Numbered from the stretch's first letter, positions 1 through 64,000 are shown. The stretch is DNA of 64,000 nucleotides from Raillietiella orientalis (GCA_036172245.1 JAYWIR010000056.1:558001-622000), one strand, 5' to 3'. Numbers and translations are program-made. Notes: generated from the sequence alone by a model not told the origin.

Positions 1-3000
1 CTATGAGCGCAAGGGAAATATTTTCAAAAAACAGAATACATAATAAATGAAGGGTCATCTTTATAACTACCACTTTCTTATTTGCTACTATGAAAAACTT
101 CCTAAAAGACTGCCTCACTTGAAACAAGAGCCATTAACGGTGCCATCCCTTACATATCACTTATGGTAATTTCTTGATGGAGGCGGAGCTGCCAACGACT
201 CTCTAATGCTAATAATGAGGCGTAGCACTGATTTCCTTGTAAACGGATATCAAGTTCCAGTTTCAAGATAAAATAGATGCACCGTCCACACATCGTAATT
301 ATATGAAGGTTTATGCAGAATATAAACTAATCAATTCCTGTAGTCTCTAGAGATCTCTGTGAGATTCCCATCATAATCTGGAAAAAAATAACTGCCTGTA
401 ACCTAGAATTCTTCAAATTAATCGAAAAATTCTGCTCTTTTTTTCCAGTAGGGATAGTCAAAATTTTTCCATATTTCCAGCTTTCTTCTAGTGATTCCCC
501 GCACAGAAAAAGGATATGAATTTCACAAGAGCTCGCGGCATCCTTCCTGCTAGGAACGGATTTTCTCCCATTTTGTCAAAAATTGTGAAGCTCGAATAAC
601 CGTGAAAATCCTTCTCTAGCATAATTCGCGGAAATGCCGAAGTCACTCAGTTTCATTTTTGATATATTGCCCTCCTAGGCATTTAAAATACTTTTCATAT
701 AAAAAAATATACAAAAAATAAATTGCGTAAACAACATATAAGAAATTCATATCCTTTCCAACAAATGAAAACGCAAAAAATTGATGTCTCCTAAGCTCAA
801 GCTAACATCAGCTCGTTTGCTATAATTTCCAATGCATAACAGCCAGTTTACATAGCCAAAATCACAAAGGTGTTCGGTAATATTCTAGAGAAACAGGCAT
901 AAATAGTGGATGAGAACAGGCATCAACTAGCGCAACACAGAAAATCTCGAAACAACTCTTCATCTAGCATCAAGAAAATATATATAAGAACGTCTTCTCA
1001 GAAAGGACTTGTATCAATTCAACTTAATTCTTTCCTCTTATGGATGAATAAAAGCATAAAGTTGGATGAGCACTTATGCCCATCAGTTTTTCTGAATCAG
1101 TTCAATTTGTTTGTTGTTTCTATAGAAAATCAAACTGGATGGGCTTCGTCAAAGTCCAGACTTAATTAAAGCATTAATCGGAGACGTCACGAAAAATCAG
1201 AAATTGTTCTTCACATATTTTGCTTTCATATATTCATATATTTCATTTTCATTTCATGTATTCATTATTTACATGTTCTTCATACATTCACACACAATGT
1301 AAACTTGGAGTTAATCAGTTGCATTAGAACTTCAGTTCTAAGAATAGAAAAATATCAACACGAACTGAGGACTGCTTAGTACTTGAAAACGAATTTTTTT
1401 TTTCCAAATTTATAGGTAAGCTTTTGTGGAATTTTATCTATAATTCGTCGACGACGAATCATGTTTTGGAATTTTTCAGCAACTACCCTTTCAAGCCGAT
1501 TGCCGAGGCAAAGTGAGTCCCTCACCCCGAGCTCAGTCTTAGGATTAGGAGAGTGAAAACCTACGGATTGGATCCGGGATAAATCACAGTCCTCTAGGCT
1601 TTAAAGAAAGGGGCCATGATGTATAGCTACAGCTATCCAGCTGGATCTGACGGTATTCTTAAGCAGGTAGCACTGCGTGGAGAAAGGCTAAACGGTCACT
1701 TTAGAAACGCAACGTTTCCTTGAGCGATTCCAAGGCCACATGCTCATGAAAAGAAGTCCGGAATAGCAGTTTGAACGTAATTTCGGCCACCCTTGAGTTG
1801 CGTTGAGAGCAAACATAATCGAAGCTTCGAGTCGAAGCTTTGAATTCGAAGTGTCCATTAAGTTTTGGAACAGAGAGCAGAAGTCGCTGAAGCCGAGTCC
1901 TTAGAACTATCAATTCCTCCTACCTTGTCCTTAGTGTTTTCACTCTTAGAGTTGTAGCTTTCTATCTCAGCGAACGAGAATCCACATGCAACTTGCAGGA
2001 CTACTCCCCTAAGGATGAATGAAGAAAGTGCAGTTGCAAGCATGGACTGCAAGCAAGAGGACATACTTGTGATCTCATTGCAAATTGAGCTCCTGAATGC
2101 GCGATGCGTCACACCAATACAGAAAATGGACTGCAGCCCTTTTTTTGATCTCGATCGAGAGCATGCCGAAACAGGAATGCCCATGAAACTCTGTGATACC
2201 TTCGAGACTGTCCCGGGGTCCGTCTGCCACCCACACACTCTAAGGAGCAGATTACTGGTTATTCGTTCCGCCTCTTCGAAGAGGAAGGCAACAAAAATAT
2301 CAAGCTGGGAGGTGCGCTCGCAAAGCAGCGATTCGGGAATCAGCAAAGTGACCAGAGGGTCAGAGTAGGCATCAGAGGGTTCTATAGCAGGACAAGAAAC
2401 TCCTAACGGATTCCCAAGGTATCGCAAGTTTTCTAGAAGTGGAGATGATTCGGACTCGCATCCCCAGAAACGCCATCAGGAAGTATTCGGGTGCTCGAAG
2501 AGCTGTGCACCACGCTGACAGGAAACAGCCGTGGGTGCGCTTGCTTCAAGGCCGAAATACTGTGGACGCCGCTCTGCCTGCTGCCTCTGTGACCGCGGCG
2601 CGGCCCACAACACGACGCTCGAGCGCAACCTACGGGAGGAGTGGAAGGTGCTGCTGGCCCTTCTGCAGTTTGCATTTGCTGACAGGGTGAGGGGCGCTCT
2701 TCAAGAAAAAACAAGAGAGGAAGCGGTGCTAGGACACCTAAAGCATACTCGAAGGCTCCGGTTGGCTCCTTCTCTTCATCTTTCAAGGAGCAGCCTCAAC
2801 ACTGCCATGATCATCGATGCAAGCTCGAGGAAGAAAGTGTTTGTGGTTTGTGGTTTTTGAGGAATGTCCAAAGAGAGTCGTCGTGACTTTCACTAACCAA
2901 AAAGCACCCAGGAAAAGGGATACGACACAATACTTCAGCCTGCCCACGTACCTCTGCTTCCTCGTCCACGTCGGCAGCCAGCGCAGTGTTCTTTTTTTTC

Positions 3001-3742
3001 GGAATTTTCGTTTCTGCCCTTCCACTCAAGTCTCCTGGGACGCCGGCTCGCTAAAAAGGAGCGAACAGGCAGCGGGTGAGCAGCGCACCCGTCTCCGAAA
3101 GTGAAGCGCGCCGTCCACCACGCCATCACCGCTTCCAACGGTCCATTGCAGCCGGGCACCTGGCAACCGACATCGACAGCATCGGGGGTAGAGTCAGCGT
3201 GGAGATGTCTGCATGCGGAATGCCGGAGGCGGGGACGTCTGTGGTGGGATGCAGTGGACACAAAACACGCTCCGAAGCATTCCATTTCACGAACGGAAAT
3301 GGCTTCGTCTGTCTGTTGGAGGTCGTGGCTCCCTGCACTGTAGCAGCTCAGGGTAGAAGGGGCAGTGATAGAAAGCGCTCGTAACTAACAGCGTGGAGGC
3401 AGATGGTGCATTTCAACACATCACCACCCGGAAGATTCATAAGGTCGCCCTGGTCAGTTGCTGAACAGAACAGAGTCACGTTCTTGGCTCATTCCCCCAG
3501 CCCACAAGCACCCAGAAACTCAAAAATCTGTCTCAATGAATGCAACTTGCACTTTTATTTGCCTGCTAGCCGGGTCGATCGCATCAATGCTGGACATCCG
3601 CACGAATGACCGTTGCAGCCGCAGAACGGAATGTAGACGTCATGCTACAGACACTCCTTCACCCTCGCGATCCCTGCGATATCGCTGTTCAGGTTTCCAT
3701 GGCTCCCTTCCCACTGTTTGAAAAAAAAGTGTCCTGCTCGCT

Positions 3743-4558
3743 ATGCACGTTCGCTTCCTGCTACAGAATACGGAACACATCAGCACCATGGACAATGCTT
3801 TGGATGGATTGAGTTCGGATGCTGCAAGGGAAGACTCGTCGGGCGTGCTGCCCATTCCGCGCGGGTCGACTCCCGGGACGGCAGAGTCGTCTACCAGCGG
3901 AATTTCCCGCTGCCAGATCGCCTGGGAACAGCAGCCCATCCAGCTGTTTCCCGGCCTCCAACTGTGGACCACGTTGGAGTCCTCCAACTCGTCTTCCTTC
4001 ACTTCAGAGGAAAGCACCGCCGCGATTGAAGCTGCGCGGGAGATCCACCTGCCACCAGCCGATCCGTGGGCGTCACACCAGGCGTCGGAGCACCAGGATC
4101 TACGAATCGGAACCACTTCCTCAATGGCCAACGGTTCCTTCTTTTCCATATTCCTCGGAGACTACTGTCCTCACTGCGAGCAGTTCACGACGAGCCCCGT
4201 CTGGGACTGAACGGCGGTGACACAGGGTGTTCCGCGGCCGATTTGGGGACTGGTGCGGGGCACTGGTCACCCCGGCGAGGTTTCCCCGGCGGCGGGTGCT
4301 GCGGAAGCCCAGCCTACGCCCTGCTTGGAAGAGGACGTGCGAGCCACCGGAGACGTCTGCGTTTCCGGAGGAGGGAGCTCCTGCGGGACAGCGGCCTGCA
4401 GCAGCAGCGCATTAGCCTCGGAGAGCGTCGACTCCAGCACAGGAGGCGGCTCAGGCCTTGCCGAAAGCACCCCGTCCTCCGGGAAGAGCGGCCTGAAGAA
4501 CAGGATGCGCATCTGCGTTTCTCCTCGGCATCGGCGCCGGAGCGATCCACATCAATGA
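3743..4558 (+). other. Unrecognised ORF family, copy 1: 272-codon frame interrupted only by TGA at 4208-4210
   Basis: ORFs 3743..4210 and 4217..4558 are in the same frame. They contain FLGDYCPHCEQFTTSPVWD*TAVTQGVPRPIWGLVRGTGHPGEV (4151-4282), shared with copies at 11076-11207 and 14642-14511. Confidence 0.6.
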
Positions 4559-7500
4559 AATCCCTGCTACTCGGTTTGAGTGAGTTTTTTTTTTCTTGTG
4601 CCTAGCAGTCAATGCAGAACGAATCTCAGAACAGATTACTTCAAAGGAAAGAAAGGGGAACAAAGGAACCTCCTTCCATGGGTTTCCAGCCTCCACCTGT
4701 TCTTGAATGCCACTCCTAAGATTCTTTCATAATGGTTCTTTGATTCTGCATTACTGGATGTCGAAATGCAATACGCTCGGTTAATGCGAATGAACTTTGT
4801 CGTCACACCGAATGTACATGCATTTGGAGGTTCAGCGATGAATTTCCTTCCGCTTGAAAGGTACGTAACCAAGGGAAACACACAAAGCTGAAAGGACCAC
4901 ACAAATGATGTGCTGATCCAAATCAAAGCTTTCAAGTATTTTTCATTTGCAAATACACATTGCTTGTGACCTCTGCAATATCACAACTACCAATATGCAA
5001 CACATCAGGAGAATTTTCAAGTTTTGGACTCAAGAGTCAGATAAACAGATCTCAACGAAACAAATCATCTCCACATAGAACCTACTTTCTCTTCCACTTT
5101 GCTCATAAGAGAGTGGGGCTCATATTTGTCAAAGGATTAGACGAGAAAACGATTCCACATAACAGCATGCATTCGGAATACAACATTCGCTTTCACAAAC
5201 TGCGCTGGGATTGTAGAAAAAGACCATTCCATAATTCGGAAAGTGCATGAACACATTCGTACATTGACCTGTCCAGTTTCTCTTCAAAATGATGATACTC
5301 CCATCTGCAAATTTGGAACACCATCAGAACTTTTCATTGCATTGATGAAAAACTCAACTTGGGAATAACTCATGATTCCGTGCTAATTGCTGATGTCATC
5401 TTTGCATTATTCCGAAAAATAGAACTGTCCTGCCTAAGTTCATCAGTCACATTAGAAAGCAAGTCAGCATACCCGCAATACGATTACCATCTTTAGCTGC
5501 TCCGAAGGGCACTTTCACCCTCTAAGTGGCATGGTATTTTGTATAGAGCTGGAGCTATAATCATCCAGTGGAGAAGAAGCAAACAGTTCAAAATCTTGAC
5601 TTCCAGTATGGACGGAGGCATTGACATGACCACTGCAAGAACACAGTTCACATATAGAACAAAAACCCTTGAAACTGGAGCGGAAGGTTTCATTTTGAAG
5701 GAACTTGTCTTACAGCGATCCAGAAGTCCCTCACAGAAGAAATCGGACAGGCCCGGAATCCAGATTTTCTATGAAGAGTCGGTTGAATTCAAAGACTCCT
5801 GAGGGAACACATTGATTCCAACTTTCAAAGAAGACAAGTTCATGAGAAGGGATGTTTCAGCTTTCCACCTCCCTGCAAACGTCCTATTTCTCAATCGATG
5901 CGTACCATCACAGGATGACACCAACATCGTGAGACAGGCCTGCGAAGAAAGAAGTGACCGCTGGAAAAATCTACCACAAGTGTGACACGGTTAACTAGAA
6001 CATGTTTGCGCACATGCTGAGAGTGGTGATGCGGAAGTACTTTACAGCATTCGAGGAGCACCAAGGCAAAGGAAAGAGGTCCCACGCGTCCTTGGGCGAG
6101 AGCTCCTGGAATCCTTTGGGAGCAACTCGCGAAATCGCTGATTTTAAAGAAACAAGCAGGTGCTTTGGGAGAGTTTCAAAGATTGAGCATAATTGAATTC
6201 ATTTCTGAGTCGATCCCTCTGGTATTCGAATGAATACTATTCGCGCTTTTCAGTCTTATCCAAGAATTTTCAGCAACTCCTCGATATCCTTAATGGCAAC
6301 TTCTACTTCCATGATGCCATCAACGCACTCGACCCTTGTAAGGAAGTCGCCAAACACTGAATACACGGAACCTGACGCCGATTTCAACACAATGTACACG
6401 TCTCCTGATATCACACTCACGTCTTTCGAATTTTGGGAAACCGTTTTCCGAGGGGAATTTTTTCATTCCAGCGTGCTGAAGAAGGAAATCCTACACGAGA
6501 TGGAAGCAAAAGAAATTCAAAATACAAAGAGAGCGAAGATTGCTGCTCCACATTCTTTACATGAATGATTGGGAACGTATGTGACCATTTTGCAAAGAAC
6601 ATTCAAGAAACGTACTTCTTGTACATCTTCGTCATGCAGCATTTAAGGAAAAGAAAAGAAAATAGCCAATCATCACAAAATGGAAATCTCATCATAGGAC
6701 TGCCTCACGATTCAATGTTCTCTGAGCAGCTTGCAGATTCTCACATTGTATTCGTACCGATTCGCAGTGTCAGTTCTTATCCCCATCTATGCATCTGACT
6801 TGCAGTCCCTGCTAACCAATTTGGGAAGCAGAGGGCCAAAATTTACCTTCTCCCTGAACGACAAGGGAACATGTAGAATTGAAAAGATGGAGAATAGAGT
6901 TTTTGTAAGAACAACATGCAACGAACGGTAATGAGGAGGAACGACACCGTCAAAGTAAATCACGAAGCAAGACATGATCTTGGTTCCCCACCTTGTGTAC
7001 TGAAACACTGCAAAGAAAGGAAAGGAAAAGACAATTCCTCTTCTGGTGAAAATCCGAAAACATCGCTCACGTGTACCACAAGCGGTGCAGACACTTGAGA
7101 ATCAGTTCCCTTGCTATCTGAAAATTTCCCCTTTTCATTCCAGAATTGTTCGTTACAACAAATCATAGTACATAACACCGATGAACTTTTCAATGTACTA
7201 AACATTGGAACACAGCTGAAGGGAAACCTTCTCTTCAGGTTGTTGAATGACAAGGCTGATCATTTTCGCAGCCATACGTACACACTCAAGTGAACTCTTA
7301 TACAAATTCCTTCTGAAAATCACCGTTACGGACGGGAAGGTTTCATTGCAGTTCCTCATACAATTTGACGGAAGGAATGGGACTGATCAGGAGAGTTTCG
7401 AGAAAAGTCAGCCCCTGTGAGACAGCAGCCCTCTGCAGCCCTCTGCCTTCGAGCGTCGACTCCAGCGCTGGACGCAGCTCTCGCCTTCCTGACAACGCCC

Positions 7501-8009
7501 CATCCTTCGGGAAGAACGGCGCCAGAAAAAGGATTCGCAGGTTCCTGCGTAGGTTCCTCTACAGGATGCTCTTGAGCGTCGCTAGCTAATTCAGAAGCAC
7601 TACATGAGGAATCCGTTCGAGTGGTAGGGGTTGAATAGGGTGGAAGCACGAATACAACCGGGTGCTGAAGCAGATGGACGCAACTACAAGGAACTTCGGG
7701 GTTTCAGGACAACGACAACAGACGTGCAAAGCATACACAATTGAAACGAAATGGAGTAAAGGGTTATGCAAGCAAGTAGAGGTGACATGAAAACGGCCAC
7801 AACACCCAGGGCCCGCGTCGGAGGCCTTGTGGTTGAGGCTTCCGCGTGTGGCACCATGCGTCGCGGGTTCGAATACTTCGGCAGAAACTCTGACGCCATT
7901 GCGTCGTTTGGGTTCCGAGTTTCTCCTGCAATGGAGCTGGTTGGCCAAGACATTCGGGCGTGGCGCCGGTGGTGGTTTAAAGCGGAGGCCCCCGATGAAG
8001 GCCGGAACA

Positions 8010-8880
8010 ATGGGAGTCGACCTTCGGGTCCTCCCAGGAATCAAGGAGTGGGGAGTTTCCCCCTCCTGTCGTGCAACGGAGAGCGGACCCCCTCACCGAG
8101 GGACCCCTCCAGTTTCAAGATGGAGCAGGAGCCCTCACGGGCACCTCTCCAGTTGTTCAAAGGAGAGGACCCTCCCCATTGCGGGGGGGACCCTCCGAGT
8201 CGTCGCCTCTTCACAGAGTGTGCACAAGGAAGCAAGCGAGAGCGATTCTCTGCGGGAAGCTGCAGCGCCCCTTCTGAGTTTCGGAAGCGTCCCTTCGGGT
8301 TCTCTTCAGAAAAGTGAACAGGAGCGGTTCCCTTGCAGGTTCCCTCCGGAGAAGAGATTCCTACAAGCGGATCCTTTCCGGGTTCCCTTCGGAGGAGTTG
8401 AAATGGAGAGGACCACCTCCCTCCCAGGGGATGTCCCTCCGGAGAGAATGAGGAAGGAGATTCCCTTCGGGGTTCCCCTTTGGAGACAACCAGGGTGGGA
8501 GATGCGATCTTCCCCCTTCCGGGGGGATCCCTCCCCAAGCGTGAGAGGAACGGACTCCGAGCCCTTCCTGGATTCATAGGGCGGACCCCCATCCCGGGGT
8601 GCCCCCTATCCTTATTACACGCCCCCTGCGGGTTGCCGCGGGCGGAGTGGCGTGGAAACAAAACAGTGTGTTAAAAAGAGCCACGTACGCCGCGAGGCAC
8701 GCGACCGGCTCTGAGGTACTTAGAGAATCAAAAAAAAAGAAAACTCTTAAAAAAAAAAAAAGCTGGAAGAAAAACAGCGAATTCAGAAGAAAAAGAAGAA
8801 CCCAAGGATTTCCATCGTCCTAGGCCAATAGTAACGATCTCCTCGTGGGGGTCACTACTGGCCTTTTTAAAAAAAAAAAA
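8010..8880 (+). mobile_element. Related non-autonomous or deleted retroelement copy ending in a hairpin and poly(A)
   Basis: Shares CCAAGCGTGAGAGGAACGGAC..GAGCCCTTCCTGGATTC and TAGGCCAATA...CTACTG.CCTT with the 54-55 kb element, and ends in A12 at 8869-8880. Confidence 0.65.
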
Positions 8881-9679
8881 CACCTAGGGACATTTTCCAG
8901 TTTTCGGAAGATGAAAGCACGAAAGCTTCCAGCAGAAAGAATTCACATTCTTTCTGATAAGCAAATTCGTGGCCATTAGAAAAATCCCGGAAAACTCCCT
9001 GGGCAAATAGATAACACAGTTCTTTGAAGATCGGGAATTACGGTATGCACTCTTAATCAACGGAGAAACCTGCAAATAGGACCATGAAAGAACACAGACG
9101 AATTCCCATCTCACTCCATAGCTTTCCGAAGAGACGCAAAAATGACTTGAACGGAATAAAATGAGATGAAACTGATGCGATTGTGATTGTCAATTAGCCA
9201 TTCGAACTTGCTGGAAATATCGACGAAATGAACCTCTCGCTCTATCGGGATCCATAGAAAAATGGTTTCAAATAGTCATCTCTTGCCATGATACCCAAGG
9301 GCAAGGGGAACTTTCAGCTGCCTTTTGTGCTAAATCACATAAGAGCAAACAGGGTGAGCACAGAAACCATCAAAGTTCATCTGGAGGAATGATTTATTGA
9401 GACTTTGAAGTCTGCGGAATACTACCTGTGAACCTTTTACGTAAGATTAAGAAAAATGAATCCTCAGCATCCAATGCACATGCAGAAAGCTATCACTTAC
9501 ATGCTTTCCGTTGCATATTTGAAGCCAGCAGTGATTTGCTCTTATTAATGAAAGAGGATGTCACTTTCGATGGAAATCCGTTCGTCGGATGAGCTGATCA
9601 GAAATGAACACATTCATACTCGTACAAGTGGCATTCCTTTTGCAAAAACTCGAATGTAGGAGGTTGAGTTCAAGGAGTG

Positions 9680-10060
9680 ACCTATCGTTGCACACCCAGA
9701 TGACCTCCTAGAGTTCTACGGAGGAATCCGGAGAGGAACAAAATGAATAACTTTAAGGGCAACCAAACTGATGAGGATTGCAGATCATGGGGTGACGTGA
9801 ACACGAGACTTTACATCTTGACCTCTCCCACGATGGTTCAAGACTGGCTACACCCTGAAAAACGAGATTGGGCTAGCTCGAAGATGGAAGTTCAGGAGGT
9901 GGTTTCAGGGAAACGGAAACGTCTTCCCCTACAACCCGATGGCAAGGACGACCTTCTCCCTGTTCATCACCGCCATCCTTATGCGATGGTGGAAGACGGT
10001 GACGGCCAGTACAGTCGTATCCTCCTTGGAAAGCCTGGAAGGCATTATCTTCGAACCTTT
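9680..10060 (+). mobile_element. Short decayed copy of lineage A non-LTR 3' coding region
   Basis: DDLLEFYGGI...EDCRSWGDVNTRLYILTSPTMVQDW...GNGNVFPYNPMARTTFSLFITAILMR aligns with 17069..17545. Confidence 0.65.
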
Positions 10061-10967
10061 TTCCAAAAGACGAGTTTGTCGAGTGAATGCGACTGAGAGT
10101 TTTTGCTGTATGATGCACTTGTACACACTAGTACACAAAACCGGAATTGGTTCGTCCTCACCTGTGAACTACGTACCACTGCATATTAACATGCACATTG
10201 TTCATAGTAATACCATTGTAAGGCATATGTGCAGACACGTTCATACACATATATAGGATTGTGAAAACGATTAACAAATACGTTTATCATCCACACACAA
10301 GAAACGTGGAGGCTGCTGGTCCAAACAGAAGAAAAGTCGGTTCCCTCGCTCCCTGACCTCCTTTCGATGTTTTCATGGTTCCCCTGAGAATAAAAACAAA
10401 AATCCCTGTCCTGCAGGCTACGTGCTCTCGTTTGCTTGTGGATAGACTCAGCGACAACATGCAGGGATGAACGTTTGATGCGAAGTCTGCACTTTCCTTG
10501 GTGCCAGGGACATCTTGCCAGGAGTGACGCTTGTTTCTCGCGGGGCGGCGCCAGAGGCGGCAAATTCGCTCGCCGGCGGGTTCCCGAGCGAGCGTGACGC
10601 CGGGAAAACCAGGCGCGGTTGGAATGGCGACTTTCGAATCCCTTCCATATGTTCTCCACCTCGAAGTGGTCTTCGAGCAGGGGTGACGAGAGACCCAGCT
10701 CGCCATCAGTGAAAGAGGTAAGCCCGAATGCGAAGGCGGATTGGTGGGCGCAAATAGAAATGGGGGTGGCGTCGTCGTCTGAAGGGCGGTGGCGGGTAGA
10801 ACTGGCGTCGCTGTTACAAGCGTGTCGGCTGGAAGAACTGGCGCCGCTTCCAAATGCGTGGCGGCCGCAGAGAGTGGCAATCTCTACGGATGCTTAGGAG
10901 CAGCAGGGGGGCGACAACTCTTCAGGAGGATTGTCGGCCACAGGAGATGGAGAATAAGGAAGCGTGA

Positions 10968-11282
10968 CGGCCGCAAGAACTGGGGCCGCTTTCGGTTGCG
11001 TGGAGGCAGCACGAAGCGGCGAGAGACCTGAATCCGTGGACCGCGCGCCCTATTGCAGAGGAATCCAGTCTGCCGTTCCTGGCTCCCTGTTGCCGTCACT
11101 GTTGCCACCTGTGTCTCGACCCAATGTGGGTATGGACATGGAAGACGGAAGGTGTCCATTCGCCGGATTGGTGCTCGATGCCAGGCAATGGTCGTCCTGG
11201 CAATGTTATGCTGACGGCGACTACATCGCTTCAAAAAGAGTTCCTCTCTCGAAAAGGAAGATGTACGCGAGCGGTGGCATAG
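10968..11282 (+). other. Unrecognised ORF family, copy 2 (decayed; Trp at the position that is TGA in the other copies)
   Basis: A frame not listed in the ORF track reads ...DLNPWTARPIAEESSLPFLAPCCRHCCHLCLDPMWVWTWKTEGVHSPDWCSMPGNGRPGNV... and aligns gaplessly to the motif of copies 1 and 3. It is flanked by stops at 10965 and 11280. Confidence 0.55.
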
Positions 11283-12439
11283 ACTCCAGCGCTTCAGCTG
11301 TAGCGAGGAGACGCTGTGGGACGGCGGCCCGCAGCTACAACTCATTAGCCAGCTTCGAAGACTGCAGCAGCGTGGGTAGCGGCTCTTTTCTTCCATAGTG
11401 TGCCCTGCCATCCCGCATGGCCGCCACCAAAAGGAGGATGGGCAGGTTCCTGCGGCGGCCACTTCTGTGCCGAGCTCGTCAGCTTCGCCGACGGGAAGCT
11501 GCATAAGAATGAAGTAACCACTCCTCGGATTCCCAGTTGGAACGTGGGCCGGGAAGTGGGGCGCGCGTGTTCACGAGAGGTTTTGCGCTTTCCGACAAAC
11601 TCAGATGCGCGAATCCTCGCGAGGAGGCGGTAAAGGCTGATGCCTGCTAATTGGAGAGATGGCGCACGCATCGCCACATGCAGTTTTGAGGAATGCATTG
11701 CAAAAGTGATTTCAGGAATTTGTTATCCCGAATCAGTTCCATGTTCCGAGAGAAGTGCGCTGCTCCTTCGCGACGCTGATCCGATTGCTTTCTGTGGAAG
11801 TACACATTGCGAAAGTCGTCAAGCGAGAACACACTTCGGCAAAGTTCCCCCGTGCCGCGATGAAATCGGAGAAACCATGGCTTTGCATGAGCCGCGGATG
11901 GGCTGATTCGTTTACCACGAAGCACTCCGTTCCAGGTGGCATATGCCGCGCTGCGCCGTTGCCCTCAGGAAAGCGGTTGTCCTTCAGGGTTTATCCTCCA
12001 CCAGCGCTTCCGCGATGCACGTCGCAAAGATGCGTTCCGCTGCCCTCCGAATTCCACTTCCACCCGTGTCTGCCAGCCACCTTCCACACACAAAGTTGCA
12101 TTCCGACTCTTCGGGCGAAGATGCACTGACCTCACTCCCATTTCAGTGTGAGTTCAACTGATGGAAGAGGTTTTGTCTCATCTGTAAGAGTGCTTCTCTT
12201 CTTCACGCTGAGAACTTTTTTCGTTGCGGTTGCGAATGTCAGCACGCACAGTGGTTCGTTCCTCGATCTGTTCTGGAATGTTCCAGAAGTCGCTTTCTAA
12301 GGCGAACCCGCTCTCAGTGCATGTTGGACTCTGTTTTCTTCTTTTCTCTCCTGCTCATTTTGAGAAAACATCTCTCACCGTGATGTGCTGGAAATCGCAC
12401 ATTCAGTTTTCACCTACAGTCTTTTGGTTTCTCTTTTCC

Positions 12440-13260
12440 TATTTTCGTATCCATTTTGAGGTACTCCAAGAACATGCAATACCGCGGTACGCAGACTCGT
12501 TGCGAGGGCTCCGTTTGGACGCCATCCACCTGCTACGAACTTCACCCTTCATCCTGGGAAGTTGTCTGTTCTCTGGAGGCAGTGGCCAATCGGGGAATGA
12601 ATGGCTGCTGAGCAGCTCTTAAAAGTCTTGAAGGTTTGATGGTTCCACTTGAGCTCAGGCGCTAATAGAATTTCGTGCAGGCGTCGCACCAGAATGCATA
12701 GGGCGCTGTTTCCACCTTCGTATCGGTGTTGATGGTGGACACTTTCGTTTCCTGAGTAACCTCACGAACGTTGTTGTTTCTTGACGTGACACCAGCTGGC
12801 CCATCCGTTCCCGTGCTTCTCAGAAGACTGGAGAGGAATTCATCAATCCACTCGAGAGTAGTTCACCTTTCCAAACCTAGCCTAACTCGATCTCACTTGA
12901 CCTGGAAAGCAAGTGGGAAAGATGAATTAGCCGTTTCACTGATGCATGCGAGCAAAATTCTATGGAGAAAGTCGAATCGGTACACCGTGGTCCACGCACC
13001 AAAATGCAGCTGATGAGCTGATTGGTCGCAGGGAGGAAGTTGTACATGCCACGTTTCTTGGGAAACCGTTGCATGCTGCCCGAGCTGATGCTGTGCAGAA
13101 GACATTCACCCGAAAGTCACGCACTCGCGAATTCGGATTCACGGAACTGGCGTTACCTTCGTCACAGAATGCGCGCCCTGATCCCCACGGTCGTGAAGGG
13201 AATGACGCGCACACGTGTACCATGTACATTTGGATTCTTCAGGAAAAGGAAAACGTAGAT
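12440..13260 (+). mobile_element. Highly decayed non-LTR reverse-transcriptase remnant
   Basis: Ordered, frameshifted remnants: RYADSL (YADD-like), SGGSGQSGN (SG..N motif-like), KILWRKSNR and VAGRKLYMPRFLG (FLW...L..P...GG thumb-like). Confidence 0.4.
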
Positions 13261-14159
13261 ACCAGCTCCGTAGCGAGCATGTAGCGGACCAACTGACGAC
13301 GAATCCGCCGACCTTCGGAAACCCAAAATGAAACCGACGGGAGGAAGACTTTCGGATAAGTAGGGAAAGAAAACAAACACAAGAACTGCAGTATTCTGAT
13401 TGGAAAAAAGAATACTCTTTCTGTTACTCCGCATACTTTTCCTTGCCCAATGCACGGCTTGAGTGTCTCCTCACTGCACTGCGGTGCTAGTCTGATGTCA
13501 CGGCAACAGCAGCGCATCTGCTTCGCAATGATGCTGTGGCGTAGCAACTGAGATTTGTTCTCACGAAAGGAAGCTGTGCTGACGTGTAGTCGGTTAACCC
13601 GCGGACTTCGTCGAGAGGATCGCAACCCGAAGTATCGTACCGCTTCGCAATCCATTGCGAAACACACTTGCTTGCATTGCTTGTGAATGGGGAACCTCCT
13701 ACGGGATACCGAAACCAATCCGGAAGTGATTCGTATCTCTGTGAATCCGGGACTCGGGATTCGCTTCGGGAGCCAATCCCAAAGCGATTCTGATCCTTTG
13801 TGATTCCCAAAAACACACTATCGTACCCCGAATTTCCGAAGTGTTTCGGTATCATCAACTTCAATAGAAAGTTGGGCAGCAAAGCGTATCCACAAGGAAA
13901 GCCAAGCAGCAGTAGGATGGATGCAACATTTTCGAGAACGTGACAAACTGTGTGGTGCAGATGTGTTTACAGATAGTAATCAATGGTTTGTGCATGTCTT
14001 CCTGGTTGAGCCACTTCTATCCTTGAATTCTGCTGAGCTGCAATTGGCCTCAAGAGAATGCCGCTGTGTTTTATGGAGGCGACCAGCGAACCTCCCGAAA
14101 GTCAGAATAGGCCAAACATATCGCACTTTTTGACTGCAAACCAAGGCGGGCATGAGTTC

Positions 14160-15020
14160 CTAGGAAGGAGCTGCAGAAACCAGTGCTTTTAAGGAAGGAC
14201 ATAAAGATGCTGAAGAAAGCAAGGCCCTAAACAAAAAGGTCAAATCACGGAGAAGCATGGCTTGTTTCTCATTTTGCATGCAGAAGAAAATGATGGAAGA
14301 TGTGACCCCGGTCTTCCAAGAGGGCGGGGCGCCCTCATCATGGTCACTGCCTTCTGAGCTGGAATGGCTGCTGGCAGGCGATTGGAAGCTGCTCACGGCC
14401 GCCGTTCCTCCGCAGCCTTCTTCATCTCCAGCGCCGTTGGGTCCGGCGCTCACGCCCTCCGGCAAGGACGGCGAGTCCTCGGCGAGCATGGCTGCGGCCG
14501 GCAGCTGCTTGACACGTTCAGGAAGACCTGGGTCGCACACCAGGCTCCAGATGGGCTGCGGGACGCCACCGGTGACTGCCGTTCAGTCCCACATAGGGTC
14601 CAGCCACACTTGCCCACAATGCGGGAAAATTGGGTCCAGGAAAACCAATTGCTCTGCTCGCGGACTCCAAGGATTCGGGAGCGCCGTCTCGCGTCCAGGC
14701 GCCCGCGCATGCATTCCGTGCGGGTTCACCTCCCTCGTGGGCGAACGCTTGGTCTCGTCCGAGGTGGACGAAAACGAGCCGGCCGAGGTGAAGGTGCTCC
14801 AATCCGCCTGAGACACGCTACTGCACCAAGCCTGCTCCACGTTGCAGTCCTCTTCGTCGATCCAAGGCAGCTCGTCCACATCCAGTCCTCTTCGTCGATC
14901 CAAGGCAGCTCTTCCACATCCAGTCCTCTCGCGTACGACCCCTCGAATCAACGCGCGAGAAGCGCTCAGCCCACACGACGAGCTTGCCATCCTGCAATCT
15001 TGGCTCGTTCCAACGGACAT
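14160..15020 (-). other. Unrecognised ORF family, copy 3: 287-codon frame interrupted only by TGA at 14585-14583
   Basis: ORFs 14583..15020 and 14160..14540 are in the same frame with no other stop between them. Motif: FLDPIFPHCGQVWLDPMWD*TAVTGGVPQPIWSLVCDPGLPERV. Confidence 0.6.
14845..14929. repeat. 38-bp tandem duplication (~2.2 units)
   Basis: CAGTCCTCTTCGTCGATCCAAGGCAGCTC(G/T)TCCACATC starts at 14845 and 14883, with a partial third unit at 14921. Confidence 0.95.
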
Positions 15021-16189
15021 GTACGACTTTGAAGCAAGGAAGGAACGTGACTGGGCTCACAATGTCAAAGCAAAATTTTGTTTCAACCCGAAACCATGGA
15101 AAACCAGATTTGAGACTGGAGACCGCAACTGGATTTGAGAAACTTGCGTGATCAAAGGTTGCTGAGCGAGCGACTTCAAAGTCCCGTGTTGTCGATGAGA
15201 CGGTGAAGTTGGTGCATGTCCGGTACTGGGTACTATGGTGCGAGGAGGAGGCACTAGATGGAAACGTTGCATCCTTTGAGGCGGTGGCGAATTTCTCAAT
15301 GGATTCGGGTGGGAAAGGAGGGACATTGGGAAGGAGTGGTGGAAGATCGCGCCGGGAAAAGCGAGTGAAAGTTGCAAGTGGTATCGTCGGTTGCCTGGCC
15401 GCGAGGACCGTGGCGTTAGGGGTGAGGCATTGAGATGATGTGCCGTTCTCATGAGTTCCAGAGAGCTTGCGAATCAAAAAGCGTGCAAATCTTGAAAATG
15501 GAATTCTCCTCCATTCACCAGCGAACCATCCACTTTGCTCTTCGGGAGAGAGGGAAAGGAAGGGAGAGCAGTGATGAGCAGCAACTCCTGGTCGACTGAC
15601 GAGCGGCAGAGAGCTGAACGCCGCCATGTCCAGCACGAGCGAGGAAGGAAGCGACCCCGACGGCGGCAAGACACGTGGACTACGTCGAAGTAGCAACTCG
15701 CCTTCCAATCTCTGTGCTGGAAGAGTCGGCCTATCCCCCACACTTTCATCTCCCCTACCTTGTTTCGCCAATCCAGACGACGCAAGGCACGTCGGCCACC
15801 GAAAACGGAGGAGGCGCATGCGCTAGGTAGCACACGACAGTACGATGACAAGCCTCGCGTTGCCGTGCTCCCCGCCCAACCAACCAAACCTGCAGCCACA
15901 GCCTGCGTTCCAAACCAAGGAAACCGGGCAGGTCGGGACTTTCGCAAAAGGAGCATCCATTTCGCTGGGCAATCCGAGTGATTCGTGCTGCGCATGGCAA
16001 GCGATCTCCACATCACATATGAAAGTGTTTTTCTCGAAATGCACTTGCAGGCGTATGCAGCTCGCATGAAAAACAAGCGTTGGCAGGTACCTAAGGCATG
16101 TCTCCGGAAGCAGCATGCCCAGTGCCTGTCCGATGATAAGGGACCCTGGCAAGCGACAATACCTATATCGACCTCGACCAAACGCAATC

Positions 16190-17560
16190 ACACGATGTTC
16201 GTCTTTACATAGGCTGTCCGGCGTCTTCGTAGCTATGGACCTTACGGGTAATGCGAGATTGCCCTCTTCATTCAATCTCTTTGCGTTGCCCCCTGTCATT
16301 CGATCATTTTTTTCCACGCTCCTAATCTTGTGCTTCGAATTCGTACCGATTTGGCCGCAGTCATTTCCCTCATCGTCACAGGCCATAGGACGAGGCTGTA
16401 AACATCCTCCCGGAAGTACAAGACCGTCCTCGTAAGCAAGGCTGGTGGCTGACGCGAGCGGCTTCTCTTGGTCGTGTACGCCTGCACTGTTGCGCAATGG
16501 CGCCGTGGGCTCCGTGGATCTCCTCTTGGACGTGCGGCAAATCCTGAATCTTGCCACCAAATGGGACGAGTGGTCTTATGCGGCGCACAGAGCCTACTCG
16601 CAGTTGCTCAGCAATTCGAGGGTCCTTATGCCTGCCCTGATAGGCAAACAAGGACAGTAGAGAAACATCGATCCCACTTGGAAGCGCAAGCAGGCACTGG
16701 TGAACACCCACCATCTCAAAATAGTGCCTAGAAGTGAGGAAATTTGAAGAGACGAACTGGTGAAGATCATCTCATTCTTCCTGCACCTCCCTTGGGACAC
16801 CAGGAAGTGAATTTTCCGTTAGACCAAGGATGACCGTAAAGAACTGCGAGCAGTTCACAATCAGTGTTCACAATCACAAAAAGTGCTACTGTTCCGCCTC
16901 ACCAAGATGATAAGAAGATTTACCCATAAGTATCGACAGCTCTAGATAAATCAGGAATTCAACTGCTGTCGCCTGATCAACAAAGCAAATTTCCAGCAGG
17001 CTATCACAAAGAATCTCTACGAGGACGACGCTCTGTCTGCGGCCGCCAGCCGCTACGGATGCCGCCAGGTGAACCTGCTGGCGGTCGGAACCACGGTCTG
17101 GACGAGCAATTTACCACCCGACACTCAGGATGAGCTTCCGATGATTCATTACGGAGGCATCCTGAGTGTCACGAGGGCGAAACACTGGTCAGGGAACGCG
17201 CAAGACGGGATGTGCAAGGCCGGTGGAGCCAGAGAAACCCAACTCCACGTGCTCACCTGCCCTACGCTGCGCCGGGACTGGTCCAAGCTGAAGGAGGTGA
17301 CAGGCCTGCAGAGGATGGACAAGATGGAAATCCTGGCAGGGATGCTTGAAGGGAACAGCAACGTTCCTCGATACAACGCAATGGTCCGCATTACCATCGC
17401 TTTCTTTATCACGAGCATCGTGATGAGAAGGGCAAAAATGCGGCCAGGAATAAACAGTATGCCAGCTGTGGGGCTCCTGAAAGGTTTTGTGACGAGACCG
17501 AGAGGAAGCAACTGGGAAACCAATTACCTCGCAACTCTGCTGTGATCAGGAAACTGCATG
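16190..17560 (+). mobile_element. Decayed non-LTR retrotransposon (L1/Tx1-like) ORF2 C-terminal region, lineage A
   Basis: Peptide NLLAVGTTVW..LPPDTQDEL..IHYGGILS...KHW......MCKAGGARETQLHVLTCPTLRRDW resembles a degenerate zf-RVT-type C-terminal zinc motif. The upstream peptide W.YAAHRAY..L.S.S..LM..LIGK.G is shared with the copy at 48.6 kb. Multiple stops and frameshifts. Boundaries approximate. Confidence 0.7.
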
Positions 17561-18716
17561 GACTGCTGACTTAGGTAGACAGCAAACGCTGTGTCTCGAG
17601 CTATGAGAATGGTGTAGAGACTCTAGCCATGGCCACCGAGCCATCGGTGCCATACACTGCACGTCAACTGGAGAGCGATGGACCAGACCTATGACCCATG
17701 TGCAGAGAAAGCCCAACTACACATGCTCACCTGCCGAAATCACGCCGGAATTGGAAAGTTCTGAAGTGCACGTCAGACATCTATCACCACAGCCTCATTT
17801 AATGTGTTCAGCACCCAGTACCCAAAAGGTTGTAGAGGTTTGCTTCTACATCGCTAGATAGGTAAAGCGGTTTCGTGTGAAATGTCGACATTATTGCATT
17901 ATGAGGGTGCAGTGTTTGTGTGCTACCTAGCATGTTCACAAAAAGAAACACTGGGTTCTATCATCCTATAATTGCGTAATTTGCATCTATGAATGCATGC
18001 TCCTCAAAGACTTCAAGAAATTATTCGGACGATACTCTTTATGCCTGTTTTGCATCACTACTCTCAGATCTTGGAAAAGCCACCGATTTCCTTTGTGGTA
18101 AATTTCCGACGTTCTTTAACAACCCAATACATTAATTCCCGGTAGTATTTGCTTAATAACCCTCCCCCCCACTAGTGGCAACGGGTGATTTTTTTATTTA
18201 CGACTTTGAATTGCTTCACATTTCCAAGTTTCCAAAAACGTAAGAATCACTTTGTCATGTTTTTGTCACTTTACACAAACGCATTTATTCTTCCAAAAAT
18301 TTCCGATTTCTCGATTTTTCGGTGTAGCAATAATAATAATCCATTGTTTAGTTCTCAAATCTATCTATTTATTCTATAATCTGGATGTGTATAAATGTAT
18401 GCATGGATATGTCTGAATGTTTGGAACAGTGGTCCAGAGAACAACTAGAGTCAGTGTATGAGGACTAAGCCTTTGAATCACTTTAATCAATGAATGTGGG
18501 GAAGTTCCTATAAAGAATGAAACTGCCATGCAAGAGCTCGAAGTCATGTGTAAACAAAAAAACACAAAACAGAGTAAATACATGAGACCTGAAAACACCT
18601 TACTTTGAATTTATTCAAAAGAGAACTCTTTTCCATTATATGCTGGTTTATTAGGCTGATAAATTAACTGATCTTACATAAAAACAAATGAAACGTATCA
18701 AACTGTCTCTGCTTAA

Positions 18717-21700
18717 TCAAGATAACATACATGATTTTCTCAAACAAGACAACAGATTCAGGTACTTCTGTTTCTGCTTTTTTGAATGTGAGAATATCCT
18801 TTGACTTGTACATTGATTACTCACATAAGAATGTAAACGATGCTTTAGAACAGATGGCAGAGGAAGATAACTGATGCAATGCATGTTGATATTATTGACT
18901 ATAACCCTGCAGCATAATTCTTGCAATTTATGAACTAAAAAATATTCAAAACAAAAATGGAATTATGATGTTTTATCTTACCTTCCTGTGCATGTATGAA
19001 GTGTTCCATTCTATTTCTTTGCAAAGTCAATCTGGATAATTCGGCAAAACTTTCAATAATATTGAAATTGCATAAAGAACTAACTTCAAAAAATGGCATT
19101 AGCTTTTTCTTGGCATAACTCTGTGCAGTATTCTGGCTTACTTGACGTCGAAAGGCAAGATGCAATCTGTTACCAATTAAAATTTTGGGTATTCCTGGAG
19201 CATTCTGAACTGAGCAAATAAACTAAAACAAATGAAATGCAAATATCACCTCATCCACTTCACGTAACCAACGTTTTAAACCTTGAAAACTCCAACGATT
19301 GGTAATATCATAAACTAAAATTACACCTTGTGCCCCTCGAGAATATGACCGAAGAATTGTACAGAATCTGCCTTGTCCTGAGGCATCCCAAATTTGTAGT
19401 TTTATTAAGCGACCATCCAACAGCATAGTCGTTGTCTTGTAAACTATAACAAAAACTGAGCTTCTTAAAGCATTCTAAATCAGACGCGATTTCAATATTT
19501 AAGGAATAAATTAACAGAATGGACAATAAATTGATGACTACCAAAAAACTCAACCATTTTGTGAATGCTGACTCTTAAATTGTAGGATAAAATTAATTTC
19601 CTCAAGCATCAAAATGAGCACATTGCCTTGTATCGAGATTGCCACGAATTTGCCATCTATTCAACTGAATTGAGAAATTTTGTATAACAAGAAAGCTTTA
19701 TAAATCACTGATGTTCATAAAGTAACATGGAATTGAAATCTCATACAGCATAGTTGTTTATTATTTGAAAACAATGAAACAGTAAACAACAATTTTTCTT
19801 GCATGGCAATGTATATCATATAGATCTTCTCATGTGATCTGGAGAAAGTATTTTGATAACATTCCCCCCCTCCCTCCCCCCCTTCCATATGCTCATAATT
19901 AAATCGACCCACAATTCACAAAAAATATCAGTTAATATATATGATGCAATTTTTTAAAAAATTTCTCACCATTATCACTGCAAAATGGAGATTCTGCACT
20001 ACCATCTTCCATGTGGCTTATAATCTCTTGTTTGCCTACATCACTATCACCAACCAAGAGGAATTTTAGTAAGAAATCATATTCTTTCTTTCGGAGAGAA
20101 ACACTAAATGACCAACAGGGATAAGAATGCACATAATTTTTGCATTAATTTGAATTACAGTATTATTGAATAAAAATTACAACCTGTATGAAACTTATTT
20201 CAATCACAGTGTAAAGCAGAATCAGTGTTTCATATTTATCTGTTTTAGGTAGCACTAAATAATGCCACTTACAATTCTTATCTCTTGAGATTAATTAATA
20301 GATCATGCAGTTATGCAGAACTTTTACATCAACTGAATACTATGCTTCACACATCAGAATCAAAAATGTGTATAAAAAAGTATTCATGAGTCAACGAGCA
20401 CATGTAAGTTTAAAATATTAATGCTGGTAGCAAATTTTTAACAATCTCTCTGGAATGCTTTCACTCTTGATTGAAGCTAATAAGTTTAATAGCAAAAGAC
20501 TTTGAATAATAGCATGTGCTATTTTACAACATTCAGCAATAAGTTATCTTTTACATGGATGCAATATTTTACAATACACAAATGCTAAAATTCAATTCGA
20601 TAAAGCCTAAACCATCAAAACACAAGTACACATTACAGCTGTAAATGCACTATATTCATTTCCTTTCAGCAATCAGAGCCTTTGAAACAAGAAAACACTA
20701 AAAAACATAATACACTTCAGGGGCTGTTTACTTGTGTACTGAAAAAAAAAAAAAAAAGTTTCTAATGATCCGTAGTTGGCCAGGCTCGTCTGCAATAGGC
20801 CAAAAAAGTGAATGTGCACGGAATTATAGCAAGGAAATAAAAATGATCAGAAAAATCGAGTTTGGGTACTATGACTTTCATGAGGAAAACCCATGTACTC
20901 TTGTTTTACTGCATCATGCATTTTTCATAGATAAAAGAAAATCAGAAAAATTCACAAACTCGAAATATTAGAATGACATGTATATATAAAAACTTTATGA
21001 GAAACATAAAACAACTCTTCATACAGCTTTGCTTATAAAATATTTAAAACTTAAAAGTCCTAAACCATAATGAACTACTTCTCTTCATCTTGTCAGTAGT
21101 ACATAACAATTGTGTAAATACAATGGCCATAGCACACTATCATTGAAAATGTAAAGTAAAAGTAATAGGGACATCTCATCAACAATTTATACAAACTACT
21201 TACAAAGTATTTACTGAAATAGGTTTAAGATTAATTTAACCAGGTGTCAATAATTCAGATCTCCACATGAACTTTAAGTGATATAACCTTTAAATGAATT
21301 CCAAGAAGAATGCAAGCAAATGCATGCAAAAACAAAAAATAAATCATAATTGTAAAAAGATTCAAAGATCAGGACCAAAACTTGATTCATCTCATATTGA
21401 CCTCGGTGTAATTAATTTAATATTTTTATGAACTCCACTTTTCACTTTATTCTCCAAAATTTGAATATGAAGAAATTCTGATAACAGGATTGCTAAAAAA
21501 CATTCATCAGTCTAGGGAGGCGAGGCAAGTCCACACTCCTAAAGAGTAACACTTAATCCAATTGTCAATAAAGAAAAGTAACATGGGGTTTAAATTAATA
21601 CTTTACTGAAATTCAATAAATTTCAGAAAAGATGTACTTTTAGCAAATTTCCTAAGATGTTTCTGCCTAAAATAAAAACATGAAATAGCACTCACATCTT

Positions 21701-21748
21701 ATTTGAACAGGACATCTGGATGGGAAGTTTATCTTTGATTAACTGCAT
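18717..21748 (-). CDS. Rab40: Ras-related protein Rab-40 (SOCS-box Rab GTPase), ~273 aa; exons 21748-21696 (putative), 20103-19970, 19443-19250, 19204-18982, 18934-18717
   Basis: Spliced translation gives [76 protein letters not shown], a SOCS box ([11 protein letters not shown]...[11 protein letters not shown]) and a C-terminal CaaX (CMLS). All introns are GT-AG and phase-compatible. Exon 1 is inferred only from a GTGAGT donor at 21695 with matching phase 2 (alternative in-frame ATGs at 21763 and 21715), so it is less certain than the rest. Confidence 0.95.
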
Positions 21749-22989
21749 TTTATGACAAAACATCGGGGCTCACATTGCCCAAAAAAAACTCTCAAATTCT
21801 TAATAAATGATTTCGATTCCTATCATCCTTACAGGCAAATGTGTGACTGTGTTGACTGCCTGCATATCCATGTTACATGGGTGATTTACGGTTGCAATTT
21901 ACACTTTCAATAACACAATTCGTATGGCGTGCATGAAGTTCATTATTAGCTGCACTACTGTAAATTATTACTTTGGGGTGATAATATATTAGCTCTGAAC
22001 TCCTAATAAACAGTAGTAATGGAAATTAGTACCATGAAATCCACAATTACTAGCAATAATCATTTTCCAATCAAGTTGCAAGCACACGTGAAAAGTCTAA
22101 AAAAAAACAAAAAAAAAAAACAAAAAACCAAATGACCACAGAAACCTCGGTTCTCGTGTTCAACAACATCCTTTGCAAACCTGAACCTAACCGTAACAAA
22201 TAAATTTCCCGTCTTCCGTTCTCGTCGCGACACTTTCCCTCTTGCACTTGGAGTGGTTCTGCCGTAAACGAAATTACCGCGGGAAGTCTTGCAAGCAGAA
22301 GTGGGTGAGTGAGTGGGAATGGGCCAACAACACACAAGCCGAGCTTGTCGCTCACGAAACTTACAGGTCCAAGCTGTTATCACGCAGATACGATGAGATC
22401 CTGTTATGAGGAATCATCACTCAGACGTCTTCCTGGTGCTCATTGCTGTCGGGGAAATGGCCGATCCCCGCAACCGGGAGCATCGCCGTCCACACCACAC
22501 CGGGGATCACGTACGAGCAGACTCTTCCCGCGTGCTTCCTCCCCGGACCACGGGACTCCCTCCACACACTTGCTGCTGCAAGAAGAAACACGTCGTGCCC
22601 GCGGACGGCAGCATCCTCACCGTTTGCACGAGGCTGGGGGACAGCTTGCACCTGGACCGACCTCGTGACTTTCGATTCCTCAACACACGTGTGCGTTGTG
22701 CTGCTTTCACAGGTGGCCCATCGAAGCGTTGCCTGGCAGCAGCATCAGGAACTCGACCCGCTTCTCTTGCTTTCCTTCTTTCTTCGTTTGAAACCGCCGT
22801 GCGAAAGCACGAAGGGATTGCAGTTTCACGGTGAAGAAAAACTCGAATTTTTCCATCGCAGCAATTCCAAATACTCTTCTGCGAATCGATAAATTTTCTG
22901 CAGTTCGCGTTTTACCCGGCCAGGTTTGGGACAGTTTATTTAACGAAACCATGACATAGCAGTACGAAACACACGAGGAATTTTCATTT

Positions 22990-24114
22990 CCTCTTTCTGC
23001 CACCTGAAGATCTTCGCCTCCTGCGACATCTGCTACCACGACCTCTGCAAGAGGTGCTGCAGGACGAGGTGAAGGTTTCCAACCCTGGCCGCCACACCCC
23101 TCGCCGCAGCGCTGCCTGTCCTCAGGGCAAGACATGACAGCTGCCTACCGGCGAGTTGGGAGGCTTCCTGCACCATAGCAGGAAGAAGAAAACTCCTCGG
23201 CGACTGGAAGACGAGCGAGTTGGCGGATGCTGCCACTCCTCGCGCTTTGGCGAAGGGACTCCTTCGGTAGGGAGAAGAACTTGGTGTTACCCCCGAAGAA
23301 CTAGTGGTCCCTCCCCATTATATTGACAGTTCGCTGCTCCCTCTTGCTTGGAAACGAGCCGTACTGCTCTTCGTTCGCTGGGGATTTCCAGTGTAACGAG
23401 CGTTGGCATCGTGTTTCCAGTGGGCTTGCGTCCGCGAATTGTGCAAGGTGCGGGACGACGGAGTCGATCCCGCAACTACTTCTGGACTGCGGTGTCCTTC
23501 GAGGACCCTGGCGGAGGCTGGCAACAGCACTCTCGCACCCGGAGGATACCGCAAGAGACTTGCTGCGACGATTCTTCACCCCGAGCGAGCCGACGACAAG
23601 CGCAAGGATTGCAACCATCGGTTGCATACGCGCCATGGTTTCAGTCCGACAGGGACGGGTGACCAACGGACAGCGTAAAAAGGTCGTCGGGAAGGCAGAT
23701 TCCTACATCGGGACGGCCGTCAGATGGCCTCATCTAACAGAATAAGATAGAAAGGAGATCACCGACATCCACCGCCGGTTTACAGACGGTCTGCCGCGGC
23801 TAATCCGGTGATCGTTGCCCCTGCCTCCCTATATTTTTGTTTGTTTTTTATTTTGTACCCGCGTTCCCTTAGGCTCCGTAACTTTCCTGGTGCTTTTTGT
23901 TTTTATCCCGATGAGAACGGAACTTCAGCAAAGACCCGTTCCTCTTCCCTTTCGTTTTTGTTTTTGTTATCCCCTTGTTCCTCCCCCGTTGCGGACTGTT
24001 TGTTTTCCCGGTCTGCGTGTCGGTGACCTCTCTTTTTCTTCTGTTGTTTTGTTGGTTGGGGACTTTGTCCCGACTGGTTTATTAATAAACGCCCCGGTGT
24101 GACCGGGTGATAAA
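22990..24114 (+). mobile_element. Non-LTR retrotransposon 3' end, lineage B (zinc-motif C-terminus, T-rich 3' UTR, AATAAA, terminal hairpin)
   Basis: CARCGTTESIPQLLLDCGVLRGPW (zf-RVT-like), then AVRWPHL, a T-rich UTR and AATAAACGCCCCGGTGTGACCGGGTG at 24084-24109. The 5' boundary is uncertain and may reach ~22.3 kb. Confidence 0.7.
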
Positions 24115-26550
24115 TTTCCTCTTTCCATTGGTGCTTTCACAAGGAGCCAAGCCCTCTCTTTCCCGAGTTTGTTTGAGCTTCGGCATAAACCTCCTATCAC
24201 ACTCCTCCCTTTCAGGGATTTCTGATCCCTTGTGCTCTTTCCACATGGGTTTCCTGCTTCTGTATCTTCTCACCACATATCTTAAGAGCCCTTTGTTAGT
24301 TCTGTCTTTGGAGTTTTTCGAGGAGACTGGACGCTCTCCATGCGTTCATGCCATGTTCACGACTCTCGACATGATTGGAAAAAAGGTCCACTGTTCTATA
24401 AAATTATGGCACAACTTTTCGTTTTCATTTGCTTACTGTTCTTGCTTTACTCTTGAAGTTCGTCATCCCAGGGTTTGAATGGACATCCTGTTGGCTTGTG
24501 ACCTAAGCATGTTTGACCACATCCACCTTCAGGTAGCATACTCATGCTGCATCTTCCATCAGCCGTGATATACTTATTCACCTGTTTCGCCCTTCCCTTG
24601 TTTATAGGCATGTACTTCGATCCTTTTTCTTCTCTGATTTTGTCCTACATGGGCTTTTTTGTTCTCTGCTTCCGATCACATGTCTCATCTTGACCTTCGG
24701 GATAAGCTACATCACACGACATTTCTGTCTTTGCCTCCACATGCTTGGATTGATCCGCTCCTCTGACGATCGACCGGTCTACACCCTGGCGCTTTGCTCT
24801 TCGGTGCCTTCAGTGCTGACGCCCCCGTCATTCCTGGCCAATCTCGAAATTCGGGCTCGTCATTCTTCGTATCACCTAATTCTTTACAAAAATAAATTTG
24901 CATTCACACTCAGCAGATGACCTTTAGCCAACGTCAAAAGGTAACATATACAGTCTTTTCAGTATGCATATCCTACTTGATATTAGCATCAGTACGCACG
25001 TGACCCTCGAGACGAAACCAAACACATTTCTCACGAAACTTCCTTGAGAACAATATTTTTGAAGACGCCCTTCTGATGTGTGAAGCGTTAGAAGAAAATC
25101 GTTCCTACCAGGAAGCATTCACTGGACCAATGAAGTCTTTCATCGTTATAAAGCCAGAACCCTCTTATCTCTCATGCAATGATCATGCTGCTTCCATTCA
25201 CGTACAATAGAGGAATGACCATGAAGGTGCTTCTTATAAAGTACACGTAACCTATCCAAGCTCAGTTAACTTACAATCAATCTTCGTTTCTTACATGTAT
25301 TCTAATAAGTTTCAAAGCTTCCAAAACTCTTATCAACTCTGCCTTTACTCCAGAATCAAAGTTTGTCATTTCGCATTGAAATGTCTTAAATGAATATAAC
25401 ACTAGGAAAAAAGCAAGTAATCCAGAAGTTTCCATAATTTTATGCAGTAATGCATCACAAAACGTCAATGACCAAGGTTTTCCTGAAATGCTTAACCCAT
25501 TGCAAGCCTCAACTCGAAATTCCCTTTGCATTTAGTCTAGGTTGGGAACCAGTCAGGTTTCCTGGAATTCATTTAAGAAATATGAACTTATTCATTCTCT
25601 TAGTCTATAATGACATTCTCTTAGACACTTTGGATTGCATATGGAAAATTAGTATGATTAGTATCCACTTTTTGTTGAGATCCACAGCACAGGGGCATTT
25701 AAGGCACTCCCTACATCTTTATGTGAGAAAACTTCCCCCAGTTTTCTGATGTGAAATAAGACTGAAAATAAAGAAATGTGGAAACTGATATCCAAGCTGA
25801 ACATTGTTGGAGAAAGGAGGGCCTCCAAAAAGCAATCTCACATAACACAAGCTGTTTTGATTTTTCTACATTCATAAGCAGGTATATGTCTATGTTATCT
25901 GAGTGAGTGTGGGCAAGAACAACATAAGTTTCTTGCTATTTAGTCAAAACAACTTCATAAAAAAATCAAATATTTCAAGAACATGGAGTGTGTGGAAAAG
26001 TAATTAAAAGAAAAGAAACTCTATTACCTATGATGTTACCCAAAGGTGTTATGAAGAGGTTATTTCTATGTTCACCAAGAAAATTTTCATTAGAAATGTT
26101 TGATCCTATTACCAACTCCATGGTTGTATTCTGTTATTATGCATATTCTTATAAACACATTATCTGTATTGTACATTTGGAAATACAGGTTTCATGTTGA
26201 AAAATTAATTCATTTGATGTGCATCAACTACAAAATGGTTACAGGGCACATCCCACTTATTAACAGTATTACAATGCGTATGAGGAAACAGATGATTTAC
26301 ACACAATGCTTGTAAAATAAATTAGTGGGTTCCTATTAAACTTATGCCATAATTGCAGGTCATGAAAATTAGCCTGGTAAAATTAATTCTCAACTCCCCC
26401 AAAATAATGTTGATAAATATACATTCGCTGCTTTAATCAATTACAAAGCACTCTGTATACAATGGGAACTTTATATTCACAATATAACTAATGTCCAGTG
26501 ATGAACTCACTTGCAAATGCACCCATAAAACTGATACATTATAACCGGCT

Positions 26551-26612
26551 AATTTATCTGCTTCATCATATCTAGATTTGGAATTTACCTAGATAGACTC
26601 ATTCAATAAATT
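26551..26612 (-). promoter_or_regulatory. SECIS element (type I-like) in the MsrB1 3' UTR
   Basis: Minus strand reads AAUUUAUUGA-AUGAG-UCUAUCUAGGU-AAAUUCCAA-AUCUAGAUAUGA-UGAA-GCAG-AUAAAUU. Helix I is AAUUUAU/AUAAAUU; the non-Watson-Crick core is AUGA...GA; helix II is 11 bp with one bulge and one G-U; the apical loop starts with AAA. It begins ~15 nt after the true stop codon. Confidence 0.9.
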
Positions 26613-26627
26613 GTTCATTACAGTTGA

Positions 26628-27151
26628 TTACCCGTTTTGCTGTTTGTCTGAAAGTTACATGTGTTTGATTAAGCAACTTCTTTGGGTGTCAGTGTTAAGC
26701 AACGTCTCAAACTCACCAACAGCTGGGATAAAACGTATACATTCGCTGTAAATTCAGAACCTTGAATGTCCTTCGGTGCCATCATTCTTAAATTCATGAC
26801 CCAGATTCTGCCCACACTTTTTGCAGCTCAGCTACACTTACATAAACATTGATCCTTTTTTTTGTTCATTCTTTGAACACTTATTCCTACTTTGAATGCA
26901 TGAGGTCGATGTGCTTCCTGTTTTTTTGTCACACAATCACCGTCGATAATTTGTGAAAATGCTGGCCAAGCTGAATCATGTTCGTATTTGTCACCACTTC
27001 TAAAAAGTTTTGTTTCACACCTTGAACACACGTATGTACCTAAAAAATTGCAAATTGGCTAGCACAAGCTTTGGAATCAATCAGGAATTTGTGCACCTTT
27101 CTCGAAGTGATCTCTGTAGTACTCTTCTCCTCTAAACAAGCAACTGGCCAT
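26628..27151 (-). CDS. MSRB1: Methionine-R-sulfoxide reductase B1 (selenoprotein R/X), 112 aa with Sec94; exons 27151-27097, 27039-26891, 26831-26717, 26647-26628
   Basis: Translation MASCLFRGEEYYRDHFEKGTYVCSRCETKLFRSGDKYEHDSAWPAFSQII...LSCKKCGQNLGHEFKNDGTEGHSRF[TGA]IYSECIRFIPAV-DKQQNG* follows the MsrB1 pattern: Cys4, two CxxC zinc motifs, WPAF, LGHEF, RFUI. The TGA at 26756-26754 sits at the catalytic Sec position. Introns are GT-AG. The last-exon acceptor (tttcag at 26648) is the best candidate but unproven. Confidence 0.95.
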
Positions 27152-30100
27152 TGTGGACTTACTAGTATATATGATACTCAGGCGTTTCTTTTTGTGTAAT
27201 AGAAAAACAAGTTGGGATGTTCCAACTGATGTGCTTTGCTTCTGACTCTTCCAAAACTCCGTATGTGAGAAGCACGATTTCAGGAAACAACGTTGCAACG
27301 TTATCACATGGGAAACATTTGAAGGAGACAAGTACTTTGTCCAAGGAAAACAGGCTGCCATGTACGGCGGCGTAGCTCACTGATTTATGATTTAAAATTA
27401 AGGAAAGAAAAGAAATACGGTGTCCATTAATTAATTTAATGGTGGTTTACACATTTAGTAAACCTTGGAAATTTAAACATCATCATGATTTTTCGTAATC
27501 ATCTTCGAATTGTGTAGTGCTTCTTGGAAAGGGATCGCAATACCAGCGGACGCCTTGTGCCACGTGTTTTTTTGTTTATCAAGGAATACTCATTCATACA
27601 TTTCAAAGGAATTTTCCTTAATTGTATTATATTTGATATCTTTGGTCCGGAGAGAAGTCAAGTATGAAACGAATGCTGTTTCCAAATCACAGGTTCAACT
27701 TGATAAGAACCTTGTCCGAATAATGTATGCATAATCAGTTCTCACGTACGAAATTATGGCAAATGAGCTATTTAAGTGATAAAACTGTGTACTTCTGACA
27801 TTAACTTACGGCAATCTAGAGAAGGATGTGTGCTTTCACGACAATCCTTCAGTTAATTTGACGAAGCAAATTCAAAGAAGCAAAATAGTTTCCTGTTTGT
27901 TTTTCTCTTAAGCATTGCCGCCCACTCCTCGGGCCGGTTTGAAGTTATTCATTTTGTGGACCTTCCGTTTACAATAGCTTAGTTGTAATTTGTTTATGCA
28001 ACAAAAAGTATAATGTGATGGAAAAATTGATAAATTCCAGATAAATAAAGATGACTAGAAGTCTCACAAACGCGGTATTACATGGACTGCACCTAAAGAG
28101 AAATGTAAAGTATCTGATTAGATAGGTACACTGCAAAGGAGTTACAAGTCAAATTCCTCTCATATTAATTTCGTTATACAATCTTGGTTATGTGGGACTT
28201 TGAAAACCAATCCATCAGCTGTTTTTGGAGAGTACATTATTGTGTTTTTTTGTCTTGCATGTGTAAACAAAAAACATATGTTCCCTACTGAAGATAAACA
28301 TTTGTTTTGCTTTTTTGCGTGTGTGTTTTTTGTTCTTCACTGAAAAATATGCAGAAAATTTCGCATGACTTATTTTGCAAATAAAGACAAACAAATGATA
28401 CGTGAAACGAAATATGTATGGAATAGAATATTGTGAATCCTTGTCAAAAGCCAAAGGGCTTATTTGGGACATAAATTAACCATTCCAGAAATACGTATGA
28501 CATTGATCTTAGAACTGTGGCAAGCTCCAATTTCTTGCCATGTTTAAGACTTCAGGTTTTATCAATTCGCCTCAATTCACCAAAGTTATTTCATTTTTTT
28601 TAAACCATGTCCGTGAAATGCAAGTTTTGTTGTGAATCGTAAGCACCGCAAGAAAATGTAAATAAACATTTTCATTAGTAAAATTTTCTTTCTCAGAGTA
28701 TGAAATATGTCAGTGGGCTACGCTAAGGTAATTAATTATAAAGTTCGGCATTTCTGGATTATCTAGGACACGAAATTTTTAAAATATCTTGCAGTTTGTA
28801 AGAAAAAACCAACCTAATGGAAGGAGTATGAAACGGAAAGACTCTCGTTCGCTGAAATAAGTTCTTAGTTACTGTTTGCATGTCTTTAAAAGCTTGACAC
28901 ATGCCGGTGTTAGTATAGAAATGAGAATGAGGCATCCTCTAGAAGAAAGATGTCAGATATTAGGTAGTGAGGGCATGGAAATGATTGAAGGTAGCGAAAG
29001 ACTTTATACAGAATAGTTTATTTGAACAATTTCGTATAAATTATTATCTTATAGTTATCGTATTTGAAATATATCGGTGATGGCGTATGATTGATCCGAC
29101 GTATGAATATGGGCATTTTCACTTTCATATTCAATTAGAACTGCTTGCGTAGTTACTGTAGTTTCCAATAATGATATTACATCGGATATCCTGATGAATT
29201 ACTGTGGTAGCATACGTGATATTTGTGTTTCGCAAAAATAGTCAAAGCTTCCTAGAAAAAGACATTGATGAGAACATTGACTTCAAGTAAAACATTGACA
29301 TTGTAGATAAATGAAACTAAGATTTTCTCCTAAAAAATATCAAATTCCTTCAGATTTCTAGAATGGTTTCGTGTTTCTGAAGACTGAAAATCACATTCTG
29401 AATTTCATGTTAATTTTCACGAGAGCAAAATGAAGTTAAATAACAGGTGAAGTCGGATAACCAATTAGGAAGCAAATAGTAGATTTGCTCTCTATCTTTT
29501 TTTGTAAAGAACAAAAAAAAGGAAAAGAAAAAGAAAAAAACATTAAGCTGTCTTACTATAAATGTTTTTAAACAAAGGCGGGGCTTGCCGAGATGAAGAT
29601 CAAGGTCGAACTCAAGCACGCGATCAAGGAATCCACATCAGGGAGTGGGAATTGCTGAAGAACCAAGTGGCTCCGCTTCTAAAGAAAGTTTAGAATGAAG
29701 CAAGGATTTTCTTACTGGAATCCTGCTGCGGAGGAACCGTGCTGCAGCAGCTAGCGAAAGGGGCCTCGGCTACAAAGCCGTGGAACTCACAAAGGGCGAA
29801 AGGGATGATGAGGCCCGCCTCGCTCGCTGCGTTTCCGATCGAACCAGCTGGAGGCACTTTACTCACCGCCTCCTGATGCTGTACGCGAAAATATGGAGAT
29901 AGAGAGGTTTGTGACTAAGCGAGAGCACCTCATCAGATGCCAGCAGATGAAACTTCTCCTGGAATAACAGGAGAGCCCAAGAGCAATGCAGTGCAGACAT
30001 AATTAACGGACAGCAAATCGGTTTGGATGTGCAAACTCTTGAAATTTTACATTGCTGGATTATGTCAACATGATTCAAGCGATACAAACATTCAAACTGG

Positions 30101-33100
30101 ATCCTGCGTAGAAATGGGTTTGAAATATCTGTAGAGGATCGGACAAACCATGAATTTTACTTACAAAATATAACCAGCCGTCTAAAGGATGCAAAAACTA
30201 ACTGACTCACAAGTCCTTGAATGAAATTCCAGGAACTTGCCGAAGTGTCAGTGTTCTACAATTCGGAAATAATTGCAGCTCCCTAAAGCCAAAACGTCAG
30301 TTTCATGCATGGATTGAAATATGATGACTGATTTACTATATACCAATAAAAATGGGAAAAATTACTGGGGATGACCTTAAAATAAGTGATCATGGAGATT
30401 AAATCCCCAAATTGGGAGAAGCAGTTCTGAGAATACAATGGGAAGAGAAATCTCTTCCCATTTACATTCCATTGTTTTACAAAAGAGTTACAATGATCTT
30501 TTTACCGGATTCTCTTTGTACACTCAAGCATCCGGTAAAAGTGAATTATTCATGTGATATACTCCGTTAGTAGAGAATAAGCATGTAACAGATGAGTGTT
30601 TTTTGATTGTTGATGATGCTCTCTGGTTTGATTTGTTATTACTCCTTGTGCTTTTCGCCATGAGCATTACTTGCATTTGGTAACCCGTATTCGTTTCTGT
30701 GCCACGGGATGCGCTGTCGAGTTCCATGAGGGGGGTCTGGAGAAAACAACGAATGTGCTACTAAGTCCAAGTGATGGTTGCTTGCTCTACTTGCTGACCA
30801 TTTCCCTGTTTTTAGACCTTCTTTTCTGATCCCAAAAAAATCAGAATAAACACATGCAAAAGTGCATCCATCATTTATTCCAGGTATACGAGTGTTCTCA
30901 AAACATCGTCAGTCATCAAAAGTTCTGTTCTATTGATTTTGAAAATTATTTAATAGTGCTTTATGTGTAAAGCGCCTATTCCAGTGGTTAAGAAATTCAT
31001 ATTTGTTTTGTGATACGGCATTATGAAAATAACAGTCTGAATTTTTATTTTTGTAGTCTTCAAATAAATCTGAAGTACGTGAACCAAGTATTTTTTTGAA
31101 GTGTTTTAATTTTTGCACGTTTGAATTTAGCACGCTTTAAAAGTGTTCTGAATCAGACCATTAAGTGGTCCTGCAAACTAGGTATTTCTAGAGAAAACTC
31201 CGATAGAGGATTCATATGATAAGGGCAAAGAATTCCGTGGCTCTCAGGTGTTATTGATATTTGATAGGAGGAATGCTTTGCATTAGAGGCAATTGTTTTA
31301 AATGGCACTTTAAACACTGATAAGAAAAGGTTGTTGCCTTGATGGAACCCATTTTTAAGGACTGTTGCTATGCAGAATTTGTTTACTAATGTGTTTTCAT
31401 GCCTTTCTTTTCCCGTTCTAGTCTTATGTATCCTGTGAAACCAGTTATTTTGTATGAATCATGCCACGTCAACTGTGTTGTATCTGAGTGAATTCAGCAT
31501 TTCAGACACAAAAGTGTACCCCTCACGTGGATGCATTTTTTTTTTTCATTTGTATTTTTTCCAAAGTTTCAAAGTTGCACTGAACTTTTCACTGTTTTCT
31601 AGTAGAATCACAAGCATTTTGAATTTGCTACCAAAAAAGATGGAAGCCTTAATAAAAACATTTGTTGCACTATGCCTTTATCAGGTGTAAGATTGTTTAC
31701 TACTGTAACTTTGCCTTCAGAAGTTTTATTTGTTGCTCACAAACCTAATGAGATTAATAATTAATTATAATAAAAGCAGGAAGGCTTTTTCTTAACCTCG
31801 GAAACCGCAGTGCAAGTTCTTTCCAAAGATGAACCATTGCACTTTGTGTATTCGTATCCAAATAAGTGGAACTTCTATTGCATGATTTTATCTCGGATTT
31901 TTTAAATTGCAGTAAATTTATAAATGGCTGTTGCATTTATAGATGAAAGTACTTTAATCTACAAATGCAACAGCCATTTTATGCAGTCAACAGTTCCCAT
32001 TTCAAGCACTTAATCAGCTGCCTGTTAATATTTTAAGTACATACTGTATTACAGTTGAAATGCTGTAGCTTTTATGGTTCTATCCATGAAACGTATATTG
32101 AAAAGTTTTAATTGTATTTCAAGTTAGCAAAACTTGTTTCACACCCTGATCAAAGAAGTTCTGGATTAGCTTTCATACACTGTGATAGTTTGATATCTGT
32201 TAGTCGGAAATCGCAAACCCAAATGTAAGTACTTAGGTAGGAAAATTCCAATCATAATTTATTTTGTAGCCTTCCATCCATAAAAAGTAAAATATGCAAA
32301 AAGTGCCATTCATTTCTGCATTCTGGATTTTCAGCAAAGTATAGATTGCGTTAAAGGAGAGAGAAACATTTAGTAATTACATGCTTGAACTGCCGCACAG
32401 TAAAGAGATTTCCACTTAAAAAAAGGCTATTGCAAAACCTCACCTAGGTTTCTGAAAGAGTTGCAAGACGAAAAAATTTTAGAGGACTTCTGAACCATGT
32501 GCATGAAAATATGCAACAAAATGCAGTGACCAAGTTAATCTACCACGACTACCTTGCAATGCTTCTGAACACGTTTAAATAGTTTTGTTCCTTGTATTAT
32601 GCATGTTTTTCATCTGAATAAATACATTATACAGTACGCAATTTGTCTCAAACCTGCAAATTTTATTCCCGATCTCAAGAATCCAGTTCTTTACTTGGGA
32701 TATTCTCTCGCTTAGTGTTTACATGCCAAAAAAACATGCAATTGAAGCCAAAGCTGCCTGCTTGAAGTTGACTTATCGAATGCTATCCGATAAGTCTTCA
32801 AGGTCTTCACCAGAATACATTCCTATCTTCATTCGATGAAGTTGCACCGTTTTATGTGTTTCAAGGCTACAGACTCGAAGTGTATTTTGATGTTTGGGCC
32901 CAATTGCCAACATTGAAACCGCATTTGTGTGTGTGTGTGTTTTTTCTTGCAAATTAAGAACAAAAAATGAATTCGATTTCTAAAGGGTCTCATTCTTTTC
33001 TAACGTAGGAATCATGTCTTTTAAAAACAAAGGAATTAGAATATTCTTTTTCAGCGCATATTGTAATAGTAGTCTGGAACTTATTGATTCTGAAACGTCC

Positions 33101-35399
33101 TTCTTGATTTCAAGCTTATTCTTCAAACATTCAGTTTTCTCTCTTGTGTTTCTCCTCGCCATCAGCCTTAGAGGTGTTTTTGAGAAAACTGTTCCAGTTT
33201 TCGTTATTTACAGCCTGGTCTCCATATTTCCGTATAATGACCTGGCTTCTCTTTATTTTTGCAGTTGTTTTAAGGGTATAGGTGGATTCTTAGTAAATTT
33301 CTCCATCCATAGCATGCTTTTTACTTCAACTGCTTCCAATTCACGTTGAAGTTCTTCTCTAACCTAAGAAAATCATATAAAGATGGTTTGGAGATTTAAC
33401 TGTTATCGAAATCATTTTTCCAGTTATTCTAGTTCCAGAATTGCGAAATTATAGGTGGCATCAAAAATTTCGGGTTGATTTGCGGGACTTTGTGATTCTT
33501 GTGGTTGACCTATCTTCGTAAATGGTCGCTTTTGTGTTTTCTTCCTCCGGATTCGCTGGGAACCATTCTGATGTTTAGTTCTGCAGCAACTCGAAATTCG
33601 ACTATAGCGTTATAACCACTATTTTGTGAAAAATTTGAAATATTTGTTCATCATGTGGAAGTATCATTCATTTCTCGGAAGATTTCGTCCCTCTCGCAGA
33701 TTTTCATAGTTTTGGTTTACAGTCCGACGTTAGATAAAAAAGTGTACAAAAGTGTAAACGCAGTTATATACGTACAAAGCACGTTGTTATTTCTCCAACA
33801 ATGAGTGTAAAAGAAGGAGAAATCACTAACAGACATTAAACTCGTGGAATTCTTAACAAAAACTAATGAAATAAAAACGTATCGTACGGGCAAACTTTTA
33901 ATTGGCAAGCTTGAGAGAATTCATTGCTTGTGGAAGCAAAGGAAATCTCATTCAGTAATTGATTCTCTCATTGCATGAAACTAAGATGCAGAATTAACAG
34001 ATAGCATTAGAAGGATTTCAGTTCGTTGTTCATTTTCTAATTTACTAATTGCAACAGTTGAATACTATTTTTAAAAAAAGTCAGTGGATCTTACGAAGAT
34101 GTGCTCAAGAAACCATAAGCGCACACAACGAATGTAGTCCAACGCAAAATCCCCTCCAAAAGACAGTTTAGCAAAAAGCAAACTATCATCATTTTCAGTA
34201 ATGGATCCATTTTGACTACTGCTGGCAGAATGAATGAATCGAGTGTAACTCGTATTTCCCTCTAGAACTCGAGATGAGATTGGATTTCATGGGTTTGAAT
34301 GAACCATGCTGTTAAAAGAGAAGCGTATTATAAAAAAACGTGTGCATGTGTGTATTTTGAGCAAATGCAAAAGCATTCGACAGACTTTTCAGGAAGTGTA
34401 ATTATTTTCTAAGGTGCACATTTCTGCTTCCCGTCACATCTCGATGGGGATGTAGAGTGCAGTTTTTGTTATGTTGCATTGTAATTCGGTTAAATTGTAA
34501 CGTCTGTCTAATTCAACATATGCAAATTTTTGGGAAAAAAATCCGAGATCACTTAATAACGATAAATGTAGCGAATGTTTCATCTTGGAGATAACAGTGT
34601 TTCATGAACTGCATGAACAGAGAAAAAAATCCCCAGTTAATGTTGAAGACTCCACTTAGTACAGAAGCAATAATATGTACAGCCGAAGTGAACTCTGGAC
34701 CATGACTGATCAACCCTATTAAGTCGAATCTTGGAGGTTGCTCCACCAGCCTCCAATGGATTTGGGGCCCTCTGGTACATGAAGTAACTGGTCCTGAATA
34801 TCATCCAGTAATGGGCTGAAATGGTACCCAAAATCACAGGGAAAACAACCAAATGCAGCAGGTCATACTTCAGCCTCATGGAAAGAACCAATCTGTTGAG
34901 CAGCACCCAAGTTCTTGTTCAGTGTGGCCTTCCACCACATGCTCAACAAGGTGGCCAAGCAACTAGACAACATTGAAAGACTGCTATTGGGGAAGGAAGG
35001 GAAGATGCATGAAACTCAAATTTTCGTGCTGTCCAGGAGTGGAAGGTGACACTGGGATGAGAGACCATGCATATGTCACCAAGCTTCTGGACCTCTGAGA
35101 AAACGAAGAAATGCACCACCTACTGGGACAAATGTTCAGATGTGTTCCATCAAACCTACTCAAAGTTCATCAGTGAGACAGATGGCTTATTGGGAAAATA
35201 GGGTAGCAGGACAGGGTGGACCCACAGGATTGAGGAAACAATACCTTGACAATAAAACTGGATTGAAAGTGGTACCAAGGTGTAAAGAGTAAAAAAAAAT
35301 GTGAGAGGTGGAAATATGGCAATATCACTCTTTATGCTTATCCCATGAGCAACAGAGAAATGGCTTCCAAGAAGACCATCGCAGACTGTGAGCAGTTCT

Positions 35400-36100
35400 C
35401 ACTAAGTGGCAATGCTTAGCACAGATAAACTTTAATCCGAACTGCCTCACTCTAGTTCTAGGGAGCAAGGCTATTCTGGTAAAAACCAAAAAAAAAAACT
35501 CAGATGCAGGGCTGAGTAACCTACAGTTCCAGAGAGCTGTACAAACCTGAAGCCCAGAATGGGGCAAGTTTGCTTCAAATCCTGAGAAGAGAGTGTGAAC
35601 CACACTGTAAATGCTGAAGAAGTCTTGGAAGTAAGCTGTGAATGGGATGCCAGTCTTCAATCCCTTTATGATAGGGGCCACCCTTTGAAGAAATCCAATG
35701 TCTTTGGAGATTCAAGATGGCCTTCTAATGTTTTAGCATGGAGGCACCTTGTACAGCACGAAGAGACACTGGCTGGATGATGCAGATGAAGAGCTGTGTC
35801 CAGCCTGGGAAACTTCGAAAAATCCGTTCCACATCATTAGCTGTTGAACCCTTGCCATAATAAAAAGCAGTAAGGCAAGCAACTGGCCTCCAGGGATGTA
35901 CAAAGTTGGAATTCCTAATACGAATTTTGGAAGGGGAGGGGAATGTTCTGAGTTATAACTGCATGGTGAGAGCTACCCTTGTCCTTCACCCAGAGCATTC
36001 TCATTAAGAGGAACAAACTTCAGGGGCTGTGCACAAACAGAAATCTGCAGCATCCTGATGGATCTGTTGAAGAGGAAGAGATGTCCACAGCTGTGATAGG
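35400..36100 (+). mobile_element. Old decayed copy of lineage A non-LTR 3' coding region
   Basis: Stop-ridden frame NPFMIGATL*RNPMSLEIQDGLLMF*HGGTLYSTKRHWLDDADEELCPAWETSKNPFHIISC aligns with the lineage A peptide. The element probably extends to ~34.6 kb. Confidence 0.6.
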
Positions 36101-37625
36101 CTGCCTTCCTTGACATATCACTAGAAGATTCAGGAAGCCAATCACCCATTCTACAACCATCCTTAGGACAATCTGCAAACCAGTGCCAGTGATGCAGACT
36201 TGCATGTTTGCAATTTGCTTATTTCGTTCAATACTGTTCGTACGACTGGGGAGGGCAAAAATCCCATAAAAGCACCTTGTGTAACAACAGTGGTCCTCAC
36301 AGACAAGCACTTTAAACTGATCACTGGCCTAAAGCTATGAAATTGATCATTTTTTGAACTGAGTCTTTAAAATAAATTCGTATCAACGTAAACTAATAAA
36401 TTCGTGGAGTAAATATGAAATCTAAACATTTACATATACAATAATTACAAGAGTTGAATGCCAATGGAAGGATCATTTCTATAATGAATGGATATTATTT
36501 TTTGTTGTACTTAGGCTGAAGTTCTCATCTAACTTGATCTCACATCTATAACCTTTGGATTAAAACTTGTAGTGAGCTAATTTTTTTCCCAACATATCAA
36601 TTCAGACTCATTTGCACAAAAACCAAAAGGAACTCTACTGTATCCTGCCCCACGGAATAAGGCATCTTTCAAAAACCCCCATGGTTCTTGTGGTTGATAG
36701 GGTCCTTTTGTGAGAAAGTTGGACATGTATTCTTTTAGTTGGGCCAGAACTCTTTCGATCAATCATAATTTTGGCGTCTCCTTTGCCCATTTTATTGCGA
36801 AGACTTAGGAAGAAAAATCTCACCAACACTGATAAACAGATTTGACGTATCCGTTGTGCTCTTCTTGAGGCACTACTTTGTGCTGTAGGCTTGGTTTCCT
36901 CTATGCCTAAACTTTACAAAAAAAAAAAAAAAAGGGCACATTAAGTCTCGCTTATTACGTACTATCCGACAAGCCACACGTCTGCTAAGAATGTTTTGTG
37001 CGGAACTTCAAAGTCAGCGTCCTAACTAAAAGAACGACCAAGACTTTGAAAGTTTTATGCAAGGTGTGAACATTCACTCAAACCTAAAAATAGGATGATT
37101 TCTAATTTTCGTGCCAGACTTGCATTCTGATTTTCTAAATACAACCTCATCCTAAAAATACGTTCCATAATGTGGGCGCACACGATAAAAAATGAAACAC
37201 GTGAAATGTGGTCATCCAAACTGCATGACCTAAGGCCACCGAAAACAAACTGAATTGTAAATACGTTTATGAACGCACTTCGTTCAATGTGTTTTTAGAC
37301 AGGAACGTTGATGCACTGAAATTTCATTCTGCAAAAGAAGATGCTCTTTCAAGGCACAGCAAATCTTTTTCCATCTGCCATTTCGATATTCGAAATACCA
37401 CTTGGAATTCTCTGCATCACAATTCAACTTTGATAAATGACCAAAAAATTGTAATGGCAAACATATGCACTAATTTATTTTCCATTTATCTTTCCTTTAA
37501 TCTTATAACAGACATGGTGCTTTTGAGAATCCAAAACTGCAAAAAAAATTTGGGCCAATCAACAGTTTTGCTGGAAAGCTGATAATTATTCAATTATTTC
37601 TTTAAAATATCACAGTTTCCTGATA

Positions 37626-40453
37626 CTATAAAAAAGGATTGGAAGAATATCCGGCTACAGATGAAGAATTTGCTGTGTTCTGCTTACATATCAGATTACC
37701 ATTTGTTAGAAAAAAATTTTTGTTTTTACCAAAAATGGATTAGCAGGCATAGCTTGTAGAGAGATTGCAGACCAGCCATGAGGCATGGTTTCTAATTTAT
37801 TTTGACCCAATCCTTGAGTAAATTGAATCAAAGGATGTGAGGTGGACTGAAAACACTGATCTGTTGATATGGGGCAATAAGTACCAGAGGAATAGCCTAA
37901 GAGCACAAGTCAACACTATTAATGATTCTTGGTAAAAGAAAAAAAATTACCATTTGGAAGTGAAGGGTTCAGAAAAGGTCCAGTGGAGCCACATGTTACA
38001 TTACCGGGTTTACATACTTTACTGCCAATGCTACCTGTAACACAGATTTCACATTTAAGCTTGGATAACAAACATGCTCAATAAAGGTTTAAAAGGAAAA
38101 TTACTGACTATTAAAAGGATTTGCTGACAATATAGATCCACTCAAATTATCAGGTGCTAAAGTTTGAATAGCTGTTGTTGGACTGTTGACACCGGGGTAA
38201 AATGTTGGTGAAGGTTTCTGCATTGCCAAGGGAAACAGGAAAGATGACTGGGGGAAAGACTGCTGATTGCTATTAGTCATCCTAGTAAAGGACTCCATGT
38301 TCCATGAGGTTGGATCTGAAAGTGCACAATACCATGTGATCATTAAATATCAGCTGAGTCACTTACTTGATTTATCACAGTCGACATTTGTATGACTTTT
38401 AAATTCATTATCAAGTTCTGCTAGAGCAGCGTATCTATCAGAAGGAATTGAAGATGCAGACTTGTCATTCCAAGGTTTTGAAGACAAATTAGAATTTCTT
38501 TCTTTTGTCTCAGCAACTGAAAATAAATTTTCTCCATGCTAAGCAAAATAACGTTAGTTTAAGGAACTCTGAATTAAAATAGCAAACGCAACCCATATTT
38601 TACATAATCCTGATCTCCAATAGCCACATGAAATTAATACCTGAAATACAGGATTTGCTTGCTTGGATGAAATGCTTCTACAAAAATTTCATAAAGAAAA
38701 TTTCCGTTGCCATGATCAAATGAATAAAATAGACTAAAAGATGCTTTGGGGGGGGGGGTGGAAAAAAAAAAAAAAAAAAGCACAATAAATATACAAAGGG
38801 TACCCAGAAACTAATTCTGAAAAGGGAAAAAATATCGGGTTTGCTTAATGTGTTTTGCATATTTTCTTCTTCAAAATCAAATCAGTCAATTAGTACTTGG
38901 TGCTCCTGAAATGCACACATCTTCCTTTACAGTGTCAAAGGTAACCCATTTGGTTTTAGCATGGATTAAGTGTGAGGGAGGAGGTATTCTTGGGATAGTC
39001 AATGTAGGCTTGGAATCATTAGTACTAATATCATCTATTATTGCATAAGAAAACTTGGAATTGTATTACTAGAAATACAAAACTTACTGTGTGTTCCAAA
39101 TAATGGATTATCATCAAAGTTTGCAAATTTTCCATTGGATTCAGTGCTGTTGACAGTTTCCGAAAAAGCATCAAATAAAGGTATTGGGAATTCATTGGTC
39201 TTCACAGTTTCAGATTTTTGAACTGGCTGTGTATGCATGACAGCGAAATTAAGTTCCTTGTTTATAGTTTATTTATAGAAGCTGAGAACTAATCTGATTT
39301 CTAAACATACTTTTTGGTAGTTCACTCCAGCTCTCAAATTCCTAGAAGCAGTAGTTGCTGACTTTTGTTCAAGTAGAGGTACAATATCAGGATTTGACGA
39401 GGATTTTATCAAAACATTATCTACTCCATTTGATGCATTTGAAACATTGCAATCAGCACTTCTGGAATTATCTTGAATAGCTGTTACGGGATCCACATAG
39501 AACTTTTTCTTTTCATATTTCAGGATCATCAAGTCCTTCAAATGCATTTCATTTTTTTCATGAAACTCGGGATACGAATGCTGACTGCAGTTGCCCAGCC
39601 AAATCTTTCTACAAACCTAAAAAACATGTGACATCACTGCATTTGCTTTTGGTCAATTGTTAAAATTATTTTGTTAAAAGTTTTAAAATAATGCATATAT
39701 TTTTACATGTTAGTTGAATAGGTTCATTGCATAAACAAATGAAAAATGCATTACTTCATTTCCTCTGCTTTTGATCATGTCTATTTCTTCTGGATTAAAA
39801 GAAGCCATTGTAATAGACTTGATCCTATGAGGTGGATTCAAACCTCTTCTAAATAAACATAAAGATACACAGTCAGTTAATTACCAAACCAACATTTGAA
39901 ATTTTATATTATTTGAATATACATCTAGTTAATATGTTTGATTTTCATAAACACTGATTTCAACAGTCTGTAAACTTCACATACAAAATTCCTACTTTAT
40001 TGCAATCGCCATGCACACTAAACATATTCTCAAACCTGTGTATTAAACAACAAACAGCACTCTAATTTAGATGATTTATGAGCACATATTGTACACGTGA
40101 ACAACAACAACAAAAGAAAACCAAGGAGTATTGCAGCAACTCACTGTTCGAATCAGTTAAATGGCATTAAACAATTACATTTATCGATGTACTAAAAATT
40201 TCAAACAAGCACTTTCAAGACAAAAACAGGAATGTTCTCAATAGGAGTTATCAGTGTCCTCACTGCTACTGAATTCTACTTACAGGATACCTGAACAGGT
40301 AGTACAAACAAAAGATCCAATGGTCATGTTAATGTAAGTTGGCCCTCTTTGATTGCAATCAAAACATTCTTTGTTGTGTGGCAACGAAACCAACTCCCTT
40401 AGAGTTTTTAAGTTTTTATCATCTTGCTTCTTTTTGGAATGACAAGAAGCCAT
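37626..40453 (-). CDS. AGFG1: Arf-GAP domain and FG-repeat-containing protein 1 (AGFG1/HRB/drongo-like), ~512 aa; exons 40453-40284, 39848-39755, 39616-39311, 39256-39088, 39034-38897, 38516-38367, 38315-38109, 38034-37951, 37896-37730, 37679-37626
   Basis: N-terminal ArfGAP zinc finger (CFDCNQRGPTYINMTIGSFVCTTCSGILRGLNPPHRIKSITM...KYEKKKFYV), the family motif DRYAALAELD, three NPF motifs and a C-terminus SSNPFL*. All ten exons are phase-consistent with GT-AG introns. The exon 4 acceptor (AAG) and the exon 5/6 junction are less certain. Confidence 0.93.
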
Positions 40454-43400
40454 GACTACACGCACTCACATTTCAACCTGCATTGCCGTTAACGTGCATA
40501 TTGTTGCTTCTTACGAATTTCGAAGCGACCCACCACACGATCCCGATCACATGTTGCCCACCGCCACCTCAGTTTTCACCATTCCTTTGACCCAAAAGGG
40601 GGGAACCTCTACCACTTTGGCTGCTGAATCCCTCTTTCCTTCAGGCGCGACAAAACCATTTCACGTTCCAAACGAATCTCCCGAAACAGCTGTCAAACAA
40701 GTGCGCTGACTCGAACACGGACGTGGTGCCGCTCTCCTTTTATTACAAACTGCAGACTGTGAAGCAAACTCATTCAGTTGCCTTCGTGTACGTGTACGTA
40801 CAACACACAGGCGTTTATCGTTATTTATTTCTCATTTTTTTTTTTTTTTGTCATTTTTCTTCTGGACGGCGGGAACACAGCAAGTACTGGACTGAGGTTT
40901 TCCCGTTTTGCGCCGGGCAAAATTTTTCGTGCATGCATCGGGATGGGGAAGCCCACTTCCTGCATACGAATAAATCGAAACGTGCTGTAGGCACTAGGAC
41001 ATTCCTTTTTTTCTTTTTCTTTTTTTTTTTCTAGGGCTCTGGGACAGTAGGGCGATGCCTTAAGCTAATTGAACATGTCGTACACTTTGCACGCTGGAAA
41101 TCTGTTTTTCTCTTTTGGCAATTCTTCCCTTCTCTCTTCTACTTGGCTGACGTGAAAATCGGAAGGTTCTCTTGCTTACGTCTACTGCACATGCTAATAC
41201 CCCTCTACTAAATGCTCATTTTCCATTTCTGCAGATACTTTTGGAACAAGCTTTTAATGCTTTTCGGTGTCTCATGATCACCGCAGTGGGAGCAGTGCCG
41301 ACGATGTTGAGTGCCTGCGACGTGAGCCTGACATTTTATAGCACTGCTTTCAGGATTATTCATCCTTGGAACCAAATTGCTCCATCACGACAAGCTACTG
41401 AATCGCCCTCTCTTCCAAATGAGAAGAAGTGCATCTCCAATCCGGGAGCAACGTGCGTTCGTGTCAAAGCTTCTGGAGCAATCCGGCTGCCTTCAGAGCT
41501 CCATGGAGGTGGTGCAGGTTTTTGGATCGGTTTACGCTGCGTTCGCGTGGAAGAACATCTTGTGGAATGTGCTTGCTTTATCTTTCGGGTAGTACACAAC
41601 ACCGACTGCTAGCAAATCACCAACCTGAATTGATGCAATCAATGTGGTCTCTCGATCACCCGTTTGTTTTGCTCCACTAACCACTTTTAAGCACACAAAG
41701 TAATTCGTTCAAACAACAATTTCATGGAATTTTTGTTTCATTCTTATTCTAAACAGCCAACATGTTCCTCTTCCAAGTTCAAGGTTTATTCGCCAATGTC
41801 TTTTTTTTTTCTATCGCATCTCTAATTTTTTTTTTTTTTTGCATCAGTGGATATAGAATGTTTAAATCCTTTTTTAGAAATGAACCTCGATTCTTCTTGT
41901 TTTCGGCATCTGCCGTTCTACTTTCTGATATCCCCTCTGCTGTTTCTAGATACTTCGATTCCCTTTTTGGTATCGAAGATCCTATCCATTTGTTTCTCTA
42001 AACTTTAGAATAGTCGGTAGCTGTCCTTCATTGGAGTCGAAAGCTCAAGCTCGTTCATTTTAACTCCTCTCGCTGTTTGTTTTCTCTATGAAATCAAAAT
42101 GAAACAGAAGACAATTACTATTTGAATTTTCAAGGATTTTCTAGTCACAGTAGTGCGTTAACGCTCAGCTGCTTCCACAGTGAAAATTGTAATTACAGAA
42201 ATGTTGGCGTTTATGTAATTCACAGTAAAGGCAGTGCCTATTACAAGGCAAAATTTGCTTGCAAGATGAGACTGGCATATAAATTAAGCAATCGAACATT
42301 ATGCAGGAGATAAAATACTGTAACGGAATTCGGATATTTCAGGGAAATAATGGAGTATTCAAACAATTATGACAAATGTACTTATGTAAAGATCAGTAAC
42401 ACGTATTCAAATGCAAACAAGAATTCTATTAGGATTTCGTAATCAGCCGTTTCTTTTCTTTATTCCCCCCTCCCCACCTCCCCACCCCAAAGAAACACCC
42501 GGAAGTAAACGAAATGCGAGCCTTGGAAGTGAAATCACATAATTACTTATTTCTTTCACATCGCTTTCGCTACACTGAATCTACTCTTCTCGTGAATGCA
42601 ATCGTTGTCATCTCATTCTTTGTAGGTGAGATGCATTTCGACCCAATCCGCGGAGCAAATCCTATAAATCTTCGAAGAAAAGCATCACCTTTCTCTTCCG
42701 AACTGTTCCTTTTTTTTTTTGCAATTTATTAACGGAACTAGTTGAAATTAAAAATGGCAGCAGCAACATTGCAACAACTGTGTACTAAAGTTCGAATCTT
42801 CTAAGTAACAGTGATCGGATTTGTTGGGAAAAATTCAGCGGCCAATGGAAGCCAATCAGCACTGCTGGAAGCACTTAGAAAGAAGAGAATAGTAGATTTC
42901 GATTTTGAGTCGACACCGGTCATTTTTATAGACGAACGAGGGAAAAGAAGAAAATAAAGTATTTCTATAATACAAAGGATAAAAGAGCGTAAGAATGAGA
43001 TCGAGTTGATTACAGAATTAATTATTAATTCCACTTGACAGATTACGCAGAAAACTTAATATTCAGAATTGCAACACAATATGTACTGTACTGCGTGATT
43101 CATACTCAGCAACATCGTGTTACGTGTAGTATCTGGTGACCAAAGCGTGTCAGATCGTACTCATATGAAATCACATCTCTCTCATACAAAGACACTTCTT
43201 TGGGAAATTCCAGTATATTTTAATATTCCCCTTTTGTCTACAGCTGCTGCTACCAAAAAAATCAAGCTGTTTCTTAAGCAGTGCGAATGCATCCGAAACC
43301 GTAGTTCCTTTGATCCGAGATCATGATAAATCAGAACAAAGGATTGCATCCTATGTTCGTCGCATCTTTGATCTTTGAACGCTGATACCAAAAAGGGATG

Positions 43401-45299
43401 AGATTGGCACGCAGTTAAATTATTCTACGAAGATGCCATTAATCACCGTTTCCTTGTTGCTGAGGCTTCAGCGTCATCATTGCATCAAAGGCACGGTAGG
43501 AACGCACGAATTCATTTGCAAATATCAATGAATTGTCTGTCAAATGGAAGAACTCGCGAATCGGACAAGGAAATGCGTTCCAGAGCCAGTTTATTATTTG
43601 GGAATCGGGAAGATGTCCAAGGTGCTTTCCACTTCTCCTTGCAGAATAACGTGGATGGTTTTTCTCTCTCGAGGAGCCGCAACATGGCAGTCCCAGGCAA
43701 CGATGTCTTTTGTGCTTCGTGTGATGCTGTGCAGGGTGGCACGTTCACGTTATTGTCGCTTACTGATGCGCCCCTGAAAGTCTCGGTGCTCTCTCAGGAT
43801 GACCTGAACAGCCTTTCTACGAGTAGGAAGAATCGATCCTACCAAGAGGTCTCTTGAAACAGCTTTGCAGTTTATCCGGACCACTACCAGAATTAAACTG
43901 AAGGACCTATTCAAAGATGCAAGCATCACAGAGGAGACAGCCGTGTGGAATAACTGGAACTTCAATGAGATGGAGTAGGCAGGGTTGAAGATCTGCTCTC
44001 ATCGTAAACTCCGGCAGAAATCAATTTCCGTGTCCAAATAAAGAACCAAAAAAAGGGCGATCAGATAGATCAGAGTTTTATGCAGATGGGCAGACTTGCT
44101 TGGTCCTTGACTCGGTGGTTCGTCGATTCCCAAACAAACAAGGAAAACATCTCGAAATTTCCCAAGAGGATGAGCTTTCAATGAGGAGAAGAAAGCGATG
44201 ATTCACGTTCTCGACATGCATAAAAGGAAAACTCGGTTGAAGAAACAATTAAGGTTTTAGAGAAATAACTTTTGTCTGAATGTAAGGGCAATTTTGAAAT
44301 CACCTCTATCCAGCATTGTTCATGAGTCGTAGGAAAGCTTTGAATGGCGTGTCCAAAGCTCGAATAACTAGGAAGGAAGAAGTGTTCTGTGTCCGAATTT
44401 GAATCCTCCAAGTGCACAAACCCGCTTAGAAGTGATAGCATCTTTAGCAAGGCGTTTCGAGCGGCGAGCAGAAGACAGCTGACATCTCTGAAGGAAGATT
44501 TGAATAGAGGACGTGGGGAAGAAGCCAAAGAGACATGAGATAGCATCGTTCAGGTCTCATTCAAGTTTTCAACGGAGATCTGTAGCAATCCCTATGCATT
44601 CTCTTGAAGGAGACCTGTTGCTTCCGAATGCTTAAAGAGCGCACCAAGGAAAGCAGTTCTCAAGATTACAAATTACTTGCAAGTTTTGCGTTTGGTCGCG
44701 ACAGGATGCACGAAGGTTGCATACGATTCCTTGAGCAAATGAAAAGAAACTAAGCTTAAATTGTCTGTTTGAGTGATGTGCTCAAGGAGGTGCACTGTTT
44801 CAAAATACTTCCTGTGCCTCCATGTTTCCCAGCAGAGGTCACTGGAAATTGAAACCTTTTTTGAAGAACATAGGAAAGCACTTCTTCAAAGTACAGGAGA
44901 TAAACGAAAGTATTTTAAAGCAACACAGACAAAAAGGTAATTTGTGACACAATGTCCCTCTTCGATGCTTAACCCTTGTCGTTTCCACAACAACCGAATG
45001 TGTCCTTCCAGAACGAGTTTCCTGTTTCTTTTCGATAGCTGGTCTGTACTTAAAGATATCAGATTTTTTACGCATAGTTCCATGTGTGAAAGTCCTAAGG
45101 TAATGATTCTTAATAACAAGGAATTGTGGCAGGAGGAACTGGACACGGGTGATTCCTTATTTCATAAGGGTCTTTTGGGAGACCTGGAAATGGATGATAC
45201 AGAGGCCTGATGGATGATAAGGATTCGTGACTGCGAACAGTTCATTACGAGTGGCAACTGCCAAAGAATGCGACTGATCGCTGCATCACGAAAATGATG

Positions 45300-45990
45300 G
45301 GAACGGCGAGCTCTGGAAGCATCAAGCGACCAATGCATGGCTCCTGATCACCAGAGCCACATCCATGAGGAATTGAAGGACACCAAAGAAGACGGCTCAC
45401 TGAACAAGGCCATCAACAGCTACTGGGTCCGGAACGTGAACCTGCTATCGCTCGGCACAACGATATGGAGGATCGATCTACCACCGGACACTCAGGATGA
45501 CCTGCTGATGTTTTACCACAAAGGCATCCTAAGTGGCTCCATACTGAAACATTGGACTAGAAGCAGCCAAGAGGAGCTCTGTAGGACCTGTGGAGATAGG
45601 GAAACCCATCTCCAGAGCTTCCACCTTCCCGACGCTGCTCCAGGATCGGACAAAGCTGAAGGCAGTGACTGGCTGCAAGCGAAGACGAAGATGGAGATCT
45701 TGGTGGGAAAGTTTGAAGGGAACGGGAACGTTCCCTGATACGAGCCCGTCGTTCGCGCCACCATCGCCCTCTTCATCACGAGCATCGCGACAAGAAGGGC
45801 AACGATGAGGAACCCGGAGCAACACAGTGCCTACCACAGCTATCGTCCAAGGAGTCATCAAGAGGGAGATAGGAAGCAGGAACTGCGGAAGTCCAGACGG
45901 GCAGAAACCCGTCTGGACTTACCGCTACATCTTGAAGGAGATGGCGGATGTGGCCCAAATTAGTAGACTGTCCTCCAGACCCTAGTAACT
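45300..45990 (+). mobile_element. Lineage A non-LTR 3' coding region, frameshifted
   Basis: NLLSLGTTIWRIDLPPDTQDDLLMFYHKGILSGSILKHWTRSSQEELCRTCGDRETHL...KMEILVGKFEGNGNVP, with an intact CxxC...ET..H motif. Confidence 0.75.
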
Positions 45991-47399
45991 TCTCCAATAG
46001 AGAAAGATCCGGAACGTGAAAAAAAAGAAAATAACACTTAGTACCTTGCACTTTTGCGTGCAGAAGCACTCGACAAAGAGTCTGCAGAAATGCGTAAATG
46101 GTGAATTTGCGTGAAAGTTGTTTTTAATAAATCCACCCCACCGCTGAGGTCGAACTGGGAACAATCTTGATCCCCAAGGTCGATCACACTGAAAAGTGCG
46201 GTCAGTCATGTGGCATTCCCATTCTTCTTTCCGTAATAAATAAGGAGTTGAAGTAAATAGGAAGGCTTGGTAGCTAGCGTACGCATACTTGAATGAGGGG
46301 CCAATTCAGAACCCGCTTTCGTCGGAAATGTTGGTCTTGAAACAAAATTTCGGGCATTCTTGCTCGAAACCTCGTACATCCTTCTATAAAAAGCACAAGA
46401 GATATATCGTAAATGTTAGGATTTGTGCGTTGTGCTTATGGACCGCGTCTGTAAAAGCGAGTTCTGCTTGAGTCTCCTAGCATAAAGAAGGCATCAATGC
46501 ACTGCAAAAATATCTGTGATTCTGGAATCCCTACCGCGATCCTAGAGCACGTACAAATTTCAAGGCGTCCTCCACTTTGGCGAAACCTCTTATTTTCTCG
46601 TGTAAACAAAATGGCAGTTGACGTGACGGGTGCACCTCGTTTTCCTCCAGTGTTCGTTTGCTTGTCCACCTTGCCGTGATAATTCCCGATGGGAAAGTCT
46701 CCAAGCAAGGACTTACACCTTGCCAGAAGTTTATTGTTTTATTTTATTTTACTTTATAATTATGAACGTACTTCTGAATCCGGCCTAAATGTGGGACACG
46801 AGGCTGAGAGAAATGAATCCCTGCAAAGTGCCACCATTGCCGGTCAAGTTACCCATCCATGTGCAGATAGACGGGTCGTCCTTCGGGTTCGCTGATCAGA
46901 GTAATTACGTGGCTATTAAAAAATTTCGAATCCAGTTTTTCCAGAATGTTTTGGAACTTTCCGGAGCGCCACTCAGTTAAGCACAGCATCATTCTCAGCT
47001 TGATCGATACCATTTCTGCTTCCTGTTTTCCTGCTCCGAACGCTTTTGTAGTTTTTTTTTTTTTTGCATCCTCTTTCTTGTCGAAATCTCCACAGATTTG
47101 CATCTCGACTTGTTTCTGGGGGACACTGGTTTTCAAGAGTTCATCTGGGTGCCATAACTTTTAACGACCACACATAATTCTTCTCCAAGATAAGCCACAA
47201 TTGCTAACCATAACTGGCGCTAGCAGAAAAATATTCTTCTTCGTGGAAGCGCCATTTGCAAAATGTCTGTGGCACGGCGTTTCCACTAAATTTCACCATT
47301 TCTTCTTCTTTTCTTTCCAGTTCGTTCCAAATTCAGTAAATTAACCGAGTAATTATCGCAGAAGCTTTCGTTTCGGTAGCCCGTGACTATGGGGTTGAA

Positions 47400-49700
47400 A
47401 GGACGTTCCCGACATTCCCTATCTTCCTTGAAGAGATTCTCCAACACGGCTGCGCAGTACAGCGCCTTCTCAGGATGCAGCAGCCAAACGCACCGCATCC
47501 GCACGCGAACCTCCGTCATCTCCAGCCCAGGCGCCCGCCACTTCTGCCAGCAGACGTCATACCTCGGGGATACCGCGTGTGCGCAGCGAGCCCGACTCCG
47601 CGCAGAAGCCGCCTTGCAAGAAGTCCCATCGGGACCAGCTCTTGATCGCATCGCGTCAAACGCTCCCCGAGGACATGGGGAATCAAAGACGGAGGCGTCG
47701 GGTCGGTTTCCAAGAGGGAAACCGAACCGGCTTGAAATGCAAGCAGCGCACCCACGTGGCCCGGAAATGGAGACCAGTCACCAAACCTCTCGGCTGATCC
47801 TGCCCGGTGGCGCCTGAGAGCCGCGCAGTTGAAATGAACCGACTGAGAGATCGCCGCCGCAGCCAAGACGAAATCGTTGAACAGATCGCCGATGGCGATC
47901 TCGCGCTCGCTCGGTAAGGGAGGCTCGTGGCCTCGTCTTTCTCAGGTGATGGTGCGAAGGATGCAGGTGCGATAGGCAGCAGATCTGCACCGGATCCACG
48001 AGGTCCTCATTCTCCAAGCCCCACTCGAGGTTCGGGGTTTCCATGGCGATCCGGAAGGATCACTGGCTCGCGGCATTCTCAACGGAGGCAAGAGCTCTTT
48101 CTCGAAACGGGCAACCGCCAGGTGCAGCGTTTTCCGCAAATCCGGCGATGGTGACCACATTGCAACACATGCAGTTGAATAGGCGGTGCAAAGCGAAGGA
48201 CAGGAAACCGCAGATGATCGACGCCTCCCCACAACGCCACGCGGAGGGTCGCGATCCGCTCCGCAGTTTCCCCACTTTTCGCCAAGCACTGGAGCAAGGA
48301 ACCTCGCGCCCGTGTTCATGGTGAGTATTGGCCGCTACCGGGTGACCTTGGTCTCCTCCCTTCGGACACAACCTCGTGCTTCCCCTGCGGAACGCCACTG
48401 GGGTCTTCCTTCTTCCTTGATTTTCGTCGTCCGCTCGTGGTGCAGCCGTGCAGATATCGCTGGTAGTAAGAAATCTGCCGAATGGGCAAAAACACCCGAT
48501 GGAAAGAAAGAGGCTACAAAGGAAGATCTTCTGGAAGGAATTTAAGCCTCGAATGAGGGTCAAGACTTAGTGCCGCCCGAGTGAGGAGGGCGAGATCAGT
48601 ATGAAGTCGCTGCAAGAGCCCGTGGAATTCCTGGATGCGCAGCATATCCTGGAACTCGCCGAGTACTATGAGAAGTGGCCCTTTGCGGCTCACAGAGCCT
48701 ACTGGAAGTTGGTCAGCAGCTCGAGTGGCATGATGTCAGATCTAATAGGCAAACATGGAGACTGGGGGAATATCGACTTTACCGTGGAGGAGGGAACAGG
48801 CACCGGTGAGAATCCAACATCGGAAAATAGTGCCTCACAGCAAGAAAATCTGGAAGGAGGAACTGACCTCGGTGGCACCTCGCTTCCTTCCCGTTCAGAC
48901 GTGGGGGACGTAGCCGTGGATACACCGCAGGCCAGGGATGAGAGTGCAGGACTACGAACGCTTCGCTGCCAGTGGCAACCGTTAACTTATGTGAATGTTC
49001 CAAGACTATCAGAAAATGACAGGAAGACAGGACACGCGAGGTGTTGATACAGCAAAAGAACGTGAGGTCCCTGATGACGAGAAAAAGTTTGAACAGTCTT
49101 CTTTGCACCGGAAAGCAGCAAATCAACGCCCTTGCCACCGCTGCCAGCCGCCACGGATGCCAGGACGTGAGTTCGAGAGCGGTTGGAGAAACCAGGTGGC
49201 ACAGCGATTGGCCACCCAATGCTCAGAATGACCTCTAATGTTCTACTACGGAGACATCCTGAGCGAAACAAGAACCAAGCACTGGACGAGGAACTCAGCA
49301 GGAGAGATTTGCACGGCCTGTGGAGACCGAGATACCCAGCTGCACATTAACTCACCCGCCTGACGCTCGACAGAGACTGGAAGGCGCTGAAAGTGGCGAC
49401 TGGCCTGTAGGAGAAGATTAAGAGAGAGACTCTGACTGGGTTGTTCGAAGGGGATGGAAACGTTTTTACACGACATCCCATGGTCAGGACCTGCCTTGCT
49501 CTCTTCATCACGAACATCGTCGTAAGAAGAGCCAAGCAGAGGAAAAGGAAGTGCGCACTTCCAGTGATGGACATTCTTTCGGGACTGATCAAGAAAGAAA
49601 TCGAAATTCGCAGCTGGGGGAGAATCCCCTCCTGTACATACGTGTACATTTTGAACAAAATAAGTGCAACTGTCCAGGCGCGAGGGAATCCCACTGTAGC
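47400..49700 (+). mobile_element. Internally deleted, decayed lineage A non-LTR element (possible gag-knuckle and endonuclease remnants plus C-terminal region)
   Basis: The 3' part (48.6-49.7 kb: WPFAAHRAYWKLVSSSSGMMSDLIGKHG; KHWTRNSAGEICTACGDRDTQLH; FEGDGNVFTRHPMVRTCLALFITNIV) is clearly homologous to the other copies. The 5' remnants (CKQRTHVARK knuckle-like; SRFGVSMAIRK APE-like) are weak. Confidence 0.6.
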
Positions 49701-49789
49701 AGGGAATGCACTGCGATGCGTCGGCGTGTCAGACTCTGCAGAAGGAAATCCTGCGGGAAAAAGGAGAAGAGACAGGAAAATGAAAAACG

Positions 49790-50560
49790 AACCCAGGTCG
49801 ACTGCGACTCGAGTGGTCTGACGTCGTCCCTAATCGGCAAACCTGGAGAATGGGTGGACATGGACCCCACCTGGCAAGGGATGCGCTGTGCACTGGATGG
49901 TGAATCCGACCTCGGTGATTCGTTGGGACTACGAGCAGTCCACCACTTGAGCAACCACTACAAGACGCGACTGTCTTGAACTCGAAGCAGCCGATGGGAC
50001 GCTGCACGCTCAGGAAATGCGAGATCTGGAAACAACCAGAACGGCATCGCGCGGTCCAAAATGAGGAGGGAGAAAAGCACCAAGAACTTCTTTCCACCAA
50101 AGAAAGAAACCGCGACGCCCCTCCACGCCACGAATATGAATCTACGAGCGGTTGGAGTGACAGTCCGGAGGAGTGACCTGGCACTGGACGCTCAGGACAA
50201 CCCCCTCGTGTCTCATCATTTGAGTGGCTTGAGAACCAAACTCTGGACAGGCAGGTGTGGAGCCAAGGAAACCCGGTTCCACTCACTCACCTGCCCGACG
50301 CTGCGCCAAGACTGGGCAGTGATGGAAACGGTGACGGGACCGCAAATGAGACCAAAGAAGGATTGTCCTAGGACTCCAGGACAATGTTCCCCGATCCAGT
50401 CCCGTGGTGCGACACTGCGAGATCGTGATAAGAAGGGCAAAGATCGGAAATGACAGGACGATAACCGGCCTGCCGTTGAGATCCTGAGGATCAAGAAGCG
50501 CTCGGAACTGCTGGACGAATCCCAGCTTGCGCCTTGAGGAAGGTTGAGGGGCTCCGGTGA
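49790..50560 (+). mobile_element. Additional tandem fragment of lineage A 3' coding region
   Basis: SSGLTSSLIGKPGEW...NLRAVGVTVRRSDLALDAQDNPL...GRCGAKETRFHSLTCPTLRQDW repeats the region just upstream. Confidence 0.65.
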
Positions 50561-51446
50561 GGAGCTGCGACCGTGAGGGTCCCGGCCCGATCGCGAAGAC
50601 GGGGTGCGGGGCCGCTCGACCCGACGCCTACTCGCCGCCTCGGAAGGGAAGCCGGAAGGCAAGCTTGGAAGGGTGAAGGGGAGGAGTAACAAGGCCCCAA
50701 TCGACACTCTCGAGGAGCGCCTATATCACGCGGAAGCGCGTGATCACGCGCTGCATCCGCCGCACGAACGCGGTAACCAAAAAAAGAACAAAAAGCGGGA
50801 GGGGGGGGATTATCCCGGCGATGATAAGCGAGGGACACTGCCTTGGTGACCGGATCCCCCCCCCCTTCCCCCCAGAGATCGTCAAGTTCAGAGTCGACAG
50901 CAGCAAGTGGCACGCAGTGCGCCACCGAACGAAAAAGGCGTGAAAGGACTGCGGAAGAGTGTTTTTGTGTTTTCGCACGAGCGGAGAGATCAAGCGGAAC
51001 GGCCTTACAGCTCGTCAGACCGGGAACAAACGTGGTCTGGAGAGATCCCCCTCCCCTTCCCCAGCAGCTCTCGCAGGGTCGCCTTGACGTCAGCGTGACG
51101 TTTCCGTGTGCAGCTTTCGAAGCGAAATGTAGAGCCCGAGCAAAGCTCCCATCTTGTCTCTCCTCCCTGGATCACCGAACCAGACTGGCATCCCGGCGGT
51201 GAACGTCGGCACCAAAGGGATCGGACGACTTCCCCACCGAGGTTTTCCGCAAAAAAAAAGGAAAAAAGGCCTGGAGTGCGGACATTTCGCTGGATAGGTG
51301 GAAATAGATTGGTCGATTCGCATCTGCCTTGCGCGTTTCGAATGGCGAAGGAATGGAATCGCAGGGTTCTTTTCTTTCCCTACTTCTTCTTCTTGGCCTC
51401 ACGGTGTGCACTTCCTCGACACTGGAACCGTTCAGGTGCTGCTTGG

Positions 51447-51880
51447 TTTTTACCCGGTGACGCCGGGACGTTTATTTAAAAATACAAACTACAAGTAAGA
51501 GGGGAAATATCCCCTCAAAAACGAGAGTGGCAACCGCGCAAAAGAAAAAGTTCAACCGGGATAACCACCGGCACACAGGCCGGCTTTCGAAAAGTAGGGA
51601 ATGGAAGGAGGGAACAATAAATAAATAAATAAAAACGGGAGGGTGGGGACAGGGATCTTTGGTTGAAGACGTTCCTTTCCTTCTAGAAGCGGCTCTGGAT
51701 GGTGGTGATCTCCCTGGAGACTTCTGGCAGATGAGGCCACCTTGCTGCTGCCCTCATGAGGGCTGCTGCCGTTCTAGCGGCCTCTCTTCGCCGCGAACCT
51801 GACTCATGGTAGGCTGTCACTATGGCGCGGGTGCTGCTTGGTGGGTGGAGGGCAGCATTCCTATGCTTCCGAGGTTCCCT
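51447..51880 (-). mobile_element. 5'-truncated minus-strand copy of the lineage B 3' end
   Basis: The minus strand encodes AARWPHLPEVSREITTIQSRF* (compare AVRWPHLTE*DRKEITDIHRRF at 23.7 kb), then a T-rich UTR and AATAAACGTCCCGGCGTCACCGGGTAAAAA. Confidence 0.7.
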
Positions 51881-53133
51881 CCACGAGCAGCGTGCACTCG
51901 TGGAGGATTACGTTCCTGTCCGAAGATTCTGGATGAAACGGAAGAGCAACAACAGGATTCCCGATTATTAGAATGCATTTCTTTTAGAAGACCCCCCTCT
52001 CCTGGATTTTGAGAAAATAGGCGGGATGATGTCGAGTAATGGAAGAAGCGTAGAGAGCCGGAGCAGATGTACGAGGCGTATCTCAAAAGTAAGGGTGATC
52101 GGATATAAAGAAAGAACAAATAAGAGAAACAAAAATGCATGAGTGGCTCTAAACACGCACATCCCCAAGTCATTTTCCTACGCAGTTACCACTTTTGATA
52201 CCGTGGAACAAGCTTTTTGAAACCCTCTGCACAAAGCCGCCTGACGTCCCGATCCCTGCTAGTTCTCAACATGGAGTTCCCCCTCTCCCCCCTCCCCCCC
52301 TCTCTCTCTTCGGTTAGTGGGTTCCTGCCGGTTCCTGCAGAAGCTGATCGCCTTTAGGCATCGGTGCTCACTTCACAGTTCGAAGGAAATGTTTTGCTTT
52401 CGTTTCCGACTCCGGCGGGGCTCACAGAGGCCCTCTACGAATGGGGGTGGGTGGGTGGGAGGGGGTCTCCAAGGAAACGCAGGAGATGATTTCAACGTGT
52501 CTCGATCGGAAAGTTGCGGACAAAACATGCGCAAAGGGTCGTCGAACATTACAAAATAATAATAACAACAACAACGTTATTTCCCCGCTTCCGGCACTGT
52601 CGAGGGAGCTTTCCGGCTTCGTCTGGCTTCCCGTGTATAACGAGATGAACCGGCGGAGGACCGGCGGCAGGTGTGTGCCGCCGCGGTCCTCCATCTTCGT
52701 TTTCAGCTACACGCAACAGCAGCTGTGATGGCCGCACATACAGAAATGCGTTCTCCCGCGTGGTTCCGCCGTTTACTTGGCGGGAAACACCCGTGGCAAC
52801 GAGTTGACGCGGGTTGCTAGGATGAGGAATCGATGAGGCACACGTCCGCAACCGAAATCGAAAGTTACCCTAACGTGACAATCACGTGTGGCATTAGCGC
52901 ACAGCAGGTGAAATTCTGCAGTGTTTCGTGTGGATAGCCGTAAGCTGCCAACAACGACGACGACGAAAAAGGAAAAAGAAAAACAAAAGCAAAACAAAAA
53001 AACAAAAAAAAGGGAAAACAACATGGCAGCTGTCTTCTAAAGGCTCGACGTGCTGGCTTACGGGGCGTGGATTCAGCCACTTTTGACAGGGAATTAATGA
53101 CATTGCTTCCTTTGCACAGATCATTCAGGAGGA

Positions 53134-53229
53134 ATGACCATGAATGTTTCGGAAAATTACACAGACAGAATCATCCTCCCCAAACCTATCAAAGTGCCCC
53201 TCTGCTGCAAATCGAACGTGACACTCGAG
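53134..53229 (+). CDS. Possible first coding exon of the TPPP-like gene (MTMNVSENYTDRIILPKPIKVPLCCKSNVTLE)
   Basis: Preceded by a polypyrimidine/CAG acceptor ending at 53119. It ends at a GAG|GTTAGT donor in phase 0, compatible with the phase-0 exon at 60673. No homology evidence; the linkage is inference. Confidence 0.25.
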
Positions 53230-54049
53230 GTTAGTGGTTTCATATGTTACTCGAATAGGGTGGTTTCTGTGGTAACCTCCAGCAACTTCGATTTCGAAAA
53301 CGTGCAAAAAGATAAACATTGGGTTTCCGTTTACCTCGACAAGCGCGCTTCCCAAGAAGGACTTGGGTGAAACTCGAATTTTCGGGTGATTCAAATCAAC
53401 ATCCTTTCTTTCTTTTGGAACGGTACGCTGGCGGTGCTAAACGAATAAATATACCGAATGAATAATATGTCATCATCTACAGTCGCGTGAGACTTTGCGG
53501 CATTTGTTTCTCTTCGTTTTCGTCATTACTTGAGCAAAGCGCTAATCAGAGGCAGGCTAACTAATAGGTGGGACCGGTGAGAACTTGTCCGGATTTGAAA
53601 AGCCATCCCGTATCATCTCGAAGGCTGCAGCTGCACGAAGCCTTCATCTTGATGCCTGCGCGCTTAATCATGCAGGGATCTTAATAGCCTAATGATGAGT
53701 GCGTAAAAAGTGCGTGTTTGTGGTGTGTGTGTGTTTCGAAAACGTGACGTCATTCAGATACTTCTGACTATCTGAGCTGCAGTCAACGGTCCCCCCCGAA
53801 CTCGCCGATGATAACCTATAACCCTCTTGCCAAAGGCCACAAAACTTGGATGCGCGTCATGTGGATGACAGAGAATTCGCACCACCTGACGAAACCACTA
53901 AAACTCATGAAACCGTCAAAGTGCCCGCGTCGGCGGCCGCGTGGCTGCGGCCTCCGCACGTGGCAACGAGCGTCGCGGGTTCGAATCCCGACCGGGGAGG
54001 GATCGACGCCGACGAATGAGTGCGTCGTGGACCTCGAGTAGCTCCCCAC

Positions 54050-55272
54050 CCCCCTGAAGGATGACGCTGGCTGGACTGTAGGCTTCAGATGCCGCACCGG
54101 TGCAAGACCGGAAACTGTAGACTTCAGATGCCTCCGTTGAGCGGCCGGGATTGGAAGTCGATCCTGCGGGGGACCCTTCCAGGAACCAGGGAGCCGGTTC
54201 CCTTCGGAGTTCCCCTCCGACTGTGGAAACGGAGCCGCACCATGGAGCTGGTTGATGCTCTTCCGCGGGGGGCTGCATCTCCGGAGTATCACAAGAGCGC
54301 CGCAACCTTCGGAAAGCTCCCTGAAGAGAAATCGGCTAGCGTCCCTTCCGGGTTCATCTTCAGGGGAAGAAACAGGAAGCGGATCCTTTCCGGGTTGCCT
54401 CCGGACAAGAAATTCTAGGAACGGCCTTCGGGGTTCCCTCCCAAGCGTGAGAGGAACGGACGGAGCCCTTCCTGGATTCCCATAGAGTGGTCCCTCCGAG
54501 GTTCGCCTCCTATAACTTGAGAAGTTACATGCACCCTCGGGTGGCGTTTAAGAGCATCGGGAGTTCCTCTCGGGGGGGACTCACGAAACTCTTAAACGCT
54601 CCCAGGAGGGCGAACGGTTCTTCAGCACTCCTTGAGAGCCGAAAAAGAAAAGCCGTAAGGAAAGCAGCGGGAACGGAAGAACCACCCCAAATCTCCGTCA
54701 TCCAAACCTCAGGACCCTGCGACCCCGAGTGTCCCAACCGCCAAGGGCTTGTACGCTGGGGAGAGCTGCTCGGAATCCTCTGGAGGAGGTGGAGTGGTTC
54801 CCACCGTTCCGGAACAGCGGTACGCTCCTCCTCGAGTGGCAGGAGTGGAAGTTGGTGTTGTTGCTGCATGGGGGAATTCCAGGGAAAGAGCTCCTTTACC
54901 ATCGGAGACGGAGGAGCGTGGGCGCTCAGTGCGACAGGTGCGGGAAGAAAGAAACCCTCCCGAACCTGCCGTTGGACTGTGCTGCCTTCAGACCCCTTTG
55001 GGATCGCCTTTCTGCGACCCTAGGATCGCCAGTGGGGGCGCCCCCAGGGACATTTTCAGACACCTCTTCGTGCGTGCCGCACGGCCGCCACCAGCCGCGT
55101 CACTCGCAGTCTTTCAGCACTTTGAGAACCAAAAAAAGGACAACCCGGAAAAAAAGAAAAGAAAGCAGGAAGGAAAGCGGAGAAAACAGAAGAATCCGAG
55201 ATAATTTCCGTTATCGTAGGCCAATAATGACAACCTCCCCATGAGGTAGCTACTGACCTTTGAATTAAAAAA
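54050..55272 (+). mobile_element. Retroelement-derived unit: hairpin array, lineage B-like zinc-motif fragment, A-rich 3' UTR and terminal hairpin
   Basis: CDRCGKKETLPNLPLDCAAFRPLWDRLSATL resembles 23323..23745. Segments 54150-54485 and 55130-55272 are homologous to 8010-8580 and 8720-8880. Confidence 0.7.
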
Positions 55273-58200
55273 CATTAAACACGACACATATTTGAAATTT
55301 TGACTCCCCCTTTTTTAGTCTTATAGTTGAAAATAAACCGCTAGAGTATTTAATTCGACTCCTTTATTTTTATTATGGACACTAGCATGCGTTCATCAGT
55401 AGTAAATATTTGACCAGGAGGTGAATCCATCACTTGAAAAAATGTGTGCGACAAAAACACTCGAATCGCAGTGAGGAGGAAGGAAAGGCAGGTTTCAAAG
55501 AAATAAAGTAAGAATTGAAGTCTAGGACGAGGGACTACAGCTATATGGGAAGTTGCTATTCCCCCCTCCCCCCCCTCCCACCGCCCAGATTTGCACTTCG
55601 AATCCACTCGCCATGAAGAGTTGCTTGGCTCGTTGGAAAACTAAATGGAAACAACGGAATAGTAATTGCATCTAATGATGGAGAAGAAATGCGAAAGAAT
55701 GAAAAACAGAGGTGCTATCATGATGTGCATTAGCGACCAGACTTTTTTTTTTTTTTCATCCCGCCATGTCAACTATCTCTTGTAGACGTCTTTTACCAGC
55801 GGGAGTCGAACAAGCAGCCATCGAAAAGGAATGCCGATCGTATCTGTCGAAGTCTTTTCTCGAAAACGAGAGCAGCGACGGCAGTGCCGGCAGTCTCCAG
55901 CCCGCCGCGAGGAACAGTGCGGCAAGTTGGGCTGAGAACACTTGCCGAAGTTTCCAGTGGACTAGTCAGTGAGGGCTTCCAGGAATCTTCCAATCAAACC
56001 ACCCCCGTCATGAGTGGCAGTGTTCTTCGATCGACTCAGGGAACGGTACTTCGGAAAGCATTTGAGAAAACGACTGTTGTTGTGTTGCTCAGGCAGCATT
56101 TTAATCTGATTATAAGAAGAATAGGAAAGGTTAAAAAGATCGTCGTCGTCGTACATGACTTCCCCCTTCATCTCCGAGAAATTCGATTGGTGGTACTCGT
56201 GAAGAAAAGGCCCCCCTAAATCTTCTTTCCCTAAGTTTGCGTTTCTGATGCCTCATAGATCACCATGTCGAGGATCCCGAACTATTTCCTGATGAGACTT
56301 CCCAAAGCCACATCGGTCTGTTCTCGAATGCATCACCCAGTTGTGCTTTAATCTGACTGCTCCCGTTGTGACCCTCACCTCTGCTGTGACCACACTCAGA
56401 GTTGACTTTCGGTTTCGAAAGCTCCAACCCGAATACCCTCGAATGCACCACACCCGCTCGCTTATTCCAAATCGAAGGAACACAAAATCGGGAGCTAAGG
56501 TTCGGCGGCGTTCGATGCCTGACGCCGATGACGAGAGGTCCCTACCGGAATGGGGTGCACGAAAACGGGCTTAAATCGCGAGAGTCCTCGGGCCCATTCA
56601 CTGTGCAACTTTTCACCATTCTTTCCCTCGCACCATCATGACCGGACTTGTCGGGGAAAAGCCGGAGGAGGAAAGAGAAGGAAAAGCCGGAAGACTGCTT
56701 TCTTTAGCGGCTCTGATCTCTCGGAAGAACTGGGACCACTCCTCTCAGTTTCTTGTGGCGCTCGATAGTGCCGATTTGCTTTCCTAAACAAAGGGGGCGA
56801 TCAGTGGTTCCATTTTGAGTTCACTAATATTTTTCTCTGGATGCCAGTGTGTTGGTACTGATGACCGGAGAGCTTGCTCTGCTCGTAAATCACTCGCAAA
56901 AGCAGTTAGCAGGGATCCTTTGGCTCCACCTTTGCGACCTTAGCTCGAAGTGAACACCAAGCCTCTCATCACGTGTGATGTGCCACATTACCACACAGGA
57001 GAGCGAACACGTTTGTTTTCGATCTCGGTCTGTGACACCTCGATCGCTCTGCCTGGTTCTCCCTCTCTTCTTGAGCTCCTGAACGGCTTCTATCCGCCAT
57101 CGTGGAAGCTAGAGATGCGTGCAAATCCTGATCCTGTTAGGTAGACGAAGGTTCTTTTCCGATCTAACAGCTTTTAGAGCATCCTTGATTTCATTTCTTG
57201 TCATCTTAGAGATCCTCGATCAATCCAAAAATTTTATCCACCCCCCCCCCCTCCCCCCACACTATCACCACCCAAGAAAATCCTCTGGAGCTATCAGAAA
57301 TCCTTTATTGCGTGCTATTCTTATCTTGAAGATCGCAGGTTCATGCTTTGACTCCTCTGCCGACTCCAGACTTTTGAGTTCCCAAATCACCATTCCTGTC
57401 GACTCTTTGAACGGTTTCTATTGCCTCGCTGAGTCACAGCCTCCTCTCTCCAATTCATTTTCGTGCTGGCGGTCGTGCTGAGACCGATCGTTTCGGAGCA
57501 GCCCAAAGGAAACGATGCTGGTGAATCGAGCCAGTCGGACCGCTCGTAATGGGTCCACTTTCGGACTCATGATGATTGGTGTAGGTGTAGGTGGAATTTT
57601 CTTCGATCGATCAGGAGAACTCTGACGGACTCGCATCTTGAAGGACACCGGGAAGATTCTGGAATTCGCGTAGAAGACGGACATTCACGAAAAAAAATAT
57701 AAAGGCAAAGATCGATCAAAGGTGAGACAGCAGAGCGCAAGACCGGAGAAGAGGAGCCCTCCGCACAGCTGAAAGCTGTCGCGGAGGAAGACATTGAGAA
57801 AAGGGTGCGAAGGACATCGTCACCTGGCAACGCATCGTCCCAATTTGCCTTCGCTTCCATCTCTGCTTCACAGCGAGCAGTGTTGCATGGTGGAGAGATG
57901 GCAACACTACTCAAATGAAACGCCTTTTGAAGTGGACCCACGTAAAAACGCGTGTGGCTCAGCCCGGGAGTGGCCAGAAAACTGACAGGACTTTCGAACC
58001 AGAAAGCGACCTGAAAAAATTCGGCACTGCGACGCCTACATTCGCGGTCATCGGGATGCGAGGGCCAAGTCCACGCGCATGTGATGACCGAAGAAAGTGG
58101 GCCCGCTTGCCATTCGCGACGGCCAAGTCAGACTCCTCCTTCCCGAGGGGAGCCGTGTTCGGCCTCGATGGACTGAGGGTTTCCGAACTCCTTCTGCAAA

Positions 58201-60672
58201 GAGCTCGCGGCTGCTCCCTAGGGCTTCTTCGACCTGTTGAGGAGACGTGAGAGGCTCACCGCTTCTGGCAAACTACTCCTCCACGAGGTTGGGTGACGAA
58301 GGGATTTCTTTCTTGGATTTGCCCCTCGGCAGGCGCCCCCGCTTCCCCAGAGTGACTCCGGCCCAGCACAACCACTCCCTTTCCCCTACCTCCACCTCCA
58401 CCGAACGAAACGAGGTGGTGCCTCGGAAGATCCGAGTCCTCGGCAGCCTCGCGGCCGCAGCTGAGGGGATCCGGCCGAACGGAAAGACGGCATGACGTCA
58501 CGGGACGACCGACATACAAGGGCGGGTCCAAGGCCACGAAGAAGCCGCTGCTGCGGATGTTCCCAGCTGCTCGCAGTCTTCCCGTGGCCGCGAAGCTCGT
58601 GCTAGCGGGAGGGGGGTTACGCGTGCAGGTGCCCCTCCACGGAACTCACGGGGATCCCCCTTTCCCCCAGATGGCAGCGCAGGAGTCTCCCTTCTTCGCG
58701 AGGGAACTGGTCTGCCGGTTCTTACTCCGGCGAACGGAGAGGTCCCCGCTATCCGCCCCTGGTGGCGAGGAGCTCGACGTGGTCCGGTGAGTGACCAGCG
58801 CCCGCGACCCGAGCCGCCCCGCTCTAACACGGGAGACGTCTTCCTTCCTCGCTTGCTCCTCCGGGTTTGCTTCCATTTGTCGTCGCGAGAGCCTCGTTGC
58901 GGTTGTCAGAGGCGCGCCAGCTCCCCCATCTCCGGGACGAAGTGACTCCTTCCTTCCCCTCCCAGAGCCGCTGGGGCCTGATGACAGGGACGACGAGCAA
59001 GGTCGCTCCTCAGTCCCCTTTGTCGGGGGAAGTCCTCGCCCACCTGGTGGATCCATTCGGATCGATCCACAACGAGGCCTCTGCCCGAGACCTCCCTTCC
59101 TCCGCCACTGCCCAGCGAGTCGAACAGTCCGCCAGCCTCGTGCGACCCGGAGGATGCTGCCTCGCTCTTCGCGGCTCCCGTAGCACCCGGAGGCACTCGG
59201 ACGCGGAAACCGATCGGCAGCCATGTGCTGTTGTAGCTGCTCTCGAGCGTCGTCTTTTGCTCACATTTCTCTGAAGGTCTGCTCATGTTCTGGAGGTCTT
59301 CGAGAGGTCTCTCGTCTTCAAGAGAGGTCGCCACCGAATTGCCTGGTCGCAGATTTGACGAATCACATGTTCCCCTTTCAGATTAAAAAAACGAAAAACA
59401 AAAAACGCGCTTCGAGACTTTCTATGCATGCGCGCACGTTTTCCTTGTTTCTTCAAAACTGCAGGGGAAAAGGTAGAGAGGCGTTTCGTGGATTCTGCAG
59501 TGCTGGAGGATGGAAGGAGCACGCAAAACGAAAGCGCAGAAGAAAAATCCGCTCGGCTTCTTCGGTTCTCACCAGTCCAGCAGAACATACGGGGGGGAAT
59601 CTAGAGCTCCTATACTCGCCCGGGAACCACGCAACCATCCTTGCGCTGAACTCATCTTCCGGAAACCTCGAATCTCATGATCGTCTCCCGAATTCAGCGT
59701 CCTTCGCTGGAAACTTGCAGCGCCGGTCGCAACTCCGTTTTGCTAGGCCCCTCCGAAAGCGTTGGCTGCTCCCGACTGGTGTTTCGTCTTCCACATGCGG
59801 CTGCACTAGGCGGTGTCTTTTCTTCGGCAGTGTCTTTTTTTCTTCTGGGAACTCAATAGGTTTCCTTCCTTCTTGTTTTATCCGTTTGCCCGTCGCAGTG
59901 TCTGATCCTCAGCATCCTTTCATCTGTGAGTCATCTCGTTTAGTGACTGCCAGGACATGCCCTCGTTGGAGCGCCATCACTGCTTTGAGCTTAAAGGAGC
60001 TCAAAAAGCGCTGACCTCCGAGGTCATCCGGCTTCGTAAGTTCCAGATCGCTGAACTAACATAACCGCTCCCTGGTTTTCGACCATTCTAGAATGCCTCA
60101 AACCCCTCTCGCCCTCTTCTTTTTCCCCTCCGAAGTTCTCATTCGCGCACTGCAAAAGCTTGTGACGGGCGACGGCCATGACGCTCTGGCGTTGAACTGT
60201 CTCTTACGCAAGAGCCAGCACGCGAAAACCAGCGATGACACTTGCTCAAAGCTGGAAACACAGACTACACTTCACTCCAATGCATTATTTACAATTGGAA
60301 GCGGCATTTAGAAATGAGATGTGATGGGTTTGCTTCGCCATGAGTCTTGCACATCTGTTGGCTGCATGTGACGCCGTCCCCTCCTTTTAGACGCTCTGCT
60401 GACGTTCGAAGGCAGCTCGCTTCCGGGAGACTGCGTTTGCTCGGACTTGCAATGATGAGTGCCGGATTAAATAAATGGACAAATAAATAAACGTATGAAT
60501 TCAGTCCGCTACTGTTGACCTCCTGCAGTCCGTTTGCGCTTACCATCGTTGCACCACGTGCCCGTCCTTCTGAGAAGGGGGATCGCAGATGAACTACCGC
60601 TTTTGAAAATTAGCGCGACCTCCCACACAGCTTTTCCTTTGTTTTCTTATTTTCACCAGAATGTGTTGACAG

Positions 60673-60857
60673 GGAGAAGAGCACATATCTCTCGAAGTTA
60701 TATTCAAAGCCTACGCAGTGAATGACCACCACGAGAAACCACCTCTGCGACACACCATCTCCCTGACCCAGAGCAATGTTTGGCTGCATCGCGCCGGGCT
60801 ACTCGACGGCCGCCGCGTCACCACGACCGACACCGGAGTGGAGTTTTCCAAATTCAG
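60673..60857 (+). CDS. Internal exon of a TPPP/p25-alpha (tubulin polymerization-promoting protein) family gene
   Basis: An exon bounded by gacag| and |GTCAGT encodes GEEHISLEVIFKAYAVNDHHEKPPLRHTISLTQSNVWLHRAGLLDGRRVTTTDTGVEFSKF. This matches the arthropod TPPP pattern (F..FA...ITLSQSDKW...A..IDG.K.TTTDTG..F.K). Downstream exons were not identified in the window. Confidence 0.8.
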
Positions 60858-61399
60858 GTCAGTCCACGTAAAAAGTACGCAGGCCAGAGCGATCGCGTCT
60901 GTTCCTGAACCGGGGACCGTCGTCCTCTCAACGGTTGCCTGCCTCCCGCCTGAACATTCGATTAGCGTCTGGTGACCTTCTCCGGCGCAGTTCACGCAAG
61001 CGTGCATGGCGTTTTCGTCTTCCCCGTTTGATTCGGTGCTGCCACGTCATTGCTATCAAAACGCCTCTCTGAAACAGCGCGCTGCGTTCGGGGGATCCCA
61101 AACAGACCCAATGCCGAGTCCGATCGGAAGGGCGGAAAAGTAGAGATCGCGGTGAGTGTTGGAAACCATCGAAACCAACGGCATTTCCCTCTGACGTGCC
61201 TCGTACCGATCAGCAGCAGAAGAAGAAAAAAAAAGAATCCCTGAATCGTCCATTTTTCACGGAGACATGAAAGAGAAATCTTCTCCCGGATATCCTGGGT
61301 GGATTCAAGATAAACGAAAAGAGTAAACACGGGAAACTCAGTGCTCGCAGATGTGAAACATTCTCGAAACATCGACATGGAGCTGTGGGACTCTTCAAG

Positions 61400-62880
61400 A
61401 GTTCAAAGCCGAAGCTACGGGAGTTCGGGATGTTTTTCTGAGCTGTCTGCAAACGATTTGCACCTCAGGGGTCGAGTTTTGGCGTGGAGTGCGAGCAGAG
61501 AAGGGAACGCCTCCGAAGAGGCGGTTCTTTCTGGGCCTGAGTTCCAGGACACCTGCTGTGGTGTGGCGAGACCAGGCACTTCTGCGACGACAAGACCGGG
61601 GGGTTCCCCGAACGCGCCTCGCTCGAACCGGGGCGCGGTTCCTCACCGGAAATACGCGCGAGGGGATGAAGCAACCAGAGGTTTCTGCGGCTTGTGGCCG
61701 GCCACAGCAATCTCGACTGCCTTTTTCGCGATCTTGCGGACGCTGCGCCGTCCGCTTCCGAGGCCTCCGCTAATCCTTCCCTTCCTGGATTCGATTTTCC
61801 GGTCCCAACTGTGCCTAATTGAGCCGCGCCTCACCTTCGCAAGATTTGCAGTTTGCGGTTTCGGTTCCTTTTCCTGTTCGAATTGGAGCCATGCCATCCT
61901 CCCCCGAGCATTTCGCCTCGGTCCACGTCCCTCGCAAGGAACTGAAGTTTCGGTGCGGGAACTTGCCGTGAATTTCCTGCGGTCATCGTGCATCCTTGCG
62001 GCCTCCACTCCCGCAACTCTCCACCGCCTGGGCGCAAGGACTGAAGACGTCTGGCTCCCGTCTGAGCTGCGCCCTCAGCCTGCTAAAAATCTCTTTCGTT
62101 GACGGCATTCCTCCACGAACCAAAGGGATGAAGCTGAGACAGAGCCCAACGCCTGGCTTCCTGTAGCTCATCCTTGACGATTTTTCCCTAGGCCTTGTAT
62201 TCTGGTGCCGACTGTCAAGGAACAAACTGTGGACATCCTTTCAAAGTAGTCCTTCCAGAGTTGGATTTTTTGTGATCTTCTCACACGTGTGGTTCCTCCT
62301 TCCCGGATCTCTTTGTCACTCTGGATCTTTATTTCCTTTTTTTTTTTAAATTTTTCCTTGCATTTTTTTTTTTTTTTGTGTGAGGGAGGGGAGGGGGATC
62401 TCCACTGTAGGAATCCTCCTTCTTTCCATTCTCATTCCATGGATGGTATTCGCGACAGCGCTGTTTCCATCTGGCATTCCTACGACAGTCGCGACAAGGG
62501 TCCTCCGTTTGTCATCCGCTGATTTCAAGCATCCCCAATAACTTCTGCGATTCTGTGCGGGACGCCGGAACCACGACACCCGGTTGAGCAGAAAAACGGC
62601 GAGGATTTTTTCATGCTGTTCGATTCCTCTCAGAGTCCGGAAGAGAAATTGTGACCGCCGTGCCTTGCGACCTTGCGCCAAGCAAGTCCGTTTGACTCCA
62701 AAGACTTTGCCGACACTGCTCAAGAGAACGTGAGTGAAAGGCGCAGGTAATCGGAAGAAGCGGCTTTCCATTTCGGTTTTGAAACGAAAAGACAGAACCA
62801 AGAGAGGAAGAGAGGGCAAAACCAACGCCGATGGTAGTTGGAGGCAGCACTGCCATCTTCAGGACGGACGCGTCCAAAAA
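61400..62880 (-). mobile_element. Probable decayed non-LTR ORF2 remnant
   Basis: The minus-strand peptide IRHSWDRKIESRKGRISGGLG resembles the W...GGLG motif after LINE RT. The sequence is GC-rich and stop-ridden. Weak evidence. Confidence 0.3.
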
Positions 62881-63566
62881 TTATGAATAACAGCAGATGA
62901 TGCGTTCCAACTCACAGCCACGAAGGAAAATCTCTTGTTCTTTCAGTTTCTTCCGTCATTTAAAATTGAACGAACGCAGGTAGGCAGTGAATTGCAGCTT
63001 CTTTGTCTCTCCGTTCGCAGCAACGGACGCCGTTGATAGCTCAGAGCGCTAGGACTTCGGTCCGAGTGCACTGACCAAACATCCATCCCCATTTGCATGT
63101 CGTCGATCAAATTTTTTTTTTGTTCTTGCGTGCGGACACAGAAGAGATTCTGCTAGCTGTTCCATTCATCCGAAATCCACTTTCGCCCTTTTCGTCCTCC
63201 CAGAATGTGAACCTCGGACAGAGATTGTTCCAAACCCTCTCGGCCGGATTTCATCCGCAGACATCGATTCGCGGCTTTCCCGACCTTAGAGTCCGAATTT
63301 CCCTGCCGCCTTCAGCTTGCCGGCATCGAGAATTTCGGTGTTTGTAAGGAAGAAAAAAGAAAATCTGTCGTGTTTTTTTCGAACACGCGCGACCCTTTCA
63401 AGAATGCTCCGGTCTCTTCCCACCCCATCACGTGAGATGCGATGATGTCCAATCTGTCAACACATCGAAGATGCCATCGCTAATTCAAGGAGTTCAGGTA
63501 TCCACACGTCTGGCAGGGATTGATGGAATCCCATCAATCGAGAGTTGCGCGTGATGCCACGGGGAC

Positions 63567-63570
<4 letters not shown>

Positions 63571-63623
<53 letters not shown>

Positions 63624-63628
63624 TGTGT
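63571..63628. repeat. Compound microsatellite (CT)18(GT)11
   Basis: Directly visible in the sequence. Confidence 0.97.
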
Positions 63629-64000
63629 TTCGTCTCGTTCGTCTCTCTGCGCGATTTGCCCGGAGACAGGGCTTGGCTGTGTGCGGCAATTTTTCGGTTT
63701 CACTCCATGAGAACGAACACCTCTCTCACAGGTCCATTCGCGTTCTTCATGTTTCGTCCAGTGGCTTCTGTGAATATCCGCTCGCATTTTCCTTCCCTTC
63801 AGCAACTGCGGGGTGGAGTTTGTCTTCTGAAGTCCAGATTAGACTGGCGTGTTTCTTCCTTCCTTGGGGTCAAGACGTGCTTGCGCCACGGAACCAGGCA
63901 TTCGTGCAACCGCCAGGCAGCATCCTTAAGCCTGTCTACCACTACCCATGCAGGTTGCGGGCCCGTCACAAGTATCGTGATTTACGCGAAACTCTTTCAG

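Follow-up and report, generated by a model that had tools for sequence, protein, structure and literature searches.

A shared in-frame TGA in a cluster of orphan paralogs of Raillietiella orientalis: nonsense allele or recoded codon?

When the same stop codon interrupts the same conserved segment in two related reading frames, and a third relative has a sense codon at that position, is the stop read through, or has a gene family begun to decay? The question is raised by a stretch of 64,000 nucleotides of the Raillietiella orientalis genome (GCA_036172245.1 JAYWIR010000056.1:558001-622000; the whole of this stretch is called the window below). A preliminary description of the window reported three segments that align over 44 codons, two of them interrupted by TGA, and proposed that the UGA is recoded, either by programmed readthrough or by selenocysteine (Sec) insertion. 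Its three translations prove to be letter-exact: the TGA is present in two copies, here called A and D, and the copy at 11076-11207, here called C, has TGG. (The preliminary description numbered by coordinate, and A, C, and D are its copies 1, 2, and 3, respectively.) The count on which the proposal was built also holds, since A and D are identical at 25 of 44 residues, and 15 of these are specified by different codons, 6 before the TGA and 9 after it.

Members of the family and their setting

Four members of the family lie within 11 kb, all of them between 3.7 and 15.1 kb, as judged by self-comparisons of the window and by a family profile run on its six-frame translation. The profile detects no further copy in the six-frame translation of the 64-kb window, the second GC-rich island included. 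Copy A (3743-4558, plus strand) is a frame of 272 codons from the first ATG to a terminal TGA, or 278 codons from stop to stop, with one internal TGA at 4208-4210. It contains a conserved block of 52 codons (4148-4303, plus strand), in which a CPHC motif is followed by the TGA and then by TAVT..GVP.PIW; the codon-phase substitution pattern of this copy is restricted to that block. Copy B (7401-7588, plus strand) is a C-terminal fragment that does not include the TGA block. Its core (7451-7539) is 76% identical to 4423-4511 of copy A over 89 nt of DNA, and the DNA upstream of it is AT-rich and unrelated to the family. The first frame of copy C (10914-11279, plus strand) carries the conserved block with TGG (Trp) at 11133-11135 replacing the TGA. 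The C-terminal homology of this copy, a pseudogene, follows at 11294-11503 (plus strand) in another frame, owing to a frameshift, and has an in-frame TAG at 11396-11398.

Copy D has the opposite orientation (15020-14160, minus strand). Its frame of 287 codons extends from the ATG at 15020 to a TAG, is 298 codons long from stop to stop, and has one internal TGA at 14585-14583. The conserved block of D (14490-14645, minus strand) shares 27 of 52 residues with that of A, at a DNA identity of 57%. Within the N-terminal part of the D frame is a tandem duplication of 38 nt (14845-14920, minus strand; 37 of 38 positions identical), a length that is not a multiple of three. The frame lengths given in the preliminary description, 272 and 287 codons, are correct if the count begins at the first ATG (3743 in A, 15020 in D) and ends at the terminal stop.

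DNA similarity between the copies is limited to the coding-like part, and self-comparison of the window finds no alignable similarity between their flanks. The copies had been described as dispersed; A, B, C, and D are instead old paralogs, clustered locally in tandem and inverted orientation. A dispersed mobile element was considered and rejected, because the flanks are unlike, the similarity is confined to the coding-like part, and the second GC-rich island has no copy. Upstream of the block, at a distance of 8 to 31 codons, A, C, and D share an in-frame motif, LP..(N/D)PW, and the indels among them are multiples of three. The CPHC motif of A lies 11 codons before the TGA; D has FPHC and C has CRHC. 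This motif suggested a thioredoxin/DsbA-like CxxC protein, a candidate that was rejected given these variants in D and C, the count of 0 Pfam families, and the lack of a fold.

The family is absent from every sequence collection searched. Pfam gave no family hit for 150 of the 157 window ORFs of at least 100 aa (the set ends before the last 7, from 61314 on), and 0 families for A and D read through; the three sub-threshold matches in the window (MRP-S34, TAF2_3rd, and p25-alpha) all lie outside the family. None of the 1813 candidates from a word search with read-through A proved to be a homologue at E <= 0.01, and the profile built from the five rows of the family alignment had 0 matches in 1.84 billion representatives. 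Single-protein searches produced 132 pattern matches in metagenome contigs and 2 in viral contigs, with 0 confirmed in either. For the native ORF of copy C, the Atlas returned a recognition value of 1127 and a best score of 0.78, with nothing higher. Structure prediction of the read-through product, a route that the preliminary description had suggested, gave no usable fold (mean pLDDT 44.6, pTM 0.21). The phenomenon itself would be of a known kind under either of the leading readings discussed below.

The window around the cluster is made up, with sharp changes in composition, of AT-rich stretches (31-39% GC) and GC-rich islands (50-64% GC), the latter at about 2-17.5 kb and 44-64 kb. The CpG observed/expected ratio is 0.37-0.77 in the AT-rich, host-like stretches and about 0.9-1.05 in the islands, which hold repeat relics, the orphan family, and, on both strands, a large number of overlapping open frames. 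Copies A and D have GC3 values of 0.70 and 0.64, compared with 0.68 and 0.59 in the repeat relics and 0.22 and 0.39 in MsrB1; in this respect the family resembles the relics and not MsrB1, the one clear host gene. The MsrB1/SelR gene occupies 27150-26560 of the minus strand, in an AT-rich part; its introns measure 57-60 nt, it terminates in a TAA near 26620, and its exons match Pfam SelR at 37.7 and 27.3 bits (cut-off 24.9). Its Sec-TGA (26756-26754) is found at the expected catalytic position, in ...SRF-TGA-IYS..., and a SECIS-like hairpin at 26602-26563 (minus strand) has an ATGA core, an unbroken helix II of 12 bp, an unpaired AAA, a GA, and a helix I of 8 bp. This gene shows the host genome to be of animal type and to use the standard code together with Sec decoding; the preliminary description had been right about its Sec machinery.

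The repeats of the window are of at least two kinds. One dispersed family, at about 67-72% DNA identity, occurs at 16500-17500, 9740-10058, 35716-35986, 45376-45810, 48600-49596, and 50133-50363; its decayed ORF has a Cys/His motif reminiscent of the C-terminus of non-LTR retrotransposon ORF2. These "LINE-like" relics have no match in Pfam and none in a homologue search of 350-2000 aa. The second family, at 7808-8883 and 53920-55282, is made up of blocks at 70-85% identity, and a relative of it (23434-23541 / 54924-55031) has a similar CxxC...C motif. The ORFs of the relics are full of scattered TAA, TAG, and TGA codons. Elsewhere in the window, a palindrome of 58 nt, 93% self-complementary, is present in an AT-rich part (31922-31979), and the sub-threshold p25-alpha match (60670-60972, plus strand; 18.7 bits, cut-off 22.6), which falls within the second GC-rich island, may be the exon of a host gene.

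Codon phase inside and outside the conserved block

The argument for recoding depends on how the copies have diverged around the TGA, and the phase and recoding comparisons rest on three sequences, A, C, and D. In the three-way alignment of 44 codons, 25 columns are invariant at codon position 1, 21 at position 2, and 9 at position 3. Differences between A and D show the converse distribution (12, 14, and 28 of 44; Fisher p = 3e-4), and they do so on each side of the TGA, with 7, 8, and 12 of 19 before it and 5, 6, and 16 of 24 after it. Third positions around the TGA are thus near saturation in this pair, at 63-67% different. Nei-Gojobori estimates of the A-D pN/pS for the block of 52 codons come to 0.39 for the 20 codons that precede the TGA (p = 9e-4) and 0.51 for the 31 that follow (Fisher p = 0.01). 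As read from these alignments, a block of about 52 codons has a true codon-phase pattern on both sides of the TGA.

Across the block, pN/pS in the sense frame is 0.47, 0.63, and 0.60 for the three pairs, the lowest of the six frames in every pair, so the frame chosen in the preliminary description stands against its antisense competitor. The frame named in its caveat, on the antisense strand with shared third positions, is next lowest, at 0.55, 0.77, and 0.68. Inside the block, however, stops interrupt that frame 3 times in A and once in C. Given the lowest pN/pS, the antisense stops, and the fact that the long antisense ORFs lie in differing frames, the sense frame is the best candidate. Simple ways around the TGA were rejected as well. 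An intron that removes it is not compatible with conserved codons that abut it on both sides, and frameshifting at the TGA is not compatible with a conserved downstream frame that is the same frame. The relationships among the copies also change at this point. Before the TGA, D is nearest to C (8 of 38 first- and second-position differences); after the TGA, D is nearest to A (11 of 48 first- and second-position differences, versus 23 for D and C).

Outside the block, divergence has the appearance of neutrality. In protein-guided alignments, differences between A and D number 48, 49, and 55 of 96 by codon position in the N-terminal part (pN/pS 0.80) and 40, 42, and 40 of 80 in the C-terminal part (pN/pS 0.89). 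The other pairs likewise show no phase bias, whether in the C-terminal part (A-B, 7, 5, and 9 of 30, 29, and 30 sites; A-C, 23, 19, and 20; B-C, 19, 19, and 19) or in the N-terminal homology of A and C (31, 27, and 27). Conservation ends about 31 codons past the TGA. The claim of protein-level selection straight through the stop is thereby narrowed: the phase bias is indeed present on both sides of the TGA within about 52 codons, but there is none elsewhere.

Under the standard code, each of the four copies has at least one lesion: the TGA in A; truncation in B; the frameshift and TAG in C; and the TGA and the 38-nt duplication in D. By their sequences, B and C are plainly dead. Copy A has no demonstrable lesion besides its TGA. 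In D, the duplication alone places the ATG at 15020 in frame with the block; with a single 38-nt unit, the frame from this ATG would hit a TAG, and the frame of the block would close 8 codons upstream of the repeat. The 287-codon frame of D is consequently a recent accident. Nor is the length of the A and D frames informative. The preliminary description gave weight to the TGA as the only interruption of a long frame, which is true of both copies but commonplace in the window, where 29 frames of at least 272 codons have one internal stop, a TGA in 20 of them. Among these 29 are another frame at the A locus (3637-4605) and several at the D locus. A long, singly interrupted frame is no more than chance in this GC-rich DNA.

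Readings of the shared TGA

The reading that we place first, with confidence that is about evenly divided, is that the paralog family is in decay and that an ancestral Trp codon has become the same nonsense allele in A and D. The four copies are old paralogs of an orphan, GC-rich, low-complexity frame that resides in a GC-rich island of repeat relics within an otherwise AT-rich genome. A block of roughly 50-80 codons, from LP..NPW through FL...PHC to G.P..V, would have been coding for most of the history of the copies, and the family would now be decaying, as suggested by the truncation of B, the frameshift and stop in C, and the frame-shifting 38-nt duplication in D. The TGA of A and D would then be a nonsense allele of the Trp codon that C has kept as TGG, and not a programmed recoding signal. 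It could have come to be common to A and D by a short exchange between paralogs or by a recurrent G-to-A change. Since the divergence of A and D after the TGA is not neutral, this explanation would require the TGA to be recent in both copies; we infer that it is recent and non-functional.

Each of the two routes to a shared TGA has a cost. One-step nonsense changes are available at 84 sites in A (73 codons) and at 98 in D (86 codons), and the chance that independent hits would fall on the same codon is roughly 1 in 100. Exchange between copies that are only 57% identical is not expected to be frequent. Around the stop, A and D have in common an identical run of 14 nt, TGGGACTGAACGGC, which is longer than phase-preserving shuffles give (p = 0.011). 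This run fits a small exchanged tract and a constraint on stop context equally.

The second reading, which we consider possible but doubtful, is programmed or leaky readthrough. According to this idea, A and D would be expressed, and the UGA would sometimes be decoded by a near-cognate Trp-tRNA, which would restore the ancestral Trp and add a conserved extension of about 30 or more residues. The same TGA codon is present in two copies whose third positions are near saturation and whose first and second positions are conserved before and after it. In the third paralog the codon is TGG, the sense frame has the lowest pN/pS of the six, and A, C, and D differ between their conserved motifs by indels that preserve the frame. 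Both stops are UGA-A, and a constraint on stop context would account for the identical 14-nt run. If the TGA was inherited from the common ancestor of A and D, then the phase-biased divergence that follows it would indicate continued translation. In its fullest version, this idea makes A and D functioning members of an animal gene family specific to the lineage, with a UGA-A kept by selection at an ancestral Trp codon, midway through the sole conserved domain, and read through by Trp-tRNA; this version strikes us as rather unlikely from the alignments available.

Several observations weigh against readthrough. The context is UGA-A and not the leaky UGA-C; in PMC4748822, UGA-A is described as favouring Trp-tRNA in yeast and is not a high-readthrough context. 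Such a preference would fit the Trp in C, but it gives no sign of high efficiency. There is no stable or covarying RNA structure downstream: folds of the 93 nt from the stop are no better than those of shuffles (z = 0.05 for A, 0.87 for D, and -1.26 for C), and the alignment fold downstream of the TGA has no covariation support (covariation term +0.56). Furthermore, conservation stops about 31 codons past the TGA, the start codon of D is in frame solely via the recent 38-nt duplication, the product is predicted to be disordered and has no relatives, two of the four members are plainly dead, and the prior for a functional internal readthrough site is low. Of the recoding claim as it was first made, then, the coding-type divergence past the TGA survives inside the block, but the signal is local, the copies bear lesions, and there is no recoding signal.

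Improbable, in our estimate, is the possibility that the block is not read in the sense frame at all, so that the TGA is a by-product of antisense coding or of a constrained non-coding element. By pN/pS, the frame on the antisense strand with shared third positions comes second, and in D it is open for 215 codons (14164-14811, plus strand); in the N-terminal homology of A and C, an antisense frame scores 40.9 bits versus 24.0 bits for the sense frame. Within the block, however, the frame with shared third positions contains the stops noted above in A and C, and the copies A, C, and D have their long antisense ORFs in differing frames relative to the block. The antisense match amounts to 36% over 80 residues (44.6 bits), compared with 27 of 52 residues (63.8 bits) for the sense match, and a non-coding element would not yield the 25, 21, and 9 invariant columns seen by phase.

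There is very little to recommend the idea that TGA is read as Trp, through A-to-I editing (UGA to UGG) or because the DNA was inserted from an organelle or symbiont whose code has TGA=Trp, although TGA and TGG do alternate at one codon. The conserved blocks of A and D are inverted, and arms of 74 nt (4195-4268 and 14525-14598), 72% complementary and 10.3 kb apart, could in principle pair in a long transcript. However, in alignments of the repeat relics of this one window, 0 of the 20 TGA-containing stop columns (among 36 stop columns) face TGG; the partners of TGA are CGA, AGC, AGT, TGT, TGC, ACA, and other stops. MsrB1, moreover, uses TGA for Sec and ends in TAA. A NUMT or symbiont insert was rejected given that Pfam reveals no organellar or bacterial domain and that the DNA is GC-rich.

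Least credible of all is Sec insertion, in which A and D would be lineage-specific selenoproteins and the TGG of C would be secondary, in a pseudogene. The host does decode UGA as Sec, as judged by the MsrB1 TGA and its hairpin, the TGA is conserved in two paralogs, and A has the CPHC motif 11 codons upstream. Yet D has FPHC, the counterpart residue is Trp (TGG) and not Cys, and no SECIS-like hairpin is found in the 2.4 kb downstream of the A TGA or in the 2.3 kb downstream of the D TGA, which leaves this part of the original proposal without its expected element. The scan combined pattern and fold, and its positive control, the MsrB1 hairpin, ranked first in its region; among the 61 candidates with an ATGA core in the window, it alone has an unbroken 12-bp helix II. 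Downstream of A and D, the only candidates have GTGA cores with irregular stems, and those of D lie inside the ORF. Rfam reports no SECIS in the window, but this result is uninformative, as the MsrB1 element is also missed even at E <= 10.

What the locus means depends on which of the two leading readings applies. If A and D were live and read through, there would be a short and a full-length form, and old paralogs would harbour an internal readthrough that splits a domain, rather than the usual C-terminal extension. A functional TGA would mark a point of readthrough within a conserved domain; with a neighbouring copy that has the Trp codon as a natural control, it would offer a convenient system for studying selection on UGA-A context and near-cognate decoding by Trp-tRNA. 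If the family is decaying, which we think more likely, then the locus is an ordinary one whose main use is as a warning: long frames that contain one TGA are commonplace in GC-rich repeat islands, and a coding-type pattern between paralogs can outlive the gene.

Comparison with known systems

Eukaryotic selenoprotein genes, such as MsrB1/SelR, are similar to this family in having an in-frame TGA conserved between homologues within a Sec-decoding genome. They differ in that the family has no SECIS, has Trp in place of Cys, and lacks redox geometry such as CxxU.

Animal readthrough genes provide a closer parallel. Four mammalian genes reportedly have conserved stop-codon readthrough. In these systems, as here, a relative may have a sense codon at the homologous position. 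PMC5100048 reports conserved readthrough for hundreds of insect genes, and the Anopheles/Drosophila candidates it describes resemble the present block in having a coding-type pattern past a conserved UGA. Those cases are based on orthologues across species; the present one is based on three paralogs of one genome, read from sequence alone. In addition, the stops here have the UGA-A context instead of UGA-C or UGA-CUAG, the signal extends for about 31 codons past the stop, and members of the family are degenerate.

Clusters of duplicated pseudogenes share with this family a local arrangement of tandem and inverted copies that bear a frameshift, a stop, a truncation, and an out-of-frame duplication, and here too there are no relatives, domain, or fold. 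The difference is that divergence between A and D within the block is not neutral, unlike that expected of a nonsense mutation inherited for a long time.
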